A stretch of DNA of 64,000 nucleotides. Source: Chloroflexota bacterium. Lineage in GTDB: Bacteria > Chloroflexota > Limnocylindria > QHBO01. The notes below the pieces were generated by a model. That model made no database searches. It worked only from the letters and a program-made list of their open reading frames with translations, and had not been told where the DNA came from. Positions within the stretch are counted from its first letter, which is position 1. The number at the start of each line of letters is the position of its first letter. Positions 1-64,000 of the stretch are shown one piece after another. A program made the position numbers and the translations under genes. The stretch is from the NCBI GenBank assembly GCA_038040195.1, contig JBBPIR010000001.1:489141-553140 (forward strand), given 5' to 3'.

Positions 1-39
1 CCGCTCGCGTTTCCGCACTGACCACGAGGGCTGCGTTCG

Positions 40-1005
40 TTGACCGATCCCCCCGCGCCTCCCGCTGATGAGCCCCTCCGCGGCGAGCTGGCAGACGAGC
101 TGACCGACGCCCTGCAGCGGGTTCCCGAGACAGCCGGTCGCGACCTCACCTTCGTCCCGCTCTCAGGCGGGATCACCAACCGCAACTTCCTGATCACGCT
201 GGCCGGCGAAGCCGATCGGTACGTCATCCGCCTGGCCGGGAACGACACCCACCTGCTCGGCATCAGCCGCGAGGTCGAGCACGCGGCCACCGTGGCCGCC
301 GCCGGGGTGGGCGTCGGGCCCGAGGTGGTGGCCTTCATCCGGCCCGAGGGCTACCTGGTGACGCGCTTCATCGTCGGCACCCCGGTCTCCCTGGAACAGG
401 TCCACGACCCGGCGACCCTGGCCCGCGTGGCGGACTCCATCCGCCGCATCCATGGCGGCCCGGCCATCCCCGGCCTGTTCGTCCCGCTGCGCGTGGCCGA
501 GGCCTATCGCGCACTGGCGGCCGCGCGCGGCGTCCCCGATCCCGCGGACTGGGAGGCGGCCTACGCCGCCGGCCGCCGGATCGAGCGGGCCCTCCTCGAC
601 GCTCCGCTGCCCCTCCATCCGTGCCACAACGACCTGCTCAACGCGAACTTCATCGACGATACGGAGCGGATCCGAATCGTGGACTGGGAGTACGCCGGGA
701 TGGGCGATCCCTTCTTCGACCTGGGCAACTTCAGCATCAACCACGAGCTGACCGCCGACGAGGATGCGGCGCTCCTGTCCGCCTACGACCGGACCGATGT
801 GCCCGATCCCGCCCGCCTGGCGCGAGTGGCCCTGATGCGGGTGGTCTCCGACTTCCGCGAGGCGATGTGGGGCGTCCTCCAGCAGGCCATCAGCACCCTC
901 GACGTGGACTTCGTCGAGTACGCCGACGGGCATTTCGCGCGCCTGCTGCGCCACGCGGCGGAGCCACGCTTCGAGCGGGCCTTGACCGAGGTCGAGGGTG
1001 GCTGA
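40..1005 (+). CDS. choline/ethanolamine kinase-like phosphotransferase (APH/ChoK superfamily)
   Basis: 321 aa ORF; Brenner-type catalytic motif HNDLLNANF and downstream IVDWEYAGMGDPFFDL (D-x-E-Y) typical of choline kinase/aminoglycoside phosphotransferase fold; stop overlaps GTG start of next gene. Confidence 0.6.
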   Translation: MTDPPAPPADEPLRGELADELTDALQRVPETAGRDLTFVPLSGGITNRNFLITLAGEADRYVIRLAGNDTHLLGISREVEHAATVAAAGVGVGPEVVAFIRPEGYLVTRFIVGTPVSLEQVHDPATLARVADSIRRIHGGPAIPGLFVPLRVAEAYRALAAARGVPDPADWEAAYAAGRRIERALLDAPLPLHPCHNDLLNANFIDDTERIRIVDWEYAGMGDPFFDLGNFSINHELTADEDAALLSAYDRTDVPDPARLARVALMRVVSDFREAMWGVLQQAISTLDVDFVEYADGHFARLLRHAAEPRFERALTEVEGG

Positions 1006-3424
1006 CGCCGTCCGGGTGGTCATCATCGGGGGCGGCGTCGGCGGCACGGCCATCGCCTACCACCTGGCGCGGCTGGGCTGGACCGATGTCGCCCTGGTCG
1101 ATCGGGCCGAGCTGACATCGGGATCGACGTTCCACTCGGCCGGCCTGGTGGGGCAGCTGCGGGCCAGCCCGACCCTGACCCGGATGATGGTCGACTCGGT
1201 GGCCACCTACCGCCAGCTGGCCGCCGAGACCGGGGTCGACCCCGGCTGGCGGGAGGTCGGTTCCCTCCGCCTGGCGTCTTCGCCGGAGCGGATGGAGGAG
1301 CTGCGCCGCCAGGCCGGTTGGGCCAAGGCCTACGGCCTGGAGATGGAGCTCGTGTCGGCCGATGAGGCTCACCGGCGCTTTCCGCTCATGTCGACCGACG
1401 GCGTCCTGGGCGCCGCGTGGCTGCCCACCGATGGCTATCTCGACTCTTCGGGCCTGACCCAGGCCCTGGCCGCCGGCGCCCGCCAGAACGGGGTGTCCAT
1501 CCGGGCCCGGACCCGGGTGACGGGGATTGCCGTCGAGCGTGGGCACGTGACCGGCGTCGAGACCGAGGAGGGGCCGATTCGATGCGAGGTGGTCGTCAAC
1601 GCCGGGGGCATGTTCGCGCCCGAGATCGGCCAGATGGCGAATGTGACGGTGCCCAGCATCCCGTTCGCGCACCAGTACCTGGTGACCGAGCCGATTGCCG
1701 GCGTCACGGCCGACCTGCCGCAGCTGCGCGACCCGGACAACCTGGTGTACTTCCGGCCCGAGGTGGCCGGGCTGGTCATGGGCGGCTACGAGCGGAATCC
1801 GGCGGCCTGGGGCCTGGACGGGATCCCGGCCGACTTCAATGGCAAGCTCCTGCCGCCGGACTGGCCGCGATTTGAGGAGATCAGCCGCGGCGCGCAGCGG
1901 CGCGTGCCCGCCATGGCCGAGGCCGGAGTCCGACAGGTCGTCAACGGCCCGGAGGCCTTCACGCCCGACAACGAGTTCATCCTCGGCGAGTCCGAGGTGC
2001 GCGGGTTCTTCGTGGCGGCCGGCTTCTCGGCCCACGGGATAGCCGGCGCTGGCGGGGTCGGTCGCCAGTTGGCCCGCTGGATCGTGGACGGGGAGCCGGA
2101 GTACGACCTGTGGAAGATGGACATCCGCCGCTTCGGGGCCCAGTACCGCTCGCGTGACTACACCCTGGCACGCGCTCACGAGAACTACGCGACGTACTAC
2201 GACATCCATTACCCGAAAGAGGAGCGCCAGTCGGCCCGCCCGCTGTGGATGTCCCCGACCTACTCCCGGCTGACGGAGCTGGGCTGCGCGTTCGGCGAGA
2301 AGTCGGGCTGGGAGCGGCCGAACTGGTTCGACGCCAACGCCCCGGCCGGCGACGAGTCCCTTCGCCCGCGGGGCTGGGCCGGAATGCACTGGTCGCCCGC
2401 CATCGGCGCCGAGCACCAGGCCACCCGTCAGACCGCCGCCCTGTTCGACGAGACGAGCTTCTCGAAGATCGAGATCAGCGGCCCAGGCGCGCTGGCCTTG
2501 CTCCAGCGCCTGTGCGACAACGACGTCGACCGGGCGGTGGGCCGCATCACCTACACCCAGATGCTGAACCGGCGGGGCGGGATCGAGTGCGACTTCACGG
2601 TGACCCGGCTGGGAGAGGATCGGTTCTTCATCGTCACCGGCACGGCCTTCGGCAACCACGACCTGGGCTGGATCCGCTCGCATGCGCCGAAGGACGGATC
2701 GGTCCAAGTGGCAGACGTCACCTCCGCCTGGGCGTGCCTGGGCATGTGGGGCCCGCGAGCCCGCGACATCCTGGCATCGGTGAGCGCGGATGACGTGTCG
2801 AACGAGGCGTTTCCGTACCTGACGGCGCGGAACATCTCGGTCGGGCAGGCGCCGGTGCAGGCGTTGCGAGTCACCTACGTCGGGGAGCTGGGCTGGGAGC
2901 TGTACACCCCCATGGAGCACGGGGCGGGGCTGTGGGACACGCTGTGGGCGGCGGGGCAGAGCCACGGGATGGTGGCCGGAGGCTATCGGGCCATCGACAG
3001 CCTGCGGCTGGAGAAGGGCTATCGGGTGTGGTCGAGCGACATCACCCCTGACGACAACCCCGACCAGGCGGGCCTGGGGTTCGCGGTGCGGATGAACAAG
3101 GCTGTCCCGTTCATCGGTCGCGAGGCGTTGCTGGCGGCACGCGACGCCGGCCTTGATCGGCGCCTGTGCTGCCTGGTGCTGGACGAGCCGTTGGCGGTGG
3201 CGCTGGGCAATGAGCCGATCCAGGTTGGGAGCGCGGTGGTGGGCCGGGTGACGAGCGGGGGCTACGGGTTCACGGTCGCGGCCAGCATCGCCTACGGCTA
3301 CCTTCCGGTGGAGCTGGGCGCGGTCGGCACCCGGGGCGAGGTCGAGGTCTTTGGGGAGTGGGTCGGCTGCACCGTGAGCGCCGAGCCGCTGTACGACCCG
3401 GAGGGGCTCCGGATCAAGTCCTGA
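998..3424 (+). CDS. dimethylglycine/sarcosine dehydrogenase family protein (FAD oxidoreductase fused to GcvT-like aminomethyltransferase domain)
   Basis: 808 aa; N-terminal dinucleotide-binding VVIIGGGVGGTAIAYHLA and HSAGL motif; long C-terminal folate-binding GcvT-like region; GTG start. Confidence 0.75.
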   Translation: MADAVRVVIIGGGVGGTAIAYHLARLGWTDVALVDRAELTSGSTFHSAGLVGQLRASPTLTRMMVDSVATYRQLAAETGVDPGWREVGSLRLASSPERMEELRRQAGWAKAYGLEMELVSADEAHRRFPLMSTDGVLGAAWLPTDGYLDSSGLTQALAAGARQNGVSIRARTRVTGIAVERGHVTGVETEEGPIRCEVVVNAGGMFAPEIGQMANVTVPSIPFAHQYLVTEPIAGVTADLPQLRDPDNLVYFRPEVAGLVMGGYERNPAAWGLDGIPADFNGKLLPPDWPRFEEISRGAQRRVPAMAEAGVRQVVNGPEAFTPDNEFILGESEVRGFFVAAGFSAHGIAGAGGVGRQLARWIVDGEPEYDLWKMDIRRFGAQYRSRDYTLARAHENYATYYDIHYPKEERQSARPLWMSPTYSRLTELGCAFGEKSGWERPNWFDANAPAGDESLRPRGWAGMHWSPAIGAEHQATRQTAALFDETSFSKIEISGPGALALLQRLCDNDVDRAVGRITYTQMLNRRGGIECDFTVTRLGEDRFFIVTGTAFGNHDLGWIRSHAPKDGSVQVADVTSAWACLGMWGPRARDILASVSADDVSNEAFPYLTARNISVGQAPVQALRVTYVGELGWELYTPMEHGAGLWDTLWAAGQSHGMVAGGYRAIDSLRLEKGYRVWSSDITPDDNPDQAGLGFAVRMNKAVPFIGREALLAARDAGLDRRLCCLVLDEPLAVALGNEPIQVGSAVVGRVTSGGYGFTVAASIAYGYLPVELGAVGTRGEVEVFGEWVGCTVSAEPLYDPEGLRIKS

Positions 3425-3447
3425 CCCCCGCCCGCCAGGGTTGGCGC

Positions 3448-4185
3448 TCAGCGCGCGGCGTACTCCCGGGCCGCGGCCAGGAACGAGGCCCACAGGTTCT
3501 CGAACTCGGGCGACGTGAACTCGGTCCGCTCGGGATGGCTCTGGACTGCCATCAGCCAGCGGTCCGGATCGGTGTCCTCCAGGGCTTCCACCAGGTCACC
3601 GTCGGCATGCGCGCTGTAGCCGCTAATGCGCAGGCGCTGCCCCACCTGTTCGGGCCGGATGGCCTGGTGGTGGTAGGTGTTTACCGAGGCCACTGTCTCG
3701 CCCAGGATCACCTCGAGCCGCGTGCCGGGTTCGATGTCCAGGTCATGGGAGGTGGCCTCCGGCGCGGGGTACGCGGGGCTGGTGTGGCCCTCGAGGTCCT
3801 GGACCAGGGACCCACCCCGGAAGACGTTGATGGCCTGCATCCCGCGGCAGATGCCGAACACCGGGACGCGGCGCTCCTCGGCCACGGCGAATGCGGCCTG
3901 CTCAAGGGCGTCGCGACCGGGCTCCACCACGGTCGTCGGGTGCGGCTCCTCGCCGAACAGCGCGGGGTCCAGGTCGGCCCCGCCGGAGAGGAGCAGGCCA
4001 TCCATGGCCACGAACGCCGCCTCACGCTCGGCGGGGCTGCTGTCCTCGTTGAGGACGATGACCTCGCCTCCGTGCCGCCGCACCCCCTCGAAGTAGCGGT
4101 CGTTCTTGCGCCACGCCACTTCTTCGTTGCGCGCGTGCTCCGGCGACTGCACGGTGACCACGATCCGCGGGTTTCGCTGTACCAC
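3448..4185 (-). CDS. class I glutamine amidotransferase-like gamma-glutamyl hydrolase (PuuD/peptidase C26 family)
   Basis: 245 aa; catalytic Cys in GICRGMQ, YHHQ and VQSHPE motifs of gamma-glutamyl-GABA hydrolase family. Confidence 0.65.
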   Translation of the reverse strand: MVQRNPRIVVTVQSPEHARNEEVAWRKNDRYFEGVRRHGGEVIVLNEDSSPAEREAAFVAMDGLLLSGGADLDPALFGEEPHPTTVVEPGRDALEQAAFAVAEERRVPVFGICRGMQAINVFRGGSLVQDLEGHTSPAYPAPEATSHDLDIEPGTRLEVILGETVASVNTYHHQAIRPEQVGQRLRISGYSAHADGDLVEALEDTDPDRWLMAVQSHPERTEFTSPEFENLWASFLAAAREYAAR

Positions 4186-4237
4186 GGCCCGATCTTACGC
4201 GGCCCGGGCACCCTTCACGCTTCGCCCGCGTGCTGGG

Positions 4238-4504
4238 TCACATAGGCCGTCGTCGACTGGTCACCATCTGGAACAGGAAGACGACGATGATCGCGCCCAC
4301 GGTGGCGGCGACGAGTGTCGAGATGTTGATGCCGGTTGTGTAGTCCTCGCCGGTCAGCGAGCTGAAGAGGAAGCCCCCAAGCACGGCGCCAACGATGCCG
4401 GCCACCAGGCCGCCCAGCCATCCATAACGCTCGTCACCAGGAACCACTTTGCTGGCGATCCAGCCGGCAATTGCCCCCACCACTAACCACGCAATGATGC
4501 TCAT
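4238..4504 (-). CDS. GlsB/YeaQ/YmgE family stress-response membrane protein
   Basis: 88 aa, three hydrophobic Gly-rich helices (IAGWIA, GGLVAGIVGAVLGGFL) typical of transglycosylase-associated family. Confidence 0.7.
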   Translation of the reverse strand: MSIIAWLVVGAIAGWIASKVVPGDERYGWLGGLVAGIVGAVLGGFLFSSLTGEDYTTGINISTLVAATVGAIIVVFLFQMVTSRRRPM

Positions 4505-4529
4505 GTCTCCACTCCCTTCGGTTTGCCGG

Positions 4530-4742
4530 TCAGCCGAGAGATCGGATCACCCACGCGCTCGGGGCGGGGGCGGGTGGCTCTTCAGCCGGAGGTGCGGTCG
4601 TTCCGCCCCCGCTGCCACCCAAGAGGAAGTACCACACGATGAAGCCGATGACCAGGATCGCCACGACAAGCCCGACGATCATGCCGGCTCCGTAGCCACC
4701 TGACGAGCCATCGCTCGGAACGTTGACGTTCGTCTGTCCCAT
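4530..4742 (-). CDS. small hypothetical membrane protein
   Basis: 70 aa, single TM helix flanked by Gly/Pro-rich tails; no recognisable family. Confidence 0.3.
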   Translation of the reverse strand: MGQTNVNVPSDGSSGGYGAGMIVGLVVAILVIGFIVWYFLLGGSGGGTTAPPAEEPPAPAPSAWVIRSLG

Positions 4743-4896
4743 GGGCCGATAAACCTCCGTGCTCTGGGGCGACTGGTGTCGGAACTAACGCCCGTGAGAT
4801 CATCGAGTGGGACGCTGGCTTCGTCAAGCCCTTAGGTCCCTCCTGAGCACGGGTAAAGATGCAAACTGCAAGGATGCAAACCGGATTGAGGACGAG

Positions 4897-5745
4897 ATGA
4901 CCTTCGAGCCAGGCGCGCGCCTCGACCCCGGGCAGGTCCGTGACGTGCGAGGCAAGGGAGGCGTGCTGGCGGTCGGGGGTGGCATCGGCGGCGTGATTCT
5001 GCTGGTTCTCTTTGTCGCGCTGGGCGGCGACCCGTCCCAGCTGCCGCCGGGGCTGCTCGAGGGCCAGACGGTCGGCACCGGCCAAGAGAGTGACCTGACG
5101 GAGGAATGCCAGACGGGGGCGGATGCCAACCTGCGCGACGACTGCCGCATCGTCGGCTACGTGAACAGCGTCCAGGCCTACTGGACTGAGGCCGTGGACG
5201 GCTATACCCCGGCCCTGACCACGTTCTTCACCCAGGCGGTCAACACGGGCTGCGGCACGGCCTCGAGCGCGGTCGGCCCCTTCTACTGCCCGCCTGACGA
5301 GAGCGTCTACATCGACCTCGGCTTCTTCGACCAGCTGGAGACCCGCTTCGGCGCCGAAGGTGGGCCCTTCGCCGAGGCGTACGTCATCGCGCACGAGTAC
5401 GGCCACCATATCCAGAACCTGCTCGGGGACCTCCAGCCTGGCGGAGGAACGGGTGCCGAGAGCCATGCGGTGCGCACCGAGCTCCAGGCCGACTGCTACG
5501 CGGGGGTGTGGGCCAGCAATGCGGTTGAAACGGGCTACCTGGAGCCGATCACGCCTGAGCAGGTCGCCCAGGCGCTCGACGCCGCCTCAGCCATCGGCGA
5601 CGATCGGATCCAGGAGCAGACGCAGGGACAGGTGAACCCCGAGACCTGGACGCACGGCTCGTCCGAGCAGCGTCAGGCGTGGTTCCGCGTCGGGCTCGAC
5701 AGCGGCGACCCGAACGACTGCGACACGTTCAGCGCCGACATCTAA
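4897..5745 (+). CDS. neutral zinc metallopeptidase (YpfJ/PF04228-like)
   Basis: HEYGHH (HExxH) zinc motif, N-terminal TM anchor; start placed at ATG 4897 ([10 protein letters not shown]) within longer track ORF 4807..5745. Confidence 0.7.
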
Positions 5746-5765
5746 CTGAGTAGCCGCCCTCGACC

Positions 5766-5800
5766 GATGAGCAGAAGGCCCTGCTCGTCGAGCGCTTCCG
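5766..5800. terminator. candidate bidirectional terminator hairpin between convergent genes
   Basis: imperfect inverted repeat ctcgaccgatgagcag...ctgctcgtcgag located between stop of metallopeptidase (+) and stop of prk (-). Confidence 0.25.
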
Positions 5801-5809
5801 GCAGTGGGT

Positions 5810-6805
5810 TCAGCCGCTCGCCGCCGCCGAGGCCGCGGAGGCTCCGAACGTCAACCCGCGCTCCAAGCCGGCCTGCACGACCTGATAGGCGATGAGGAGT
5901 TGCGTGAGCGCCAGCGGGTCGGAGTGCCGCTCCACGCTGCCGTCGAGGTAACTGCCGATCTCCCCGGGACGGAGGTGACGATGCGTCTCCATGTGCGCCC
6001 AGATTCGCTCATCGAGCTCGAGAGAGCGTGAGGGCGAAACCGCTCCGTCGATCTCCAGGATGGAAGCGCCCGTAGCGTCCGCCTCCTGCTCGAGGCGAAT
6101 CGGGGGTGGCTCGTCCGCGGCGGCGCTCGCCAACACGTCGCCGAGGTCGAGCCGAGGAAGCCCAGGGCCGAGCCTGAGACGCACGTTCAGATGGGCGTCG
6201 TGATCGACGGCGGTTCCGGCCCGGAAATAGCCGGCCGGTGGGTAGAACTGGACGAGCATATCGGCGTACGCGCGCTGGGGTGCGAGGTACCGCCGATGGT
6301 CATCGCGCCTGTCGACGATCTGGCGGATGACTTCCGGCACGCTGTATCCGCGCTCCGCGCAGTCCCGCTTAACCTTCCAGGCCCACTTCAGCTCCTCCTG
6401 CGGCTGCAGCCACACGCGAACATCAAACGCGTTTCGCAGGTTCGCGGTCATCAGCGGAAAGAGGCCGCGGATGACGACGATCTCGCGCGGCTCGACATCC
6501 TCGCGCTGGCCGAAGGTCCCCGTCGAGTGGTCATAAGTTGGCTTCGAGATGGTCTCGCCGCGTGCAACAGCGGCGACCTGTCGCGCCATGAGCTCAATGT
6601 CGTTCGCGGCCGGGTTGAGGGCGGTCACGCCGAGCCGCTTGCGCTCTGCTCGGTCCAGCTTGTGGTAATCGTCGAGGCACAGGTTGGTGATCCGCTCCGC
6701 GCCGAAGATCCGATACAGGCCCCTGACCAGCGTCGTCTTGCCGCTGCCGCTGTCGCCTCCCACGGCCACCATGATCGGGCGATGGAAGTTCGTCGCCGCC
6801 ATCAA
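5810..6805 (-). CDS. prk: phosphoribulokinase
   Basis: 331 aa; P-loop GDSGSGKTT; strong similarity along length to cyanobacterial/bacterial PRK (ICLDDYH, ISKPTYDH, KWAWKVKRDCAERGYS); immediately downstream of rbcL on same strand. Confidence 0.85.
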   Translation of the reverse strand: MMAATNFHRPIMVAVGGDSGSGKTTLVRGLYRIFGAERITNLCLDDYHKLDRAERKRLGVTALNPAANDIELMARQVAAVARGETISKPTYDHSTGTFGQREDVEPREIVVIRGLFPLMTANLRNAFDVRVWLQPQEELKWAWKVKRDCAERGYSVPEVIRQIVDRRDDHRRYLAPQRAYADMLVQFYPPAGYFRAGTAVDHDAHLNVRLRLGPGLPRLDLGDVLASAAADEPPPIRLEQEADATGASILEIDGAVSPSRSLELDERIWAHMETHRHLRPGEIGSYLDGSVERHSDPLALTQLLIAYQVVQAGLERGLTFGASAASAAASG

Positions 6806-8143
6806 TCAGAACCTCACGCCCGACCACAGGTCGAGCGCCTGGCGCAATTCGGGGCAGGTACGCGCCGCGTGCGCGAGCGTCTGCCCGGCGGCCACCGCCT
6901 CCACCGCAACCCGCGCGGCGGTGGCACCGGCCCGGCTGCCGCCCGGATGGCCGTGCACGCCTCCACCGAACAGGAAGAAGGCGTCCGTCCCGAAGACCTC
7001 GTCGAGCTGGGGAACGTGGCCCGGGTGCAACCCGCCTGAGGCGACGGGAACCAGGGGCTTGAGCTCGCCCCAGGCCTGGTCGAACAGCGTCCCACCCCCG
7101 GCCGGCGCGAACGCGGCGGTCATCATTCGACGCCGCTCGCCCATCTCCTGGATGGTTCCCTCCAGCTTCCCGACCCCGGTGCCGACGTGGACGTGGTCCG
7201 CGCCCATCAGCCGCGCCCACTTGGCGATGACCAAGAAGTCCACGCCGTGGTCGGGGTGGCGATCCATCACCGCATGCATCGCCCGATGCGCGTGCAGCGC
7301 CAGGCCCAGCCGCTCGGTCTCCGCACGCAGCGACGCAGTCGCCGCGAAACCCGCCGTCAGGAAGTCGACCATCACGAACCGGCCGCCCTCGTCGGCCACC
7401 AGGTTGGCGCGGCGAAGCATCTCGCTGGTCTCGGCGGCGGTGACGTTGGCCCAATAGCCCTTGCGCTCCCCGGTCTCGGCCTCCGCGCGTTGCACGAGCT
7501 CCAGTGTCCGCCGGATGCGCTCGTCGAACGGCGACCAAGCCTGACTGTTCAGGTTCTCGTCGTCCTTGACGGTGTCGATCCCGCCCCGCAGCGTCTCGTA
7601 GGCGCGCCGCGCATGCTCGGCGGGCGAGAGCCCCAGTTTGGGTTTGATGGTAGATCCGGTCATCGCCCGGCCATGAACGTTCAGCTTCTCCCGGACGCCG
7701 GAGATGCCGAACGCAGGCCCTGGGAACGATTCGACCAGGGGTAGGGGGATACGCATGTCGAGCAGGCGAAGCGCGCTCACCGCCTTGAACCCAAAAACGT
7801 TGCCCACCACGCTGGACAGGATGTTGGGGATGCTGCCGAACTCGAACAGGTCAATCGGGTACGCGATCAAGGCGACGTCGGCGGCGATCCGGTACACCCG
7901 CGCCCGGAGCTGGTAGGCCAGGCCCTCGTCATCCTCGCTCACCTCGGTCCAGGTCCCCGTCGAGGACTCGGCCGCCACCGCCGCCGCGGCCTCCTCCATC
8001 GAGGTGTCCTCACGCGGGGCGAGCTTGAACGCAACCAGCAAGTCAGTCGCGGCGGGAACGTAGTCGAGGGCCAGATACAGCTCTTGGTACGAATGAACCC
8101 CACTGGTCCGCTCAGGTCCCGTCTGCGTTGAAGGCTGGGTCAT
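6806..8143 (-). CDS. rbcL: ribulose-1,5-bisphosphate carboxylase/oxygenase large subunit, form III-like
   Basis: 445 aa; AAVAAESSTGTWT, catalytic TIKPKLGLS, carbamylation motif GGIDTVKDDENL, HAHRAMHAV, GKLEG loop 6, VASGGLHPG, FGGG; length and C-terminus resemble archaeal form III; no small subunit gene nearby. Confidence 0.85.
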   Translation of the reverse strand: MTQPSTQTGPERTSGVHSYQELYLALDYVPAATDLLVAFKLAPREDTSMEEAAAAVAAESSTGTWTEVSEDDEGLAYQLRARVYRIAADVALIAYPIDLFEFGSIPNILSSVVGNVFGFKAVSALRLLDMRIPLPLVESFPGPAFGISGVREKLNVHGRAMTGSTIKPKLGLSPAEHARRAYETLRGGIDTVKDDENLNSQAWSPFDERIRRTLELVQRAEAETGERKGYWANVTAAETSEMLRRANLVADEGGRFVMVDFLTAGFAATASLRAETERLGLALHAHRAMHAVMDRHPDHGVDFLVIAKWARLMGADHVHVGTGVGKLEGTIQEMGERRRMMTAAFAPAGGGTLFDQAWGELKPLVPVASGGLHPGHVPQLDEVFGTDAFFLFGGGVHGHPGGSRAGATAARVAVEAVAAGQTLAHAARTCPELRQALDLWSGVRF

Positions 8144-8413
8144 GGCACCGTGGCTCCCTCTTCGCTTCCCATCTCAGGCCTCCCTACACCTCCGCGGCCG
8201 CGTTGAATTATGGTCAGCCTGAGTGCCCTCGGCAGGTTCGAACAGGGCCGTTCGTACCGAAAACGCCCCGGCAACGAACCTTCGCGACACAGGATCAGCC
8301 GCACCGGCAGCCGTTGTCCAACCGCGCCGGCTCCGGTGGTGAGCGTCAACAGGGGCTCTGACCGAACAAACGGTCGAGGTCAAAGCCTTCTGGCCTGGCT
8401 TCGTGCTCGATGT

Positions 8414-8459
8414 TGGAGCCGAAGGTGGGATTCGAACCCACGACCGACGGTTTACGAAA
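8414..8459 (-). repeat. 46 bp tRNA-Thr 3'-half fragment (putative att site, direct repeat of 16386..16431)
   Basis: identical 46 nt to the 3' portion (anticodon loop to acceptor end) of tRNA-Thr at 16386..16460; no matching 5' acceptor strand upstream so not a complete tRNA. Confidence 0.7.
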
Positions 8460-8713
8460 TGCGGCCAGCTCCGTCCACTGGCGTCGTGTCATGCTCACTG
8501 AGAGTGGACGCCGCAGAATTGCCGTCCGCCGAAATCCGCAGGTAGCGCTCCCGTCCATCCCGTGGGGCGTCAGCAGGGGCGTCACCCGCTAGATGCAGCC
8601 CTGGAAACGTTGTCCAGGGCCTCGGCTGGGGCCGGCGGGACGAGAACTCCAGTCGGGCAACTGCGGGGAGTCTACGGGCGCCTTAAGGCGGGTGCCAGTT
8701 GGTGAGTGGGGTA

Positions 8714-8768
8714 GTAGACATAGCGGTCCGAAGTTGCCGGTAGCGCGGTATTGGTCAGAAGTTGCCGG
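8714..8768. repeat. two copies of a ~27 bp motif (GTAGACATAGCGGTCCGAAGTTGCCGG / GGTCAGAAGTTGCCGG) in island-boundary intergenic region
   Basis: near-identical motif recurs at 12668..12694. Confidence 0.5.
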
Positions 8769-8832
8769 CGCAGTCCGAGTCGCGCCACTCTCAGCGAGGA
8801 AGCTGGTACAGGATCCTGCCTCCGGGCAACGG

Positions 8833-10152
8833 TCAGGATGGTGGGTCCGGGGGTGCCGTCCGCACTGAGCCATCCGCCTCGTCGATGATGACCTCGAGCA
8901 TGGACCAGGCAACGCGGAGGGCCATCTCCACCGCAGCTGGACTCGCGGCCCGGGCGAACAGGAAGCCGAGGTACCGGTCACCTTCGGGGAGCGGAACGAG
9001 CGCCTCCCCGCGCGGGATCGTGATCGACAGGCCGTCGATGTTGGGGACGGCCCGGGCGGCCGACTGACCGCGAACCTCGCGAAGCCGCCCGGCGTGCCGG
9101 ATCGGGAGCATGAGGACGCCCGACGCGGACCGCTCGCGGTGGTGGGGCGGCAGGTCGAGGCCGGCGGCGTGGCGGAGGATGAGCTCCTCCAGGCTGACGC
9201 CGGCGCCGAATCGAAGGGTCCGAGCGCACAGCCCGCCGATCGAGCGAGCGGCGACCTCGAGGACCCACGCCCCCTCGTCGTTCAGGCGGACCTCGGCGTG
9301 GATCGGGCCTTCGCGAAGGCCGAGCGCCCGAGTGGCCAAGGCGGCGGTCGCCTCAACCTCGCGTCGTCGCTTCGGGGAGAGGCGCGACGGGGTAACGAAG
9401 AGAGTCTCTTCGAAGAACGGTCCGTCGAGCGGGTCGGGCTTGTCGAAGACCGCGAGGACCTCGAGCTCACCGGCGCGGAGCAGGCCTTCGATCGCCAACT
9501 CGACACCGGGAATGAAGTCCTCGACCAGGATCCCGGGGACGCGCGCAGGTTTGGCGGGCGCCGCGGGCTTGCCGACCGTGGCGGCGGTGGCGGCGGTCTC
9601 ATCGCAACCGAGGATTCGGGCAACCCGCCGGAAGGCGGCAACCAGCTCGGCCGGGTCGTTCGCCCGGATGACGCCCTGGCTCCCCGACCGATCGAGTGGC
9701 TTCACGACGCACGGGTAGCGGGTATCGGCCGCGAGCGCAGCGAGGGCGGCCGGGCCTGACGTGGCCGGATACGTTGCAAATCGTGGGGTCGGCAGACCGG
9801 CGGCCGCGAACGCCGTGCGGGCGTGCGCCTTGTCACGGCTCCGCTCGACCGCGGCCACCGAGTTGTGCGGCAGGCCGAGCCGTTCGGCTGCCGCGGCGGC
9901 CACTAGGGTCGACCCGTCGTCGACGCCGACGACGGCATCGAGCCGACGTTCGCGGGCGTACCGCTCGATCGTCGCGGCGCCCCGCTCGGCATCGTCGAGC
10001 TGGACACGGATCGTCCCAGCCCCGGCCACCGACTCGAGCACGTTCCGTCGCTCCGCCCCGACCACCACGTCCACCCCGAGCCGATCCGCAGCGGCGAGGA
10101 AGTCGGCCGTACGGTAGGTCCGCGTCGGGAGGAGCAGGAGGATCCGGGTCAT
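8833..10152 (-). CDS. ATP-grasp domain protein (carboxylate-amine ligase-like)
   Basis: 439 aa; ATP-grasp architecture (KAHARTAFAAAGLPTP, YPCVVKPLDRSGSQGV, EVAARSIGG); specific substrate unknown. Confidence 0.55.
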   Translation of the reverse strand: MTRILLLLPTRTYRTADFLAAADRLGVDVVVGAERRNVLESVAGAGTIRVQLDDAERGAATIERYARERRLDAVVGVDDGSTLVAAAAAERLGLPHNSVAAVERSRDKAHARTAFAAAGLPTPRFATYPATSGPAALAALAADTRYPCVVKPLDRSGSQGVIRANDPAELVAAFRRVARILGCDETAATAATVGKPAAPAKPARVPGILVEDFIPGVELAIEGLLRAGELEVLAVFDKPDPLDGPFFEETLFVTPSRLSPKRRREVEATAALATRALGLREGPIHAEVRLNDEGAWVLEVAARSIGGLCARTLRFGAGVSLEELILRHAAGLDLPPHHRERSASGVLMLPIRHAGRLREVRGQSAARAVPNIDGLSITIPRGEALVPLPEGDRYLGFLFARAASPAAVEMALRVAWSMLEVIIDEADGSVRTAPPDPPS

Positions 10153-10187
10153 GGCCGAATTCTGCGCCAGTTGTACGATTCAGCGAA

Positions 10188-10775
10188 ATGGACGCCCCGC
10201 TCCTGCTCATCACACGCGAGGCGCAGGCCAAGGTCGCGGCGGCCGCCAGGAGCGCCGGCTACCCCGACGCCCGGCTTCGCGTGGCGATTGCCGGTCGGCG
10301 CGGAGCGAGCTTCGCATATGACCTCTCTCTGGTTCGGCCGGACCGGGTCGACCCGGCGGACCTCGTCGTCGAGACCCCGCTCGGCGTCGTCTATGTCGCG
10401 GCTGCCGATGCCGAGCGACTGCGCGGCGCCACGATCGGCCTGGACGCCACCGTATCCGGCGGGGCGATCGCGATCGACAACCCGAACGTCGGCTGGACCG
10501 ATCCACTCGCCGTGCGGGTCCAGGAGGTACTCGACACGCAGGTCAATCCCGGCGTTGCCGCCCACGGCGGCTACATCGACCTCCTCGAGGTCCGGGACGG
10601 GACGGCCTACATCTCGATGGGCGGTGGATGCGTCGGCTGTGCCCAGGTGGACGTCACCCTCCGTCAAGGGGTGGAGGTTGCTATCAAGCGGTCCGTTCCC
10701 GAGATCGTCGCTATCGTCGACACCACCGACCACGCGTCGGGCACCAATCCCTACTACCAGTCCGCCAAGAAGTAG
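10188..10775 (+). CDS. Fe-S cluster assembly protein, HesB/IscA-like domain fused to NifU C-terminal (Nfu) domain (NfuA-like)
   Basis: start chosen at ATG 10188 (MDAPLLLITREAQ) inside longer track ORF; C-terminal Nfu motif GGGCVGC with GYIDLLEV. Confidence 0.55.
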   Translation: MDAPLLLITREAQAKVAAAARSAGYPDARLRVAIAGRRGASFAYDLSLVRPDRVDPADLVVETPLGVVYVAAADAERLRGATIGLDATVSGGAIAIDNPNVGWTDPLAVRVQEVLDTQVNPGVAAHGGYIDLLEVRDGTAYISMGGGCVGCAQVDVTLRQGVEVAIKRSVPEIVAIVDTTDHASGTNPYYQSAKK

Positions 10776-10899
10776 GGATGAGCATCACGCACTTCCTCGA
10801 TGGCGACTAGCCGATTCGTGCGCGTTGACACTGTCGTGGGATTGACCGTGACGACATGATTGCGCCCGGCACGGCCGGCCTCGGAGAGCTGGCGACCGT

Positions 10900-12654
10900 A
10901 TGAGCCCCAGACCAGAGAGCCGCACGCGCCCGTGCAACGTCCTGGTCATCGGGACCGGCGGGGCCGGCCTCAGAGCTGCGATTGCGGCCCGCCAGGCCGG
11001 TGTCGACGTGGTGGTCATCGGCAAGCGGAGCCGACTGGATGCCCATACCGTGCTCGCCGCCGGCGGTATCAACGCGGCGCTTGGCACCGTCGACCCGGAG
11101 GACTCATGGCAGCAGCATTTCGCCGACACCATGCGAGAGGGCTATTACCTGAGCGACCCGCGCGTCGTCGAGATCATGACCAGCGAGGCACCGCTGGCAA
11201 TCAATGAGCTCGCTGAGTGGGGCTGCCCATTCGCGCGCACCGACGACGGCAAGCTTGACCAACGCTACTTCGGCGCCCACACGTTTCGGCGCACGTGCTA
11301 CGCCGGGGACTACACCGGGCGAGCCGTCCTGTCTACCCTGGCCGAACAGGTGCAGAAGCTCGATATCCCGGTGATCGAAGACCAGTACGTCTCGCGCCTG
11401 CTCACCGCCGACAGCCAGTGCTTTGGTGCGCTTGCCTTCGATCTCCACACCGGGGATCGCACGGTCTTTGAGGCCGACGCAGTCGTCCTGTGCGGCGGCG
11501 GGCATACGCGCATCTGGCGTCGCAGCTCGTCGCGGCGCGACGAGAACTACGGCGAGGGCATGTGGCTGGCCTTCCAGGCCGGGGCGCGCCTGATGGACAT
11601 GGAGCTCGTCCAGTTCCATCCCACCGGGATGCTGCTGCCGGAGGAGGCCGCCGGCACGCTGGTCACCGAGGCCGTGCGCGGCGAAGGCGGGCGACTGTAC
11701 AACGCCGAAGGCGAGCGCTTCATGCAGCGCTACGACCCCCAGCGGATGGAGCTGAGCAGCCGCGACCGCATCGCCCTGGCCAACTACACCGAGATCCAGG
11801 AAGGCCGGGGCGGCCCCAACGGCGGCGTCTTCCTCGACGTGACCCACCTGGGCAAGGACGTGATCCTGGAAAAGCTGCCGCGGATGTACCGCCAGTTCGT
11901 GGAGTATCAGATGCTCGACATTGCCAAAGAGCCCATGGAGGTCGCGCCCACGGCGCACTACTCGATGGGCGGGATCGTGGTCGATCCGCCGACCCACGCC
12001 ACCGACGTTGGCGGACTGTACGCCGCCGGCGAATGCACGGCGGGACTGCACGGTGCCAACCGGCTGGGTGGCAACTCGCTGGTGGAGACTCTGGTGTTCG
12101 GTCGGCGCGCCGGTGAGGCAGCGGCGCGATCTTCGCTGGAGCGCGAATCGCGGCTTCGCTCCAAACAAGTCACCGACGAGGCACACGCCGACCTCGACAG
12201 GCTGATCGACAACGGTACCGAGCTCAGCCGGGCCCTGCAGCGCGCGGTCCGCAACATCATGTGGGAGCACTGCGGCGTGGTGCGCGAAGCCAGCGACATG
12301 GAGCGGGCACTCGGCATGCTGGACGAGGTCCGCTCAGCGCTGCCGAGCGTCGACGTGCGCCCCAGCGAAGAGGGATGGGGCGACCTGGCCCACGTCCTCG
12401 ACGTCCAGGCCATGCTGGGCACCGCCGAAGCCACCCTGCGGGGGGCGATCGCGCGCGAAGAGAGCCGTGGTGCGCACAACCGTTCGGACTTCCCGGAGCT
12501 GGATCCGGCGATGGAGGTCAATTTCATCGTCGGGCGCGGCAGTGACGCCCGGATGGCGCTGGAACCCGCACCCGTTCCGGCGGTCTCCGTGGAGCTCCGA
12601 TCGTGGCTCGCGCGAGCGGGGAATATCGACCCCGCGGGGCGGCTTCTAGAATGA
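10900..12654 (+). CDS. succinate dehydrogenase/fumarate reductase flavoprotein-subunit family FAD oxidoreductase (orphan)
   Basis: 584 aa; VLVIGTGGAGLRAA, covalent-FAD type His in DAHTVLAAGG, RGEGG, HYSMGGI, RLGGNSL; no adjacent Fe-S or membrane subunit. Confidence 0.7.
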   Translation: MSPRPESRTRPCNVLVIGTGGAGLRAAIAARQAGVDVVVIGKRSRLDAHTVLAAGGINAALGTVDPEDSWQQHFADTMREGYYLSDPRVVEIMTSEAPLAINELAEWGCPFARTDDGKLDQRYFGAHTFRRTCYAGDYTGRAVLSTLAEQVQKLDIPVIEDQYVSRLLTADSQCFGALAFDLHTGDRTVFEADAVVLCGGGHTRIWRRSSSRRDENYGEGMWLAFQAGARLMDMELVQFHPTGMLLPEEAAGTLVTEAVRGEGGRLYNAEGERFMQRYDPQRMELSSRDRIALANYTEIQEGRGGPNGGVFLDVTHLGKDVILEKLPRMYRQFVEYQMLDIAKEPMEVAPTAHYSMGGIVVDPPTHATDVGGLYAAGECTAGLHGANRLGGNSLVETLVFGRRAGEAAARSSLERESRLRSKQVTDEAHADLDRLIDNGTELSRALQRAVRNIMWEHCGVVREASDMERALGMLDEVRSALPSVDVRPSEEGWGDLAHVLDVQAMLGTAEATLRGAIAREESRGAHNRSDFPELDPAMEVNFIVGRGSDARMALEPAPVPAVSVELRSWLARAGNIDPAGRLLE

Positions 12655-12667
12655 CGCGCTCGCGTAG

Positions 12668-12694
12668 GTAGATAGAGCGGTCCGAAGTTACCGG
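12668..12694. repeat. third copy of ~27 bp motif (GTAGATAGAGCGGTCCGAAGTTACCGG) upstream of GH130 gene
   Basis: matches 8714..8740 at 24/27 positions. Confidence 0.5.
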
Positions 12695-12738
12695 ACTTCG
12701 TCGAACCCGCCGACCGAGCCGGTCTAGACTCACTGCCA

Positions 12739-13710
12739 ATGTCCTCCGGCCGCGCCCTTTTCACGCGCTTTCCCGGTAATCCGATCATTCGTGCAGCCGA
12801 CCTTCCCTACGACGCGAACGCGGTCTTCAACCCGGGCGCAGCCGAGGTCAACGGTGAGACCGTCCTTCTCCTTCGCGTGGAGGACCTCCGCGGCATCAGC
12901 CACCTCACCGTTGCCCGCAGCCGGGACGGGGTCAGCGACTGGCGAATCAACAGTGAGCCGAGCTTGCGCTCCGCCCCGGTGCGGTACCCGGAGGAGGTGT
13001 GGGGCATCGAGGATCCGCGGCTGACGTGGCTTGAGGAGATGCAGGCCTGGGTGATCGCCTACACCGCCTACAGCCGGCGCGGCCCGCTCGTCTCCTTTGC
13101 ACGCACGGCCGACTTCCGATCCTTCCGGAGGTTTGGCGCGGCGCTTCTGCCGGAGGACAAGGACGCCGCCCTGTTTCCGCGGCGATTCGGCGGCCGATGG
13201 GCGGTCATCCACCGTCCGACGCCGGTGCACGGGAACGCGAGCATGTGGATCTCCTATTCGCCCGACCTACGCCACTGGGGCGATTTCAGCCTGCTCCTCG
13301 AGCCACGCGAGGGCGCGTGGTGGGACTCGGCCAAGATCGGGCTGGGACCCCCGCCGCTGGAGACCCCCGAGGGCTGGTTGGTCATGTACCACGGTAGTCA
13401 TCTCACGGCCAGCGGCGCCCTGTACCGGACTGGGCTCGCCCTGCTCGATCTCGAGGACCCCAGGACCGTCCTGCGACGCAGCGACGAATGGGTGATCGGG
13501 CCGACTGAGCCCTATGAGCGGGTCGGCGACGTGGGCGGCGTCGTCTTCCCGTGCGGCTGGGTGCTGCATCGGGCGACCAACGAGCTCCGCGTGTACTACG
13601 GCGCAGCCGATACGTCCGTCGCGCTCGCCACCGCGCGCCTGGACGATGTGCTCGAGTACCTGCGCAGCTCCCCCCGGCCGACGCCGCAGAGGCGCCGGGT
13701 GCGCCTCTAG
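12739..13710 (+). CDS. glycoside hydrolase family 130 (mannoside phosphorylase-like)
   Basis: 323 aa; GH130 five-bladed propeller signatures NPGAAEVNGETVLLLRVED, IEDPRL, FPCGWV. Confidence 0.7.
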   Translation: MSSGRALFTRFPGNPIIRAADLPYDANAVFNPGAAEVNGETVLLLRVEDLRGISHLTVARSRDGVSDWRINSEPSLRSAPVRYPEEVWGIEDPRLTWLEEMQAWVIAYTAYSRRGPLVSFARTADFRSFRRFGAALLPEDKDAALFPRRFGGRWAVIHRPTPVHGNASMWISYSPDLRHWGDFSLLLEPREGAWWDSAKIGLGPPPLETPEGWLVMYHGSHLTASGALYRTGLALLDLEDPRTVLRRSDEWVIGPTEPYERVGDVGGVVFPCGWVLHRATNELRVYYGAADTSVALATARLDDVLEYLRSSPRPTPQRRRVRL

Positions 13711-16091
13711 CGGGCGACCTTCACGGCCGCCTGCAGGCCACGCAGGCTAGCGGGTGCCTGCCGAACCTCGCGGATCCGTTCCACGGCCAGCAGCCACGCG
13801 AGCGTCGACTCGGCGCCGCAGTTCGCGTTCACCCCATACGGACCCAGCCCGTCGTGGCAGGCTCCGGCCTGCGGGACGGCCAACGCCAGCCCGAGATGAT
13901 TCTCGCCGAGGAACCACGCGTAGGCGCGCTCCATGTCGTCCAGCCAGCGGGCATCACCGGTCACGATCAGGGCAGCGCGAGCGGCCTCCAGCAGCGACGT
14001 CGCTTCGATCGGCTGCTGGTCGAAGGACGCCGGGCGCCCACCACGGGGCCACCAGCCGCGGTTCCCGATGGGGACCAGGTGTCCGTCGGCGTCCGTCTGC
14101 GCGGCGAGCAGCCAGTCCAGCAGGCGGGCGCCGAGCTCGACCCAGCGGTCCTGGTTCAGCAAGTCGCCGGCGCTGAGGAGCGCCTGCGGCAGGGTCCCGT
14201 TGTCGTAGGTCACCGTCGCCTCTGGCCATGGCCAATCGGCAGTTGCAGGCGGGATGGATGCCGCCAGCGTTGTGGTGAGGCTCGCGAGCGATTGCCGCAG
14301 CGCTGGGCTCCCCGCAGAACGCAGGGCGGCCGCGCAGCCTAGGATCGCGTAGCAGCGTGGCCGGAGGTGAGCGAAGGCCAGCGCAGCCGGCAGGGCGGTG
14401 GTGAAGAGCTTCGACGCCAGGCGACGCGCCACATGGTCGTCGGAGCGGGCCAGGAACTCCCCGAGCGCCTGCAACGCGCGGCCGTGGCAGTCCTCGGAGC
14501 CGATCCGTTCAAGCCACACACCATCGGCACTCCGGAGGTTCCGGAAGCGTCCCGCCGCTGGGTCATAGGCGTCATCCAGAAAGCGCAGCGATCGGTGAAT
14601 CGAGGCCGTCACCGCTGGCCCTGGAGCCTGCTCCGCGTGGAGCAGATCCACCACCAGGGCACGCGCCACGTCATCGGTGCAGGTGCCGTGGCGCGGATCG
14701 GCAGTTTCGCCAATCGCATGCTGCCAGATCCCGCGCCCGGTCCCCAGGCGGGAAAGATGATGCCGTTCGATCCGCGGGAGGACCCGCGCCGGCAGAGTCT
14801 TGGCGGTGACGCGACCGTCAGACCGGGCGGCCTCTGGCCCGATCATCTGGACCGGTCGCAGCGCATGGCGCGCTTCGCCGGCCACCTGGGAGAAGATTGC
14901 CCGGTAGCCGTCGCCGACGGCGTCCCAACTCATGTCGGCGGCCAGCGCGCGTGCGCGGTTCCCGATTTTCTGCCGCTCAACGGGATGGGTGAGGAGCGCG
15001 AACAGCCGGTCGGCGAGCGCCTCGACGTCGTCGAATGGAAACAGGACCCCGCGGCCGTCGGCGAGGAGCTCCCGCGCGTACTCGTAGGGTGTCGAGATGC
15101 ACGCTCGACCGGCGGCCACGGCATATGCCAGCGTCCCCGAGGCAGCCTGCTCGGCGTTCCCGTACGGGGTGACGAAGAGGTCCGCGGCCTGCAGCCAGGC
15201 CACCAGCTCGTTGTCATCGACGTAGCGATCCACGAACAGGAGGTGACGCTCGAGGCCGAGCGCCTGCGCCCGCGCAGCGAGGGCAGCGCGATAGCGTTCC
15301 CCGTTTCGGAGCCGCACCTCTGGGTGCGTGGCACCGACGATCGCGAATCGAGTCTGTGGGACACGATCGCGGATTCTGGCGAGGGCATCGATCACCAATT
15401 CGAGGCGCTTGGCTGGACCAAGCAGGCCGAACGAAAGGATGAGAGGCCCTTCTGGCAAGCCGAGGCGGGCCCGTGCCTCGGCTGGGTCGACTATCTCGAT
15501 CTGCGGTACGCCGTGGGGAATGACCTGCAATGCATCGGACGGGGCCTCGTATTCGGTGCTGAGCAGGTGCCGCGCACGTTCGCTCATTACCACGACACGC
15601 GCCGATCGCCGCACCAGCTCGACGAGGATGGCGCGCTGGAGCGGTGTGGGATGGGGGCGGACCGTGTGCAGGGTGGTGACGAGGGGCACCCGCAACGCCG
15701 CCGCGAGCCCGAGGACGTGACGGCCGGATGGGCCACCGAATATGCCGTACTCGTGCTGGAGCGAGACGACCTCGGTACCAGCGACGGCCAGGTGGGCGGC
15801 GGCGGCGACATACGCCTCGGCGTCGGAGCGCTTCAGGCGGAAGGTGACCTCGGGCGGATACCGGGGCGGGTCCCGGCGGCCGCGGTCTACCGCGACCACC
15901 AGCGGTGTGCGCGCGCCCGGCGGTGTGAGATCTACCAGTGCGTCGCGCAGGTCACGCGTGAAGGTGGCGATCCCGCAACGCCGAGGCGGATAGGTCCCTA
16001 CCAAGGCCAGGGCCGGAAGGTCCTGCCACGTCGCGGTCATCCTCACCTCCCGGCGCGGGCACAGCAGGTGTCGCGGATGGAGCGACGCCAT
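13707..16091 (-). CDS. GT4 glycosyltransferase fused to ~390 aa C-terminal glycosidase-like domain
   Basis: 794 aa; N-terminal GT4 (GIATFTRDL, C-terminal EQAASGTLAYAVAAGRACISTPY with E-x7-E); C-terminal half Trp/Ala-rich, alpha-helical, unassigned. Confidence 0.55.
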   Translation of the reverse strand: MASLHPRHLLCPRREVRMTATWQDLPALALVGTYPPRRCGIATFTRDLRDALVDLTPPGARTPLVVAVDRGRRDPPRYPPEVTFRLKRSDAEAYVAAAAHLAVAGTEVVSLQHEYGIFGGPSGRHVLGLAAALRVPLVTTLHTVRPHPTPLQRAILVELVRRSARVVVMSERARHLLSTEYEAPSDALQVIPHGVPQIEIVDPAEARARLGLPEGPLILSFGLLGPAKRLELVIDALARIRDRVPQTRFAIVGATHPEVRLRNGERYRAALAARAQALGLERHLLFVDRYVDDNELVAWLQAADLFVTPYGNAEQAASGTLAYAVAAGRACISTPYEYARELLADGRGVLFPFDDVEALADRLFALLTHPVERQKIGNRARALAADMSWDAVGDGYRAIFSQVAGEARHALRPVQMIGPEAARSDGRVTAKTLPARVLPRIERHHLSRLGTGRGIWQHAIGETADPRHGTCTDDVARALVVDLLHAEQAPGPAVTASIHRSLRFLDDAYDPAAGRFRNLRSADGVWLERIGSEDCHGRALQALGEFLARSDDHVARRLASKLFTTALPAALAFAHLRPRCYAILGCAAALRSAGSPALRQSLASLTTTLAASIPPATADWPWPEATVTYDNGTLPQALLSAGDLLNQDRWVELGARLLDWLLAAQTDADGHLVPIGNRGWWPRGGRPASFDQQPIEATSLLEAARAALIVTGDARWLDDMERAYAWFLGENHLGLALAVPQAGACHDGLGPYGVNANCGAESTLAWLLAVERIREVRQAPASLRGLQAAVKVAR

Positions 16092-16385
16092 GCCCGGCCC
16101 TGATGGCTGCGACGACCACGTGCATCAGCAGAGATCGTGGACCTGAGCAGCGGGGTCCGGATCTGCGAACACGCGTCGCGGCTGCACGTGCTCATGGAGC
16201 TGCGCAACTTGAGCGGGCCCCGTCGCGGGGCCTCGTGGTAGCACCCGATGGTATCGCCGGCGGTGGCCGCGGGTCAAATCGCCGCATTCGCGGCGAGCCG
16301 GCGTTCAGGTCGCAGCCGGGGCGTCAAACCGAACAGACGATCGCGCCTCCGATTCGTGAGCGGGGCAACTTCGTGCTCAGAAGAC

Positions 16386-16460
16386 TGGAGCCGAAGGTGG
16401 GATTCGAACCCACGACCGACGGTTTACGAAACCGTTGCTCTACCCCTGAGCTACTTCGGC
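16386..16460 (-). tRNA. tRNA-Thr (anticodon CGT)
   Basis: manual fold: acceptor GCCGAAG/CTTCGGC, D arm GCTC-AGGGGTA-GAGC, anticodon arm ACGGT-TTCGTAA-ACCGT, T arm GTGGG-TTCGAAT-CCCAC, discriminator T, encoded CCA. Confidence 0.8.
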
Positions 16461-17339
16461 CCGATCGCCGGCCGATTTTAGCGCCTCTCCCTTTGCGCTC
16501 CCCAACCTGACCGAGGGCGGCGCCCAGCCGTGGAGCAGCTCGTCGTGGTAGCGCGGCCCGCGCTCCAGCGAACGGGGAATGGGGGCCATCCGCGCCTTTC
16601 CGCGCTGGACCAGGGCGAAGTACGGGCACAGGTCGGTGAGCGGGCACAGGCCGCAGATGGGGCGCGGGGCGCGGCACACCTCCCGCCCGTGGCGTATGAG
16701 CAGCACGTGCCCGGCGTACATGGCCTCGGGCGGCACCACTTCCTCCAGCAGGTCGTGGGCCCGGGTCAGGTCGGTCTTGGGCGGGAGCAGGCCCAGCCGG
16801 GAGGCGACTCGATAGACGTGGGTGTCGACCGGCAGCGCGGGCCGGCCGAACGCGAACAGGAGCACGATCGATGCCGTCTTGCGCCCAATCCCGGGCAGGC
16901 CCACCAGCCACTCGCGGGCCCGCTCGAGCGGCCACTCCCGCAGGTACCCGAGGTCCCAGGTCCCGTTCGTGGCGTCGTGGACCTCGGCCAGAACGAGCTG
17001 GATGCGGCGGGACTTGGTTGGGGCCAGCCCGCCGGGCCGGATGACGTCTGCCAGTTCGTCGGTCGGCGCAGCCAGCACGGCGTCCCACGACGGGTAGGCA
17101 GCCCGCAGGGCCACGAAGGCGCGGTGCGAATTCGTGTCGGCCGTGTTCTGGGCCAGCACGGTCAGGACCAGCTCCGCGACGGGGTCCAGCCGCGGACCGG
17201 ACCAGACCGGCATTCCGTATCGGTCAGCCAGGCGTTCCAGGATGGGACGGATGCGCGCGCGCCGCACGCGGCGCAGCGCGGCCAGCCGGCGGCGGTTGAC
17301 CCGCGATCGCACCCTGCGAGGTCGTGCGGCGTCCGTCAC
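16440..17339 (-). CDS. nth: endonuclease III family DNA glycosylase (HhH-GPD, 4Fe-4S)
   Basis: HhH motif LVGLPGIGRKTASIVLLFAF, catalytic D in PVDTHVYRV, Fe-S loop CRAPRPICGLCPLTDLCP; start uncertain (GTG 17339 chosen; track ORF extends to 17537); 3' end overlaps tRNA. Confidence 0.6.
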   Translation of the reverse strand: MTDAARPRRVRSRVNRRRLAALRRVRRARIRPILERLADRYGMPVWSGPRLDPVAELVLTVLAQNTADTNSHRAFVALRAAYPSWDAVLAAPTDELADVIRPGGLAPTKSRRIQLVLAEVHDATNGTWDLGYLREWPLERAREWLVGLPGIGRKTASIVLLFAFGRPALPVDTHVYRVASRLGLLPPKTDLTRAHDLLEEVVPPEAMYAGHVLLIRHGREVCRAPRPICGLCPLTDLCPYFALVQRGKARMAPIPRSLERGPRYHDELLHGWAPPSVRLGSAKGEALKSAGDRAEVAQG

Positions 17340-17624
17340 GCGGCTCCCAGCCTCGCGGTCTCGCGGGCATACCCGGCCCAGGCCCCGGCTCCGAGTCGCG
17401 AGGCCTGGCCCAGGTCGACGATCCGACCCCGACCATCCTGCCGCGTGGCCCACGCGTCCGCGTGGTCGGGTGAGCAGAGCAGCACGGTTGGGGTGCAGAA
17501 CTCGGCCCTCAAGTCCGTTCCGCCGGCGGCCAACCACAGGCGCTGGGGTGGCTCGGCCTCGGCCCCGATCGGTACCCGGAGCGTGAATGCGGTGCGCCGC
17601 ACGATCTCGTCGACGTCTCGCACG

Positions 17625-18800
17625 TTAGCCTCGGCTCCCCAATCCCTGACCGATGTCGATGCTGCGCGCCAACCGGGCAGCCGCATTGGCCAGCAGGCGT
17701 TCGGTGTCGGCCATGGCGATTTCCAGGCCGAGTGGTCGATCGATGATGGGCTGCACCACGGCGAACGCCCCCGACTCCTCGACGATCTCGGCGCCTGGGC
17801 CCAGGCCGCCGCACAGCAGGACGACCGGGGCATTGCCGGCATGATGGGCCACCCCCAGCGCCGCCTTGCCGGCCAGGGTCTGCTCGTCGGCCCGCCCCTC
17901 CCCGGTGATGACCAGGTCCGCCCCCTCGCAGGCCGCCGCCAGGCCCACCAGGTCGGCCACGACCTCCACGCCGGAGCGCAGCTCGGCGGAGGTGAAGCCC
18001 AGCAGCCCGGCCGTTGTCCCGCCGGCCGCGCCGGCGCCTCGGACCTCCGCCACGTCGCGACCCGTCGCTCGTCGGATCTCGGCTCCCCAGCGCACCAGGG
18101 CCTCGTCCAGCTCGGCGACGGCGTCGGGGTCCGCGCCCTTCTGCGGCCCGTAGCTCGCGGCTGCGCCGTTCGGCCCGGTCAGGGGGTTGGTGACGTCGGA
18201 AGCGATCAGGATCTCGACCTCGGCCAGCCGCGGATCGAGCCCGTCGGCGTCGACGTGGTCCAACGTCGCCAGGGCCGCGCCGCCGTCCGGCACCTGGCCC
18301 CCGCGGGCGTCGAGCAGCCGGAGCCCCATCTCGACCAGCAGCCCCGCCCCGCCATCGGTGGTGGCCGATCCGCCAAGGCCAACCACGATCCGTCCCGTGC
18401 CGGCATCCAGCGCCGCCGCGATGAGCCGTCCCGACCCCCGGGTCGTGGCCAACCGAGCACTGGTCGACGTCCGCTCCGCCAAGGCCAGCCGCGCCAGCCC
18501 GCTGGCCGCCGCCATCTCCACGAACCCCGTTGCACCGCCGTCGAGCGCCAGCCAGTCCGCGCTGATCGGCCGGCCCAGGGGATCGGTCGTCATCACCGTG
18601 TTCCGGGTGGCCGCGCTTCCCCGAGCTGCGGCGATCGCGGCCAGGGTCCCCTCGCCCCCGTCCGCCATCGGGATCTTCACCACCACATCGTCGGGCCGCG
18701 CCGAGGCCCAGCCGCGGGCCATGGCCTCGGCGACCGCCACCGAGTCCAGCGCACCCCCGAACGAGTCGGGAGCCACGACCACGCGCAGCGGCGGGCTCAT
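17625..18800 (-). CDS. glycerate kinase (GlxK/GarK family)
   Basis: 391 aa; VVAPDSFGGAL N-terminus and Gly-rich GLGGSATTDGGAG motifs. Confidence 0.8.
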   Translation of the reverse strand: MSPPLRVVVAPDSFGGALDSVAVAEAMARGWASARPDDVVVKIPMADGGEGTLAAIAAARGSAATRNTVMTTDPLGRPISADWLALDGGATGFVEMAAASGLARLALAERTSTSARLATTRGSGRLIAAALDAGTGRIVVGLGGSATTDGGAGLLVEMGLRLLDARGGQVPDGGAALATLDHVDADGLDPRLAEVEILIASDVTNPLTGPNGAAASYGPQKGADPDAVAELDEALVRWGAEIRRATGRDVAEVRGAGAAGGTTAGLLGFTSAELRSGVEVVADLVGLAAACEGADLVITGEGRADEQTLAGKAALGVAHHAGNAPVVLLCGGLGPGAEIVEESGAFAVVQPIIDRPLGLEIAMADTERLLANAAARLARSIDIGQGLGSRG

Positions 18801-20707
18801 CGGGAAAGCTCCTTGCGCCTCGCGAGGTAGGCGGGGATCGTGTTCATCGGCGGTCGAATCTCGTCCCCCACCTCGCGGACCTCCAGGCTGAATTTGTCAC
18901 CTTCCTGGCGGATCTGCTTCATCCGCTCGCCCATGTCGGTCAGCAGCTCAATCCGCTGACGCTCCTCCAGCTTGGTGATCCCGGCCTTGAGGATGACAAA
19001 GGCCATCCGCGACAGGTCCAGCAGCGACTGGTTGCGATGGATGCGGCGCTCGAGGTCGACCTGCCCGATGCCGGACAGGCCGACGCGGTCCAGGATGTCG
19101 ATGAGCAGCCCGATCTCGACCGCGTAGCCGGTGAAGAACGGCACCGACTCGAGGAGCGCGCGACGCCCCGCGTACTCCCCGGCCAGGGGTTGGATGATGC
19201 CGGACAGCTCGGGGAAGAACAGGTTGATGAGCGGGCGAGCGGTCAGCTCTGTCACCCGTCCGCCCTCGTCGGGCTGGCGCCGCCCGCCAGCCGTCAGGGG
19301 CCGTTGGTAGAAGGCCTTCACGTAGTGGATCCGCGACTCGCGCAGGAGCGGGCCCAGCAGGCCGTACACGAAGCGAGGCTGGATGTTGCGGATGTCGGTG
19401 TCGACCCAGACCACGATGTCCCCGCGCAGCTCGTACAGGCTCTTCCACAGCGCTTCGCCCTTGCCGACGTGGCTCCCCAGCTCCGGGAGGATGGTGTCGT
19501 GCTGGCGGACGGGTGCCCCCAGCTCGCGGGCGATCTCCACCGTTCGGTCGGTGGAGGCCGAGTCGATGACGAGCAGCTCGTCCACCAACGGCACGCGGTC
19601 CATGAGCGCATCGCGAATGCGACGGATGACCAGCCCGATGGTCTTCTCTTCGTTCAGGGTCGGTAGTCCCACGCTGATGGTCAGGCCCTGGCGCTCCTTG
19701 AGGTCCACCAGGCGCTTGAGGTCGCGAAATTCGCTGGTGTCGAACGTGTTCTCGGCAAACCAGCGGTCGACCACGCTCGGCAGGCTGCGGGTCTGCTCGA
19801 TGGCGGCGTCCGCGGCGGGCAGGCTTCCGGTCTCGGCCCGGAGATGTTCGAAGGTGACTGCGGTGAACGGTTGTCGGGTCTTGACCACCATCACGGTTGG
19901 CTTGGCGCGGCTGGCGACTGTCTCCGCCAGCCGCCCGAACAGGCGCCGGCCCGATCCGGCTCCGGTCGGCTGGGCAGAGGCCCCGACCACAACCAGGTCG
20001 TGGTTCGCGGCCTCTTGCAGGATGGCGCCCCGAACGGTCGGCGCCTCCACCAGCAGCTGGCGGACCTTGACCCCTCGGGTATTACGCCTGACCAGGCGGC
20101 CAAGCGCCGCCCGCTCGTCCTCGAGCGCGGCCGAGCCACCCTCGGGCGGGACCACGTGCAGAACGACCAGCTCAGCGCCGAAGCCGCGCGCCAGGTCGGT
20201 GGCCAGCGAGAGCGCCAGCTCGGCATTCGGACCTCCCCGAACCGGGACCAGGATGGAGCGGACGGTTCCCAGTGCGCGCTGCTTGACCACGGCGATATCG
20301 CATGGGGCCTCACGGACGACCTGGTCAATGGTGGTCGAGAAGACCGCGTGCCGCAGGCCGGTCGGTTGGGGGCCGCCCCAGCCGAAGACCACCAGGTCGG
20401 CCCCGATCTCGGCCACCGCCTCCACGATCCCCTCCGACGCCTGGCGGCCGATGCGGACCGCGGTATGGACCTCGACCGACGCGTCGTCCCGGAAGTCAGG
20501 CACCCGCTGGAGCAGGCGGCGGGCCTGGCGCGCGCGGCTGGCGCCCTCCGCCAGCGACACGCCCTCGGGGACCTCGACGATGCCCAGCGCGGTGATCTCG
20601 GTGGGCCGCCGGTGGGCGAGGTGGGAACCGATGCGGATCAGGTCGCGCGCGGTGCGCGGGTTGGCCAGCGGCATGAGGACCCGATACGGACCACGCCGGC
20701 GGGCCAT
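18797..20707 (-). CDS. tandem universal stress protein (UspA) domains fused to glucosyl-3-phosphoglycerate synthase-like GT-A glycosyltransferase
   Basis: 636 aa; two USP-like halves (LVVFGWGG, LVVVGAS); C-terminal GT-A domain ISVGLPTLNEEKTI, LVIDSASTDRT, WVDTDIRN (DxD) resembling GpgS/MpgS; 4 nt overlaps with both neighbours. Confidence 0.55.
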   Translation of the reverse strand: MARRRGPYRVLMPLANPRTARDLIRIGSHLAHRRPTEITALGIVEVPEGVSLAEGASRARQARRLLQRVPDFRDDASVEVHTAVRIGRQASEGIVEAVAEIGADLVVFGWGGPQPTGLRHAVFSTTIDQVVREAPCDIAVVKQRALGTVRSILVPVRGGPNAELALSLATDLARGFGAELVVLHVVPPEGGSAALEDERAALGRLVRRNTRGVKVRQLLVEAPTVRGAILQEAANHDLVVVGASAQPTGAGSGRRLFGRLAETVASRAKPTVMVVKTRQPFTAVTFEHLRAETGSLPAADAAIEQTRSLPSVVDRWFAENTFDTSEFRDLKRLVDLKERQGLTISVGLPTLNEEKTIGLVIRRIRDALMDRVPLVDELLVIDSASTDRTVEIARELGAPVRQHDTILPELGSHVGKGEALWKSLYELRGDIVVWVDTDIRNIQPRFVYGLLGPLLRESRIHYVKAFYQRPLTAGGRRQPDEGGRVTELTARPLINLFFPELSGIIQPLAGEYAGRRALLESVPFFTGYAVEIGLLIDILDRVGLSGIGQVDLERRIHRNQSLLDLSRMAFVILKAGITKLEERQRIELLTDMGERMKQIRQEGDKFSLEVREVGDEIRPPMNTIPAYLARRKELSR

Positions 20708-21939
20708 CAGCCCGGCCCCCCGACCTTTCCCCCGGCCGACTGCGCCTGCCAGGCGCGGACCAGCCAGGGCTTGAGGTCCTCGAACTCGCGGGCCTGGCTC
20801 TCGACCAGCCGTTCGGCCTGCTCATCGGTCATCTCACGAGCCTCATTGAAGAAGCCCGCGGTACGCCCGAAGTACAGCCCGGTCAGGCCCGCCAGCAGCG
20901 CGTCGCGGTCGATGCCCGGCCGTTGAAAGGCGAGCAACGCGTCGTAGAGGCAGCGGATCCAGAGCTCCGAGGGGAAGGTGAAGGCCGCAGGGTCCTCGGC
21001 AGGCAGCGCCAGCACCCGTTCCAGCTGCTCCCCGGCCAGGGTCCGCTTCCACACCTGGCGCTGGGCCAGGCGCGCGGTCTCGAACGCGTCCACGAGCTTG
21101 GCCTGGTTGACCGTTATCGCCTCTGGCAGCACCACCCGCTCGAAGCCGTACTCGGGAACCGGCTGCGAGCCGCGGACCGGGAGCCACGCCTCGGACATCG
21201 AGCCAGCCAGCCGGAACAGGGTGCCGACCACCTGCCGGAACATGGGTCCCAGGTCAGAGGCGGGATCCTTGGGGTCGTGGATCTTGGCCCCCAGCCTGGT
21301 CTGGCACACCGCAAACCCGGCGGCCAGGGCGTGGTGAGTCATCCAGACGTCGATCCCGAACTTCGCCGTGGCCTCGTCCCAGTCGTCGAGTTCCAGCAGG
21401 GCGTTGACCAGGTCGCGGCTGAAGGCGAACTCGCCCCCGATCGGCTGGCGCATCCGCCGCCCATACAGGGTCCGCGTCAGGGGGTAGGCGATCTGGTTGG
21501 TGATGGTCCCGTCGAACTTGTGGCGCGCGTACAGAGGGGCCACGTAGTCGTAGCCGCCCTTCAGGATCGGACCCGCCAGCAGCTCTATCCACTCGGGCAC
21601 GATGCTCCGCAGGTCGGAGTCGACCAGCACCAGGGCCTCGACCTTCAGCTCGCGGGCGACCTCCAGCAGCGCCCGGACGGCGGACCCCTTGCCGCTCGGC
21701 CCGCGGTAGGTGACCGCGACCCGTCGCAGCCGATGCGGCGGCCGGACCAGGATCATCTTTTCGAGGTAGGCGGGGCTCTCCGTGCTGACCGCCACCCGTG
21801 GCGTGTCGTCGGGCGATCCCCCGTCGGCGTTGACCAGGACCGGCTTCAACTCCGGGAAGTACTGGACCATGCCGGCCATGGCGGCCCGGACGACGTAACC
21901 GATGGTGTCGGCGTTGCCGAAGCTGGGGATCCCGACCAT
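20707..21939 (-). CDS. GT-A fold glycosyltransferase (family 2-like), specificity unknown
   Basis: MVGIPSFGNADTIGYVV start typical of GT2, VLVDSDL (DxD); start at ATG 21939 uncertain, GTG 22008 possible. Confidence 0.5.
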   Translation of the reverse strand: MVGIPSFGNADTIGYVVRAAMAGMVQYFPELKPVLVNADGGSPDDTPRVAVSTESPAYLEKMILVRPPHRLRRVAVTYRGPSGKGSAVRALLEVARELKVEALVLVDSDLRSIVPEWIELLAGPILKGGYDYVAPLYARHKFDGTITNQIAYPLTRTLYGRRMRQPIGGEFAFSRDLVNALLELDDWDEATAKFGIDVWMTHHALAAGFAVCQTRLGAKIHDPKDPASDLGPMFRQVVGTLFRLAGSMSEAWLPVRGSQPVPEYGFERVVLPEAITVNQAKLVDAFETARLAQRQVWKRTLAGEQLERVLALPAEDPAAFTFPSELWIRCLYDALLAFQRPGIDRDALLAGLTGLYFGRTAGFFNEAREMTDEQAERLVESQAREFEDLKPWLVRAWQAQSAGGKVGGPG

Positions 21940-22004
21940 GAGGTCCGCCTGGCCGACCCCCCGCACTGCGGACCGACCGCGCGCATCGAGGGCGGAGGCG
22001 ACGC

Positions 22005-22703
22005 TCACCGGGTGATCTCGCGCTTCTTGCGTCCCTTCCAGAACAGGCCGGTCACGCCGGGGTGCCGGTCTGGGTCGATGGTGATGATGATCCAGTCCTC
22101 GTTCGACGTCCCGGGCCGGTAGCGCGAGTTGGCGTGCTTGGCCACCGCGCGGCTGAATCCGTTCTCCTGCCAGGCGTGGAACCACGACCGGAGTGGCATC
22201 TTGATCGAGGGCGTGACCCGCAGCCGAACACTCTCGCTGACCACCCCCGACAGGAGGCGGCGGCGCTCCTGGTACGGGTGCTCACCCAAGAACTGCCCGT
22301 CCAGCTCGATGAGGTCGACGACCACGAATGCGCGCCGCTTCTCCAGCTGCGCGGGATCGGGTCCGTCCTCGGGCAGATCGCCGGCCTCGTCGGCCAGCGC
22401 TTCGGACCAGCGTTCGGCCGCCGATCCGCGACCCAGGAACGGCTGTGCGGTCCAGATCCCGTCCAGCACCGCCTGGTCGGCGTCGACCGAGGTCCGCAGC
22501 ACCTCGGCCAGGTCGCCGTAGAACTCGTCGACGGCGTGTCCGCCGGCATCGGTCAGGCGAATTTCGCCGTCCGCGACGCGAGCCAGCAGCCGTTCCCCGA
22601 TCCAGTACGGCTCGAACGACCAATGCGGACTGTTGATTCCGACGCTCGCCTCGGTGGCGAGCTGGGGGCGGATCGGCTCGTCGCCCAAGGGCTGATCGGT
22701 CAT
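22005..22703 (-). CDS. ATP-dependent DNA ligase-domain-like protein, predicted catalytically inactive
   Basis: motif III FVVVDLIELDG, motif IV/V ENGFSRAVAKHANSRYRPGTSNEDWIII recognisable; motif I reads FEPYWIGER instead of EPKxDGxR. Confidence 0.45.
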   Translation of the reverse strand: MTDQPLGDEPIRPQLATEASVGINSPHWSFEPYWIGERLLARVADGEIRLTDAGGHAVDEFYGDLAEVLRTSVDADQAVLDGIWTAQPFLGRGSAAERWSEALADEAGDLPEDGPDPAQLEKRRAFVVVDLIELDGQFLGEHPYQERRRLLSGVVSESVRLRVTPSIKMPLRSWFHAWQENGFSRAVAKHANSRYRPGTSNEDWIIITIDPDRHPGVTGLFWKGRKKREITR

Positions 22704-23836
22704 CGGTACAGGCCCAGCTCCCCCTCTTCGACCTCCATGCCCACCTCGGACCGGATGGCCTGCCACGCGTCGAGATCCCACTCGGCGACGAACGTGATGG
22801 CCGTGCCGGCACGCCCCATTCGCGCCGTGCGACCCACCCGGTGGACGTAGGTGTCCGCGTCCTCGGGGATGTCGTAGCTCAGGACGTACGGCAGGTCGGT
22901 GATGTCCAGCCCGCGGCTGGCGACATTGGTGGCCACCAGGAACTGGATCTCCCCCGCCTTGAAAGCGGCCAGCGTCTTCTCCCGCTCCCGCTGGGACAGG
23001 CCGCCATGGAGGGCGGCCGCGTTCCTGCCCCGCCGCTTGAGCGAGGCGCTCAGCCGATCCACGCCGATCTGGGTATGGCGGAAGATGAGGAGCCGATCGA
23101 ACCCGAACCCATCGGCCAGCTCAATCAGGGCCGCCACTTTGTCCTGCTCGGCCACGAAGTAGACCATCTGGCGGACCGTTTCGACCAACTTCAGCTCGGG
23201 ACGGACCGCGATGTGGTCCGCGTCGCGGCGCATGAACCGATCGCAGATGCGGAGGATGGCGTACGGCATGGTGGCGCTGAACAGCGCCGTCTGGCGTTGG
23301 CGCGGGCAGCGGGCCAGGATCGTCTCCACGTCCACGATGAAGCCCATGTCCAACATCCGGTCGGCCTCGTCGAGGATCACGGTCCGCACCGATTCCAGGC
23401 GCAGCTCCCCTCGACGGATGAGGTCGAGAACGCGCCCCGGGGTGCCGATCACGACTTGCGCTCCGCGCTGGAGGGCGGTGATCTGGCGGTCCATGGCCGC
23501 TCCGCCGTAGATGGCCACCGTCTTGACGTTCCGGAAGCGCCCGATGCGGGCGATCTCGGCGGTGACCTGCTGGCACAGCTCCCGGGTGGGGGTCAGGATC
23601 AGGGCCTGGACCGATTTCGAGCCGGGGTCCACGTGCTCGACGATGGGGATCCCGAACGCGGCCGTCTTGCCCGTCCCGGTCTGGGCCTGACCGATGAGAT
23701 CGTGGCCCGCCCGGAGGGGCGGAATAGCCCGGGCCTGGACCTCGGTGGGCGTGACGTAGCCCATCTGCTCCAGGGCGCGGGCGATGGTGACCGGGACCTC
23801 GATGTCCCCGAACCGATACCCGGCCGCAGCGGCCAT
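22700..23836 (-). CDS. DEAD-box ATP-dependent RNA helicase
   Basis: Q motif, AQTGTGKT, PTRELC, DEAD, SAT, HRVGRTAR; start at ATG 23836 (track ORF extends to 23968 with Arg/Pro-rich leader). Confidence 0.8.
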   Translation of the reverse strand: MAAAAGYRFGDIEVPVTIARALEQMGYVTPTEVQARAIPPLRAGHDLIGQAQTGTGKTAAFGIPIVEHVDPGSKSVQALILTPTRELCQQVTAEIARIGRFRNVKTVAIYGGAAMDRQITALQRGAQVVIGTPGRVLDLIRRGELRLESVRTVILDEADRMLDMGFIVDVETILARCPRQRQTALFSATMPYAILRICDRFMRRDADHIAVRPELKLVETVRQMVYFVAEQDKVAALIELADGFGFDRLLIFRHTQIGVDRLSASLKRRGRNAAALHGGLSQREREKTLAAFKAGEIQFLVATNVASRGLDITDLPYVLSYDIPEDADTYVHRVGRTARMGRAGTAITFVAEWDLDAWQAIRSEVGMEVEEGELGLYR

Positions 23837-24070
23837 CACGGCCGCAGTCAGCGCGGAGAGGGGTTCGGCAGTCGGTTCGGCGGTGGGCTGGCGGCCGTCG
23901 GTGTGCGGCGGCGGGACCGGCGCGCGGCGACGCGTTCGGCGACGGGGCGTGGTCGGGGTTGGCGGCAAGCAGTGGCTCCGGCAGGTTGTTGATCGGTTGC
24001 TCGGATCGTAGCACGGGCGCTTCCCGCGCCTTGACGGCGGCCCATTACGCGTTGATACTGCGTCTCAGGT

Positions 24071-24817
24071 ATGACTCCCCTCCTGGTCGCCATGTCGGCC
24101 ACCGCTGTCCTGTCTGCCCTGGGCGGCGGGGTGATGGCGTTGCGGCTCGTCCGGCAGGTGGGCTACGTCATCGCGGTCGGGGCCGGGATCCGGATCGGAG
24201 CCGCGTTCTTCGACCTGCTACCCGAATCGGTGGAGTTGATGGCCGGTGCCACGAACTTGGCCATGTTATTCGCGGCGGTGGGCTTCCTCGCCTTCTACGT
24301 GATCGAGAAGGTGACGCTCCTGCACGTCGGCCACGAAACGGCGACCGAGCTCGACCACGACGACGCGGCCCACCGTCACGTGGGGCTCATCGGGGCCGGC
24401 GCGATGTCGGTCCACAGCCTTCTCGACGGGGTGGCCATGGCGGCCGCATTCCAGGCCAGCCCGGAGCTCGGCCTCGTCGTCAGCCTGGTCGTCGTCATCC
24501 ATCGGTTCAGCGACGGGATCGGCATCGTGAGCCTGCTGCTCGCCAGCCGCGTACCGCAATCATCGACCATGCGCTGGGTCTTCGTCGTGAGCCTGGCACC
24601 GGTGCTCGGGGCTGCGGTGACCGCGATCATCCCGATCCCTGATCCGATTCTGGGGGCCCTGCTGGCCACCTTCGCGGGCTTCTTCCTGTACGTCGGCGCT
24701 GCCGAGCTCTTACCCGAAGCTCACCGCAATGAAGGCTCGCGCTGGGTGATCGTGGCCACGCTGGTCGGCGTGGCGGCGATCATGGCCATGACCTGGGGGC
24801 TGGAAGCGCAACTGTGA
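24071..24817 (+). CDS. zupT: ZIP family zinc transporter
   Basis: 248 aa, 8 TM, HSLLDGVAMAAAF and HRFSDGIGI metal-binding helices. Confidence 0.75.
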   Translation: MTPLLVAMSATAVLSALGGGVMALRLVRQVGYVIAVGAGIRIGAAFFDLLPESVELMAGATNLAMLFAAVGFLAFYVIEKVTLLHVGHETATELDHDDAAHRHVGLIGAGAMSVHSLLDGVAMAAAFQASPELGLVVSLVVVIHRFSDGIGIVSLLLASRVPQSSTMRWVFVVSLAPVLGAAVTAIIPIPDPILGALLATFAGFFLYVGAAELLPEAHRNEGSRWVIVATLVGVAAIMAMTWGLEAQL

Positions 24818-25305
24818 GCGCAGCGACCGCGCGCCGGCTTCGGCTGGCAGGCCAACGCGTCACCACCCAACGGCTGGCCGTGGCCGCAGCACTGTCCTCT
24901 GCGCGCCACCAGGTCACAGCCCAGGAGCTATGGGAGCGGATGCGCCCCCGTCACCGCAACCTGGGCCGCGCGACCGTGTTCCGGACCCTGGAAGCGCTGA
25001 CCGAGGCCGGCCTGGCCCGACGGCTGGAGCGCGACGGCCACATTTACGCCTACGTCGCCTGCCGCCCGGCCCATCACCACCACCTGGCGTGCCGCGTCTG
25101 CGGCACGGTGGAGGAGGTCGGGGAGGAGCTGGTGGCCGAGATCAGCCGGCGCGCGCGACGCGAGCTGGGGTTCGAGATCGAGGACGCGAGGATGGACTTC
25201 TACGGCGTGTGCCGCCGATGCGCCGCCGAGGCGGCCGAGGCTCAGGCGGCGGCCGATGCATCCGCGGCCGCTGAGGTGGCCGAGACGGCTCCGCCTAGTA
25301 GCTGA
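24814..25305 (+). CDS. zur: Fur family transcriptional regulator (Zur-like)
   Basis: 163 aa; winged helix then HHHH and CRVCG...CRRC zinc sites; translationally coupled to zupT. Confidence 0.75.
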   Translation: MSAATARRLRLAGQRVTTQRLAVAAALSSARHQVTAQELWERMRPRHRNLGRATVFRTLEALTEAGLARRLERDGHIYAYVACRPAHHHHLACRVCGTVEEVGEELVAEISRRARRELGFEIEDARMDFYGVCRRCAAEAAEAQAAADASAAAEVAETAPPSS

Positions 25306-26404
25306 CCCGGGTCGAAACCCGCTCGACGGAAGCGGTCGGTCCGGCGTCCGCGGCCGCCACACCATCCGACGACTGGCCCGCACCTCCCCGCCCGTGATGG
25401 CGCGGGGCGCGCGGCTTGCGCTTGGCATAGCCGGTCGGATGGGACAGCTTCCAGGCCCAGGCATCGGCCAGCATCTGCTCCAGCGACGACTCCCGCGGCT
25501 GCCAGCCCAGGTCGCGGCGAGCCCGACGGGATGAGGCCACCAGCCGTGGCGGGTCGCCGAGCCGGCGCTTGACGACGCGGGCCGGGATCGCGCGGCCGGT
25601 CACCTTGCGGGCGGCCTCGATCACCTCGCGGACCGAGAACCCGGCCGCCGAGCCCAGGTTGTAGACCTCGAACGAGGGCTCCGCCTCGCCGGTTGCTTCC
25701 AGGGCCAGGAGGTGGGCCGTAGCCAGGTCGCGGACGTGGATGAAGTCGCGGATGCATGTCCCATCGGGTGTGTTGTAGTCCTGGCCGAAGATCCGCACGT
25801 CGGGCAACTCGCCAGCGGCCACCTTGAGCACCAGCGGGATGAGGTGGGTCTCGGGGTCGTGGTCCTCGCCGTTGCGCTCGGTGGCGCCGGCGCAGTTGAA
25901 GTAGCGCAGGCTGATGGCGCGGAAGCCATGGCAGGCGGCGTACCAGCGCATGGCGCCCTCGAAGGCCAGCTTCGTCTCGCCGTAGGGGTTGATCGGCTCG
26001 GTCCGGTCCGCCTCGGCGATTGGCACCCGCTTGGGCTCGCCATAGACCGCGGCCGTGGACGAGAACACGATCCGGTTCACGCGTCGCTCACGCAGGGCCT
26101 CGAGCAGCTTGACGCCGTTCGCCACGTTCTCGCGGTAATACAGCTCCGGCTTCTCCATCGACTCGCTGACCAGCGAGCGCGCGGCGCAATGAAGGACCGC
26201 CTGAATCCGATGCTCGCGCAGAACGCGCTCGACCCGGTTCTGGTCGCTCAGGCTGCCCACCACCAGGCGCACGTCGCGGATCACCGCATCGCGGTGCCCG
26301 AACTTCAGGTTGTCGTAAACGGTGACGTCGTGACCGGCGTCAATGAAGGTCTCGACGCTGGTCGAGCCCACGAAGCCGGCACCACCGACGACCAGGATCC
26401 GCAC
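25295..26404 (-). CDS. galE: UDP-glucose 4-epimerase
   Basis: MRILVVGGAGFVGS, YGETK catalytic motif, full-length SDR-extended fold. Confidence 0.8.
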   Translation of the reverse strand: MRILVVGGAGFVGSTSVETFIDAGHDVTVYDNLKFGHRDAVIRDVRLVVGSLSDQNRVERVLREHRIQAVLHCAARSLVSESMEKPELYYRENVANGVKLLEALRERRVNRIVFSSTAAVYGEPKRVPIAEADRTEPINPYGETKLAFEGAMRWYAACHGFRAISLRYFNCAGATERNGEDHDPETHLIPLVLKVAAGELPDVRIFGQDYNTPDGTCIRDFIHVRDLATAHLLALEATGEAEPSFEVYNLGSAAGFSVREVIEAARKVTGRAIPARVVKRRLGDPPRLVASSRRARRDLGWQPRESSLEQMLADAWAWKLSHPTGYAKRKPRAPRHHGRGGAGQSSDGVAAADAGPTASVERVSTRVSY

Positions 26405-26517
26405 GCGGCCAACCTAGCTGACAGACCGATGGACGGGCAGGGCAGCCCGTCGGGTACTGACGCTCATGCGGGGAAGGGCTCCTCCGATGGGTCCGGGTCG
26501 CCGATTGTAGCAGCGGG

Positions 26518-27951
26518 CTAGGCCGATTCCGAAGCGCCAGGTCCGGTGTTGTGGTGCTTCGACGCACCACCCTGGCCGGCCGTCGCCGCCTCGCGGGCCA
26601 ACCGCAATAGCGGCTCCCGGTTGTTGAGCGCGGGGTCGTCCAGGACGGCCTGCAGCAATTCGTCGAGGATCCGCCCGATTTCCGGGCCAGGCGCCATGCC
26701 AAGCTCCGCGATGAGATCATCCCCATCCACCGCCAGCTCGCGGACCGAAAGGACCGCGGCTCCCCGGAGTGCGGCCAGGCGCCGCTCCAGCTCGTCGGCG
26801 GCGCGGTCACGCAGCTCCGGTCCGACCGACGCGGCGGTATCGGCGCGGCGCAACGCCAGCAGATCGTCCAGCGGCTGGCCGGCGCCGATGCGGCGCAGGA
26901 AGCGGCGCACGGCGGCATCGGACCAGTCGGACGTGTAGTGGATGAGGTGGTGACGCACCAGGTGGCTGACGCGATCGATCTCGGTGCGGGGGAAGGCCAG
27001 CTCCCGCAAGCGGCGCTCGACGAGCTGAGCGCCGACCGACTCGTGGCCGATGAAGTGGCCGTCGGCAGCGGTGGGCGCCTTGCCCACGTCGTGGAGCAAT
27101 CCGGCCAGGCGGAGCACCGGGTCCGCGGCCGGCAGCGCATCCACGGCCCTCAGGGAGTGATCCAGGGCGTCGCCACCCAGGACCTTGCCCTGCTCCACGC
27201 CCCGCAGGGCCGCCAGCTCGGGAAGCACCACGCCCAGCAGCCCCAGCCGCTCCATCAGGGAGAACCCGCGTGACGGCTCCTCCGCGGCCAGGAGCCGGAG
27301 CAGTTCGTCGCGCACCCGCTCCCCGGAGAGCTGCTCCGCGGCCGGGGCCAGCCGCGTCGCGGCGGCCTCCGTGGCGGGGTCCAGGGTTAAGCCCAGGGTG
27401 GTGGCGAAACGCACGGCCCGCAGGAGGCGCAGCGCGTCCTCGGTGAATCGCTGCTCCGCGTCCCCCACCGCGCGCAGGGCGCCGGCCGCCAGGTCCGCCT
27501 GCCCGCCGTACGGGTCGACCACGTGGCCGCGCCCCGCGGCCAGGTCATCGGGCACCCAGGCCATGGCGTTGATCGTGAAGTCGCGTCGTTCCAAGTCGTC
27601 CTCGAGCCGCGTCCCCCACCGCACCTCCGACGGGTGGCGCGCGTCGCGGTACCCGGCTTCGGTGCGGTAGGTCGTCACCTCCACCGCCATCGGTCCGGAT
27701 CGGACGGTTACGGTCCCGTACGGATTGACCCAGGTGGAGTCCGGGAACAGCGCGGCCACCACGTCCGGAGGAGCGGACGTGGCCACGTCCCAGTCGCCGG
27801 GCTCGACCCCGCGGACCAGGTCGCGCACGCAGCCCCCGACCAGCGCGGCCTCGTGACCGGCGGCAGCCAGGTCACCCAGGACGGCGGTGACCGGGGCGGG
27901 GAGCCTCAGTTCCGTGGCTTGGGCTCGTCCAGGAACAGGAACGTCCGCCAA
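26518..27951 (-). CDS. CCA tRNA nucleotidyltransferase / poly(A) polymerase family with HD domain
   Basis: GGCVRDL, polymerase-beta head, LLHDVGK HD motif; start possibly downstream of 27951. Confidence 0.7.
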   Translation of the reverse strand: MADVPVPGRAQATELRLPAPVTAVLGDLAAAGHEAALVGGCVRDLVRGVEPGDWDVATSAPPDVVAALFPDSTWVNPYGTVTVRSGPMAVEVTTYRTEAGYRDARHPSEVRWGTRLEDDLERRDFTINAMAWVPDDLAAGRGHVVDPYGGQADLAAGALRAVGDAEQRFTEDALRLLRAVRFATTLGLTLDPATEAAATRLAPAAEQLSGERVRDELLRLLAAEEPSRGFSLMERLGLLGVVLPELAALRGVEQGKVLGGDALDHSLRAVDALPAADPVLRLAGLLHDVGKAPTAADGHFIGHESVGAQLVERRLRELAFPRTEIDRVSHLVRHHLIHYTSDWSDAAVRRFLRRIGAGQPLDDLLALRRADTAASVGPELRDRAADELERRLAALRGAAVLSVRELAVDGDDLIAELGMAPGPEIGRILDELLQAVLDDPALNNREPLLRLAREAATAGQGGASKHHNTGPGASESA

Positions 27952-28436
27952 GCGTCGTTCCGCTCATCGGTCAGATAGGAGCCATACAGGTAGCGCGCGT
28001 CGGCGCGCGGGGCGCGCGGCTCGCGGCGCAGGGCCATCCGCGACTCGGCCAGAGTCTTGGAACCCTTGCGATGATTGCAGCGCCGGCAGGCGGCGACCAG
28101 GTTTTCCCACTCGTGGCGGCCGCCGCGGTGGCGTGGTACGACGTGGTCGATCGTCAGGTCGTGGGTGGCGGTGCCGCAGTACTGGCAGCTATGGCGGTCC
28201 CGGGCGAACACCTCGCGCCGCGAGAGCTTGACCCGGGGCTGGGGCCGGCGGACGAGATACACCAGGCGAATGACCGATGGCGCGTCGAAGGCGCGGCTGA
28301 CGGTGTGGATCACCTGGTGGTTGCGGGCGATCAGCTCCGCCTTCTCGGCGCCGAGCAGCCGGAAGGCGCGCCTGATGTCGCAGACGTTGAGGGCTTCGTA
28401 ATTCTGGTTGAGAACCAGGACTGGTGCGTTGAGCAA
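27906..28436 (-). CDS. HNH endonuclease
   Basis: CQYCG...[10 protein letters not shown]...[16 protein letters not shown]; start set at TTG 28436 ([14 protein letters not shown]); overlaps start of CCA enzyme gene by ~46 nt. Confidence 0.55.
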
Positions 28437-28539
28437 TCCGAGCCTCCGTGCGCGCGATGATAGCGGAGCCGCCAACGAGGCCCGGCAACCAGGCCCACCG
28501 ATCGGATCCTCGAGGGGCCGCGAGTACAATGCGGGCCTG

Positions 28540-29454
28540 ATGACGACCACCGAGCCAACCACCCACGACCTCACCCAAACCTCGACCTGGGCGACCAAGG
28601 TCGGGCTGGCGCGCATGCTCGCCGGCGGGGTGATCATGGACGTCGTGACCGCCGATCACGCCCGGATTGCTGAGGAAGCGGGCGCGGTGGCGGTGATGGC
28701 CCTCGAGCGCGTCCCATCCGACATCCGCAAGCACGGTGGGGTGGCCCGCATGAGCGACCCCAAGCTGATCGAGGACATCAAGCGGGCGGTCACCATCCCG
28801 GTCATGGCCAAGTGCCGGATCGGCCACTTCGTCGAAGCCCAGATCCTCCAGGCCCTGGAGGTCGACTACATCGACGAGTCGGAGGTCCTGACTCCGGCCG
28901 ACGAGGCGCACCACATCGACAAGCACCGCTTTGACGTGCCGTTCGTGTGCGGCTGCCGCGACCTGGGCGAGGCCCTGCGCCGGATCGGCGAGGGCGCGGC
29001 CATGATCCGGACCAAGGGCGAGGCGGGCACCGGCAACGTGGTCGAGGCCGTGCGCCACATGCGCGCCGTACGGTCCGGCATCGCGCAGCTGCGCACCATG
29101 CGTTCGGACGAGCTCTTCGCTACCGCCAAGGAGCTGCGCGCCCCGCTGGAGGTCGTCCGGCAGGTGGCCGAGCTGGGCGAGCTGCCGGTCCCCAACTTCT
29201 CGGCCGGCGGCGTCGCCACCCCTGCCGACGCGGCCCTCATGCGCCAGCTCGGCGCGGAGGCCGTGTTCGTAGGCAGCGGGATCTTCAAGGCCGAGCATCC
29301 GGAGAAGGTCGCGCGGGCCATCGTCAAGGCCACCACCCACTACGACAACGCGGAGATCCTGGCCGAGGTCAGCGCGGGGCTGGGTGAGCCGATGCGTGGC
29401 CTGGAGCTGGCCGAGATCCCTGCCGAGGAGCGGCTGGCCACCCGGGGTTGGTAG
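28540..29454 (+). CDS. pdxS: pyridoxal 5'-phosphate synthase lyase subunit PdxS
   Basis: near full-length identity to PdxS family ([24 protein letters not shown]); start at ATG 28540. Confidence 0.9.
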
Positions 29455-30053
29455 GCACAGAGCGCCGGCCACGGGTCGGCATCCTGGCGCTGCAGGGGGA
29501 CGTTCGCGAGCACGCCGCCGCGCTGCGCGAGGTGGGCGCGGAGCCAGTGGAGGTCCGCCTTCCACGCGACCTGGCCGGCGTGGAGGCCCTCATCCTGCCC
29601 GGCGGGGAGAGCACCACCATGCGGCGCCTGATCGACGCCTACGGCCTGGCCGAGCCGATCCTCAGCCTGGCGGCCTCGGGTGCGCCGATGTGGGGCACCT
29701 GTGCGGGCATGATCCTGCTCGCCCGCCGAATCACCGATGGCGATGAGCCGATCCTGCCGCTGCTCGATATCGAGGTCCGGCGCAACGCCTACGGGCGCCA
29801 GCTGGACTCGTTCGAGGCCGACCTGGCCGTCCCGGCCCTGGGGGACGAGCTGCTCCACGCGGTCTTCATTCGCGCGCCGGTGGTGACCGATGTGGGACCG
29901 GGGGTCGAGGTCCTGGCCACCGATCCGATGGGGCGCACGGTGGCCGTGCGCCAGGGCCGCCTGCTGGCCACCGCGTTCCATCCCGAGCTGACCGGGGATC
30001 GGCGCTTCCACCGCGCGCTGGTAGACCTCATCGGGGTCGAGACGCGAGCATGA
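29448..30053 (+). CDS. pdxT: pyridoxal 5'-phosphate synthase glutaminase subunit PdxT
   Basis: [16 protein letters not shown], catalytic [14 protein letters not shown]. Confidence 0.9.
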
Positions 30054-31111
30054 ACAGCGTGGCCAACGATGCCGGCGAGGTGCGTGCCGCGCGCCTGACC
30101 GACCGCCAGGCCCTGGCCGAGCTGTCGGGACAGGTCCATGCCGCGTCGGACGCGTATCGGCGCAGCCTGGGCGTACCCGCCCCAGCGGGGAGTCCCGGCA
30201 TCCAGCTGTCCACCCTCATCCCGTCGTGGATCCCACTGCGCCCGCCATCGGTCCACCTGGTGGCCGAATCGGACGGGGCGCTGATCGGCTCATGCCGGGC
30301 CATCACTGAGCCGCACCGTGACGACTGGGTGATCATCGAGCTCGACGCCGCCGACGGGCCGATGGCCGGCGAGGTGCGCTGGGCCCTCCTCGAGGCCCTC
30401 ATCGCAGAGGGGGCCAAGCGCGACGTTGCGCGCTATCACGTGGCCTGCGCGGACGTGCCCGAGAACCTCCAGCTGTTCGGGACGGCAGGCTTCATGGCAT
30501 ACGCCCAAGAGGAGATCCTGTACCGCCCGGCCGAGGAGCCGGGGAGCACCGGGCGGAGCTGGCTGCGCCGCGGCTTCCGGAATCGGCTGCCCAGGCGGGG
30601 AGCCGTCGCCGCGGACATCAACCTCCAGCCCGCCGGGGCGCCCGACGCCTGGCACCTGTTCGACTTGTGGAGCCACTGCACCCCGCCCGCCGTCGCGAGG
30701 GTGGAGGACTACCGCGCCGCGGACTGGGAGTCGGCGGGCCACGAGGCCATCGTCCCGCGCTCCAGCCTGAACCCCATCCTCCACTTCTCCGCCGTCAGTG
30801 CCTGGCTTGCGCCACTCGACCAGCGGGCCGGGGGATTCGCCCAGCACGGGGCGAGCCGGGTGGGACCGCACTACCTGCGCTTCCTGGTCCGCGACGGAAC
30901 CGACGGGGCCGCCATGCTCAGCGCTGTCCTGGGACGCCTGCCCGCGGACGCGCTCGCCGCCGGGATCCTGGCTCCGGTGCGAACATACGAGTCGGCGGGA
31001 CTACAGGCAGCCGCGGACGCAGGCTTCGCACCGGTGGGACGAGTCACCCTGCTGGTACGCGAGGTGAGGGCCACGGCACGCCAACCGGCGATGGTGCCGG
31101 CGGTCAATTGA
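30050..31111 (+). CDS. hypothetical protein, possible GNAT-fold acetyltransferase
   Basis: 353 aa; weak GNAT-like pattern ([29 protein letters not shown]); low-complexity C-terminus. Confidence 0.3.
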
Positions 31112-31137
31112 GCAGGCAACCGAGCGCGGAGGAACGC

Positions 31138-32835
31138 GTGGCGAAACTCGAAACCACCGACGACCTCGAGGCCCTGTTGGGGGCGCTGCCCCCGGAGGTC
31201 ATCGAGCGCGTCCGCGGCTTGGGGTCGCGGGCCGACCTGTTGGAGGTCGTCCTGGACCTGGGCCGCCGGCCGGAGGCCCGCTTCACGCATAGTGAGGAGC
31301 TCCTCCTGGAGCGTGAGGTCACCGAGGCCGACATCGGCTGGGTGGTGGACCGCATCGGCGCCTTCGGTGACGACAACCGGGCCGGCATCGAGCGCACCCT
31401 GCATCGGATCAGCGCCATCCGGAATCGGTCCGGCAAGGTGGTGGGCCTGACCTGCCGCATCGGGCGGGCCGTGTTCGGAACCATCGACATCATCCGCGAC
31501 ATCGTGGAGTCGGGGCAGAGCCTGCTGATCCTGGGCCGGCCGGGGATCGGCAAGACGACCATGCTGCGCGAGGTGGCTCGCGTCCTGGCCGACGACCTGG
31601 GCAAGCGGGTGGTGGTGGTCGACACCTCCAACGAGATCGCCGGCGACGGGGACATCCCGCATCCGGGGATCGGTGACGCGCGGCGGATGCAGGTCCGGAC
31701 CCCCACCGAGCAGCACGCGGTGATGATCGAGGCGGTCGAGAATCACATGCCCGAGGTCATCGTCATCGACGAGATTGGGACCGAGTTGGAGGCGGTCGCG
31801 GCCCGGACCATCGCCGAGCGGGGTGTCCAGCTGGTGGGCACCGCCCACGGCAACACGCTGGACAACCTCATGCTCAACCCGACCCTGTCCGACCTCATCG
31901 GTGGGATCCAGACCGTGACCCTGGGCGACGAGGAGGCCCGGCGGCGCGGGACCCAGAAGAGCGTCCTGGAGCGCAAGGCGCCGCCGACGTTCGACGTGGT
32001 GGTCGAGATCGTGGAGCGGGACCGGGTCATCGTCCACCGCAGCGTGGCAGAGACGATAGACGCCATCCTGCGCGGCCACATGGTGCCGCCCGAGTCGCGC
32101 TGGCGGGACGAGGCAGGCGAGGTGCGCGCCGCGACCAAGTATGACTACCGGATCCAGGAGGCAGCCTCCAACAGCTCGATGTTCGTGACGCCCGAGCCGG
32201 GCGGACACGGTACGTTCAGCCGGCGCACCGGCTTGTCTGGGCTCCAGCCGCTCCCCGGGGGGCGGGGTCAGGGGTCGATCGAGGAGGCGATGCTCGCATC
32301 GGACGTTTCCTCGGACGTGGCCCAGGCCACGACCGCCCGCGAGCGCGAAACGCGTGTGGCGAGCATGCGGCCCATGGCCGTGTTCCCGTATGGCGTCAGC
32401 CGCAAGCGCCTGGAGCAGGCGGTCCGCGAGCTGGGCGTGCCTGTGACCGTGGCCCGCGACCTTGAGGAATCGGATGCGGTCATCACCCTGCGGACGTACT
32501 ACCGCCGCAAGCCACCGGCCCTGCGCGACGCGGAGGCGGGCGGTACCCCGCTGTTCGTGCTGAAGACGAATACGCTGCTCCAGATGGAGTCCATGCTCGC
32601 CAACCTGTACGAGCTGGAGGCCAATCCCCAGGAGGCCGCCCTGCGCGAGACCGCAGAGGCCATCGGCCTGGTGCAGGAGAGCGGCCGATCGATGGAGCTG
32701 GCGCCCCAGAACGCTTACGTGCGGCGCCTTCAGCACCAGATGGCCGAGCAGCACAACCTCATGAGCCGCTCGCGGGGCAGCGAGCCGAACCGCCGGGTTC
32801 AGCTCCTTCCCGAAGAGGGGCGCGCCTGGCGCTAG
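31138..32835 (+). CDS. R3H domain-containing AAA ATPase (Ycf45/SpoIIIAA-like)
   Basis: P-loop GRPGIGKTT, Walker [10 protein letters not shown]-terminal R3H-like region; start GTG 31138 uncertain (TTG 31108 possible). Confidence 0.6.
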
Positions 32836-32837
32836 GT

Positions 32838-33458
32838 TTGTTCATCACCCTGGAGGGCCCCGAAGGCAGCGGCAAGAGCACCGCCGCCCGCCACCTGGCC
32901 GAATGGCTGCGCACCCGCGGCGTGCCGACGACCCTGACCGCCGAACCGGGCGGAACTCCGGTGGGCGAGGAGATCCGGCGACTGCTTCTCCACATCCGAA
33001 CGCTCTCCGACGACCTCGATCCCAAGGCCGATGCGCTCCTGTTCGCCGCCGGTCGCGCCCAGCATGTCGAGCGCCGCATCCTCCCCGCCCTGCAGCGGGG
33101 CGAGTGGGTCGTCTGCGCCCGCTACCTCGACTCGTCCATGGCCTACCAGGGAGGCGGCTACGGCCTCGACATGGACGCCCTGCGCGACCTCCAGGCGTTC
33201 GCCACCGGCGGGTTGAAGCCGGACCTCACCATCCTTTTGGACGTGCCGGTCGAGATCGGCCTCGGGCGCAAGCGGCGCGACCGTTGGAACCGGTTCGAAG
33301 ACACGGAGAGCGCTGCCTTCTTCGAGCGCGTGCGACGCACATACCTTGATCTGGCCGCGGCCGAACCTGGTCGGTACCGGGTCCTGGACGCCTCCGGATC
33401 GGTCGAAGAAACCGACGCAGCCATCCGCGAGCTGGTGGCGCCGCTCCTGCATCGGTAG
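32838..33458 (+). CDS. tmk: thymidylate kinase
   Basis: MFITLEGPEGSGKST P-loop, DRY-like and LID motifs. Confidence 0.85.
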   Translation: MFITLEGPEGSGKSTAARHLAEWLRTRGVPTTLTAEPGGTPVGEEIRRLLLHIRTLSDDLDPKADALLFAAGRAQHVERRILPALQRGEWVVCARYLDSSMAYQGGGYGLDMDALRDLQAFATGGLKPDLTILLDVPVEIGLGRKRRDRWNRFEDTESAAFFERVRRTYLDLAAAEPGRYRVLDASGSVEETDAAIRELVAPLLHR

Positions 33459-33473
33459 GGCATACTGCGGCCG

Positions 33474-33803
33474 ATGAAGCTGGTCACCGCCGTCGTTCAC
33501 AGCGAGGACGCCGGAGCCCTCGTCGACGCCCTGCTCGAAAAGGAGTACCGCGCCACCCGGCTGAACTCGTCGGGCGGGTTCCTCAAGCAGGGCAACGCGA
33601 CCATCCTGATCGGGTGCGAGGACGACCAGGTGGACGCCGTCTTGGCCCTCATCAGCGCCAACTGCCACGCCCGCAAGCAGTTCGTGAACCCCATGCCCCC
33701 GATCATGGAGCCGGGCGAGTTCTACATGCCCTACCCGGTCGAGGTCGAGGTCGGCGGGGCCACCGTCTTCGTCCTTCCCGTCGAGCGCTTCGAGCGCTTG
33801 TAG
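33474..33803 (+). CDS. PII-like DUF970/DarA-like (cyclic-di-AMP receptor-like) protein
   Basis: 109 aa; MKLVTAVVHSEDAGALVDALLEKEYRATRLNSSGGFLKQGNATILIG; positioned right after tmk as yaaQ/darA is in Firmicutes. Confidence 0.55.
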   Translation: MKLVTAVVHSEDAGALVDALLEKEYRATRLNSSGGFLKQGNATILIGCEDDQVDAVLALISANCHARKQFVNPMPPIMEPGEFYMPYPVEVEVGGATVFVLPVERFERL

Positions 33804-33812
33804 AGACCGATA

Positions 33813-34424
33813 GTGATGCGCGCAAATTCGCGCGCCTGGGTGGACGAGCTGGAGTTCGGGGCGCCGGACGTGCTGGCCGTCTGGCGGCTCATCGATCCTG
33901 CCGATTTCAGCAAGGATTATTCGGCGATCCGCGCCGAGCTGAGTCGCCGGGCGGGAACGGGAAGCGCCCCTCGTGTGTTGGCCGAGCAGGAGGCAATCGC
34001 CGACGCTCTCGAGGCGGTCCTGGCCGAGATGCCGGAGGAGCTCCTCCTAGCGCCTGGAGGCGAGGACGACTGGAACGTGGCCCAGGCCTTCGCGCACGCC
34101 ACGGGGTCGCGGCGCTACCTGGCCGCGGCGGCCGCCTTCGCAGCTCGTGGCGAGTGGCCCGATCCCCCGCCCGTAGTCACGCCGGGCATCCCCGGCCCGG
34201 CCGATGCCGACCGCGAGACGTTGCTCATGCTGTTGAACAAGAGCCGTCGCTCCATGGCCCTGTCGGCCGCGGCCATCGCCGGCCACGAGACCGATCCATG
34301 CCCCCTCGACCATCCGCTGATCGGCACCCGGCTGCTTTGCGGGGAATGGCTCCTGTTCTGCGGAGTCCACGACCTCATGCACCTCGAGCAGCTCCACGAC
34401 CTGCTGGACCGCGCCTCGGGATGA
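33813..34424 (+). CDS. DinB/YfiT-like (DinB_2 superfamily) protein
   Basis: 203 aa; helical bundle with His/Glu-rich metal motifs (HATGSRRY, HDLMHLEQLHDL). Confidence 0.4.
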   Translation: MMRANSRAWVDELEFGAPDVLAVWRLIDPADFSKDYSAIRAELSRRAGTGSAPRVLAEQEAIADALEAVLAEMPEELLLAPGGEDDWNVAQAFAHATGSRRYLAAAAAFAARGEWPDPPPVVTPGIPGPADADRETLLMLLNKSRRSMALSAAAIAGHETDPCPLDHPLIGTRLLCGEWLLFCGVHDLMHLEQLHDLLDRASG

Positions 34425-35551
34425 GCGGCGACCAGCGCCCCGCGCCGCTGGTCCTGATGGGCGCCCCCGCCGCCGACGAGGCACCGTTTGGCTCGTACGC
34501 AGCGGGGCTGGCCACCGGCCGGCACTTGCTGGCCGCGGAGCTCAGCCAGCGGCTGGCCCGCCAGGGCGCCGCCGTGCAGCTGATCCCGCCGGCGGTGGAG
34601 GCCGGGCCGTTTCACTGGGGAAGTTGGTACTCGCGCGCTGCCCGAGCTGCGTTGGACGAGGCCGGCGACCGAGTAGACGCATTGGGTTGGGTCGGCGCCG
34701 GGGCGCTGGCCATGCTCGGGGATGAGGCGTTGGACGCGCTGCTGAGCCCGATCGCCGGAGAGGTGGTCACCAACAACCGTTTCAGCTCCGATGCGTTCGT
34801 TGTGGCCGGCGACCTGAGTGCCGCGCTGGGAGTTTTGGCCGGACTGGGAGCCGATAACGGCGCCCCGCGAGCCCTGGAAGCGGCCGGTTTCACGGTCCGC
34901 GACCTCTCTGACGCGCCTTGGACCCGATTCGACGTCGACACGCCGCTCGATCTCGCCCTGCTGCGCTTGGCGACGCGCATCGCCGGCACGCGGACGCTGG
35001 ATCCGGCGATTGTCGCGTTCCTCGAGGGCGCGCAACTGCCCGGCAGCCGATCACTGGAGATCCCGCGCCTCGAGGATCTGCTGGCGGTCCTCAGGAACCG
35101 GAATGCGGAGCTGGTTGTGGCCGGCCGCGTTCCGTCCAGCGCTTTCGCCTACCTCGAGGAGCAGGCCGCCTGCCGGGTGCGCCTTTTCGTGGAGGAGCGT
35201 GGGATGCGAGCGGCACCCGGCCACCGTCCACGATCCTTACTCGCGGATTGGGTGACGGAACACGGGGGCGCCTCGCTTATGGAGCACCTGGCGACCCTCG
35301 GCGATGCGGTCATCATCGATACACGGGTCGTGATGGCGTCCCTTGCCGGCTCATCGGACACCGCCGCTTGGCCATCGCCAGAAGAGCGTTATGCCTCCGA
35401 CTTCGGCGACCCTTCGCCTATAGCCACTCCGTGGCTCCGCGACCTCACCACGGCGGCGGCGTCCGCATCGGTCCCGTTCCTACTCGGCGCCCACACTCTG
35501 GTCAGCGACGGCCTCCGCATCCTCACAGACGCCGCCTGGCTTGGCAGGTAG
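34421..35551 (+). CDS. hypothetical protein
   Basis: 376 aa Ala/Leu-rich; ATGA overlap with upstream gene; no confident family. Confidence 0.3.
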   Translation: MSGDQRPAPLVLMGAPAADEAPFGSYAAGLATGRHLLAAELSQRLARQGAAVQLIPPAVEAGPFHWGSWYSRAARAALDEAGDRVDALGWVGAGALAMLGDEALDALLSPIAGEVVTNNRFSSDAFVVAGDLSAALGVLAGLGADNGAPRALEAAGFTVRDLSDAPWTRFDVDTPLDLALLRLATRIAGTRTLDPAIVAFLEGAQLPGSRSLEIPRLEDLLAVLRNRNAELVVAGRVPSSAFAYLEEQAACRVRLFVEERGMRAAPGHRPRSLLADWVTEHGGASLMEHLATLGDAVIIDTRVVMASLAGSSDTAAWPSPEERYASDFGDPSPIATPWLRDLTTAAASASVPFLLGAHTLVSDGLRILTDAAWLGR

Positions 35552-35649
35552 CCGAGTTCGTCGTCGGAAGGCTCTCCTGATAGACTCTGATCAGGAGATT
35601 TGATCCGCATTGCGGGCCGTAGCGGCCCGCTCGAGCGAGCACAACGACG

Positions 35650-36009
35650 ATGGACCAGACCGGGCTGCTCTACGTCCTGGGATTCGGCTTCGCCGCCACG
35701 ACGTTCGTGTTCGGCACGATTCTGTTCTCGTGGCTGATCACGCATCGGCGCAAAGAGGCCCAGAAGGGGCTGCCCTACGAGTGCGGGATCGACACCATCG
35801 GTGACACCTGGTCCCGCTTCGGGCTGGCGTTCTACCTGTACGCCCTGCTGTTCGTGGCCTTCGACGTGGAGATCATCTTCATCTACCTCTGGGCGATCGT
35901 GATTCGCGACCTCACGCTCACCGGCATGATCCTGATGGGGATCTTCCTGGTGGTCCTGATGTACGGCGAGTTCTACGCCTGGAAGAAGGGTGACCTGAAA
36001 TGGCGATAA
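35650..36009 (+). CDS. nuoA: NADH-quinone oxidoreductase subunit A
   Basis: 119 aa, 3 TM, PYECG motif. Confidence 0.85.
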
Positions 36010-36629
36010 CAACCGCTCCCCGAGCTGACGAGCCGATCGTCATCCCCGACGCGGCCGGCGACGATCCGCTGCTGGGCGAGTTCGGGATGGAGAACCACCC
36101 CCAGGGTGGGTTCCATGGCCTGCTGGAGGTCATCCCCACCCGGGCCGATTACATCCTGGACCTGATCCGGGCCAACTCGCTGTGGCCGCTCCTGTCCGGC
36201 CTGTCGTGCTGCGCCATCGAGATGATGAGCACCGCCACCAGCGTCAACGACATCGACCGATTCGGGATGTTCCCGTTCCGCGCCTCGCCGCGCCAGGCTG
36301 ACGTCCTGATCGTGGCCGGCACCCTGACCACCAAGATGGCCGGTCCGCTGGTGCGCCTGTGGCAGCAGATGCCGGAGCCCAAGTGGTGCGTCGCCATGGG
36401 CACCTGCACCACCTCCGGCGGACGCTTCAAGCGCAGCTACAGCGTCGTCCAGGGCGTGGACCGGGTCATGCCGGTCGACGTCTACGTGCCGGGTTGCCCG
36501 CCGCGCCCCGAAGGCCTGATCTACGGGCTGATGAAGCTCCAGGAACTGGTCAAGCAACGCCGCGGCCAGTGGGCCACCTATGCCGACCGGGGTCCGGACC
36601 TCCGATCCTGGGAAGGAGACGTGCGCTGA
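36000..36629 (+). CDS. nuoB: NADH-quinone oxidoreductase subunit B
   Basis: [27 protein letters not shown]2 cluster motifs. Confidence 0.85.
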
Positions 36630-37204
36630 GCGCACCGGCCGCGGCGGGCCCGCTGGTCCGGCTGCTGGGCGACCGGCTCGCCGACGCGGCGAGCGAACTG
36701 TGGACCGACGAGGACACGGTCGAGATCCAGGTTCCCCGCGACAAGATCGTCGATTCGCTCCGCACCCTGCGCGACGACGCGGACTTCGGCTTCTTCTTCC
36801 TGGCCGATGCGGCCGCGGTCGACTACGGGGTCGGCAACTGGTTCGAGGTCGTCTACCACCTGTACTCGGACCGCCACCCCACCTGGCTGCGGGTCCGGGT
36901 CAAGGTTGACCGCGAGAATCCGGTGACGCCCAGCATCACCTCGCTGTGGGAAGGGGCGATGTTCCACGAGCGCGAGATGTACGACATGATGGGCATCGTC
37001 TTCGAGGGCAACCGCGACCTGCGGCGGATCTACATGTCGCCGGACTACCGGTCCTTCCCGCAGCGCAAGGACTTCCTGCTCCCCGATGACGCCGCCGATT
37101 CCGCCGCCGCCGGCAACCGCCCGCTGGAGCGGCCCGAGACCTGGGACCTGAGCAAGCTGGCGGACGCCGCCGCGCACCGCGACGAGCCGGGAGGCCCGGT
37201 GTGA
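36569..37204 (+). CDS. nuoC: NADH-quinone oxidoreductase subunit C (30 kDa)
   Basis: [29 protein letters not shown]; start uncertain (GTG 36569 overlapping nuoB, no canonical start right after nuoB stop). Confidence 0.75.
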
Positions 37205-38484
37205 CGACCACCAAGCCGCCGCAAGCTGAGGACGCGGAGGAGCCACGCTCCGACGAGCCGCGCATCCCCGACCCGCTGGTATTGGACGCCATGGCCACCG
37301 GCGCGCCGCGCCAGGAGTTCTTCGGCTTCGACATCGTCCCGCCCCCCGACCGGCCGCCCCAGACCGAGCGCGAGCAGGAGGTCTACACCCTCGGCGACGG
37401 CGAAATGCTCGTCAACATGGGCCCCCAGCACCCCTCCACCCACGGCGTGATGCGCCTGGTGGTCAAGGTCCGCGGCGAGGTGGTCATCGACATCGACCCT
37501 GTGCTCGGCTACCTGCACCGAGGGATCGAGAAGCTGTGCGAAGAGGCCACCTACACCACGGTCCTGACCTACGTGGACCCCATGGACTACATGTCGGCCA
37601 TGCACAACGAGCACGCGCCGGCGATCGCGTTCGAGAAGCTGTACGGGATCCAGGCACCGCGCCGGGCGGAGTACATCCGGGCCCTGGTGGTCGAGCTGAA
37701 CCGGGTGTTCAGCCACGGCCTGATGATGGGCTTCCTGGCGCTCGACATCGGCGGCCTGACTCCCATCCTGTACGGCTTCATCAACCGCGACGAGGTGGTC
37801 GAGATGCTGGCCGCCATCTCCGGCCAGCGGATGCTGTTCAACTTCTTCCGAGTGGGCGGCGTGAACTTCGACACCAATGACGAGTTCATGTCGCGCCTCG
37901 GCCGATGGCGGGCCAACGTCCTGGACAACGTCGAGATGAACGAGAAGATCCTGACCGATAACGAGATCTTCCGGGCTCGGACCAGGGGGATGGGCACCCT
38001 GAGCGGCAAGGAAGCGATAGCTCTGGGGGTCAGCGGACCCAATCTGCGGGCCAGCGGGGTGCCGTTCGACGTCCGCAAGGCCCACCCGTACTGCATCTAC
38101 AACGAGCTCGAGTTCGACGTCATCACCCACACCGAGGGCGACACCTATGCCCGCTACATGCAGCGCATCGCGGAGCTGAAGCAGTCCATCCACCTTATCG
38201 ACCAGATCGTGGACAAGATGCCCCACGGCCCGGTCCAGGCCCAGGTGCCGGGGATCATCCGCCCTCGCCCCGGACGCGCCTATGCGGCCATCGAGTCGCC
38301 CCGTGGGCTGTACAGCGTGTACGCCATCAGCGACGGCGGCCCGAACCCGTATCGGTTCCGCATGCGCGACCCGAGCTTCATCAGCCTGCAGGTCATGCCC
38401 AAGCTCATGCCCGGGCACCTCATCGCCGACACCATGGCGATCATGGCCAGCCTGGATCCGATCATGGGCGGCGTGGACAAGTAG
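37201..38484 (+). CDS. nuoD: NADH-quinone oxidoreductase subunit D (49 kDa)
   Basis: 427 aa; MGPQHPSTHGVMRL, full-length NuoD. Confidence 0.9.
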   Translation: MTTTKPPQAEDAEEPRSDEPRIPDPLVLDAMATGAPRQEFFGFDIVPPPDRPPQTEREQEVYTLGDGEMLVNMGPQHPSTHGVMRLVVKVRGEVVIDIDPVLGYLHRGIEKLCEEATYTTVLTYVDPMDYMSAMHNEHAPAIAFEKLYGIQAPRRAEYIRALVVELNRVFSHGLMMGFLALDIGGLTPILYGFINRDEVVEMLAAISGQRMLFNFFRVGGVNFDTNDEFMSRLGRWRANVLDNVEMNEKILTDNEIFRARTRGMGTLSGKEAIALGVSGPNLRASGVPFDVRKAHPYCIYNELEFDVITHTEGDTYARYMQRIAELKQSIHLIDQIVDKMPHGPVQAQVPGIIRPRPGRAYAAIESPRGLYSVYAISDGGPNPYRFRMRDPSFISLQVMPKLMPGHLIADTMAIMASLDPIMGGVDK

Positions 38485-38493
38485 GGGGCCGAA

Positions 38494-39513
38494 ATGGATC
38501 CGGCGACCATCGAAACCCTGCTCGGCGTCGGCCGTTTCGTGGCGGCAACGACCCTGCTGCTGCTGCTGACCGTGCCGACCGCGTTCATCGTGGGCCAGCT
38601 GGAGCTGAAGATCATCGCCCTCATGCAGCTCCGCTACGGCCCCAACCGGGTCGGCCCGCGCGGGATGTTCCAGAGCGCGATCCACGGCTTCAAGATCCTG
38701 GCCAAGGAGGACCAGACGCCGGATCGAGCCGACGTCCCGGTCTTCACCCTGGCGCCGTGGATGGTGTTCATGGCGGCCGCCATGAGCATGCTGGTCATCC
38801 CGTTCGCCCCGGGCCTTGTGGCCTTCGACTCCGACATCGGCGTCATCTACTTCTTCGCCATCATCGGTCTGTCGGTGGTCGGGATGCTGGTCGCCGGTTG
38901 GGCCAGCTACAACAAGTACGCGCTGCTGGGCGGGCTGCGGAGTGCGGCCCAAATGGTCAGCTACGAGATCCCGTTGACCCTGTCCATCGTGGGCGTGGTG
39001 GTCCTGACCGGGACGTTGTCGTTCACCCACATCGTCGAATGGCAGCTGGAGCACGGCTGGGCGGTCATCTGGCAGCTGGTCGGCTTCCCGATCTTCTTCA
39101 TCGCCGCCGCCGCGGAGATCAACCGCACCCCGTTCGACATGGTGGAGGCCGATTCGGAGATCGTGGCCGGCCCGTTCACCGAGTACTCGGGCATGCGATT
39201 CGGTTTCTTCTATTTTGCGGAGTACGTCGCACTTTTCATCATGTGCGGCATCCTGGTCACCCTCTTCTTCGGCGGGTGGCTGGCGCCGTGGCCCTTCCCG
39301 GCCCAGCTGGACGGCTTCGCCGGCACCGTCTACGGCCTGGTCTGGTTCTTCCTGAAGACGTACATCTTCGTGTTCATCGCGATCTGGGTGCGGGCTACCC
39401 TGCCCCGCGTGCGAGTCGACCAGCTCATGGGCATGGCCTGGAAGGCGCTCCTCCCGCTGGCGCTCATCAATCTGTTCGTGACCGCCGCGGTGGTCCTGAT
39501 CTTCAAGCTGTGA
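38494..39513 (+). CDS. nuoH: NADH-quinone oxidoreductase subunit H
   Basis: 339 aa, 8 TM, RYGPNRVGP and FFYFAEY motifs; follows nuoD directly (no nuoEFG between). Confidence 0.9.
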   Translation: MDPATIETLLGVGRFVAATTLLLLLTVPTAFIVGQLELKIIALMQLRYGPNRVGPRGMFQSAIHGFKILAKEDQTPDRADVPVFTLAPWMVFMAAAMSMLVIPFAPGLVAFDSDIGVIYFFAIIGLSVVGMLVAGWASYNKYALLGGLRSAAQMVSYEIPLTLSIVGVVVLTGTLSFTHIVEWQLEHGWAVIWQLVGFPIFFIAAAAEINRTPFDMVEADSEIVAGPFTEYSGMRFGFFYFAEYVALFIMCGILVTLFFGGWLAPWPFPAQLDGFAGTVYGLVWFFLKTYIFVFIAIWVRATLPRVRVDQLMGMAWKALLPLALINLFVTAAVVLIFKL

Positions 39514-39524
39514 TGGCCTGACAC

Positions 39525-40373
39525 ATGGCGATCCCCGGCTCCGGCCTGCTCACCGGCATGGGCGTCACCCTGCGCAACCTCTTCCGCCCCAAGGTGACGC
39601 AGCAGTACCCCGAGGTGCGCCCCGCCATGGCGGAGCGTTGGCGGGGTCGGCTGGACCTGATCTACGACCCGTTCGGGGAGCACAAGTGCGAGGTCTGCTT
39701 CCAGTGCGCCATGGTGTGCCCGGTGGAAGCCATTGACATGAGCGGCTTCGACTCGCAGGGCAACAAGATCCGATACGGGCTGCCCGAGATCTACGACGAG
39801 CGCCGGGACCCCAACGCCTTCCGACGGGCCGGCCTTCCATCCAGACCGATGCGCAACGCGGCGCGCTGGGAGGAAGCGGTAGATGACGCCTGGGTCGACC
39901 AGGTCGTAGATGGATTTGGCGGGCGTCCGGAGTCGCTGGTGGCCATCTTCGTCGCGGTCCAGACCCGATACGGGTACCTGCCCGAGCCCGCGTTGCGCCG
40001 GATCAGCGACAGGATGACGATCCACTGGGCCCAGGTCTTCGGGGCTGCCGGGCTGGGCGGCTTCCGGCTGCTGCCGACCGAGGGGCACCTGGTCACGGTG
40101 TGCGACTGCGCCGCGTGCCGCTTCGCCGGAGGCGACAAGCTCCTGGCGGCCCTGGAGGAGGAGCTGGGGGTACGGGCCGGGGAGACGACCGATGACGGCG
40201 CATTCACCCTGGAGACCGATGCGAGCGTGGGAGCGGGCGCGATTGCGCCGGCGGTGCGGATCGACACCCTGGTATACGGGCCGCTCAACGTCGACGAGGC
40301 ACGCCACCTGATCTACGCCCGGCGGGCGGAGAAGTCCCGCGCCGAGAAGCTCGGCGCCGGGGCGAGCGCCTGA
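39525..40373 (+). CDS. fusion: NuoI N-terminal half (one 4Fe-4S motif) + NuoE-like thioredoxin-fold domain with incomplete 2Fe-2S ligand set
   Basis: aa 1-87 match NuoI N-half (TQQYPEVRP, GEHKCEVCFQCAMVCPVEAIDM, RYGLPEIY); remainder matches NuoE (VQTRYGYLPEP, VTVCDCAAC, GETTDDGAFTLE) but the second Cys pair reads TDASVGAG. Confidence 0.65.
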   Translation: MAIPGSGLLTGMGVTLRNLFRPKVTQQYPEVRPAMAERWRGRLDLIYDPFGEHKCEVCFQCAMVCPVEAIDMSGFDSQGNKIRYGLPEIYDERRDPNAFRRAGLPSRPMRNAARWEEAVDDAWVDQVVDGFGGRPESLVAIFVAVQTRYGYLPEPALRRISDRMTIHWAQVFGAAGLGGFRLLPTEGHLVTVCDCAACRFAGGDKLLAALEEELGVRAGETTDDGAFTLETDASVGAGAIAPAVRIDTLVYGPLNVDEARHLIYARRAEKSRAEKLGAGASA

Positions 40374-41719
40374 TGGCGGCCGGCCTCTCCCCGCAGATCC
40401 GGATCCTCCCCGGCGGGGAGCACCGCCTGCTGGCCGGGATCGGGAAGCTGGACCCCGAGTCGCTGGCTGCGTACCGCAAGGCCGGTGGCTACCGCGGCCT
40501 GACCCGCGCCATCACCAAGCTCTCCCCCGACGAGGTCATCACCGAGATCTTCGCGTCCCGCCTCCGCGGCCGAGGGGGCGCTGGGTTCCCGGTGGCCGAC
40601 AAGTGGCGCGCCACCCGTTCCGCCCCCGGTGAGCGGAAGATCGCGGTCGCCAACCTGATGGGCGCCGACCCGACATCGCTGGGGGATCGGGCGCTGGCCG
40701 AGGGCAACCCCCACCTCGTCCTGGAGGGGCTGCTCATCGCCGCCGCCGCGGTGGGGGCCTCGGAGGCCATTCTGGCCGTGCGGCGCGACTGGACCGCGGG
40801 CATCGAGCGCCTCCGCAAGGCGGCGGCGGATGCCGAGGCCGCCCACCTGGCGGGCTACCTCATCCTGGGCACCGACGTATCGGTCCAGGTGTCGGTGTGG
40901 GAAGGCTCCGGCGCCTACGTGGCGGGGGAGGAGACGGCCCTCATCCACGCCCTCCAGGGCGACCGCGGCATGCCGCTCATCCGCCCCCCGTATCCTGCCG
41001 CGCGCGGGCTGTGGGGCGTCCCGACGCTGGTCCACAACGGCGAGACCCTGGCCCACGTGGCCTGGATCCTGGGCCACTCGGCAGGCGACTTTGCCAAGGT
41101 CGGGCCCGAGGAGGCGCCGGGCACCAAGCTGGTCACCATCGCCGGCGCGGTGCGCAACCCGGGTCTGGCGGAGGTCGCGATGGGCACCGTGGTCGCCGAC
41201 ATCGTCAAGCTGGCCGGCGGGTCGACCGGGACCGTGAAAGCCGCGTTCGTGGGTGGACCGGGTGCCGGCGCGCTGGCTGCCAACGAACTGTCTGACACGG
41301 GCTACGAATACGGCGCGCTGGGCGCCGCCGGCGCTCACATCGGTTCGGGATCGGTCCTGGTCACCGACGCCGCCACCTGCATGGTGGCCACCGCCCGCTT
41401 CCTGCTGGACTACTCCGCGCGCGAGGCATGCGGAAAGGCCGTCCCGTGCCGGATCGGTCCGTTGCGGCTGGTTGAGATCCTGGACCGCATCCTGGCCGCC
41501 ACCCCGCGCCCCAACGACCTGGTCCTGCTGCGCGAGCTGTCGGCCAAGATCGCCGACACCGCCCTGTGCCGCCTCGAATCGCTCGCCCCCAAACCCATGC
41601 TCACCACCCTGGATCGCTTCGAGGACGAGTACCGCGCCCACGCCGAGCGGGGCGTTTGCCTGGCGGGCTCGTGCAAGACGGACCCGGTCTCCCCGTTGCT
41701 GGCGCCGCTGGCGTCATAG
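40373..41719 (+). CDS. NuoF-like (51 kDa) flavoprotein with degenerate N3 Fe-S motif
   Basis: 448 aa; SRLRGRGGAGFPVADKW FMN site, GEETALIHALQGDRGMPLIRPPYPA, GTKL; Fe-S motif EACGKAVPCRIG has only 3 of 4 conserved Cys. Confidence 0.7.
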   Translation: MAAGLSPQIRILPGGEHRLLAGIGKLDPESLAAYRKAGGYRGLTRAITKLSPDEVITEIFASRLRGRGGAGFPVADKWRATRSAPGERKIAVANLMGADPTSLGDRALAEGNPHLVLEGLLIAAAAVGASEAILAVRRDWTAGIERLRKAAADAEAAHLAGYLILGTDVSVQVSVWEGSGAYVAGEETALIHALQGDRGMPLIRPPYPAARGLWGVPTLVHNGETLAHVAWILGHSAGDFAKVGPEEAPGTKLVTIAGAVRNPGLAEVAMGTVVADIVKLAGGSTGTVKAAFVGGPGAGALAANELSDTGYEYGALGAAGAHIGSGSVLVTDAATCMVATARFLLDYSAREACGKAVPCRIGPLRLVEILDRILAATPRPNDLVLLRELSAKIADTALCRLESLAPKPMLTTLDRFEDEYRAHAERGVCLAGSCKTDPVSPLLAPLAS

Positions 41720-41729
41720 GATTGGACCG

Positions 41730-44114
41730 ATGACCTTCGCAGGCAACGGCAACGGGAAAGGCAACAGCAGCATGGTGGGGCCCTTCGAGGACTACGCCCC
41801 CATCTGGCCGGTGGTGCCCGGCACGCGCAAGATTACGGTCACGATCAATGGCCGCCAGGTCCAGGCCGAGGAGGGCCAGACCATCCTCCAGGCCTGTCGG
41901 GTGCTTGGGCTCGAGATCCCCACCCTGTGCTACGAGCCCAAGCTGTCCCCGTACGGTGCCTGCCGGATCTGCGTGGTCGAGGTGGACGGCCAGGACAACA
42001 CGCCCATCTCGTGCGGGACCGACCTCGCCGAGGGGATGGTCATAACCACCCACTCGGAGCGGGTCATCGAGAACCGCCGCCTGGTGCTGGAGCTGATCTT
42101 CTCGGACCACGACGCGTACTGCCTGCCGCCCTGCCAGTTCAAGTGCCCCACCCGGGTCGACATCCCCGGCTACCTGAAAGCCAACGCGGAGGGCAACTGG
42201 GAAGAGGCGACCCGCATCCTGAAGCGCTCGCTCCCCTTCCCGGCCATCCTGGGTCGGGTGTGCCCCGCCCCCTGCGAGACCCACTGCCGGCGCGAAGAGG
42301 TGGACACCGCCATCGCCATCCGCGACTCGCATCGGTACTGCGCCGACCGGGTCCTGGAGGTGGACGCGCCGGCCCCGCTGCCGTGGCCCAAGGAATCGGA
42401 CACCGGGCGCCGGGTGGCGATCGTCGGTTCAGGGCCCGCCGGCATGACGGTGGCCTACTACCTCCAGCTGCGCGGGCATCACTGCGACGTGTTCGAGGCC
42501 GATCCCGAGCAGGGGGGAATGCTCCGCTACGGGATTCCCGAGTACCGCCTGCCCAACGGCTGGATGGACCGCGAGCTGAACCACGTCTGGGAGCTGGGCG
42601 CCACCTTCAAGCCGAACATGCGCCTGGGCCGCGACTTCCACCTGGCCGATCTGGTGGAGCAGGGCTACGACGCCATCTTCGTGGGCATCGGCTGCTACAA
42701 GCCCAACGAGATGGGGATTCCCGGCGAGGACGCCGACGGGACCGTCAACGCGCTGGAGAACCTGTACAACAGCACCCGCGGCATCCCGGTTCCCGCCCTG
42801 AAGGGGGCCAGCGTGGTGGTCATCGGCGGCGGCTTCACGGCCATCGACTGCACCCGGACCTCCCTCCGCCAGGGCGCAGCCGAGGTCAACCTGGTGTACC
42901 GCCGTGACCTGAAGGACATGCCAGCGCAGGACGAGGTCCACGAGGCCGCCGAGGAAGGCGCCAAGGTCACCTTCCAGGCCGCGCCGGTCCGCATCGTGAC
43001 CGATGCCAAGGGCAAGGTGACCGGGGTCGAGTTCCAGAAGATGCACCTGGGCGAGGCCGATGAGAAGGGCCGGCGCCGGCCGGAGCCCATGCCCGGCACC
43101 GAATTCATCATCGAGTGCGACACGGTCCTGGGTGCCATCGGCCAGGGGCCGGAGCTGGCGTGGATCGACTCCGAGCCCGATGAGATCCGCTCCGGGCTGG
43201 AGGTCAGCCGCCAGGGGCGTCTGGTGGCCGATGCGAACACGTTCCGCACAGGCATCCCCAAGATCTTCGCCGCCGGCGACGTGAACCTGGGGGCCACCAC
43301 CGTGGTGGAGGCCATCGGCGACGGTCGGCGGGCGTCGTATGCCATGGACTACTGGCTCCGCGGCCACGACCTGGACGACCCGCAGGTGCGGCGCATGGTG
43401 TCCGAGCCGCAGCCCTCGTTCCTGACCATCGTGCCCTTCACCGACGACGTGAAGGAGCCCCAGGCGGTGATGGGCAAGCTGGGCGCTGAGGAACGGCGCA
43501 CGAACTTCGAAGAGTACGAGCACGGCTACACCCACGACCAGGCCATGGGCGAGGCCGCCCGCTGCCTGCAGTGCACGTGCGAGGCGATTGGCCACTGCGA
43601 CCTGCGCGAGGCGGCCATCGAGTACGAGACCACCCTGAACATGACGATCGACGAGCGGTCGATCCAGGACAACCCGTATGTCGGCATCAACCACGGCTAC
43701 GGCCGGGACGAGACCCACTCGTTCATCCTGCGCGATTACTCGCGCTGCATCGATTGCGGCCGATGCGCCCAGGTGTGCAAGGACATCGTGGGCGCCGGGT
43801 GCTACGACTTCATCGGAAAGGGCTTCGACTCGCTGGTTACGACCGCCGATTACGTCTCGTTGAACGAAACGCCGTGCGTGTCATGCGGGCGGTGCGCGGA
43901 GACGTGCCCGGTGGGGGCGCTCATGCCGCGGCCGCGGATCCTGGAGACGTACCAGCTCGACGTGAGCCGCTGCATCTTCTGCGGCATCTGCGCCGACGCC
44001 TGCCCCTACGACGCGCTCCGCTGCGGCCCGGAGTTTGAGTTCAGCGAGTACCAGCGCGACCTGCCCATGCTCGACATCCTCGAGATGTCCGACCGGGAGC
44101 GCCCCACCCGCTAG
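41730..44114 (+). CDS. multidomain fusion: NuoG-N-terminal-like 2Fe-2S domain + GltD-like domain (glutamate synthase small chain FAD/NAD(P)H oxidoreductase) + NuoG N4-like 4Fe-4S region + NuoI C-terminal half
   Basis: 794 aa; ITVTINGRQVQAEEGQTILQACRVLGLEIPTLCYEP...GACRICVVEV (2Fe-2S); GltD N-terminal Fe-S YCLPPCQFKCP and GRVCPAPCETHC; RVAIVGSGPAGMTVAYYL, VVVIGGGFTAIDC, IFAAGD; CIDCGRCAQVC...CVSCGRCAETCPVGALMP (NuoG N4-like); SRCIFCGICADACPYDALRCGPEFEFSEY (NuoI C-half). Confidence 0.65.
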   Translation: MTFAGNGNGKGNSSMVGPFEDYAPIWPVVPGTRKITVTINGRQVQAEEGQTILQACRVLGLEIPTLCYEPKLSPYGACRICVVEVDGQDNTPISCGTDLAEGMVITTHSERVIENRRLVLELIFSDHDAYCLPPCQFKCPTRVDIPGYLKANAEGNWEEATRILKRSLPFPAILGRVCPAPCETHCRREEVDTAIAIRDSHRYCADRVLEVDAPAPLPWPKESDTGRRVAIVGSGPAGMTVAYYLQLRGHHCDVFEADPEQGGMLRYGIPEYRLPNGWMDRELNHVWELGATFKPNMRLGRDFHLADLVEQGYDAIFVGIGCYKPNEMGIPGEDADGTVNALENLYNSTRGIPVPALKGASVVVIGGGFTAIDCTRTSLRQGAAEVNLVYRRDLKDMPAQDEVHEAAEEGAKVTFQAAPVRIVTDAKGKVTGVEFQKMHLGEADEKGRRRPEPMPGTEFIIECDTVLGAIGQGPELAWIDSEPDEIRSGLEVSRQGRLVADANTFRTGIPKIFAAGDVNLGATTVVEAIGDGRRASYAMDYWLRGHDLDDPQVRRMVSEPQPSFLTIVPFTDDVKEPQAVMGKLGAEERRTNFEEYEHGYTHDQAMGEAARCLQCTCEAIGHCDLREAAIEYETTLNMTIDERSIQDNPYVGINHGYGRDETHSFILRDYSRCIDCGRCAQVCKDIVGAGCYDFIGKGFDSLVTTADYVSLNETPCVSCGRCAETCPVGALMPRPRILETYQLDVSRCIFCGICADACPYDALRCGPEFEFSEYQRDLPMLDILEMSDRERPTR

Positions 44115-44155
44115 ATCCGAGCCCGGGCCGGCGCTGGGCGGTATCCTCGGGCGGA

Positions 44156-44560
44156 ATGACCGATCTTCCCCAGCAGCCGATCGAGATGATCCTGCTCCGC
44201 CAGCTGTCGGAGCACCTGTCCATTCCGATGTGGGTCATCGACGGCGAGGGGGATCTCGTCTTTTTCAACGAGGCGGCCGAGCCGACCCTCGGCGTGCGGG
44301 CCGACGACGTTGACCAGATGCCGTTCGAGACCTGGACCACGTCCTTCCGGCCCCGGGATCTATCGGGCAATCCGCTGCCGCCCGAGGCGCTGCCCCCGAT
44401 CATCGCGCTGCGAAAGGGGGAACCGGCCCATGCCACGATCGAGATCACGGGCGGGGATGGGGTCGCGCGCCGGATCGGCGTCACCGCCTTCCCGCTGACC
44501 GGCGGCCACGGCGACATCATGGGCTCGGTGACGATGTTCTGGGAGTCCCCCAAGGCGTGA
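44156..44560 (+). CDS. PAS domain protein
   Basis: 134 aa single PAS-like fold (PMWVIDGEGDLVFFNEAAE...GGHGDIMGSV). Confidence 0.5.
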   Translation: MTDLPQQPIEMILLRQLSEHLSIPMWVIDGEGDLVFFNEAAEPTLGVRADDVDQMPFETWTTSFRPRDLSGNPLPPEALPPIIALRKGEPAHATIEITGGDGVARRIGVTAFPLTGGHGDIMGSVTMFWESPKA

Positions 44561-45402
44561 TCGTCCGTCTGTGGGGCACCCGCGGGTCGGTGGCGGCCGC
44601 CGGCCCCCAGACCGCGCGCTATGGCGGCAACACGGCCTGCGTGGAGGTGCGCGGCGACGATGGGACGCTGCTCGTCCTCGACGCGGGGACCGGCATCCAG
44701 CGCCTGGGCGCTGAGGTCGCGATGGAGGCGGGGCGGATCGACATCCTGCTGACCCACCTCCACATGGACCACATCCAGGGCCTGGGCTTCTTTGCCCCGA
44801 TCTTTCGCCCCGGCTGCGAGATCCACATCTGGGGTCCGCCCTCGCCGACGCTCCATCTGCGCGCCCGCCTGACGCGCTACCTCTCCCCGCCCCTGTTCCC
44901 CATCCGCTTGCGCGACCTGCGTGCCAACTTCGACTTTCACGATGCTCCACAGGAGCCGTTCCGGATCGGTCCATTCACCATCCTGGCCGATGAGGTCATC
45001 CATCCCGGCGCGACCCTCGGCTTTCGGGTCAGCGAGAACGGCCGTTCCCTGGCCTACCTGAGCGACCACGAGCCGGCGCTCGGGACGGGGAACGGAGATG
45101 GCAACACATCCTGGGTGAGCGGGCTGCGCCTGGCGCGCGGGGCGGACGTGCTCATCCACGACGCCCAATACACGAACGAAGAGCGTGCCGAGCGGCTGGG
45201 CTGGGGCCACTCATCGGTCGGCGAGGCCATTGCCTTCGCGCGCCGCGCCCAGGTCGGCAAGCTGGTCCTGTTCCACCACGATCCGGCACGAACCGACGAT
45301 CAGATGGACGTCCTGGCCATGGCGGCCGCGGACCTGGCCGCGTCCACCGCCAACGGCCTGCAGGTGACCGCCGGGCGCGAGGGCGATCAGCTCTTGCCGT
45401 AG
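44557..45402 (+). CDS. MBL-fold metallo-hydrolase
   Basis: HLHMDH metal-binding motif, D and H residues downstream (SDHEP, HHD); embedded in nuo operon. Confidence 0.65.
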   Translation: MIVRLWGTRGSVAAAGPQTARYGGNTACVEVRGDDGTLLVLDAGTGIQRLGAEVAMEAGRIDILLTHLHMDHIQGLGFFAPIFRPGCEIHIWGPPSPTLHLRARLTRYLSPPLFPIRLRDLRANFDFHDAPQEPFRIGPFTILADEVIHPGATLGFRVSENGRSLAYLSDHEPALGTGNGDGNTSWVSGLRLARGADVLIHDAQYTNEERAERLGWGHSSVGEAIAFARRAQVGKLVLFHHDPARTDDQMDVLAMAAADLAASTANGLQVTAGREGDQLLP

Positions 45403-45432
45403 AATCGGTCACGGCCTCTCGAGCGAGGCCGT

Positions 45433-45975
45433 GTGAGCGCTCGGTCTCGAACGGGAGCCTCGACTCTGGACATCTCGACCGTCCTCTTCGTGGTGCTCGC
45501 CGCCGGCGTCCTCGGCGGCGGCCTGGCGGCCGTCCTGCTGCGGAACGTGATCCATTCCGCGGTGGCCATGATGGTCTCTTTCGGAGCCCTGGCGGGCACG
45601 TACGCCCTGCTCGGCGCGCCCATCGTGGCCGCCGCCCAGGTCCTCATCTACCTGGGGGCCATCAGCGTCCTGATCCTGTTCGCGATCATGCTGACCCAGG
45701 CCGGCGACGCCAACCTGCCGGCACCTTTCCAGCGCCAGGCGCCGTTCGCGGCCCTGGTCGCCATCGGGATCGTGGCCCTCGTCGGTTGGGCCCTGCTCCA
45801 GACCGACTGGCCCAACCCCAGCGTGATCATCCCGGTCGAGCTCGACGCCCTGGCCGCCGCCCTCTTCAACGACTACGCGCTGCCGTTCGAGATCGTGGGC
45901 TTCCTGTTGCTGGCCGCCATCATCGGCGCCATCTACCTCGCCCGACGGCCCGAAGAAGACGAGCGGATGAACTGA
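45433..45975 (+). CDS. nuoJ: NADH-quinone oxidoreductase subunit J
   Basis: 180 aa, 5 TM, VLIYLGAISVLILFAIML. Confidence 0.8.
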   Translation: MSARSRTGASTLDISTVLFVVLAAGVLGGGLAAVLLRNVIHSAVAMMVSFGALAGTYALLGAPIVAAAQVLIYLGAISVLILFAIMLTQAGDANLPAPFQRQAPFAALVAIGIVALVGWALLQTDWPNPSVIIPVELDALAAALFNDYALPFEIVGFLLLAAIIGAIYLARRPEEDERMN

Positions 45976-45978
45976 CCG

Positions 45979-46287
45979 ATGGGCCTCAACGGCTACCTGT
46001 TCCTGTCACTCGCCCTGTTCGGGATCGGGGCCTTCGGCTTCCTGGCCCGACGCAACGCGATCATGATGCTGATCTGCATCGAGCTCATGTTGAACGCGGT
46101 CAACCTGGCCCTGGTGGCCTTCAACGCGTTCGATTATTACGCCACCGATGACGCGGGCGCCGTCTTCTCGCTGCTCGTGATGGCCGTCGCGGCAGCCGAG
46201 GCGACGGTCGGCCTGGCCCTGGTCATCGCGATCATCCGCACCCGTCAGACCGCCGAGGTCGACGACTACGCCGATCTGAAGGAGTAA
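45979..46287 (+). CDS. nuoK: NADH-quinone oxidoreductase subunit K
   Basis: 102 aa, 3 TM, conserved Glu in CIELMLNAVNL and AAAEATVGLALV. Confidence 0.85.
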   Translation: MGLNGYLFLSLALFGIGAFGFLARRNAIMMLICIELMLNAVNLALVAFNAFDYYATDDAGAVFSLLVMAVAAAEATVGLALVIAIIRTRQTAEVDDYADLKE

Positions 46288-46354
46288 CGCGCTGGACCTG
46301 CAGTCGCTCGTCGCCCTGATCCCGGCCCTGCCGCTGGCCGGCTTCCTGTTCGCG

Positions 46355-48529
46355 GTGCTGGTTGGGCCGCGCTTCGACCGCATTCCGGAGCACGCCGAGC
46401 ACGATGACGAGCACGGCGCCGGGGCCGGTCACGACACGGGCGGCGACGCGCACGCCTCCCACGCCGAGGCGGTCGACGAGTCCGGGTACCGCGGCGTCCC
46501 GACCGAGGAGGAGCAGCGCGAGACCTCGCCCCACCGGGGCCACGCCGACGACCTGGCCAACGCCAACGGGGCCGATGGGATCATCCCCGACGAGCTGAAC
46601 GACGGGCGCGGGCAGCCCGGTCACGTGACGCCCGGCGGGCCGCGGCCGGTCTACCGCTCGTGGTGGGTCCCGGTCGCATTGGTGGCCGTGGCCTGGGCCG
46701 CGTCAATGGCCATCTTCGGCGCGGTCATCTTCGGAGGCGCCGAGTACCGGGTCACCGTCTACGAGTGGATCGTGTCGGGTGATTTCCGGATCGAGATCAC
46801 GTTCTTCGTGGACGCGCTGACCGCGGTCCTGCTGCTGGTGGTCAGCACGGTGGGCCTGCTGGTCCACGTCTATTCCATCGGCTACATGGACGGCGACCGC
46901 AGCGTCTGGCGCTTCTTCGCCTACCTGAACCTGTTCATGTTCAGCATGCTGCTGCTGATCCTGGCCGACAACTTCCTGCTCCTGTACGTGGGCTGGGAGG
47001 CGGTCGGCCTGTGCTCGTACCTCCTCATCGGCTACTGGTACAAGAAGCCGTCCGCGGCAGGAGCCGCCAAGAAGGCGTTCATCGTCAACCGGGTCGGCGA
47101 CTTCGGTTTCGGGCTGGGCGTGATCCTGATCTGGACCCTGCTCGGCACGCTGACGTTCGACGAGGTGTTCGCGGGGATCGGCGGCCTCGAGGGCTGGCAG
47201 ATCACCCTCATCGCCCTGCTCCTGTTCGCAGGGGCAGTGGGCAAGAGCGCCCAGTTCCCGCTGCACGTCTGGCTCCCGGACGCGATGGAGGGCCCCACCC
47301 CGGTCAGCGCCCTCATCCACGCCGCGACCATGGTCAACGCCGGGGTGTACCTGGTCGCCCGCGCCAACCCGATCTTTGCCCACTCGCCGGAGGCAATGGG
47401 CGTGGTGGTCGCGATCGGGGTGTTCACCGCCGTCCTGGCGGCGGCCATTGCGGTCACCCAGAACGACATCAAGAAGGTGCTGGCCTACTCGACCGTCAGC
47501 CAGCTGGCGTACATGTTCTTCGGGCTGGGGATCGGGGCCTGGGCGGCGGCCATCTTCCACCTGCTGACCCACGGCTTCTTCAAGGGCCTGCTGTTCATGG
47601 CTTCCGGATCGGTCATCCACGGGGCCGGCGGGGAGCAGGACATGCGCTTCATGGGCGGCCTCCGGGAACGCATGCGCTGGACGTACGGGACCATGCTCGT
47701 GGGGGCCCTGGCGCTGGCCGGGATCCCGATCTTCGCGGGGTTCTTCAGCAAGGACGAGATCCTGTCGGAGGCCTTCGCCCGCGGCTACCCGATCTACTGG
47801 GCGGTGGGCATCGGGGTCGCGTTCCTGACCGCGTTCTACACCTTCCGGATGATCTTCATGACCTTCCACGGCTCGTGGCGCGGGCCGGCGGCCGCCTGGA
47901 AGCACGTCCACGAGAGCGCGCGGACGATGGTCGCGCCGCTCGTCATCCTGGCCGTCCCTACCGCGCTGGCCGGGCTCCTGCTGGGCATTCCGCCCGAGGG
48001 CGGCACGATCCATCTGTGGCTGGAGGAGGTCTTCGCCAGTGCTGAGGGGCTCGGGGCCGGTATCCAGCCCGGCTCGATCCTGGCGGAGGCCATGGAGCAC
48101 GGGGAGGCGCACGGCTTCGAGCTGTTCGGCCTTGGCGGGCTGCTGCTGCTGGCCGGGGCGTCGGTCGGCCTGGCCGGCATCCTGCTCGCCCGGCGCTGGT
48201 ACATCCAGGATCCCGAGGCGCCCGCGCGTTTTGTGGAGCGCTTCCCGTTCGGGCTGGGGCCGGGCATGTACCGGGCCAGCCTGAACAAGTACTACTTCGA
48301 CGACCTGTACCAGCTCATCTTCGCTCGCGGCGGCGTGGTGCTTTCAAATGCCCTGTGGTGGTTCGACGTGAAGGTCATCGACGGGGCGGTGAACGGCGTC
48401 GGCTGGTTGGCCCAGCGCCTGGGCGGCGGGTTGCGCAGGTCCCAGACCGGGCGGGTCCAGAACTACGGATTGGGGATCGCGGCCGGGTTGGTCATCGTCC
48501 TGCTGGTCTATGCCACGGTGGTGCGCTGA
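46355..48529 (+). CDS. nuoL: NADH-quinone oxidoreductase subunit L (with atypical His/acidic-rich insertion; start uncertain)
   Basis: 724 aa; antiporter-like core plus long C-terminal helix region; TM1-like sequence appears in a different frame just upstream. Confidence 0.8.
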   Translation: MLVGPRFDRIPEHAEHDDEHGAGAGHDTGGDAHASHAEAVDESGYRGVPTEEEQRETSPHRGHADDLANANGADGIIPDELNDGRGQPGHVTPGGPRPVYRSWWVPVALVAVAWAASMAIFGAVIFGGAEYRVTVYEWIVSGDFRIEITFFVDALTAVLLLVVSTVGLLVHVYSIGYMDGDRSVWRFFAYLNLFMFSMLLLILADNFLLLYVGWEAVGLCSYLLIGYWYKKPSAAGAAKKAFIVNRVGDFGFGLGVILIWTLLGTLTFDEVFAGIGGLEGWQITLIALLLFAGAVGKSAQFPLHVWLPDAMEGPTPVSALIHAATMVNAGVYLVARANPIFAHSPEAMGVVVAIGVFTAVLAAAIAVTQNDIKKVLAYSTVSQLAYMFFGLGIGAWAAAIFHLLTHGFFKGLLFMASGSVIHGAGGEQDMRFMGGLRERMRWTYGTMLVGALALAGIPIFAGFFSKDEILSEAFARGYPIYWAVGIGVAFLTAFYTFRMIFMTFHGSWRGPAAAWKHVHESARTMVAPLVILAVPTALAGLLLGIPPEGGTIHLWLEEVFASAEGLGAGIQPGSILAEAMEHGEAHGFELFGLGGLLLLAGASVGLAGILLARRWYIQDPEAPARFVERFPFGLGPGMYRASLNKYYFDDLYQLIFARGGVVLSNALWWFDVKVIDGAVNGVGWLAQRLGGGLRRSQTGRVQNYGLGIAAGLVIVLLVYATVVR

Positions 48530-50057
48530 CATGAGCGGCCTGCCGGTGCTGTCGCTGATCGTCTTCACGCCGCTGCTCGGCGTGGCGGCCCTGCTGTTCG
48601 TGCCGGGCACCAACCATCGGCTCATCCGCTGGGTGGCCCTGCTGGCGGCCATGGGAAGCCTGGGCTTCAGCCTATTCCTGGTGGGCTACGACCCCGCCGG
48701 GGCGGAGTTCCAGTTCCGCGAGGACCTTCCCTGGATCAGCGCATTCGGGATCCGCTACCAGCTGGGGGTGGACGGCATGAGCGCAGTGCTGGTGCTGCTC
48801 ACCACGGTCCTGAGCGTGGTCAGCATCCTGTACTCCTGGGGGCCGATCCAGATGCGGGTCAAGGAGTACTACGCCGCGATGCTGCTCCTGATGGCCGGCA
48901 TGCTCGGCGTCTTCGTGGCGCTCGACCTGTTCGTGTTCTACGTTTTTTGGGAGCTGAGCCTGATCCCGATGTACCTGGTGATCGGGATCTGGGGTGGGCC
49001 GCAGCGCATTTACGCCACGCTGAAGTTCGTCATCTACACGCTGGTCGGCTCGCTCCTCATGCTGGTCGCCATCCTGGCCGTGGTCATCGCCAACGCCAAC
49101 CTCCCGGGCGGGACGTTCACGTTCAGCTACGAGGCCCTGCGCGGCGTCCCCTTCCCCGATCTGCTCCAGGCTGGCGCATTCATCGCGTTCGGGCTGGCCT
49201 TTGCCATCAAGGTACCGATGTGGCCGTTCCACACCTGGCTGCCCGATGCTCACGTGGAGGCCCCGACCGCGGGCTCCATCATCCTGGCCGGGGTCCTGCT
49301 CAAGCTGGGCGGCTACGGGTTCCTGCGATTCAGCCTGCCGCTGCTGCCCGACGCGGCCCAGTCCTTCGCGCCGCTCATGATCGGCCTGGCCTTGATCGCC
49401 ATCATGTATGGCGCGCTGGTGGCCATGGTCCAGCCCGATCTGAAGAAGCTGATCGCCTACTCGAGCGTGTCGCACATGGGCTTCGTGATGCTGGGGGCGT
49501 TCGTCTTCAACACCCAGGGCCTGCAGGGCGCGATCTTCCAGATGGTCAGCCACGGGATCACGACCGGCGCCCTGTTCCTCTTGGTGGGCGTCATCTATGA
49601 ACGCACCCACGACCGGCTGATCAGCCACATGGGCGGTCTGAACGCCCGCCTGCCGGCCTACGCCGCCCTGTTCGGGCTGTTCACCTTCGCGAGCATCGGC
49701 TTACCAGGCTTGTCGGGGTTCGTGGGCGAGTTCCTGGTCATGCTCGGCGCTTTCCAGTACTCGGCCTGGGTGGGGGCCTGGGCCATGCTGGTCGTGATAG
49801 CCAGCGCGGTCTACATGCTGTGGATGTTCCAGCGCGCCTTCTTTGCCGTGCCGTCGGACTGGATGCGCCGGGCCTGGGGCGGCCTGCATGACCTGACCCG
49901 GGTCGAGTGGCTGTCGCTGGCCCCACTGGTGGTCCTGGTGGTGGCACTGGGGGTGTTCCCGGCCCCCGTCCTGGAGGCCACCGCCGGGCCGGTGCAGCGC
50001 ATCCTCGACGCGGTCCAGGGCGCCGCGGGGCTCAACCTGGTCGCCTGGCCGTGGTGA
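48510..50057 (+). CDS. nuoM: NADH-quinone oxidoreductase subunit M
   Basis: 515 aa antiporter-like, WLPDAHVEAPTAGS motif. Confidence 0.85.
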   Translation: MPRWCADMSGLPVLSLIVFTPLLGVAALLFVPGTNHRLIRWVALLAAMGSLGFSLFLVGYDPAGAEFQFREDLPWISAFGIRYQLGVDGMSAVLVLLTTVLSVVSILYSWGPIQMRVKEYYAAMLLLMAGMLGVFVALDLFVFYVFWELSLIPMYLVIGIWGGPQRIYATLKFVIYTLVGSLLMLVAILAVVIANANLPGGTFTFSYEALRGVPFPDLLQAGAFIAFGLAFAIKVPMWPFHTWLPDAHVEAPTAGSIILAGVLLKLGGYGFLRFSLPLLPDAAQSFAPLMIGLALIAIMYGALVAMVQPDLKKLIAYSSVSHMGFVMLGAFVFNTQGLQGAIFQMVSHGITTGALFLLVGVIYERTHDRLISHMGGLNARLPAYAALFGLFTFASIGLPGLSGFVGEFLVMLGAFQYSAWVGAWAMLVVIASAVYMLWMFQRAFFAVPSDWMRRAWGGLHDLTRVEWLSLAPLVVLVVALGVFPAPVLEATAGPVQRILDAVQGAAGLNLVAWPW

Positions 50058-50064
50058 GACCGGT

Positions 50065-51516
50065 ATGAACGACCCCGCGGCGCTGTACGCGCTCCTGCCC
50101 GAGGTGGCCCTGGCCATCTCGGTCCTGGTGATCATCACCGTCGACCTGTTCCTTCCCCGGGAGCGCAAGTGGCTGCTGACCCCGCTGACCGTGGCCGGCC
50201 TGGCGGCCACCGCGCTGGCCATCGGCGCGGTCTGGACCACCCCGCCCAGCGGGGCGTTGGCGGGAGGGGTCTATACCGTGGACCGGCTGGCGCTGGTGCT
50301 GAAGCTGGCGGCGGTCGGTATCGGCGTGTTGACGACCCTGTTCGCGCCGGGCTACCTGGTCGTCCGCCGCCTGCCGTTGGGCGAGTTCAACGCCATCCTG
50401 CTGTTCTCGACCCTGGGCATCTTCGTCCTGGCCAGCAGCGCGGATCTCATCACCCTGTTCCTCGGCCTCGAGCTGATGGTCATGCCAGCCTACCTGCTGG
50501 CCGCCTTCCACAAGACCGATCGGTTCAGCAACGAGGGCGGGCTGAAGTACTTCCTGCTCGGGTCATTTGCGAGCGCCATCCTCCTGTTCGGCATCGCCTG
50601 GACCTACGGCCTGACCGGCTCGACCGTGTTCACCGAGATCGCCGAGGTGTTCTCGGGCGGCTTGATGAACGGGGCGGTGCTGGTGGCGATCGGCTTCCTG
50701 ACCGTGGGGGCGACCTTCAAGGCGGCGGCGGTGCCGTTCCACTTCTGGACTCCGGACGCCTACCAGGGCGCCCCGACGCCCATCACCGGGTTCCTGTCAG
50801 TAGGCCCCAAGCTGGGGGCCTTTGCCCTGCTGCTGCGCCTCTTCGGGGAAGCGCTCGGCCCGTTGCGCACCGACTGGCTGGACGTGTTCGTCGTGCTGGC
50901 GGTGGTGACCATGACGTTTGGCAACGTGGTGGCCCTGACCCAGACCAACGTCAAGCGGATGCTGGCCTACTCCTCGATCGCCCATACCGGCTACATCCTG
51001 GCCGGGCTGGCGGCGTTTGCAGCAGCCACAGATCCAAAGGTTGCCACCGAGGCCATCGAGGCGGTCGTGTTCTACCTGGTCGGCTACTCGGTGATGAACA
51101 TCGCGGCTTTCGCGGTGGTCGGCATGCTGCAGCGCGACGTGCGCCGATACGGCGGATTGGGCTCATTCGCGGGCCTGGCCGGGCGTCAGCCGGCCCTGGC
51201 CGCAGCCATGACCGTCCTGCTCCTGTCGCTGACGGGCATCCCGCCCACGGTCGGGTTCTTTGCCAAGCTGTACGTCCTGCTGACGTCGGTCGACGCGGGC
51301 CTGGCCTGGCTGGCGGTGGCCATCGCCCTGAATGCCGCCCTGGCCGCGTTCTACTACCTGCGGGTGGTGGTCTACATGTACATGCGTGACCCGGAGGCTG
51401 AGCCGGCGGATGTGGAGCGCTCCGGGGTCGGCCGCCTGGCGCTGGGACTCAGCGTGGCCGGCGTGCTCCTGCTCGGCATCTTCCCCGGCATCCTGCTCGG
51501 GTGGCTGCCGGCTTGA
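50065..51516 (+). CDS. nuoN: NADH-quinone oxidoreductase subunit N
   Basis: 483 aa antiporter-like, FHFWTPDAYQGAPTP. Confidence 0.85.
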   Translation: MNDPAALYALLPEVALAISVLVIITVDLFLPRERKWLLTPLTVAGLAATALAIGAVWTTPPSGALAGGVYTVDRLALVLKLAAVGIGVLTTLFAPGYLVVRRLPLGEFNAILLFSTLGIFVLASSADLITLFLGLELMVMPAYLLAAFHKTDRFSNEGGLKYFLLGSFASAILLFGIAWTYGLTGSTVFTEIAEVFSGGLMNGAVLVAIGFLTVGATFKAAAVPFHFWTPDAYQGAPTPITGFLSVGPKLGAFALLLRLFGEALGPLRTDWLDVFVVLAVVTMTFGNVVALTQTNVKRMLAYSSIAHTGYILAGLAAFAAATDPKVATEAIEAVVFYLVGYSVMNIAAFAVVGMLQRDVRRYGGLGSFAGLAGRQPALAAAMTVLLLSLTGIPPTVGFFAKLYVLLTSVDAGLAWLAVAIALNAALAAFYYLRVVVYMYMRDPEAEPADVERSGVGRLALGLSVAGVLLLGIFPGILLGWLPA

Positions 51517-52199
51517 CCACCCGCCGTCCCCGGGGGCTGGCCCTCCCGCTGACCCTCGCCCTGCTGGGGGTGGTCCTGATCCTGTCCGGCCAACTGCCCC
51601 TGGACGAGGGCGCCCGCCCCAGCCTGGCGCCCATCCCGACCCCCAGCCTGGTGGCCCGGACCCAATCGCCCGGGGCCGAACCCTCGACGGATGGCACGCC
51701 CGAGGCCACCCCCGAAGCCACGCCGATCCCCAGCGACTGGGTGGCGACCCAGATCCAGGTCGAATCGGTGGGCGTCAATGTGGCTGTCCAGCGGCTCGCG
51801 CCAGGCCAGCCGCTCGGCGAGTGCTGCGCCTTCCTCCTCGCCCAGACCTCGGACCCGGGCCGCGGAACGAACTCGTACATCGTGGCGCACGCCCTGCGGC
51901 CGCTGTTCATCGGCCTGTGGAACGTCGAGCTTGGCGCCGAGGTGCGCATCCTGATGTCCGACGGCCAGGTCCTCCGCTACCGCGTGACCGAGGTCCACGC
52001 CAACGTGTCCTGCCCCGACCCGGACGCCGAGCCAATGCCGAGCCCGCCGTTGGACCTCCTCTATGCGGGCCCCGGGTGCGAGGAGGGAGGCCGCTGGACG
52101 GCGGCCACCGACCACGAACGGCTGACGCTCCAGACCTCCCAGGGCTTCAACCGCAACTGGGGCGAGTTGATCGTGGTCGCACTGCCCATCCAGCCCTGA
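51501..52199 (+). CDS. sortase-like membrane-anchored protein with Ser in place of catalytic Cys
   Basis: N-terminal signal-anchor; sortase-like order of elements (VESVGVNVAV, NSYIVAHA, RLTLQTSQGF, NRNWGELIVVA); TLxTC reads TLQTS. Confidence 0.35.
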   Translation: MAAGLTTRRPRGLALPLTLALLGVVLILSGQLPLDEGARPSLAPIPTPSLVARTQSPGAEPSTDGTPEATPEATPIPSDWVATQIQVESVGVNVAVQRLAPGQPLGECCAFLLAQTSDPGRGTNSYIVAHALRPLFIGLWNVELGAEVRILMSDGQVLRYRVTEVHANVSCPDPDAEPMPSPPLDLLYAGPGCEEGGRWTAATDHERLTLQTSQGFNRNWGELIVVALPIQP

Positions 52200-52209
52200 T
52201 CTCGACCCG

Positions 52210-52902
52210 TCAGAGGTCGCGCCGCCGGAACCGCAAGGCGGCGACGGCCCAGGCCAAGGCGGCCAGCGTCAGGCACAGGCCGATGGCCTGGAGGCCCACC
52301 GTGATCGGCCGATCGGCGGGGACCATCCCGGCCACCAGCCAGTAGCCGCTTGCGGGATGGACGGCCGTCTCACCCAAGAGGACGAGCGGCAGGGCTAATA
52401 TCGCGGCTCCCCCGACGACCGCCACGAGCGTCACCCGGCTCGAAGCGTCGACGGCGATGGCCAGCGCAGCCGCCGACAGTGGCAGCGCCGGAGCGGCGGC
52501 GGCGACCACCGTCACCGCCACCGCGACTGGACCCGGCGCCCCTTCCAACGGAGGCGGCAGGGCGAGGGCGGCCAGGATCCCGGCCAGTACGAAGGCCACC
52601 AGCACGGCCAGCGCCGGAAGCGCCAGCCAAGCCCTGATGAGCGCGGTCCGGGGCACGGCCCGGACCACCAGCCACGCTGCGGCGCCCGAGCCGATTTCCT
52701 CGCTGAAGCCTGTGCCCACCAGGGCGGCGCTCAGGACGGCGGCCACCCCGAAGCCAACCGCCAGCGCCAGGCGACCGGCCTCCGAACCGAACTGGCCGTC
52801 GACGACGACCGCCACCACGGCCGCGATGGCCGGAAGGACCAGCAGGCCCAGCAGCCGGAGCTGAATCCACAGCTGACGTGCGACGTGGACGGTGAGGATC
52901 AT
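52210..52902 (-). CDS. polytopic membrane protein (ABC-type permease-like)
   Basis: 230 aa, ~6 TM, Ala/Leu-rich; overlaps downstream NBD-like gene by 4 nt. Confidence 0.4.
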   Translation of the reverse strand: MILTVHVARQLWIQLRLLGLLVLPAIAAVVAVVVDGQFGSEAGRLALAVGFGVAAVLSAALVGTGFSEEIGSGAAAWLVVRAVPRTALIRAWLALPALAVLVAFVLAGILAALALPPPLEGAPGPVAVAVTVVAAAAPALPLSAAALAIAVDASSRVTLVAVVGGAAILALPLVLLGETAVHPASGYWLVAGMVPADRPITVGLQAIGLCLTLAALAWAVAALRFRRRDL

Positions 52903-53672
52903 GGGACCAGGTCGGCCATTGCGGTCAGGCCGCGCAACGAGAGGGGCAGACGTTGGGCGTCCAGCTCGCCAATCGGCGCGTGAAGCGCGACGCGTCCGTC
53001 GCGGATGAGGACCACCCGGTCGACAACACCGCCCTGCTGGGCCGGGTAGCGACTGGCGATGAGCACGGTTCGGCGCTCGCCCGGGATGCGGAGCAGCCGC
53101 AGTCGATCGGGCGCAGCATGGGCGCGCAGCGGCTCATCCAGGAGGAGGACTTCGGGGTCGGGGAGGAGGGCGGCTGCCAGCGCCGTCCGTTCGAGAATGA
53201 TGCGCCCGGCATGCTGCAGCGGACGGTCGCGGATGGCGCCCAGCCGGAACGCCTGGAGGGATTCTTCGATCTCGCGCTGTCGTTCCGCTCCGTCGATTCC
53301 GGACAGGCGCGCGGCCAGGTCAAGGCTTTCGGCTGCCGTCATCCATCGCGGAATGCCTGGATCCGATCCAACGAACCCGATCCGCCGCACCCAGCCCTCG
53401 GGAATGGCCGTCTCGCGCTGGAGCCCGGCCAGGGTCACCGTTCCCCGATCCGCGCGCGCCAGGCCGGCCATGATCCGCAACAGGAGCGAAGGAGCCTCGG
53501 GGTCGATCCCGGCCAGCAGGACACGTGCCCCGACCGGTACCGCCAGCTCGACCCCGTCCAGGATCGGCCGGTTGCCAACCCGGCGAGCGAGGTCGACGAC
53601 CTCCACCGCCACCGGCCGCAGGCGACCGGCGGCCGGCGACGACCACAGCGCGTCCGGCGTGGAGGTCGGCAT
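52899..53672 (-). CDS. ABC nucleotide-binding-domain-like protein with degenerate Walker A
   Basis: Walker B LLLDEP present; Walker A position reads LLAGIDPEAPS (no GKS/T); signature LSGGQ not conserved. Confidence 0.4.
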   Translation of the reverse strand: MPTSTPDALWSSPAAGRLRPVAVEVVDLARRVGNRPILDGVELAVPVGARVLLAGIDPEAPSLLLRIMAGLARADRGTVTLAGLQRETAIPEGWVRRIGFVGSDPGIPRWMTAAESLDLAARLSGIDGAERQREIEESLQAFRLGAIRDRPLQHAGRIILERTALAAALLPDPEVLLLDEPLRAHAAPDRLRLLRIPGERRTVLIASRYPAQQGGVVDRVVLIRDGRVALHAPIGELDAQRLPLSLRGLTAMADLVP

Positions 53673-53734
53673 GGCCGGACTCTACCGCGTCGCGATCGGC
53701 GAAGGGCGTATTGACACCTGCCCATTCCGGGGGA

Positions 53735-53800
53735 TAGGATAAGCACGGCCTTATATAAAGACCACCTTACCTGTTCTCTTCAAGGGGACTCGAGCGACAC
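53735..53800. promoter_or_regulatory. AT-rich promoter region upstream of arsR-family regulator
   Basis: locally AT-rich tract (cttatataaagacc) in ~70% GC background, immediately upstream of 53803 start. Confidence 0.3.
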
Positions 53801-53802
53801 AC

Positions 53803-54168
53803 ATGACCCTTCAGCCCGCCGACTCGATCGCCACCCGCGACCTCCGCCTGCTGCGCGACCTGTACCGCGCCCTGGCCGACCCCACCCGGCTCCGCATCTG
53901 CGCCATCCTGGGCGAGTCGGGGCCGCTCCCCGTCAATGAGCTGTCGGCTCGATTCGGCCTCTCTCAGCCGCTCATCAGCTGGCACCTGCGGATCCTGCGC
54001 ACGGCGGGGCTGGTGGAGATGCGGCCCCACGGTCGCGAGAAGCTGTGCGCCCTGCGACCCGCCGCCTTCGCGGCGCTGACCGCCGCCCAGCAACGCCTGG
54101 TGGCAGGTGACCTGCGCGTGGCCGCCACCCAAGGGTTGGATGCGGGAGGCGTGCTTCGTGTCCGCTGA
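53803..54168 (+). CDS. ArsR/SmtB family transcriptional regulator
   Basis: 121 aa; HTH LADPTRLRICAILGESGPLPVNELSARFGLSQPLISWHLRIL. Confidence 0.75.
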   Translation: MTLQPADSIATRDLRLLRDLYRALADPTRLRICAILGESGPLPVNELSARFGLSQPLISWHLRILRTAGLVEMRPHGREKLCALRPAAFAALTAAQQRLVAGDLRVAATQGLDAGGVLRVR

Positions 54169-54832
54169 CCCAACGCCCCGGGGCGATGCGCTCCTCTCGG
54201 CCCGGCTCAAGGAAGCGGGTCGGGTGGCCGTTGCGCCGGTGGTGAATGTCCTGGCCGCGGCGGGGGTCTCCCCCAACTCGGTCACGGTCTCCGGCCTGAT
54301 CCTGGTCGCCGCGGCCTCGCTCCTGGTGTGGCAGCGATCCCTGCTCCTGGGCGCGGTGTTCCTGGCCGTGGGCGCGAGTCTGGACGCCATCGACGGCGGC
54401 CTGGCCCGAGCCCAGGGCGGCGCCACGCCCTTCGGGGCGTTCCTGGACAGCACCCTGGACCGCACCGGGGAAGCCCTCGTCTACCTGGGCATCGTCGCCT
54501 TCTGGCTGGATCGCACCGCGCAACCCTTCGTGCCGGTCATGCTGGCCGCCCTCGCCCTGAGCGGTTCGTTCCTGGTCAGCTACTCGCGGGCGCGGGCCGA
54601 GGCCGCCGGATTCACCGCCTCCAACGGCTTGGCGCCCCGACCCGAGCGGCTGATCATCCTGGTCCTGGGCCTGGCGCTGGCCGGGCTCGGCCATTCCATC
54701 GCTCTGATCGTGGCGATGGGTCTCATCGCCATCCTCGCCTGGGCGACTGTCGCCCAGCGTATCTGGAACGTTCGTCAGCAGGCGGCTTCCGCCGCCCTGC
54801 CTGCCCCCATCGGTCAAGACAAGGAGATCTGA
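54158..54832 (+). CDS. CDP-alcohol phosphatidyltransferase (phosphatidylinositol phosphate synthase-like)
   Basis: [27 protein letters not shown] = D-G-x2-A-R...G-x3-D-x3-D motif; 5-6 TM; start uncertain (GTG 54158 or ATG 54140). Confidence 0.7.
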
Positions 54833-54837
54833 ACATC

Positions 54838-56055
54838 GTGGCCACCAACACCAAGATCGCGTCGAACGGGCGGAACGGGAAGCGTCGCCCGGACGGCAAA
54901 GTCCGGGTCGCCATCGTCGGCGTGGGCAACTGCGCCTCGAGCCTGGTCCAGGGGCGCCACTACTACGAGAACGCCCGTGTCGGGGACCAGATTCCGGGCC
55001 TCATGCACGTCGACCTCGGCGGCTACCACATCCGTGACATCGAGTTCGTGGCGGCCTTCGACATTGACAAGAACAAGGTCGGCAAGGACCTGTCGGAGGC
55101 CATCTACGCGCCGCCCAACAACACGTTCGTGTTCCAGCAGGTGCCCCACCTGGGCGTCACCGTGGATCGGGGCATGACCCTCGACGGGCTGGGCAAGTAC
55201 CTGTCCCAGGTGATCGAGAAGGCGCCCGGCCAAACCTCCGACGTGGTCGGCATCCTCCGCGAGCGGGAGGTCGACGTCATCGTGTCCTACCTGCCGGTGG
55301 GCAGCGAGGACGCCACCAAGTGGTACGTCGAGCAGGCGCTTCAGGCGGGCGTCGGGTTCATCAACGCCATCCCGGTGTTCATCGGTCGCGAGGCCTACTG
55401 GCAGCGCCGGTTTGCCGAGCACGGCCTGCCGATCATCGGTGACGACATCAAGAGCCAGGTGGGTGCCACGATCACGCATCGCGTCCTGACCCGGCTGTTC
55501 ATGGACCGCGGGGTGCGGGTGGATCGCACCTACCAGCTGAACTTCGGGGGCAACACCGACTTCCTGAACATGCTCGAGCGCGAGCGGCTGGAGTCGAAGA
55601 AGATCAGCAAGACGAACGCGGTGACCTCGATGCTCGACTACGAACTTGGCCCGGACAACGTCCACGTCGGGCCGTCGGACTACGTGCCGTGGCTGAAGGA
55701 CCGCAAGTGGTGCCACATCCGGATGGAGGGAACCACCTTCGGCGACGTGCCGCTCAACCTGGAGCTGAAGCTCGAGGTCTGGGACTCGCCGAACAGCGCC
55801 GGCGTCATCACCGATGCCATCCGCTGCGCGAAGCTGGGATTGGACCGCGGGCTGGCCGGCACGCTGGTCGCGCCGTCCTCGTACTTCATGAAGTCGCCGC
55901 CCATCCAGATCCACGACGACGTGGCCCGGGAGCGGGTGGAGGCCTTCATCCGAGGCGAGGACAACGAGACCCTGGACGGCACCGAGGCGCCGCGTCCGGT
56001 ACGGGCCAGGCATGCCCCGCGGGCGCCTCGCGCCAAAGCCGCCGCCCGGCGCTGA
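54838..56055 (+). CDS. ino1: myo-inositol-1-phosphate synthase
   Basis: near full-length match to actinobacterial Ino1 ([54 protein letters not shown]); GTG start with AAGGAG RBS 8 nt upstream. Confidence 0.8.
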
Positions 56056-56079
56056 AGGTTTGGCTGAGGGCGTCCGCCC

Positions 56080-57087
56080 GTGACCGCTGAGGAAAGCCCG
56101 ACTCGGGCTCGGGCGCGGCCGCATGCCGCGCGTGGGGGCGAGCGCGGGCGTGAGCGACTGGCGTACTGGGGTTACCGAGCGACCGAACGCGCCCTGAGCG
56201 CGCTGCCTCGTGGGGTCGTGCTGCCGGCGGCGGCGGCGCTCGCCAACGGCGCCTATGACGTGTCCGGCGCGAAGGGCGCCGTGATCCGGGCCAACATGGC
56301 CCAGGCCCTGGGCCTCCCAGTTGAGGATCCACGAGTGTCGCGCGCCGCGCGCCGCGCGTTCCAGAACTACGGGCGCTACCTGGCCGAGGTCATGCGGCTG
56401 CCGGCCCTGGACCCGGTGGAGGCCCGGCAGCGGGTCACATTCCACGGCTGGGAGAACCTGGCCGTCGCGCAGGGCACCGAGGGCAAGGGACTCCTCATCT
56501 GCGCGGTTCACGTGGGCGCCATGGATCTCCTGGCCCCAGCCCTGATGGTCGAGGGCGAAAAGATCAGCGTGGTGGGCGACGACACGACGTACGGACGGCT
56601 GTACGACCACCTGGCCGCGGTGCGTGGAGCGTTCGGGGTGCAGGTCATCGGGTGGCGCAACCTGCGCCGGCTGTACAAGGTGCTCCAGAGCGGCGGCAAC
56701 CTCGCCCTCCTGTGCGATGGCGCCTACCGACCCGGCGACGTCCCGGTCGAGCTGCTGGGAGCCGCCACCACGTTCCCGGCGGGGCCGGCGGTGATCTCGG
56801 CGCGGACCGGTGCCGCCATCCTGCCCATCGGCGCGCGACGGACCGATGACGACCGGCTGGAGGCGTGGGGATACCCCGTCATCCGGGCCACCAGTTCCGA
56901 GCCGGCCGAGGTCTACCGCGCCACCCAGGCCCTGGCCGATGCCCTGGGCCAGGTCATCGCCGGCGACCCGGGCCAGTGGTACATGTTCCGCCCGGTGTGG
57001 CCCCAGACCGAGGCCGACCGGGCCGCTGCGGACGCGGCGTTGGCTCGAGCCCGGGCGGGCGAGGACTGGACCATCGGCGGCCGATGA
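56080..57087 (+). CDS. lysophospholipid/lipid A-type acyltransferase (HtrB/PatA-like)
   Basis: 335 aa; LPLAT fold with HVGAMD (HxxxxD); synteny with PI synthase and pimA as for mycobacterial patA. Confidence 0.6.
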   Translation: MTAEESPTRARARPHAARGGERGRERLAYWGYRATERALSALPRGVVLPAAAALANGAYDVSGAKGAVIRANMAQALGLPVEDPRVSRAARRAFQNYGRYLAEVMRLPALDPVEARQRVTFHGWENLAVAQGTEGKGLLICAVHVGAMDLLAPALMVEGEKISVVGDDTTYGRLYDHLAAVRGAFGVQVIGWRNLRRLYKVLQSGGNLALLCDGAYRPGDVPVELLGAATTFPAGPAVISARTGAAILPIGARRTDDDRLEAWGYPVIRATSSEPAEVYRATQALADALGQVIAGDPGQWYMFRPVWPQTEADRAAADAALARARAGEDWTIGGR

Positions 57088-58025
57088 GCCTGCGCCCGGG
57101 CGGCCTGGTCCTGCGCGCCGGCCTGGAGCTCGGCGATGCGCTGGTCGGCCTTCTCCCGTCTCGTGCCGCCTACGCCGTGGCGGACCGGCTCGGGCTGGCG
57201 TGGTACCGATTTGCCCCCGCGCGGCGCCGGCTGGTGGCGGCCAACCTGGCCCGCGTGTGCGCCGCAACAGGCCGGCCGGCCCGCGGCACGGAGCTTCGGC
57301 GACTGGTGCGCGCGGCATTCGTGGCCCACGCCCGCTACTACCTGGAGGTGATCCGCCTCCCACGCCAGGGCCGCCGGGATATCGACCAGATGCTGGTTCT
57401 CGACGATGCGGCCGGCGTCGAAGCGCTGGCGCGAGCGGGCGGCGTCATCGGCGTATCCGCCCATTTCGGCAATCCCGAGCCAGGGGCCATCTGGCTTGCC
57501 GCCCGCGGCCTGCGCTGGGTGGCCCCGGTCGAGCGCATCGAGCCGCCGGAGCTGTTCGCGTACCTGCGTTCGCGCCGCGGCGCGGGCAGCGTTGGGGGGG
57601 AGATGGTGCCGCCTCCGAGCGGCCGTCGCGTGCTCGATGGCCTGCGCCACGGCGAGCTGGTGGCCATCGCTGCCGACCGCGACTTGAGCGGGAGCAGCCT
57701 GGTGGTGAGCTTCTTCGGCCACCCGGCGCGGGTGCCGGATGGTCCGGCCACGATCTCCGTCCTGACCGGCGCCCCGGTGGTGGTGGGCACGATCCGCCGC
57801 ACCGCCCCGAATCGCTTCGCGGCCCGCGCCGATCTCGTGGCATGGACACCAACCGGCAACCGCCGGGCCGACGTGGCGGCGTTGACCCAGCGCATCACCG
57901 ACGTCCTGGCCGATCACATCGCCCGGGCGCCCGAGCAATGGTGGGGCGCCTTCCAGCCGATCTGGGCCGACCTGACGCCCGATCAGCTGCCCGACCTCCT
58001 TGCTGGCGGCGGGGGCCCACCATGA
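57084..58025 (+). CDS. second HtrB/PatA-like acyltransferase paralog
   Basis: 313 aa; SAHFGNPE HxxxxE variant motif; ATGA overlap with upstream paralog. Confidence 0.55.
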   Translation: MSLRPGGLVLRAGLELGDALVGLLPSRAAYAVADRLGLAWYRFAPARRRLVAANLARVCAATGRPARGTELRRLVRAAFVAHARYYLEVIRLPRQGRRDIDQMLVLDDAAGVEALARAGGVIGVSAHFGNPEPGAIWLAARGLRWVAPVERIEPPELFAYLRSRRGAGSVGGEMVPPPSGRRVLDGLRHGELVAIAADRDLSGSSLVVSFFGHPARVPDGPATISVLTGAPVVVGTIRRTAPNRFAARADLVAWTPTGNRRADVAALTQRITDVLADHIARAPEQWWGAFQPIWADLTPDQLPDLLAGGGGPP

Positions 58026-58771
58026 GCCGATCCGGACCCCGGAGTGGGGCGCGCGGCATGGCCGATCTCCACCTCCACACCCTGTACTCCGACGGCACCG
58101 CGCGCCTGGTGGACCTGCTCGACTGGGTCGAGCAGCGGACGAGTCTGGACCTGGTGGCCATCACGGATCACGATCGGATCGACGGCGCCCTGCGCGCCCA
58201 CGCCATGCATGCCGCTGGCGACTACCACTTCGGGCTCGTGGTGGGCGAGGAGATCACCACCCGCAGCGGTCACCTGCTCGGCCTGTTCCTGACCAGCCCC
58301 ATCCCGCCGTTCCGCTCGGTGACCGAGACCGTGGAGCGGATTCACGAGCAGCGCGGCCTGGCGGTGGCGCCCCACGCCCTGGGCGTCTTCCTGTCGCTCG
58401 GCCGCGGGAGCCTGGTCCGCCTCCAGACCGATCCACGCCCCGAACGCCACCTCGACGCGGTCGAGCTGATCAACCCCAGCCTCGGCGGGCGGCTGCGCCA
58501 CGCGGCGCTGGCCGAGCTGAACGCCGAGCGCCTCCATCTGCCGGGGTTGGGCAGCTCGGACGCCCACGTGCTTGAGACGGTGGGCAGCGCCTGGACTGCC
58601 TTCGACGGCACGACGGCGGACGAATTCCGGGCCGCGCTGGCAGCAGGTGCGGTCGAGGCGGTCGGCCGCCACTGGAGCACCAGCCACAACGTGGCGGTGT
58701 ACGGCCGTCAGCTGGTGGCCAAGGCCCGCAAGCTGGGGCATACTCTGCGCCCGTCCGGAGAGTGGCGATGA
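58022..58771 (+). CDS. PHP-domain metal-dependent phosphoesterase
   Basis: ADLHLHTLYSDG, ITDHD, HP..., SDAH PHP motifs; start ATG 58022 (alternative 58058). Confidence 0.6.
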   Translation: MSRSGPRSGARGMADLHLHTLYSDGTARLVDLLDWVEQRTSLDLVAITDHDRIDGALRAHAMHAAGDYHFGLVVGEEITTRSGHLLGLFLTSPIPPFRSVTETVERIHEQRGLAVAPHALGVFLSLGRGSLVRLQTDPRPERHLDAVELINPSLGGRLRHAALAELNAERLHLPGLGSSDAHVLETVGSAWTAFDGTTADEFRAALAAGAVEAVGRHWSTSHNVAVYGRQLVAKARKLGHTLRPSGEWR

Positions 58772-59979
58772 GCGTGATTGAGGCCCCCGAGGCCGCCCGA
58801 CTCGACGTCCGTGCGGAGCCGACCGGCCCGACCGTTGCACGCGCCCCGCTGAAGATCGGGATCGTCAGTCCGTATGGCTTTCCGCACCCCGGCGGGGTCA
58901 ACGAGCACGTACGGCACACCTACGAGGAGCTGCGCTCGCTTGGTCACGACGCATGGATCATCACTCCCAAGTACGGTCCGGAGCGCGACAGCGAGGGCCA
59001 CGTCATCCGCGTCGGCACGGGCTGGGCGGTGCCCAGCAACGGAAGCGTCGGCCGCCTGACCATCGGTTGGCGGCTCAGACCCCGGATCCGCGATCTGCTG
59101 GCGGCCCACCGCTTCGACGTCCTCCACTTCCACGAGCCGTTCGTCCCGTTCCTGTGCCCTGTGGTGCTGCGGGAATCGAGGACCGTCAACGTGGCGACCT
59201 TCCACGCGTTCGGCGGCTTCTCCCCGTCCTATTGGCTCGGACGCCGGGCGGGCTCCGGTTTGGCCGCGCGCCTGCACGGCCGGATTGCGGTCAGCGGCGC
59301 GGCCCGCCACTTCATCGGCCGCTACTTCGAAGGCGACTACCGGATCATTCCCAATGGAGTCGAGATCGAGCCGTTTGCCACTGCGCAGCCCTTCGACGAA
59401 CTGCGGGACGGGACCTTGAACATCCTGTTCGTTGGTCGGATGGAGGACCGCAAGGGCATGTCGTACCTCCTGCGGGGCTACCACCGGCTCCGGAAGCGCC
59501 ACGTCGACGCGCGCCTGATCGTGGTCGGCGAGGGTCCGCGACTCCGCGAGTACAAGCGCTACGCGGCGACCCGCCGCATCCGGGACGTCGAGTTCGTGGG
59601 TCACGTGTCGCAGGCCGCCAAGCTCCGCTACTTCGCCAGTGCCGACATCTTCTGTGCCCCGTCTACGGGCCAGGAGAGCTTCGGGATCGTCCTGCTGGAA
59701 GCCATGGCCGCCGGCCTGCCGATCGTGGCCTCGGACATCCACGGCTACAAGAACGTGGTCTCGCGCGATGTCGAGGGCTACCTGGTCGAGCCGCGCAACC
59801 CACGCGCCATCGCGGCGGCGCTGTACAAGCTGGCCAGGAATCCGGACCTGCGACATCGGATGGGCGAGGCCGGCCGCGCAAAGGCCGAGGACTACTCCTG
59901 GGAGCGTGTCACCCAGCAGTTGGTGGCGTACTACCACGAGGTGCGCGACGAGGTCCTCGCGAAGCGCGTCGGCCCCTAG
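58762..59979 (+). CDS. pimA: GT4 phosphatidylinositol alpha-mannosyltransferase (PimA-like)
   Basis: KIGIVSPYGFPHPGGVNEHV, GRIAVS, FCAPSTGQESFGIVLLEAMAAG closely parallel mycobacterial PimA. Confidence 0.75.
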   Translation: MAMSVIEAPEAARLDVRAEPTGPTVARAPLKIGIVSPYGFPHPGGVNEHVRHTYEELRSLGHDAWIITPKYGPERDSEGHVIRVGTGWAVPSNGSVGRLTIGWRLRPRIRDLLAAHRFDVLHFHEPFVPFLCPVVLRESRTVNVATFHAFGGFSPSYWLGRRAGSGLAARLHGRIAVSGAARHFIGRYFEGDYRIIPNGVEIEPFATAQPFDELRDGTLNILFVGRMEDRKGMSYLLRGYHRLRKRHVDARLIVVGEGPRLREYKRYAATRRIRDVEFVGHVSQAAKLRYFASADIFCAPSTGQESFGIVLLEAMAAGLPIVASDIHGYKNVVSRDVEGYLVEPRNPRAIAAALYKLARNPDLRHRMGEAGRAKAEDYSWERVTQQLVAYYHEVRDEVLAKRVGP

Positions 59980-60965
59980 GCCACCTCGAATGGCCGCCGA
60001 TAGGCGGTGAACTTCTCGCTGACGACGAATCCGTTGTCGGTGTAGACGCCAAGTGCCCCGGTCTCGTTGCCCGCGTCGACGCCGAGGATCCCCTCGGCCA
60101 TGCCCCGGTCGCGCAGCAGCGTCAACGAGCGCGCGACGAGCGCGTGGGCCAGCCCGCGACCGCGCCACTGGCGCCGGGTGAAGACCGAGTCCAACCAGCC
60201 CCGTTCGACACCCAGCTGCCGGTTCGCATCGGCGTAGATGGCGTTGATGACTGCGCCCGCGATCTCATCGCCGTCGAAGGCCACCACGTGCAGGGAGGGG
60301 TCGAAACTCGACTCCTCAGACCAGCGAGCGAACGCCGTGTCCGAACTGTCCACTCCGCCCCAGTGGTCGAGAAACGCCTCGTTGTCGGCCAGGAACAGCC
60401 GATGCGAGTCCTCGCGTGTGACCGGCCGCACCTCGAGCCCCTCGGGGAGCGGGAGGTCGGCGATCGGCTGCGCCAGGTCACGGGTCATGTGGAAGAACCA
60501 CCGGGCCGGCCGGTAGCCGTTCCGCTCGTACAGAGCGTGCGCGCCCTTGTCCGTCTCCGCGGCCCAGCAGCCGGCCACCCGAGGCCGATCGATGTCATGG
60601 CTGGCCGCCACCTCAGAGATGCGCTTTCGCGCGCGGGCGAACAGCACGGAGCCGACTCCGCGCCGGCGCCAAACCGGATCCACCTCGCCCCAGGATCGGT
60701 ACTCGCGCAGCCCATCGTTGGTGTCGATCCATGCGACCTTCGCGAAGCCAACGGTCGTCTCGTCGACCTCGGCCACGACCAGGTCGTGGGCGGGGTCGCA
60801 CTTCTCGTCGGGACGCAGCTCCAGGGTCATCTGCTCCACGGTGAGGCGGTCGCTGATCTGGTCGGCCGCCTCGGCATCGTTCGTGATGCGGGTGAGGATC
60901 GGGATGTCGGCCTCCCCGGCGTACGGTCGCAGCCGGACCTGGACATCGGTCAATTTCGAGCTCAT
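59976..60965 (-). CDS. tandem GNAT N-acetyltransferase (MshD/mycothiol synthase-like)
   Basis: 329 aa with two GNAT repeats (RRRGVGSVLF..., RGRGLAHALV...). Confidence 0.5.
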   Translation of the reverse strand: MSSKLTDVQVRLRPYAGEADIPILTRITNDAEAADQISDRLTVEQMTLELRPDEKCDPAHDLVVAEVDETTVGFAKVAWIDTNDGLREYRSWGEVDPVWRRRGVGSVLFARARKRISEVAASHDIDRPRVAGCWAAETDKGAHALYERNGYRPARWFFHMTRDLAQPIADLPLPEGLEVRPVTREDSHRLFLADNEAFLDHWGGVDSSDTAFARWSEESSFDPSLHVVAFDGDEIAGAVINAIYADANRQLGVERGWLDSVFTRRQWRGRGLAHALVARSLTLLRDRGMAEGILGVDAGNETGALGVYTDNGFVVSEKFTAYRRPFEVA

Positions 60966-60966
60966 G

Positions 60967-61767
60967 TCAGCCCACCCGCTTCAGTCTGCCCGTGCGCTTG
61001 GCGTAGCGCTCGGCCCGCCCGAAGGCCCACAGGCCCAGGGGAATGAACACGAACCCCATCAGGGCCAACGGCCAGGCGTCGTGGAGCAGCGCGGTGACCG
61101 ACGTGCCGTTGATCAGCCCCTCCCGCACCGCGTCCAGCACATACGTTGCCGGGCTGAAGTTGCTCAGGAACTGCATCCACTCGGGCAGGATCTCGACCGA
61201 GTAGTACACCCCGCTGATCAGCAGCAGGACCGACTGCAGGACGAAGGTCATCTGCGCCCCGCGCTCCACGTACATGAGCGGCAGGATGGCGGTCATGATC
61301 CCGATCCCGATGAACGAGAACGAGCCCAGGACCATGAACACCGCCGCCGTGCCCAGATCCGCCTGGGCCAGATTCAGGTCGAAGAACAGCGCCAGCACCA
61401 CGAGCATGACCACGGTGTGAATCATCCCGTACGTGACCGCGAAGATGGTCGACCCCAGCATGTGGGTCCAGCGCCGCACGGGAGCCATGAAGGTGTACTC
61501 CAGGGTCCCCTCCCAGCGCTCCCAGGCCACCGTCTCGGCGATGAAACTGAACAGGATGGACAGGTAGTTCCAGAAGATGGCGCCAACGACCAGGGTGAGC
61601 AACAGCACCTGGTCGTTCTGAGACTGACCGATGAGGGCGACCGCCAGGGCGCCCGCCACCGAGTAGACCAGGAAGGCGACTTCCCAGCCCCAGTAGCGCT
61701 TGGTGAGGTTGAAGTTCCGCTCGACGAAGGCGTACGAGGCCCTCAGCTCGCGGGTCAGGATGGCCAT
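60967..61767 (-). CDS. ABC-2 type transporter permease
   Basis: 266 aa, 6 TM, ABC-2 family layout; immediately downstream of ATPase. Confidence 0.7.
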   Translation of the reverse strand: MAILTRELRASYAFVERNFNLTKRYWGWEVAFLVYSVAGALAVALIGQSQNDQVLLLTLVVGAIFWNYLSILFSFIAETVAWERWEGTLEYTFMAPVRRWTHMLGSTIFAVTYGMIHTVVMLVVLALFFDLNLAQADLGTAAVFMVLGSFSFIGIGIMTAILPLMYVERGAQMTFVLQSVLLLISGVYYSVEILPEWMQFLSNFSPATYVLDAVREGLINGTSVTALLHDAWPLALMGFVFIPLGLWAFGRAERYAKRTGRLKRVG

Positions 61768-62673
61768 CTACTCGTCCTCTTCCGGTTCTTTTTCCTCGAC
61801 GTCGTCGTCCAGCGACCGTCCGGTGAAGGTCATGAACACGCTTTCCATGGTCGGAGGCTGGCCGTGCTCAGCGGCGACCATCGCCATCAGGCCGGCCGGG
61901 GTGTCCTCGGCCACGATCCGCCCGTCGTTGAGGATCGCGATCCGCCGACACAGCCGCTCCGCCTCGTCCAGGTCGTGGGTGGTCAGCACGATCGTCGCGT
62001 CGTGGTTGTCCCGCACGTCCTCGATGAAGGTCTGGACGTCCAGCTTGGACCGTGGATCCAGGCCGGTGGTCGGCTCGTCCAGGAGGAGCAGGATCGGGCT
62101 GGTCAGCAGGGCGCGTGCGATGGCCACCTTCTGCTGCATGCCCCGGCTCATCTGCTCCAGCGGCCGGGACAGGCGCTTCTCGGCGATCCCCAGCCGGGCC
62201 AGGATGCGGATCGCCTCGACCCGCGCCAGCCGGGCGTCCATGCCGTACAGGCGCGCGGCGTAGATCAGGTTCTCGAACGGGGACAGCTTCTTGAAGAACG
62301 CCGCGTCCACGCTGACCCGGTTGATCAGGCGCTTGACGGCCATCTCGTCGCGCTCGATGTCATGGCCGAAGATCTCCACCCGTCCGGTGTCGAGCGTCAG
62401 CAGGGTTGAAAAGAGCCGGATGAGGGTCGACTTGCCGCTCCCGTTGGCGCCCAGGATGCCGTAGATCTCGCCGCGCTCGATCCGGATCGACACGTCGTTG
62501 ATGGCCACCACCGGCCGCTTCTTGCGGCCGACCTGGAACCGCTTGCTGACGTGCTCGGCCGTGACGGCCAACGGCAGCACCGGCTCAGGCAGCACCACCT
62601 GCGGCGTCTCCACCGTCGCGGTGGGGCGCTCGTCGGTCACCGTCTTCGTCTGTGGGCTGATGCCGGTCTGCAT
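61768..62673 (-). CDS. ABC transporter ATP-binding protein (DrrA-like exporter)
   Basis: GANGSGKSTLIRL Walker A, LSRGMQQKV signature, LLLDEPTTGLD Walker B; start ATG 62673 (track ORF extends to 62748 through tandem repeats). Confidence 0.75.
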   Translation of the reverse strand: MQTGISPQTKTVTDERPTATVETPQVVLPEPVLPLAVTAEHVSKRFQVGRKKRPVVAINDVSIRIERGEIYGILGANGSGKSTLIRLFSTLLTLDTGRVEIFGHDIERDEMAVKRLINRVSVDAAFFKKLSPFENLIYAARLYGMDARLARVEAIRILARLGIAEKRLSRPLEQMSRGMQQKVAIARALLTSPILLLLDEPTTGLDPRSKLDVQTFIEDVRDNHDATIVLTTHDLDEAERLCRRIAILNDGRIVAEDTPAGLMAMVAAEHGQPPTMESVFMTFTGRSLDDDVEEKEPEEDE

Positions 62674-62686
62674 CTGGAGTTCCTTC

Positions 62687-62740
62687 TGGCTGGACCGATG
62701 TCTTCGGCTGGACCGATGTTGTCGGCTGGACCGATGCGGA
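62687..62740. repeat. 3 x 18 bp perfect/near-perfect tandem direct repeats (GGCTGGACCGATGNNNNN)
   Basis: ggctggaccgatgtcttc / ggctggaccgatgttgtc / ggctggaccgatgcggac, just upstream of ABC exporter start; followed by hairpin gccgtgg-N11-ccacggc at 62754..62778. Confidence 0.6.
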
Positions 62741-63052
62741 CCGGGCACAAAAAGGCCGTGGTCCGGATCGGCCCACGGCTGGGGTCTGAGTCGGCGGCGG
62801 TGCCGCCGGATCGTCAGCTGGTCGCGGGCGTAGATCTCCCGTTTCGCGGGGCGCTGAGCGTGCAGGTCATGGCGATGCGGCTCCTCGTTGCGAACGGGAA
62901 GGATGGCGGGTGGCGGCTACACCCGGCGTTGGTCGCCGGCGGAGTCTACGGGCGGGGGTCGGACGGTGTCAAGAAACGGGCCGAATGGCATTGGAGTCCG
63001 GACAGGACGGGTGCCAGAATGGGAGTCCTAGCTCGGAGGGGAGTCAGTCGCC

Positions 63053-64000
63053 ATGAAATCCGCGCCGCGCGGCGCCATCTTCTGGGGCGCCGCACTTGTC
63101 ACCGCCGGAGTGGTGATCCTGGCCATTCAACAGGGCTACATCAACGACGAGATCCTGGCCGAGGCCTCGCGGTGGTGGCCCTTGATCCTGATCGGCGCCG
63201 GCGTAGCGGTCATTTTCGCCGGCAGCCTGGGCGTGGTGGCCATCGGCTTGGCCGGGATCCTTCTCGGCGCGTTGATTGGCGGGCTGGTGGGGAGCGGGGG
63301 TTCGTTCCCGACTGCGTGTGGTGGCGGTGACCCCGCCCCGTTGGGCGCCTTCGAAAGCGGCTCCTTCGGCGGGAGTGGCGGCGACGTCGAGCTAGATCTC
63401 AATTGCGTCACCCTCGAGGTGAGCGGCGGAGACGCCCCGGAGTGGATCGTCGAGGCCGACGAGGAGTCCGCCTCGGATCTCGAGCTGGCCTCGGCCGAGC
63501 GGAACCTGGTAATCCGATCCGGCGACGCGGTGTCGCTGGGCGGACGCCGTAACGTGGCGCTGGCACTCCCCCAGGACGACGGTACGAACATTTCGACCTC
63601 GCTCAACGCCGGGGACGCGACTCTGGATCTGGCCGGAGGCCACTGGGGCGCGATCCTGATGGACGGGAACGCGGCGGCCTTTACGGTCGACCTCTCGGAC
63701 GCGGAGGTGGACTCGCTGGAGGCGTCACTGAACGCGGGATCGGCCGGCCTCCAGTTCTCCGATCAGACCGCGGTCGGATCGGTCCGGCTGAGCGCGAATG
63801 CGGGCGAGTTCCACGTCTGCGTGCCCGATGGCATCGGCCTGCAGGTCACCATCGGCAGTGACGTCGCGGTGGGTCACAACCTCGACGAAGAGGGATTGAC
63901 CGAGGATGGAGACGTGTGGCGCACGCCGGGATACGCGTCCGCGGACATCCGGATCGACATCGTGTTCAGCGGCAACGCCGCCGCGTTCACGCTCAACCCG
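63053..64000 (+). CDS. partial (3'-truncated by window end) membrane protein with Gly/Asp-rich beta-repeat extracytoplasmic domain (DUF4097/LiaF-like toastrack?)
   Basis: ATG 63053 MKSAPRGAIFWGAALVTAGVVILAI; 2 TM then repetitive SGGD/LNAGDA beta-strand-like repeats; ORF runs off window end; not in supplied ORF track (no stop). Confidence 0.4.
   Translation, partial: MKSAPRGAIFWGAALVTAGVVILAIQQGYINDEILAEASRWWPLILIGAGVAVIFAGSLGVVAIGLAGILLGALIGGLVGSGGSFPTACGGGDPAPLGAFESGSFGGSGGDVELDLNCVTLEVSGGDAPEWIVEADEESASDLELASAERNLVIRSGDAVSLGGRRNVALALPQDDGTNISTSLNAGDATLDLAGGHWGAILMDGNAAAFTVDLSDAEVDSLEASLNAGSAGLQFSDQTAVGSVRLSANAGEFHVCVPDGIGLQVTIGSDVAVGHNLDEEGLTEDGDVWRTPGYASADIRIDIVFSGNAAAFTLNP

Follow-up and report, generated by a model that had tools for sequence, protein, structure and literature searches.

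A probable site-specific insertion at a tRNA-Thr(CGU) gene of an uncultured Limnocylindria bacterium, with an att-like unit recurring in other genera

An ~8 kb segment in the genome of Candidatus Limnocylindria (Chloroflexota, class Limnocylindria), an uncultured soil bacterium, is probably a site-specific insertion into a tRNA-Thr(CGU) gene, best explained as an island that has decayed or depends on functions in trans (CIME-like). The segment (8460-16385) is part of a window of 64 kb, i. e. the whole stretch of DNA that was analyzed, and lies between two identical copies of the 3′ part of the tRNA gene. Islands at tRNA genes are textbook knowledge and integrase-less islands have been documented; to our knowledge, no mobile elements have been characterized in Limnocylindria so far. 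What is new is a recurrent integration site together with a conserved putative att unit in a widespread uncultured class of soil and freshwater bacteria.

The tRNA gene and the second copy of its 3′ part

The tRNA-Thr(cgt) gene is the sole tRNA gene that ARAGORN detects in the window. A 46-mer from its 3′ end, TGGAGCCGAAGGTGGGATTCGAACCCACGACCGACGGTTTACGAAA, is present in exactly two exact copies, one inside the gene (16386-16431) and one 7.97 kb away (the core copies in Table 1), and constitutes the longest direct repeat within 7000-18000. It covers tRNA positions 30-75, beginning with the final base in the 5′ arm of the anticodon stem and running through the loop to the encoded CCA. With up to three mismatches allowed, two matches are found in the window as opposed to none in 100 out of 100 shuffles, and chance does not explain the two-copy 46-mer. 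In addition, short Logan contigs from four sequencing runs of this strain end inside both 46-mers at ~8443 and ~16404, which independently supports a genuine two-copy repeat. A 5′ half of the tRNA was not found upstream of the left copy (similarity score of 16 versus a null mean of 16.2, no ARAGORN call). The intact tRNA gene, the exact recurrence of its last 46 nt and the missing 5′ half had all been noted in a preliminary description of this DNA and are confirmed here.

Further tRNA fragments were not found in the window. A 15-nt match (5350-5364) falls within the coding sequence of ZnPep and does not score above background, and a supposed decayed core upstream of rbcL (8144-8330) scores below the null mean. 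No claim is made for a core-like scar at 5746-5809, in the spacer between PRK and ZnPep, as its P of ~0.04 refers to a region chosen post hoc.

Table 1. Features of the tRNA-Thr locus (window coordinates)
Feature	Position	Strand	Basis
rbcL	6806-8143	-	gene start 270 nt from left core copy
Degenerate trailer after distal core (CGAGCACGAAG box, TGTTCGGT, decayed motif pair)	8323-8413	-	nhmmer match 8459-8323, 109 bits
Distal core copy, displaced tRNA 3′ part (positions 30-75), without 5′ half	8414-8459	-	repeat search; Rfam tRNA-like match sub-threshold only
Exact TGACGCCCC 9-mer pair, 12 nt start to start, 104-105 nt inside left core	8564-8584	-	exact-motif positions
ATP-grasp L-amino-acid-ligase-like enzyme	8833-10152	-	Pfam ATP-grasp_4, ATPgrasp_N, LAL_C2
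NfuA-like protein, NifU domain, 195 aa	10188-10775	+	Pfam NifU, E = 3.9e-19; translation
SdhA/FrdA-like flavoprotein	10900-12654	+	Pfam FAD_binding_2, Succ_DH_flav_C
GH130 glycoside phosphorylase	12739-13710	+	Pfam Glyco_hydro_130, E = 6e-51
GT4 glycosyltransferase fused to C-terminal domain of unknown function, 777 aa	13707-16040	-	Pfam Glycos_transf_1, Glyco_transf_4; ORF open back to 16091
Conserved trailer after tRNA, read as P′-arm-like side	16288-16385	-	nhmmer profile match 16431-16288, 114 bits
Intact tRNA-Thr(CGU)	16386-16460	-	ARAGORN; Rfam tRNA 73.5 bits; 3′ 46 nt (16386-16431) = tRNA-proximal core copy

Gene content and composition

Between the core copies, the segment harbors ordinary metabolic genes, and Pfam agrees with the accessory functions proposed in the preliminary description (ATP-grasp ligase, NfuA-like, SdhA-like, GH130, GT4 fusion). 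From residue 18 on, the GT4 fusion matches the 777-aa protein P0001 with 97% identity; its C-terminal half gave no Pfam match. It is convergent with the GH130 gene, with an overlap of 4 nt, and the pair is kept in three other genomes (L187, L188, L190) at other genomic positions; tRNA-Asn fragment repeats were not found in L187 and L188. Homologues of the ATP-grasp protein in a metagenome scan share at most 61% identity with it, and none of them is linked to other genes of the cargo. Hence, the segment is not a conserved cassette. A predicted ORF designated orf194 (10149-10733, minus strand) proved to be an antisense artefact of the NifU-domain gene.

The composition of the segment equals that of the rest of the window: GC content is flat, the tetranucleotide distance ranks 11th out of 79, and codon usage is typical. 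Thus, the compositional difference that had been put forward as a check is not there, and the segment is not recently imported exotic DNA. Its cargo consists of clade-typical metabolic genes and not of foreign DNA. The rbcL-PRK block next to this hot spot is variably present and comes without a small-subunit gene, an arrangement that matches the small-subunit-less form-I-like RuBisCOs reported for the lineage. Contrary to the earlier view that the rbcL promoter region directly abuts the left boundary, ~145 nt of trailer-like sequence lie between the region upstream of rbcL and the left core.

The locus in related genomes

The 5′ flank of the tRNA gene is syntenic in ~30 relatives. Its 3′ side differs even among close ones, and the 3′-side junctions in close relatives are each located at the end of the tRNA. 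The relative L004 (~96% nucleotide identity) shares the junction from the tRNA to the GT4 fusion on a k=127 contig that is contiguous across the HhH gene, the tRNA, the trailer and the GT4 fusion, and its segment has diverged to the same degree as its flanks. This otherwise identical segment is devoid of the SdhA-like flavoprotein (L004 lacks window positions 10779-12682). The left junction, formed by the ATP-grasp side, the 46-mer and rbcL, is seen in the window's own assembly only.

At the same site, the segment is missing from L005, L006 and L007, and in L007 rbcL-PRK directly follows the tRNA. An empty-site comparison had been suggested earlier, and this absence from relatives is what it yielded; a base-precise empty site was not obtained, as L007 lacks the ~145-nt trailer that follows the left copy in the window. 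Of the features by which tRNA islands are recognized, a repeat of the 3′ part and absence in relatives are found here; an own integrase and atypical composition are not. In some relatives, inserts of 1-8 kb occur on the other side, between the HhH-GPD gene and the tRNA. L032 carries an inverted, nearly full-length tRNA pseudogene, and L005 has retained one of the trailer boxes described below.

Trailers and repeated 9-mers

Both core copies are followed by a trailer. On the tRNA side, it contains the boxes TGAGCACGAA (16370-16379), AACCGAACA (16327-16335) and TGACGCCCC (16318-16326, at an offset of +60 from the tRNA end), which recur with their offsets in L004, L017 and L020/L191. The distal trailer is ~65% similar to that on the tRNA side; if only the two window trailers are compared by local alignment, P amounts to only ~0.03. 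Part of the trailer could correspond to a native tRNA terminator or flank instead of an element arm, and a terminator-like hairpin may be included. As a structured RNA the trailer was dismissed: its consensus fold (-4.6 kcal/mol) gains nothing from covariation, and the sole Rfam match is the tRNA.

The TGACGCCCC motif had been noticed before it was tested. Only three exact copies exist in the 64 kb window, all of them on the strand of the tRNA and directly inward of the segment's ends. Two of these form the pair near the left core, which may represent P-arm-like repeats or, alternatively, the trailer of an older unit; its spacing to the tRNA fragment is the same as in L017. In lambda-type attP sites, short direct repeats that serve as arm-type integrase sites lie at fixed distances to either side of the core in which crossover takes place. 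The arrangement of the TGACGCCCC copies at +60/+72 and -105/-117 (copy ends nearest the core) resembles this layout, and the 9-mers are putative arm-type integrase binding sites.

A unit of a tRNA fragment starting in the anticodon loop, the conserved trailer and TGACGCCCC at +60/+72 recurs in other genera; four units, which come from three genera, have the 9-mer at exactly these offsets. The cargo bounded by the unit in L017 consists of signalling genes. That of L020/L191 is a restriction-modification island of low GC content, delimited by an exact repeat of 47 nt. In L191, this island spans 12.2 kb with a GC content of 0.60-0.69 (flanks 0.71-0.75), encodes a type I restriction-modification system and contains a truncated integrase of the tyrosine type in its middle (Phage_int_SAM_3, 29.5 bits, cutoff 22.6). 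Stand-alone fragments, of which L017 and L191 have two each and L085 has one, invariably begin at tRNA positions 28-31 and are accompanied by the same trailer boxes. That such units enclose other cargo in L017 and L020/L191 strengthens the reading of the repeats as att sites, and the proposal of attL and attR in the preliminary description has gained from this recurrence as well as from the variable presence of the segment.

Searches for a recombinase

Recombinase domains were not detected in the ORFs of the segment, in the intergenic regions at its boundaries translated in six frames, or elsewhere in the tested parts of the 64 kb window. A search for relics with masked six-frame peptides of intergenic regions and of unannotated ORF parts gave zero matches. 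Likewise, the window, viral contigs and 28 tRNA-Thr loci, followed for up to ~9 kb downstream, yielded no intact integrase linked to the att unit. The only matches in a recombinase motif scan of all 186 loci were an Xer-like protein in L044 and, in L161, an integron-like integrase that is unrelated. For the att unit, a first scan of viral contigs was empty. The core pattern matched phage tRNA arrays only, and matches of the 9-mer pair in viral contigs lie inside coding regions at chance frequency. The N-terminus of the L191 integrase returned one short match without genomic context in a homology search. A recombinase hidden in the cargo is implausible, since the window and L017 cargoes have no gene in common. 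In summary, the earlier statement that none of the segment ORFs resembles a recombinase holds, and the remnants it had been advised to look for did not turn up; of the suggestion of a decayed or recombinase-in-trans element, the lacking recombinase stands, and the two options are indistinguishable here.

Origin of the segment

The data are best accommodated by insertion of the segment into the tRNA-Thr(CGU) gene via site-specific recombination. The most likely actor would be a tyrosine integrase, which presumably made the insertion by crossover in the anticodon loop. The incoming DNA would have brought a copy of tRNA positions 30-75 along with the conserved trailer. This imported copy would now serve as the 3′ part of the working tRNA, the native one having been displaced by 7.97 kb to its present position next to rbcL. 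The element probably belongs to a family that targets the same tRNA across the class Limnocylindria. Its lack of a recombinase could then result from deletion of the integrase module after insertion or from dependence on an integrase encoded elsewhere (cis-mobilizable, CIME-like). Full identity of the cores (46/46) next to trailers of ~65% similarity fits a recently displaced real tRNA half beside arms of different origin, and not an old duplication.

Such a duplication would make the left 46-mer a tRNA pseudogene that arose locally or in tandem together with a native trailer, the 8 kb in between stemming from unrelated insertions and rearrangements. Rearrangements are indeed frequent at the locus, on either side of the tRNA, as illustrated by the inserts next to the HhH-GPD gene and the inverted pseudogene of L032, and the hairpin possibly contained in the trailer would suit a native terminator. 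This origin is nevertheless quite improbable, because the trailer has decayed while the non-functional core has not, five independent fragments in three other lineages share the same tRNA start position, the architecture of L191 is the same and encloses low-GC DNA with a remnant of an integrase, and a 9-mer pair is also present inward of the left core, on the side away from the trailer. In a duplicated pseudogene, core and flanks decay together and the boundaries are untied to a recombination sublocation, neither of which applies to the left 46-mer. It is highly improbable that the assembly was mis-joined at the 46-nt repeat, for example by merging a free circular element with an unoccupied chromosomal site. 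This might account for a left junction seen in a single assembly and for the short Logan contigs that break inside both copies; however, the L004 contig, whose k exceeds 46, spans the right junction, which is thus real, and any read of at least 100 nt would be long enough to span the repeat. Moreover, even then the 46-mer would exist in two molecules, implying an active element.

Closer to site-specific insertion is a scenario in which the att sites are real relics and the segment was acquired by homologous recombination, with no integrase ever active in this genome. Either an island already formed in a relative would have been swapped via the conserved flanks, or a circularized unit-bearing fragment would have entered by a RecA-dependent single crossover in the 46 nt of identity. 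The compositionally native, clade-typical cargo, the high conservation of the flanks among relatives, the resemblance of the trailers, which extends homology slightly beyond the core, and the negative integrase search are all in line with these routes. Still, we regard them as unlikely, as 46 nt are short for an efficient RecA-mediated crossover and, except for L004, no donor with the same cargo behind tRNA-Thr was found. The boundary in the anticodon loop would in any case need a site-specific event in its history, which renders homologous recombination a variant of the preferred site-specific insertion.

Relation to known elements

That the segment is a tRNA island without its own integrase, of an already documented type, is largely supported. 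The ssrA islands of Dehalococcoides, 15 of which lack an integration module and have been proposed to be cis-mobilizable, come from the same phylum and are likewise delimited by a small-RNA gene and a directly repeated copy of its 3′ end; each repeat is surrounded by additional conserved sequence, the arrays are tandem, and the cargo is metabolic (McMurdie et al. 2011, PMC3146451). They target tmRNA (ssrA, T-loop, 20-bp repeat) by the serine integrase DsiB (PMC3146451), whereas the present locus features the anticodon loop of tRNA-Thr, a repeat of 46-47 nt, a sole recombinase trace of the tyrosine type and native composition. The CIMEs of Streptococcus ICE families, as they are presented in PMC3146451, are thought to be deletion derivatives of integrative elements that are moved only by a helper integrated alongside. 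Like them, the segment is att-flanked on both sides and carries no recombination (integration) or transfer genes. For CIMEs, mobilisation through accretion has been demonstrated experimentally, whereas for the window segment no helper element was found. In the tycheposon arrays of Prochlorococcus, older elements are shifted outward as others keep integrating at tRNA genes; partial tRNAs and pieces of integrases occur throughout the islands, most of whose DNA is cargo rather than intact elements (Hackl et al., bioRxiv 10.1101/2020.12.28.424599). Yet, tycheposons by definition possess their own tyrosine or serine recombinase and replication genes, while the window segment is without a recombinase or replication module and belongs to an unrelated lineage.

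The relocation via a tRNA site would concern compositionally native metabolic genes and not only phage or defence DNA, and composition-based island finders would miss such cases. A bolder and rather doubtful extension is a clade-wide system of Limnocylindria in which a recombinase acting in trans, from another place in the genome or from a helper element, repeatedly moves cargo-only modules in and out of the tRNA-Thr(CGU) anticodon loop, each module being composed of a native chromosomal gene block and a ~220-nt att unit (9-mer pair, 105 nt, core, 60 nt, 9-mer pair). Such modules would be somewhat similar to integron cassettes, but at a tRNA gene. If a trans-acting integrase were found, the locus could become a tractable model of cargo-only mobilisation. 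Within such a system, the neighboring rbcL-PRK carbon-fixation block may be shuffled likewise, and its variable presence beside the hot spot bears on the spread or loss of CO2-fixation genes in the group.

The Repeat of the tRNA-Thr Gene and the Segment It Bounds

The sole tRNA found by ARAGORN in the window is tRNA-Thr(CGU), whose 3' 46 nt recur exactly at the left boundary of the segment (Table). Allowing up to three mismatches, the 46-mer has two matches in the window and none in 100 shuffles. It covers tRNA positions 30-75, from the final nucleotide of the anticodon stem's 5' arm across the loop to the encoded CCA, and its end coincides exactly with the end of the tRNA gene. Beyond the opposite end of the left copy, no similarity to the 5' half of the tRNA was detected. 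In four runs, short Logan contigs of this strain terminate inside both copies, and the k=127 contig L004 from a relative spans the tRNA-proximal junction, so the repeat is no artefact confined to a single assembly. The preliminary description of an exact tRNA-Thr 3' repeat lacking a 5' half is thereby confirmed.

Features of the tRNA-Thr locus in the window and stand-alone fragments in L017, a related locus
Feature	Position	Strand	Basis
PRK	5810-6805	-	GC3-based calling, Pfam
RbcL	6806-8143	-	GC3-based calling, Pfam
Left 46-mer	8414-8459		
TGACGCCCC, exact pair	8564-8584	tRNA strand	
GCGGTCCGAAGTTRCCGG, copy 1	8723-8740	+	
GCGGTCCGAAGTTRCCGG, copy 2	8751-8768	+	
ATP-grasp ligase	8833-10152	-	GC3-based calling, Pfam
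NifU-domain protein (NfuA-like)	10188-10775	+	GC3-based calling, Pfam
SdhA-like flavoprotein	10900-12654	+	GC3-based calling, Pfam
GCGGTCCGAAGTTRCCGG, copy 3	12677-12694	+	
GH130	12739-13710	+	GC3-based calling, Pfam
GT4 fusion	13707-16040	-	GC3-based calling, Pfam
TGACGCCCC, exact single copy	16318-16326	tRNA strand	
tRNA-Thr	16386-16460	-	ARAGORN
L017 fragment 1	20714-20750		
L017 fragment 2	20936-20985		

To the right of the tRNA gene lie genes for an HhH-GPD glycosylase, a glycerate kinase, a Usp-GT2 protein, an MGS-like GT, a ligase and a DEAD helicase. Pfam reveals no recombinase or excisionase domain in the listed ORFs, in the masked six-frame translations of the intergenic regions at either boundary, in the C-terminal half of the GT4 fusion or in the other non-respiratory genes of the window, and recombinase motif scans of the window found nothing. 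The earlier statement that the segment carries no such gene hence holds after these searches.

The Same Locus in Relatives

The organism belongs to Candidatus Limnocylindria (Chloroflexota). The 5' side of the tRNA gene (…DEAD-Lig-MGS-GT-UspGT2-GlyK-HhH-tRNA-Thr) is syntenic in about 30 relatives, and the 3' side is different in every close relative. In L004 (ca. 96% nucleotide identity to the window), the tRNA is followed by the same downstream sequence, referred to here as the trailer, and by the segment without the SdhA gene; this contig stops short of the left junction. In L005 and L006 (90-95%), the stop codon of the ZnPep gene follows after 21-44 nt, with neither the segment nor rbcL-PRK in between, and in L007 (ca. 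80%) rbcL-PRK follows after 100 nt. Hence, the segment is an insertion/deletion polymorphism anchored at the tRNA 3' end, and its presence dates back to the common ancestor of the window and L004. The empty tRNA-Thr site anticipated earlier was thus recovered in part: the segment is absent from L005, L006 and L007, but L007 is not a base-precise empty site, as it lacks about 145 nt that follow the left 46-mer in the window.

Several further rearrangements were observed. The SdhA-like gene corresponds to a clean 1.9 kb indel (window 10779-12682 versus L004 14567-14599) that begins 4 nt past the NfuA-like stop codon and terminates within a repeated 18-mer. At L004 16027-17531, the contig folds back at window position 9346 and continues as a second, inverted copy of the ATP-grasp and NfuA genes with 88% identity to the window, which reflects either a true inverted duplication that has since diverged or strain chimerism in the assembly. 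ZnPep is intact in the window and L006 and a truncated pseudogene in L005 (12770-13218), where the counterpart of window 4269-5327 is deleted and the stop codon lost. An extra 1-8.5 kb separates the HhH-GPD gene from tRNA-Thr in L008, L009, L015, L017, L023, L027 and L029, including a GmrSD-like nuclease gene in L017; variability of the locus thus extends to both sides of the tRNA. In L032, an almost complete tRNA-Thr pseudogene whose T-arm is destroyed lies in inverted orientation (16236-16305, minus strand). Its trailer equals that of the intact L032 tRNA (12034-12108), which indicates an inverted segmental duplication, a type of event distinct from the 3' fragments.

An Att-like Unit and the DNA That It Bounds

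The two window trailers share only about 65% overall identity, and their local alignment by itself is marginal (P ~0.03). Common to both are CGAGCACGAA at +5 to +16, GTTCGGT at about +50 and TGACGCCCC-like 9-mers. The significance of the trailer comes from its recurrence elsewhere rather than from the window pair alone. With a profile of the 46-nt core plus trailer, the full unit was found after an intact tRNA only in the window, L004, L017 and L020. As a stand-alone fragment, it occurs as the left copy in the window, twice each in L017 and L191 (an extension of L020) and once in L085, and all of these fragments start at tRNA positions 28-31. L017 (twice) and L020 carry copies of TGACGCCCC 12 nt apart at exactly +60/+72; the second unit of L191 has them at +60/+72/+84, and the window tRNA trailer has the +60 copy. 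Merely three exact copies exist in the window, all on the tRNA strand and just inside the two ends of the segment. The pair among them is located 104-105 nt upstream of the left core, a spacing that recurs in L017 between the pair and fragment 2. From this motif, which had been noticed before the test, we infer a putative attP-like layout of repeat pair, 105 nt, core, 60 nt and repeat pair. Part of the trailer may be the tRNA terminator.

In L017, 7.5 kb lie between the tRNA and fragment 1; this stretch encodes a response-regulator/cyclase and a GAF hybrid kinase of 1900 aa, and no integrase was found in it. The L085 fragment adjoins ordinary genes. In L020/L191, 12.2 kb with a GC content of 0.60-0.69 versus 0.71-0.75 in the flanks are enclosed by an exact 47-nt repeat at 6000-6046 and 18225-18271; a third copy, at 16874-16920, has decayed. 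The type I restriction-modification system on this DNA is fragmented, and its tyrosine integrase is frameshifted and truncated, with a reconstructed N-terminus that matches Phage_int_SAM_3 (29.5 bits; cutoff 22.6); a HEPN-like gene is also present. The site architecture is thus tied at least once to foreign DNA with a tyrosine-integrase remnant and at least twice to ordinary cargo without a recombinase. As the cargoes of the window and L017 have no gene in common, an unrecognized recombinase shared by both is ruled out. No intact integrase tied to the unit was found in the window, in 28 tRNA-Thr loci, in viral contigs or through a homology search with the L191 remnant. A 392-aa tyrosine recombinase is encoded on L161, a contig fetched for an ATP-grasp homologue. 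Upstream of it are three direct repeats of about 126 nt, spaced by 1.1-1.3 kb and sharing the 19-mer CCGCGGTCAACCCGAAGGG; this arrangement (125-4417) looks like an integron-type cassette array and is unrelated to the tRNA site.

Origin and Classification of the Segment

Probably, the segment was inserted by an integrase that crossed over at the anticodon loop of tRNA-Thr, with the incoming element supplying tRNA positions 30-75 and the trailer. Afterwards, the integrase module would have been lost, or the element would rely on an integrase acting in trans. That an island formed elsewhere was brought in by homologous recombination seems rather unlikely; this reading is a variant of the explanation above, not its opposite. 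A duplication of the 3' part of the tRNA combined with unrelated insertions is improbable: the strongest single counter-argument is that the non-functional core is identical at 46/46 positions versus about 65% identity in the trailer, and, moreover, five other fragments begin at the same tRNA position. A misassembly is hardly credible.

The segment does not have the integrase of a self-mobile integrative element. Judged from its sequence, it fits the structural definition of a cis-mobilizable element (CIME). The closest described case are the ssrA islands of Dehalococcoides, a member of the same phylum; 15 of these islands have no integration module and have been proposed as cis-mobilizable elements (PMC3146451). 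The tycheposon arrays of Prochlorococcus share the pattern of partial tRNAs, degraded integrases and islands consisting mostly of cargo (bioRxiv 10.1101/2020.12.28.424599). Of interest here are an att unit conserved across the clade, cargo that looks native and the adjoining rbcL-PRK block, which is variably present among relatives.

Cargo Genes

A test for differences in k-mer composition across the segment, as proposed in the preliminary description, showed none: its tetranucleotide composition ranks 11th among 79 same-length pieces and is not distinct from the window, and GC content and codon usage are indistinguishable from the remaining window. The GT4 fusion has one cluster at 97% and then orthologues at about 60-62% throughout the Chloroflexota, a gap comparable to the inter-genus divergence of the flanking housekeeping genes. 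Its convergent pairing with GH130 is kept elsewhere in three genomes (L187, L188 and L190). In L187 (9828-13299) and L188 (9786-13299), the pair is located about 100 nt after tRNA-Asn(GTT), downstream of dnaG-rpoD, and no tRNA fragment repeat was found there. In L190, with no tRNA within 22 kb, it adjoins counterparts of the tRNA-bounded cargo of L017, the cyclase gene at 91% and the GAF-kinase gene at about 86% identity (L190 10001-20357 versus L017 13482-20633); one block thus occupies two genomic contexts among close relatives. Elsewhere, no homologue of the ATP-grasp gene is linked to the remaining cargo genes. Taken together, the scattered pair and the unlinked ATP-grasp homologues show the cargo to be a mosaic of clade-typical genes placed differently in different lineages, which explains the absence of a compositional signal.

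The leader of the GT4 fusion gene is conserved in L187, L188 and L190 and missing from the window. The 18-mer GCGGTCCGAAGTTRCCGG (extending to 27 nt as GTAGAYAKAGCGGTCCGAAGTTRCCGG) has three copies in 64 kb, all within the segment, with 0.34 expected by chance. One copy precedes GH130, where L004 has a similar sequence, and the 18-mer may have a regulatory role in the cargo or be one of its repeat elements. Genes of sugar/compatible-solute type flank the tRNA on both sides (window 12739-22185), with GH130 and the GT4 fusion inside the segment and the glycerate kinase, Usp-GT2 and mannosylglycerate-synthase-like GT outside. The cargo may have a functional connection with the conserved flank.

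The Neighboring rbcL-PRK Genes

The rbcL-PRK block is present in the window and L007 and absent from the closer relatives L005 and L006. Where present, it always lies directly on the tRNA-Thr side; a repeat belonging to the block itself was not found. In the window (5810-8143, minus strand), RbcL (445 aa) is directly followed by PRK with no small-subunit gene alongside, a gene arrangement that matches the single-subunit form-I-like RuBisCOs reported for the lineage, the likeness being one of gene arrangement (bioRxiv 10.1101/2021.08.23.457424).

Follow-up and report, generated by a model that had tools for sequence, protein, structure and literature searches.

Organization of the gene cluster

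The window (the whole stretch of DNA analysed, 64,000 nucleotides) comes from an uncultured soil/freshwater Chloroflexota bacterium of the class Limnocylindria and contains three minus-strand ORFs with coding-type GC3 (0.87-0.90), here called g1, g2 and g3 (Table 1). Read from the sequence, the TGA of g1 (20709-20707) and the ATG of g2 (20707-20705) have 1 nt in common, and the g2 stop (18799-18797) and g3 ATG (18800-18798) form an ATGA with a 4-nt overlap, which bears out an earlier note on this DNA that described three co-directional genes overlapping by 1-4 nt. The note placed the boundary of the first gene at 21939, but the most likely start is GTG 22008 (433 aa) rather than ATG 21939 (410 aa). 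The 23 additional N-terminal residues are conserved, the homologues P0121 (MSVASALDARG...) and P0138 (MKVASALDARG...) start there, and the same residues align from residue 1 of an Acidobacteriota homologue. Since the GTG also overlaps the stop of the upstream LigD-like ligase ORF by 4 nt, the three genes are part of a longer co-directional string, comprising a DEAD helicase, the LigD-like ligase domain, g1, g2, g3, an HhH-GPD glycosylase and tRNA-Thr. Synteny extends over this entire 10-kb neighbourhood throughout the class, taking in the unrelated DNA-repair genes, and adjacency in Limnocylindria alone is therefore weak evidence.

Table 1. Features of the cluster and its flanks (window coordinates)
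Feature	Coordinates	Strand	Length, basis or remark
g1: predicted MGS/GgS-like retaining GT-A glycosyltransferase, helical C-terminal domain	20707..22008	-	433 aa
g2: predicted tandem USP + GT81 glucosyl-3-phosphoglycerate synthase fusion	18797..20707	-	636 aa; translation and domain calls
USP domain 1	20282..20683	-	g2 residues about 9-142; best Pfam Usp stretch 9-142
USP domain 2	19853..20260	-	g2 residues about 150-285; second Usp stretch
GT81 GpgS catalytic domain	18833..19771	-	g2 residues 313-625; NF010496
g3: predicted class-I glycerate kinase	17625..18800	-	391 aa; PF02595, TIGR00045
LigD-like ATP-dependent ligase-domain ORF, upstream	22005..22781	-	context only; conserved upstream in relatives
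HhH-GPD DNA glycosylase, downstream	16440..17537	-	context only; after the kinase in relatives too
tRNA-Thr(CGT)	16386..16460	-	end of the co-directional gene string

The g2 fusion protein

The translation of g2 contains the motifs ISVGLPTLNEEKTI, DSASTD and DTDIR, and its C-terminal domain is predicted to be a complete, GpgS-type member of GT81 in which no catalytic or acceptor residue has been lost. The GpgS model NF010496 matches at 386.8 bits (NCBIfam cut-off 262) over profile positions 5-306 of 307, and the best solved structures are 3f1y (254.6 bits) and 7p5l (246.9 bits). A dolichol-phosphate-mannose-type identity, which the earlier note had set against its GpgS assignment, is rejected, such families scoring only 20-45 bits where the GpgS model reaches 387 and the GpgS/MpgS structures about 250. 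Using the residue roles assigned to GpgS (PMC2581804), we find in g2 equivalents of M. tuberculosis L52, E54, S81, K114, D134/D136, R185 and T187, and further along of L209, Y229, E232, R256, H258, N260 and M269. The mycobacterial enzymes (GT81; M. tuberculosis Rv1208 and that of M. hassiacum) are matched over their full length at about 245 bits, with the DxD, the Lys-Asp-Glu network, the metal His and the acceptor Val-Thr conserved, but they are about 325 aa long and have no USP, whereas g2 has about 310 extra N-terminal residues.

These extra residues hold the two USP domains claimed by the earlier note, the Usp profile matching in two stretches with an E-value of 1.2e-26. Domain 1 has the motif G-W-G-G-11x-S-T as opposed to the canonical G-2x-G-9x-G-S/T, in a loop that carries 15-25-aa insertions in close relatives, and domain 2 has a non-canonical G-A-S-A...F-G-R. 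Because the canonical ATP-binding motif is absent from both domains, the stress regulation that had been read into them is something we infer rather than find. Homologues from different Chloroflexota classes keep the full-length tandem arrangement even where identity has fallen to about 35 %.

The flanking enzymes

The product of g1 matches Pfam MGS_GT only marginally (30.4 bits, cut-off 27) and has weak similarity to the GpgS profile (56 bits). When an AF2 model (pLDDT 89.2) was compared with the PDB, however, the best fold match was the mannosylglycerate synthase (MGS) of Rhodothermus marinus (GT78; 2bo4/2y4j), along the full length of GT-A and helical C-terminal domains (about 412-425 columns, TM 0.63-0.72, E 1e-13), whereas GpgS structures match only the GT-A half. 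Identity to this enzyme is only 16-19 %, and g1 adds the conserved 23-aa N-terminal extension, but the catalytic and acceptor residues are shared; invariant positions in g1 (410-aa numbering) are K84, D107-x-D109, I146-T147, D197 and H221, and the pair predicted to bind the glycerate carboxylate, Ile-Thr, is retained. Sequence and model together indicate an intact two-domain MGS homologue (GT78-like) of the retaining GT-A class, so that the GT-A fold named in the earlier note stands while a generic assignment does not. Several homologues are labelled 'glucosylglycerate synthase' in the JGI annotation.

As the earlier note had it, g3 is predicted to be a glycerate kinase, and specifically one of class I, with matches to Gly_kinase PF02595 (397.7 bits, E 6e-119) and TIGR00045 (369.6 bits, cut-off 168); its scores stay under the equivalog cut-off of the 2-kinase model as well as that of the 3-kinase model.

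Distribution and genomic linkage

At least 80 species genomes of Limnocylindria/Chloroflexota carry the USP-GpgS fusion, in loci at 56-99 % identity, and g2 has more than 120 full-length homologues (66-99 % identity); the fusion is standard in Limnocylindria, not rare. About 45 of the best 150 cluster representatives match at full length, with identities down to 33-36 %, and carriers include Limnocylindria, Anaerolineales and Dehalococcoidia, a pattern that marks the fusion as apparently old and maintained. The literature searched has no USP together with GpgS, in agreement with the earlier note, which knew of no characterized fusion of this kind, but the fusion itself is widespread and is already labelled 'glucosyl-3-phosphoglycerate synthase' by annotation pipelines.

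The g1 family immediately adjoins the fusion gene in 75/75 evaluable loci, and a glycerate kinase lies downstream in 66/66, with the gap between fusion and kinase filled by unrelated genes (M28 peptidase, ECF sigma factor, GNAT) in 25 of these. Two proteins unite g1-like and GpgS sequences in one polypeptide: P0272 (GpgS and g1-like; 40 % identity, E 2e-96) and P0243 (g1-like, USP and GpgS; 53 % identity), the latter recovered from separate JGI, Logan and ENA assemblies. These are two independent architectures. In Nitrospira, the g1 family adjoins another type of GpgS (NF040724, 340-347 bits, full length), in loci that also encode an MPGP-family phosphatase, an MscS-like protein and trehalose genes. 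An Acidobacteriota genome has a g1 homologue next to a glycerate kinase and an MPGP phosphatase, with no GpgS within 7 kb. More distant USP-GpgS fusions stand alone, without g1 or kinase, and in Anaerolineales the fusion is accompanied by two GT4 enzymes. The invariable adjacency, the two fusion architectures and the Nitrospira neighbourhood all point to a functional coupling of g1 with GpgS, and across several phyla the g1 family is found either beside GpgS or fused to it.

Comparison with known systems

The ggs-gpgS-gpgP cluster of Persephonella marina, reportedly the subject of work by Fernandes and colleagues (Fernandes et al. 2007, J Bacteriol 189:4014), is said to provide one-step and two-step routes to glucosylglycerate. 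The present cluster resembles it in encoding a putative one-step-type glycosyltransferase together with GpgS, and the Nitrospira loci have the full triad, with a GpgS of the Persephonella/Methanococcoides type and the MPGP phosphatase; it differs in its USP-fused GT81-type GpgS, the lack of gpgP and the extra glycerate kinase. Mycobacterial GpgS feeds MGLP synthesis and is paired with the histidine-phosphatase GpgP (PMC3240985), whereas no phosphatase lies near g2: a GpgP-type enzyme (HAD-IIB MPGP or histidine phosphatase), whose presence the earlier note had left to be established, did not turn up among the 33 ORFs of the window that were scanned, and 80 related loci had none within 8 kb. Among the related loci compared, no methyltransferase, acyltransferase or elongating glycosyltransferase is conserved in the cluster, and the MGLP-primer role once suggested for it finds no support here.

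A glycerate kinase is also co-located with glucosylglycerate genes in the clusters of glucosylglycerate phosphorylase (GH13_18; PMC7178133), although these are catabolic and centred on the phosphorylase, and the present cluster contains neither a phosphorylase nor a hydrolase. This precedent, the constant downstream position of the kinase and its Acidobacteriota counterpart link it to the pathway. The kinase may supply the acceptor, as the earlier note proposed, but 3-phosphoglycerate is a central metabolite and the kinase is known beside catabolic genes for glucosylglycerate.

Predicted function

We consider it reasonably probable that the Limnocylindria cluster makes a glycerate-based glycoside, the likeliest being the compatible solute glucosylglycerate or a similar hexosyl-glycerate, and that two routes, branching at the kinase, lead to it. 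The GT81 domain of g2 would convert NDP-hexose and D-3-phosphoglycerate to glucosyl-3-phosphoglycerate, the phosphatase for this product presumably being encoded elsewhere in the genome, and g1 may be a one-step synthase acting on NDP-hexose and free D-glycerate, as P. marina Ggs or R. marinus MGS, giving one route to the solute from phosphoglycerate and another from glycerate. At the branch point g3 would phosphorylate free glycerate, taken up or released on degradation of the solute, for use by GpgS or glycolysis.

Consecutive steps would explain the g1-GpgS fusions no less well than parallel routes do, and g1 could add a second hexose to glucosyl-3-phosphoglycerate or to glucosylglycerate, to yield mannosylglucosylglycerate, diglucosylglycerate or another diglycosyl-glycerate. 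Fusions such as P0272 and P0243 often unite consecutive steps, g1 and g2 are translationally coupled here with no GpgP between them, the 'PIGGEF' loop and Asp197 of g1 are closer to mannose-using MGS than to GpgS, and the two GT4 enzymes of Anaerolineales recall the MGG or MGLP-initiation pathways. We nonetheless regard such a sequential pathway as unlikely: the second-step enzymes that are known (MggA) belong to GT4 rather than GT-A (PMC3736172), the acceptor site of g1 keeps its carboxylate-binding pair and the MGS match spans both domains, and the Acidobacteriota homologue occurs with phosphatase and kinase but with no GpgS inside 7 kb.

Less probable still is that the GT81 domain makes mannosyl-3-phosphoglycerate, exclusively or as a dual enzyme, with mannosylglycerate as the product instead of glucosylglycerate. 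The best solved-structure match, 3f1y, is the MpgS/GpgS of Rubrobacter xylanophilus, a mannosyl-3-phosphoglycerate synthase, which counts against our preferred reading, and both proteins have Ala at position S210; its lead over the M. hassiacum GpgS (7p5l) is trivial, however, and g2 passes the curated GpgS equivalog model. The g2 loop PL(S/A)GEY has the Tyr of glucose-specific GpgS, and g2 possesses both Tyr213 and Tyr165, residues of a loop network that has been proposed to keep mannose out, whereas the Rubrobacter enzyme has Phe at 213 and only a short N-terminal extension with no USP. That the three genes are neighbours through inherited synteny only, with a kinase for general glycerate/serine metabolism and an inert USP relic, seems very improbable, for although the DEAD helicase, ligase, HhH-GPD and GalE genes are just as syntenic, the kinase is preceded by insertions in 25 of 66 loci and the USP ATP motif is degenerate, there are independent g1-GpgS fusions, g1 is linked to the kinase in another phylum and the full-length tandem USP has been retained.

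With glucosylglycerate or a relative as the favoured product, the cluster would represent a widespread, uncharacterized variant of a known pathway in which two USP domains form a permanent part of the key enzyme, possibly a regulatory or oligomerization module coupling GpgS activity to the state of the cell. USP domains occur elsewhere in osmoadaptation, at the N-terminus of KdpD and in the ATP-binding TeaD, which belongs to the ectoine TRAP transporter of Halomonas. In these cases, and presumably in g2, the USP module is tied physically to a function in osmoadaptation, but the partner there is a sensor kinase or a transporter, whereas the tandem USP of g2, with its degenerate motifs, is fused to a biosynthetic glycosyltransferase.

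Gene organization

The genes g1 (a GT-A glycosyltransferase of the MGS/GgS-like type, MGS being mannosylglycerate synthase), g2 (a tandem universal stress protein, USP, fused to a GT81-type GpgS, or glucosyl-3-phosphoglycerate synthase) and g3 (a class-I glycerate kinase) lie head to tail and are predicted to form an operon, since they share one strand and their stop and start codons overlap. Overlaps of 1-4 nt had been claimed in the earlier note for this co-directional trio, and the junctions read as 1 nt for g1/g2 (cTGATGg) and 4 nt for g2/g3 (ATGA). The GC3 values of 0.87-0.90 correspond to a coding-type codon bias, in a window of ~70% G+C overall. The start of g1, previously placed at ATG 21939, is most likely GTG 22008, giving a predicted product of 433 aa, because the 23 codons that precede the ATG are conserved in homologues that start exactly there (P0121, 95% identity, and P0138) and the residues that they encode align from residue 1 of an Acidobacteriota homologue.

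A DEAD-box helicase gene precedes the LigD-like ligase-domain ORF upstream of g1, and g3 is followed by an HhH-GPD DNA glycosylase gene and then tRNA-Thr; with co-directional genes on both sides, the three genes thus occupy the central part of an extended string. A promoter and terminator scan returned chance-level signals and nothing convincing, and an Rfam scan yielded tRNA only, with no riboswitch. Beyond the tRNA, at 16248-16348 (minus strand), there is a weak hairpin-plus-T run and then the region's only sigma-70-like match, just before the GT4 gene. We note also that the helicase, the ligase-domain-only LigD-like ORF and the glycosylase flank the predicted solute genes (16440-23968, minus strand) in an order conserved across Limnocylindria; this could reflect a string of stress and DNA-repair genes, or no more than synteny by descent.

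Features of the cluster and its surroundings (window coordinates)
Feature	Position	Strand	Remarks
g1, glycosyltransferase	end at 20707	-	ORF
g2, 636 aa	20707 to 18797	-	ORF
g3, 391 aa	18800 to 17625	-	ORF
LigD-like ligase-domain ORF	22005-22781	-	Stop overlapped by g1 GTG 22008
tRNA-Thr(CGT)	16386-16460	-	Overlaps 3' end of HhH-GPD ORF; last member of co-directional string
GT4 glycosyltransferase, 794 aa	13707-16091	-	~390-aa C-terminal part without family match
GH130 mannoside-phosphorylase-like gene	12739-13710	+	Convergent with 794-aa GT4
RuBisCO large-subunit homologue	6806-8143	-	PF00016, E 1.6e-97
Phosphoribulokinase	5810-6805	-	Directly downstream of RuBisCO homologue

The catalytic domain of g2

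Pfam recognizes two Usp stretches and a GT2-type domain in g2, and all of the peptide motifs quoted in the earlier note were located in its translation. The NCBIfam GpgS equivalog model NF010496 matches residues 313-625 with 386.8 bits (cut-off 262), covering positions 5-306 of the 307 in the profile. Among solved structures the GT81 domain scores best with the mannosyl counterpart MpgS of Rubrobacter (254.6 bits), followed by the GpgS proteins of M. hassiacum (247 bits) and M. tuberculosis (204 bits), whereas DPM synthase reaches 25 bits. A dolichol-phosphate mannosyltransferase, the grouping that had been named as the refutation of a GpgS identity, is excluded by scores of 20-45 bits (≤45 for the dolichol- and undecaprenyl-phosphate models) against 387 for the GpgS model.

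When residue roles are taken from M. tuberculosis GpgS (PMC2581804), every functional residue has an equivalent in g2: L351, E353, S383, K416, D436-T-D438, R484-V-T486, L508, Y528, E531, R555, H557, N559 and M568. The DxD motif (D436-T-D438), the Asp-Lys-Glu network with K416 and E531, the metal-binding H557 and the acceptor-carboxylate pair V485-T486 are thus intact, and R484, R555 and N559 are likewise retained. On the strength of the model and structure matches and the residue equivalents, g2 is predicted to be a GpgS-type enzyme. The loop for which a role in excluding mannose has been proposed reads PLAGEY, with Tyr213 and Tyr165 as in GpgS and Ala210 as in Rubrobacter MpgS, which has Phe where the g2 loop and the glucose-specific enzymes have Tyr. 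Glucose is the probable donor sugar, and transfer of mannose by this domain is the second of the alternatives to the pathway proposed below.

The MGS-like enzyme g1 and the glycerate kinase g3

The match of g1 to Pfam MGS_GT is marginal, at 30.4 bits for a cut-off of 27, and covers the GT domain only; there is also a weak resemblance to GpgS (56 bits). An AF2 model from a shallow alignment had a pLDDT of 45, which rose to 89.2 when 69 diverse homologues were used. With Foldseek against the PDB, the best matches of this model are all Rhodothermus MGS (2y4j/2bo4; E 1e-13, TM 0.63-0.72, ~412-425 columns), and the alignment takes in the helical C-terminal domain as well as the GT-A domain, whereas GpgS structures align with the GT-A half only. 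Invariant positions among the 69 family sequences (410-aa numbering) are K84, D107-x-D109, I146-T147, D197 and H221, of which I146-T147 is the counterpart of MGS Ile138-Thr139 and GpgS Val186-Thr187, the positions that hold the glycerate carboxylate. The earlier description of g1 as a GT-A glycosyltransferase is too general, as the two-domain MGS fold extends over the full length, and the model points to a two-domain enzyme of the MGS/GgS-like type. Some g1 homologues carry the JGI product name 'glucosylglycerate synthase'. Identification of g1 with MggA is ruled out, MggA being a GT4 enzyme (PMC3736172) and g1 a GT-A enzyme. A tblastn search against plasmids gave only unnamed GT-A matches, among them glycosyltransferases on Bacillus thuringiensis and B. 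mycoides plasmids (H2-H12) that share 26-29% identity with the g1 GT-A domain.

The assignment of g3 as a glycerate kinase was borne out by matches to PF02595 (397.7 bits) and TIGR00045 (369.6 bits, cut-off 168.45). Its scores with the 3-kinase model (275 bits against 625) and the 2-kinase model (274 against 686), the two that bear on whether 2-PG or 3-PG is formed, are both under the cut-off.

Distribution of the fusion and the cluster

More than 120 full-length homologues of g2, most of them named Candidatus Limnocylindria, are 66-99% identical to it. Among species-representative genomes there were at least 593 matches, of which the best 80, taken for locus analysis, are all full-length fusions from Limnocylindria/Chloroflexota MAGs at 56-99% identity; one of these (L007, 99% identity) is evidently from the same species as the source of the window. 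Within these best 80, g1 lies directly upstream of the fusion in 75 of 75 evaluable loci (median gap 0), and a glycerate kinase gene of the same orientation lies downstream in 66 of 66, adjacent in 41 and at a distance of 0.2-2 kb in 25. The helicase, ligase, glycosylase and GalE genes around the cluster are equally syntenic in Limnocylindria loci, and adjacency within the class is therefore weak evidence alone.

In a wider search of 1.84 billion cluster representatives, the USP-USP-GpgS architecture was present in ~45 of the top 150 clusters, at identities down to 33-36%, with named members also from Anaerolineales and Dehalococcoidia. More distant USP-GpgS fusions stand alone. In an Anaerolineales MAG (locus L087, 4485-9141) the fusion follows two GT4 genes and precedes, with a 4-nt overlap, a 60-aa ORF that opens with a histidine-phosphatase RHG motif (MMATLYLVRHGETPWN...); a His_Phos sequence after the fusion occurs in this locus only, and the ORF appears to be truncated, by pseudogenisation or assembly error. 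We note that ~15 of 40 divergent USP-USP-GT81 representatives (P0336, P0346, P0362, P0284, P0379 and others; alignment A3) have no equivalents of K114, D136, H258 or R256; this could mean catalytically inactive pseudo-glycosyltransferases or an error in the alignment.

The g1 family outside Limnocylindria

Sequences from outside the class offer stronger evidence than adjacency within it. One protein from the cluster-representative search (P0272) joins GpgS to a domain resembling g1 (40% identity, E 2e-96), and another (P0243, 53% identity), present in independent assemblies, consists of g1-like, USP and GpgS domains. Stand-alone members of the g1 family, ~420 aa long, are common in Nitrospirota and Acidobacteriota. 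Two Nitrospira loci have such a member next to an MscS-like protein and to a ~408-aa protein with a full-length match (340-347 bits) to the GpgS model of the Methanococcoides/Persephonella type; in L092, one of the two, genes for trehalose synthesis and for a HAD phosphatase of the MPGP family are present as well. An Acidobacteriota locus has an MPGP-family phosphatase gene, the g1 homologue, an MscS-like gene and then a glycerate kinase gene whose product is 40% identical to g3.

In four loci (L091, 6001-9352; L092, 485-8058; L005, 7001-8954; L006, 6074-10347) the g1 family member is always followed by a ~235-aa MscS-like protein, in company that varies among Methanococcoides-type GpgS, MPGP-family phosphatase, OtsA/OtsB, sugar ABC transporter and glycerate kinase; this neighbourhood in Nitrospirota and Acidobacteriota looks like an unannotated osmoprotectant island. 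Further GpgS fusion architectures were seen among P0287, P0301, P0322 and P0328: a 1383-aa GT4, GpgS and GH13 fusion with the JGI name 'glucosylglycerate phosphorylase', a 750-aa GT4-GpgS fusion, a GpgS-HAD-IIB phosphatase fusion in a cluster with Aenigmarchaeota members, and an 893-aa fusion of USP, GT2 and a partial glycerate kinase.

Predicted pathway

Glucosylglycerate (GG) serves as a stress solute when cells face osmotic stress or a shortage of nitrogen, and it is the primer of mycobacterial MGLP. The best-supported reading of the cluster is that it makes a glycerate-based compatible solute, and the most likely product is GG. The g1 enzyme would act as a one-step MGS/Ggs-like synthase with free glycerate as acceptor, g2 would be a second entry enzyme using 3-phosphoglycerate, and g3 would connect the two acceptor pools. 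Glycerate kinase genes are known to be co-located with GG genes (PMC7178133), and a cluster containing g3 fits this.

In the main alternative, g1 would act on the GpgS product and lengthen it into a diglycosyl-glycerate, a route that the g1-GpgS gene fusions fit equally well. The MGLP-primer role proposed in the earlier note finds no support in the conserved neighbours of the cluster.

In work of Fernandes et al. in 2007, the ggs gene of P. marina is reportedly arranged with gpgS and gpgP, the last encoding the phosphatase. The cluster described here resembles that arrangement in its putative one-step glycosyltransferase and its GpgS, but gpgP was not found. A scan of 33 window ORFs detected no HAD-IIB phosphatase of the MPGP type and no Rv2419c-type histidine phosphatase, and tblastn for a GpgP-type phosphatase was negative for the window and for all 80 related loci. 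Where relatives carry intervening genes ahead of the kinase, these were rejected as candidates for this phosphatase, since they encode an M28 peptidase, an ECF sigma factor and a GNAT protein.

The literature searched contained no paper linking USP with GpgS, and nothing relevant on GG in Nitrospira or Chloroflexi or on Limnocylindria with glucosyl-. Homologues of g2 are already labelled GpgS or USP by annotation pipelines, and each predicted catalytic function follows from homology. What is new is a conserved domain architecture, together with a variant operon for an already known pathway, in a class that is uncultured; the kind of system is not new, and existing knowledge is extended rather than overturned. 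A widespread and mostly unannotated MGS-like glycosyltransferase family of Chloroflexota, Nitrospirota and Acidobacteriota gains a pathway context (GpgS, MPGP phosphatase, MscS-like protein and glycerate kinase), and the use of glycerate-based solutes by Limnocylindria is predicted.

The USP domains

The N-terminal half of g2 matches PF00582 (Usp) in two tandem stretches (94.4 bits against 24, E 1.2e-26), and is divergent, the best match to a solved USP having an E-value of 0.003. The G-2x-G-9x-G(S/T) ATP-binding motif of MJ0577-type USPs is kept in neither domain: the first has GWGG-11x-ST, with insertions of 15-25 residues in the same loop in close relatives, and the second has GASA...FGR. 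The label 'stress-regulated' is thus inferred from the family name and not from the sequence.

To our knowledge, the regulation of GG synthesis at the protein level is largely unexplored, and a USP-fused GpgS conserved throughout a class of Chloroflexota that are abundant but uncultured provides a natural setting in which to study enzyme control; the cluster merits biochemical follow-up on this question. We offer as a speculation, and a rather doubtful one, that the tandem USP is a sensor switching GpgS on or off through a stress-linked ligand or partner and, together with the one-step synthase and glycerate kinase, constitutes a post-translational switch that governs the commitment of glycerate or phosphoglycerate to compatible-solute synthesis. 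If true, this would be the first known direct regulatory mechanism of GG synthesis, and would characterise an uncultured class of bacteria that is abundant in soil and freshwater, encoded within a conserved string of stress and DNA-repair genes.

Neighbouring genes

The nearby 794-aa GT4 and GH130 genes were rejected as members of the cluster, as they are found only in the same-species locus L007; nor does the GT4 protein resemble, to any meaningful degree, the GT4 domain found in a GT4-GpgS fusion. The RuBisCO homologue and phosphoribulokinase genes form a pair ~10 kb from the g1-g3 cluster; 3-phosphoglycerate is the product of RuBisCO.

Follow-up and report, generated by a model that had tools for sequence, protein, structure and literature searches.

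The gene at 22005..22703 on the minus strand of the window, as we call the whole 64,000-nucleotide stretch of DNA analyzed here, in all likelihood encodes a ligase-derived pseudoenzyme, hereafter the pseudo-ligase. We favor, with a probability of roughly 0.55, the reading that this protein is a stable, selected, and catalytically dead derivative of a LigD-type nucleotidyltransferase (NTase) domain serving as a non-catalytic binding module. The initial annotation had also proposed a ligase-derived pseudoenzyme lacking the adenylation nucleophile, and this is borne out by an HMM alignment with LigD, by the count of motif I lysines (0 of 293 homologs compared with 52 of 52 real ligases), and by purifying selection. 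The gene lies in the following neighborhood:

22700..23968, minus strand: DEAD-box RNA helicase, consisting of the core without a C-terminal RNA-binding extension (Pfam, NCBIfam)
22700..22703, minus strand: ATGA overlap of the helicase TGA stop and the pseudo-ligase ATG start (from the sequence)
22005..22703, minus strand: pseudo-ligase coding sequence, 232 aa, a stand-alone LigD-type NTase domain without catalytic residues or OB domain (HMM matches, fold)
22008..22091, minus strand: C-terminal tail of the pseudo-ligase, 28 aa, net charge +4 (…GLFWKGRKKREITR), predicted to be disordered (pLDDT, tail lengths)
20707..21939, minus strand: GT81-like glycosyltransferase (GpgS/MGS relative), 65 nt downstream, the steadiest neighbor
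18797..20707, minus strand: fusion of a tandem Usp with glucosyl-3-phosphoglycerate synthase (GpgS), 386.8 bits against a cut-off of 262
17625..18800, minus strand: glycerate kinase, joined to GpgS by an ATGA overlap
16440..17537, minus strand: endonuclease III-family HhH-GPD glycosylase (EndoIII-like), the last gene of the same-strand run

The open reading frame of the pseudo-ligase begins with the ATG at 22703-22701 and runs for 232 codons, opening MTDQPLGDEPIRPQLATEA; its translation contains WSFEPYWIGER, FVVVDLIELDG, and SRYRPGTSNEDWIIIT as they were first quoted. Pfam PF01068 (DNA_ligase_A_M) matches residues 26-205 with 34.5 bits against a gathering score of 26.2. LigD-type NCBIfam models match with E = 3e-23, far under their full-length cut-offs because the adenylyltransferase part alone is matched. 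The best matches among PDB sequences are to the ligase domain of M. tuberculosis LigD (6nhx, 6nhz, and 1vs0; E about 1e-12). In this alignment, WAFEGKWDGYRLL is set against WSFEPYWIGERLL, which places Y33 on the motif I lysine of LigD and I35 on the aspartate, the same K-to-Y and D-to-I replacements that the initial annotation had described.

An AlphaFold2 model computed with 23 family members has a mean pLDDT of 79, and 121 of 232 residues reach 90 or more; confidence is low in an internal loop at about residues 90-122 and in the last 19 residues (214-232, pLDDT <50). The model adopts the predicted NTase fold, and a Foldseek search against the PDB ranks archaeal DNA ligases and LigD first (E = 6e-14 to 3e-11). 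The similarity to ligases is far above chance, and the protein has both the NTase fold and the PF01068 domain. Judged from its sequence, it belongs by descent to the LigD/LigC branch of PF01068. A family-specific insert, comprising a helix at residues 95-107 and an acidic loop, is also present, with W/T/Q/P/F residues after motif III.

The catalytic motifs map to the following segments:

22590..22622, minus strand: motif I remnant WSFEPYWIGER; E31, G36, and R38 kept, Lys nucleophile replaced by Y33 and Asp by I35
22449..22469, minus strand: motif III remnant VLDGIWT; D81 and G82 kept, ribose-contacting Glu replaced by I83
22296..22328, minus strand: motif IIIa FVVVDLIELDG; aromatic F126 and D130 kept
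22137..22154, minus strand: motif IV remnant SRAVAK; Glu-Gly replaced by Ser-Arg (S184-R185), aliphatic V187 and K189 kept
22080..22097, minus strand: motif V remnant DWIIIT; both lysines replaced (I206, T208), W204 kept

In real ligases, motif III reads VLDGE(I/V)V, motif IV EGhhAK, and motif V DWhKhK. Some of the original motif labels need correction. FVVVDLIELDG, which had been called motif III, is motif IIIa (the aromatic/Asp strand), motif III being VLDGIWT, and motif IV is SRAVAK, not SRYRPG. Both motif V lysines are lost, as had been stated; the residues in their place are I206 and T208.

We compared three groups in a family HMM alignment: 119 close homologs of the pseudo-ligase with 47-99% identity (tier 1), 174 short, lysine-less, more distant homologs (tier 2), and 52 real ligases with K and D in motif I. 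The residues at the catalytic positions are distributed as follows:

Motif I Lys position (Y33): tier 1, Tyr 85, Ala 11, Cys 9, Phe 7, Ser 7; tier 2, Leu 80, Ala 46, Val 18, and others; real ligases, Lys 52
Motif I Asp position (I35): tier 1, Ile 54, Arg 17, Ser 15, Lys 10, and others; tier 2, partly Asp or Glu; real ligases, Asp 52
Motif III Glu position (I83): tier 1, Ile or Val; tier 2, Tyr; real ligases, Glu 51
Motif IV Glu-Gly (S184-R185): tier 1, Ser or Thr, then Arg or His; tier 2, Arg or Gly, then Gly or Glu; real ligases, Glu 52, Gly 52
Motif V Lys-x-Lys (I206, T208): tier 1, Ile, Val, Glu, or Gln, then Ser, Thr, or Pro; tier 2, Thr, Ile, or Leu, then mostly absent; real ligases, Lys 52, Lys 47

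The initial annotation had asked whether orthologs retain the motif I Lys; it is found in 0/119 close and 0/174 distant homologs, compared with 52/52 real ligases. Nor does any alignment bring a Lys from elsewhere onto this position in the pseudo-ligase, an outcome that had been named as grounds for giving up the pseudoenzyme reading. A minor sub-clade (10/119), to which the window protein does not belong, carries a Lys at the Asp position, two residues further on. A lysine supplied from another part of the protein was ruled out: K189 is the sole invariant Lys, K122 and K168 being variable, and the motif IV Lys to which K189 is equivalent is not a nucleophile in any ligase. The Glu residues of motifs III and IV are found in neither tier (51/52 and 52/52 in real ligases), and the same holds for the first Lys of motif V (52/52 in real ligases); the second motif V position is Lys in 14/119 tier 1 sequences. 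Other positions are kept among the 293 lysine-less sequences, namely E31 (292), G36 (292), R38 (290), D81 (284), G82 (284), an aromatic residue at 126 (266), D130 (293), K189 (283; invariant in tier 1 and 164/174 in tier 2), and W204 (291). The motif IV aliphatic residue (187) is kept in tier 1 only and is mostly Ala in tier 2.

The pseudo-ligase stops 28 residues past the motif V Trp, and a glycosyltransferase gene follows, leaving no OB domain or motif VI. Pfam finds no OB domain (PF04679) in the protein, and multidomain LigD queries against the 64-kb window match the NTase part of the pseudo-ligase and nothing else. A truncated or split ligase was ruled out, as no canonical ligase, OB, Pol, or PE coding sequence lies within the window. 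The features that define a DNA ligase (motif I, the Glu residues of motifs III and IV, motif V, and OB/motif VI) are all missing. With no nucleophile, metal or ribose acids, phosphate lysines, or motif VI, the protein lacks the means for ligase chemistry, and the residue pattern predicts neither self-adenylylation nor nick sealing. The loss extends further than first described, since it also takes in the Glu of motif III, the Glu-Gly pair of motif IV, and the entire OB domain. It dates far back and is shared by every member of an orthologous family that covers the class Limnocylindria. JGI pipelines name members of this family “bifunctional NHEJ protein LigD” or “ATP-dependent DNA ligase”; annotation as a DNA ligase should be avoided, because the protein fails on every catalytic feature.

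Structures of real ligases offer a guide to what has been kept. The cofactor base lies sandwiched between an aromatic residue of motif IIIa and an aliphatic one of motif IV, the motif IV lysine touches adenine N1, the acidic motif I residue N6, and the motif I arginine the ribose, while the motif V lysines contact the nick phosphate (PMC7470946, a review of ligase structures). Taken together with the conservation counts, these roles show that, at the level of residue identity, most base-contact positions are retained in the family and the phosphate, metal, and nucleophile positions are replaced, mostly by hydrophobics. Retention of the adenine-pocket residues could have a purely structural cause, such as a buried Glu-Lys pair. 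Since ribose and phosphate contacts are lost, canonical ATP binding by the pseudo-ligase appears unlikely. The pattern parts fold and base-binding residues from catalytic ones, a dissection of the ligase fold made by nature.

The family is under selection. Pairwise Nei-Gojobori comparisons with eight orthologs give dN/dS values of 0.08-0.31 for the pseudo-ligase, compared with 0.07-0.17 for the helicase and 0.05-0.15 for the downstream glycosyltransferase. About 45 positions are invariant in an alignment of 23 diverse tier 1 members, numerous Arg residues among them (R38, R123-124, R147-149, R162, and R194). Identity between the tiers is about 35-40% for the pseudo-ligase vs about 55% for the glycosyltransferases, so that the pseudo-ligase evolves faster than its neighbors. 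A protein search returned 187 matches; among the 120 matches listed, nearly all are about 230 aa long (most 232 aa), and the named proteins come from Limnocylindria or Chloroflexota MAGs. A scan with one genome per GTDB species yielded 110 loci; the 80 listed lie in Limnocylindria, Chloroflexia, or Chloroflexota MAGs, save for a few contigs binned elsewhere. These few non-Chloroflexota contigs are probably mis-binned, and apart from them every record with an informative name belongs to Limnocylindria or Chloroflexota. Tier 2 was exposed by an exhaustive profile search, in which its members outscore all genuine LigDs. These proteins are about 235 aa long, with motif I reading EPLWxGxRV, followed by PLLERKRLL, KAANSRYxPG, and DW without lysines. 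They fall into more than 2369 clusters, of which the two with names are both Limnocylindrales. Tier 2 genes sit at the syntenic position of the window gene and are therefore orthologs from deeper branches of the class. As far as seen, the family is confined to this one bacterial class.

The closest solved relative, the LigD/LigC ligase domain (M. tuberculosis LigD, 1vs0/6nhx), shares the NTase fold with the pseudo-ligase, which differs from LigD in having neither the catalytic residues nor OB/motif VI, Pol, and PE domains. The neighbors examined in the window include neither Ku nor any other NHEJ gene, and, judged from the 64-kb window, the protein does not qualify as a bacterial NHEJ LigD. 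Loss of the catalytic lysine from an NTase fold is also seen in the m3G-cap-binding domain of snurportin-1 (1xk5), although that protein is eukaryotic, shares 13% sequence identity with the pseudo-ligase, and has the m3GpppG cap as its ligand. Given this origin and identity, the lysine was very probably lost independently in the two. The middle domain of poxvirus A20 (VACV)/A22 (MPXV) keeps an OB sub-domain within a larger viral protein, and its similarity to the pseudo-ligase is much weaker than that of real ligases. We regard snurportin-1 and A20 as analogues, which would work like the pseudo-ligase, and not as members of its family by descent. Damage-response operons of proteobacteria that encode a ligase-associated DEXH helicase (Lhr-like) and a LigB-type ligase also place a helicase next to a ligase-family gene, as here. 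This system was ruled out by model scores: the window helicase, a DEAD-box RNA type, scores 53 bits against a TIGR04121 cut-off of 850, and the catalytically dead pseudo-ligase scores 18.8 bits against a TIGR04120 cut-off of 400. A part in anti-phage defense was rejected on the PADLOC result, in which the pseudo-ligase has no match and the helicase has generic superfamily-2 matches only.

Described non-catalytic uses of the ligase fold are eukaryotic (snurportin-1) or viral (poxvirus A20). In the literature searched, no bacterial family of pseudoenzymes that arose from an ATP-dependent DNA ligase is described, and we found nothing relevant on this family or on a Limnocylindria DNA ligase. A class-wide, selected, OB-less dead ligase domain shows that the fold has been repurposed in bacteria too, and the family offers a concrete starting point for identifying the ligands of such domains. 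Because of the JGI labels, reconstructions of Limnocylindria from genomes will over-call the capacity for NHEJ and ATP-dependent ligation. Limnocylindria is an abundant uncultured class of soil and freshwater.

The upstream helicase scores 168.7 bits with Pfam DEAD and 96.6 bits with Helicase_C. Its top NCBIfam models are of the CshA, DbpA, and RhlE types, all under their equivalog cut-offs. The matches end at residues 385-417 of 422, about 5-37 residues from the C-terminus, which leaves no C-terminal RNA-binding extension. The ATGA coupling of the two genes, pointed out in the initial annotation, is real in the window but recent and lineage-specific rather than a property of the family: a zero gap is limited to relatives sharing 84% identity or more (L005-L010). 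Of the 69 tier 1 loci, 66 have a DEAD-box helicase no more than 600 nt upstream, and all 69 have one within 3 kb; in L057, L060, and L068, an oppositely oriented CLC-channel gene (2.7 kb) separates it from the pseudo-ligase. In tier 2, the helicase is found in 0/39 loci, and MFS transporters, short-chain dehydrogenases, or response regulators lie upstream. Helicase adjacency as a family-wide trait was ruled out on this count. The pseudo-ligase extends past the motif V Trp by a median of 28 aa in tier 1 vs 8 aa in tier 2. The tail is present in the helicase-bearing lineage only, with a conserved pattern G(L/R)(F/L)xGxRx(K/R). Co-occurrence of tail and helicase, together with translational coupling, suggests that in this lineage the pseudo-ligase has a secondary link to RNA or the helicase.

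Downstream, the genes are tightly packed, the junctions in the window being, in order, ATGA (helicase/pseudo-ligase), a 65-nt spacer, TGATG (the GpgS start overlapping the glycosyltransferase stop), and ATGA. The solved relatives of the GT81-like gene are GpgS and mannosylglycerate synthase only, and the EndoIII-like glycosylase has D. radiodurans EndoIII-1 as its nearest match (E = 5e-48). For loci with at least 5.9 kb of downstream sequence (49 in tier 1 and 18 in tier 2), the GT81-like gene is present in 46/49 and 18/18, respectively, and GpgS and glycerate kinase likewise; the EndoIII-like gene lies within 6 kb in 43/49 and 12/18. In both tiers, 3-70 nt separate the pseudo-ligase from the GT81-like gene that follows it. 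Five tier 1 loci (L041, L047, L069, L075, and L080) have lost the sugar cassette; the pseudo-ligase persists in all of them, and all keep the EndoIII-like gene downstream, at a distance of 9 nt in L041 and L047 and directly next to it in L069. The whole neighborhood (HNH, CCA-adding enzyme, epimerase, and others) is syntenic across the class, and the gene order may reflect descent rather than shared function. In one class with a fully syntenic neighborhood, gene order is weak evidence of a functional link.

From the residue pattern, we tentatively suggest that the pseudo-ligase has a non-catalytic role in binding a ligand or nucleic acid. A nucleic-acid end or a ligand containing adenine would occupy the old cofactor cleft, much as snurportin-1 grips a cap with this fold; alternatively, the protein might act as a scaffold, like poxvirus A20. 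DNA binding is expected to be weak for an NTase domain that has neither an OB nor a DNA-binding domain beside it. In its conserved setting, the pseudo-ligase is the first gene of a packed stress-type operon (GT81-like, Usp-GpgS, glycerate kinase, and EndoIII-like). In the window's lineage, a DEAD-box helicase without a C-terminal domain (CTD) has been placed in front and the pseudo-ligase has acquired its 28-aa basic tail, and in the closest relatives the two genes have become translationally coupled. A more specific role is a long shot, namely that the emptied cleft still recognizes adenine and the protein reads adenylylated or adenine-capped 5′ ends (AppDNA/AppRNA intermediates of abortive ligation, NAD/Ap4A-type RNA caps) or an adenine-nucleotide signal and feeds the stress operon. 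If so, an adenine reader would couple nucleic-acid damage or energy state to the stress operon, and here also to a DEAD-box helicase, and would be a prokaryotic counterpart of snurportin-type cap reading.

The genes on either side of the pseudo-ligase suggest other functions. The dead domain and its tail could be a helicase cofactor, supplying in trans the substrate-binding CTD for which the helicase has no room and targeting it to nicked or 5′-phosphorylated RNA or DNA. ATGA coupling in the window and its closest relatives, the helicase upstream in 69/69 tier 1 loci, and the restriction of the +4 tail to the helicase-neighbor lineage all fit this idea, but it is doubtful: the pseudo-ligase is equally conserved in the deeper branch, where 0/39 loci have the helicase, so the ancestral function must be helicase-independent, and the CLC-channel gene parts the two genes in three tier 1 loci. 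An unlikely proposal is that the protein is a regulatory or accessory subunit of a glucosylglycerate-type compatible-solute pathway, sensing an adenine nucleotide or NDP-sugar and modulating the GT81-like enzyme, GpgS, or glycerate kinase. It would explain the first position in the operon, 3-70 nt before a cassette found in 18/18 tier 2 and 46/49 tier 1 loci, the stop/start codon overlaps that run through the operon, and the kept adenine-pocket residues. Set against this are the five tier 1 loci in which the pseudo-ligase outlives the whole cassette and the weakness of synteny inside one class as evidence. We know of no ligase-fold protein that regulates a glycosyltransferase. The literature searched also yielded no such regulator and nothing relevant on glucosylglycerate with Chloroflexi.

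We consider it quite unlikely that the pseudo-ligase is a non-catalytic binder of nicks or DNA ends that acts in base-excision repair alongside the EndoIII-like glycosylase, e.g., by shielding a strand-break intermediate or passing it on. Its descent from an NHEJ/BER-type ligase domain, whose usual substrate is a 5′-phosphorylated nick, speaks for such a role, as do the many invariant Arg residues, the EndoIII-like gene at the end of the same-strand run, and its place directly after the pseudo-ligase when the sugar cassette is missing (L041, L047, and L069). Adjacency after deletion is expected from geometry alone, however, the protein lacks both an OB and a DNA-binding domain, and it has lost the motif V lysines with which real ligases contact the nick phosphate (PMC7470946). 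That the protein is still an enzyme, with a non-canonical nucleophile (e.g., Tyr33 or Lys189) or a different reaction on the ligase scaffold, is highly improbable. Tyr does occupy the nucleophile position in 85/119 close homologs, K189 is invariant in tier 1 and present in 164/174 tier 2 sequences, and pseudoenzymes with unexpected chemistry exist, the pseudokinase SidJ being one example. Elsewhere, however, Ala, Cys, Phe, Ser, Leu, or Val is found at position 33, so there is no conserved nucleophile and cryptic activity is unlikely; the metal and ribose acids and phosphate lysines are replaced by hydrophobics, and motif VI/OB is missing. The probability that the gene is a decaying remnant or a truncated annotation of a real LigD is close to nil. 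JGI names it LigD and it covers only the NTase part of that protein, but the reading frame is intact and keeps a length of about 230 aa in >100 species and thousands of clusters, with dN/dS values of 0.08-0.31 and about 45 invariant positions, and no OB, Pol, or PE sequence lies nearby. Selection and conservation data exclude a decaying pseudogene.

Rfam shows no cis-regulatory RNA or attenuator around the operon, a tRNA-Thr after the glycosylase being the sole match, and a simple scan, which is weak in a high-GC genome, finds no minus-strand terminator-like site within the gene run. The EndoIII-like gene probably has its true start near 17216. A GNAT gene is sometimes interposed in the downstream cassette.

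Among the neighbours of the pseudo-ligase (the 232-residue LigD-type nucleotidyltransferase-domain protein without the motif I lysine), the most constant is a GT81-like glycosyltransferase encoded downstream of it, on the same strand as the following genes of the window.

27906-28637 (-), HNH endonuclease gene
26518-27951 (-), CCA-adding or poly(A)-polymerase-type nucleotidyltransferase gene
20707-21939 (-), GT81-like glycosyltransferase, 410 aa, a relative of GpgS and mannosylglycerate synthase
18797-20707 (-), glucosyl-3-phosphoglycerate synthase with a pair of universal-stress-protein domains fused at its N-terminus
16386-16460 (-), tRNA-Thr, anticodon CGU, directly 3' of the EndoIII-like ORF

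The GT81-like protein passed a single curated cut-off, that of Pfam MGS_GT (29.8 bits versus 27), and missed all others; its C-terminal ~160 residues gave no match. The fused glucosyl-3-phosphoglycerate synthase gene starts within a TGATG junction, overlapping the stop of the gene before it, and is followed by a glycerate kinase gene across an ATGA overlap. At the 3' end of the run, the predicted end of the EndoIII-like ORF, a HhH-GPD glycosylase gene, shares ~20 nt with tRNA-Thr (CGU), downstream of which lies a weak terminator-like hairpin (window 16348-16335).

The HNH gene runs into the start of the nucleotidyltransferase gene that follows it, and the pair is syntenic at every Limnocylindria locus examined. 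PADLOC returned weak PtuB-like matches for the HNH protein. At three homologue-bearing loci (L057, L060, and L068, at about 3300-6000), an opposite-strand CLC chloride-channel gene, encoding CBS and TrkA-C domains, lies between the DEAD-box helicase and pseudo-ligase genes, which as a result of this insertion are no longer adjacent in these genomes.

Database annotation of the lysine-less, OB-less homologues differs by source. JGI pipelines give proteins P0001-P0120 and P0270-P0381 either the name "bifunctional non-homologous end joining protein LigD" or the name "ATP-dependent DNA ligase"; NCBI labels them hypothetical proteins.

Within the close homologues, a sub-clade (P0111, P0119, P0120, P0130, P0133, and P0148) carries the motif I sequence EPCWKGxR, in which a lysine stands two residues C-terminal to its canonical place, at the usual Asp site. 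Such a shifted lysine occurs in 10 of the 119 close homologues and is absent from the window protein.

A separate lineage of short (~205 aa) lysine-less LigD-like proteins is represented by P0144 and P0205 (L170 3203-3811 and L169 200-826), with motif I reading (Y/H)(L/I)LEP(C/A)WQG. The gene contexts of this lineage differ: at L169 a gene with glutamate-dehydrogenase-like motifs lies downstream, while at L170 the lysine-less gene is preceded by NfeD/Band7 genes and has a LigT gene nearby. The occurrence of this lineage in different gene contexts suggests that the motif I lysine was lost more than once among LigD-like proteins. Two further ligase-like proteins, P0233 (448 aa) and P0249 (327 aa), retain the OB domain (PF04679), but their motif I lysine is replaced by Asp (EPDWAG and ELDWGG); these are possibly dead or altered full-length LigC-type proteins.
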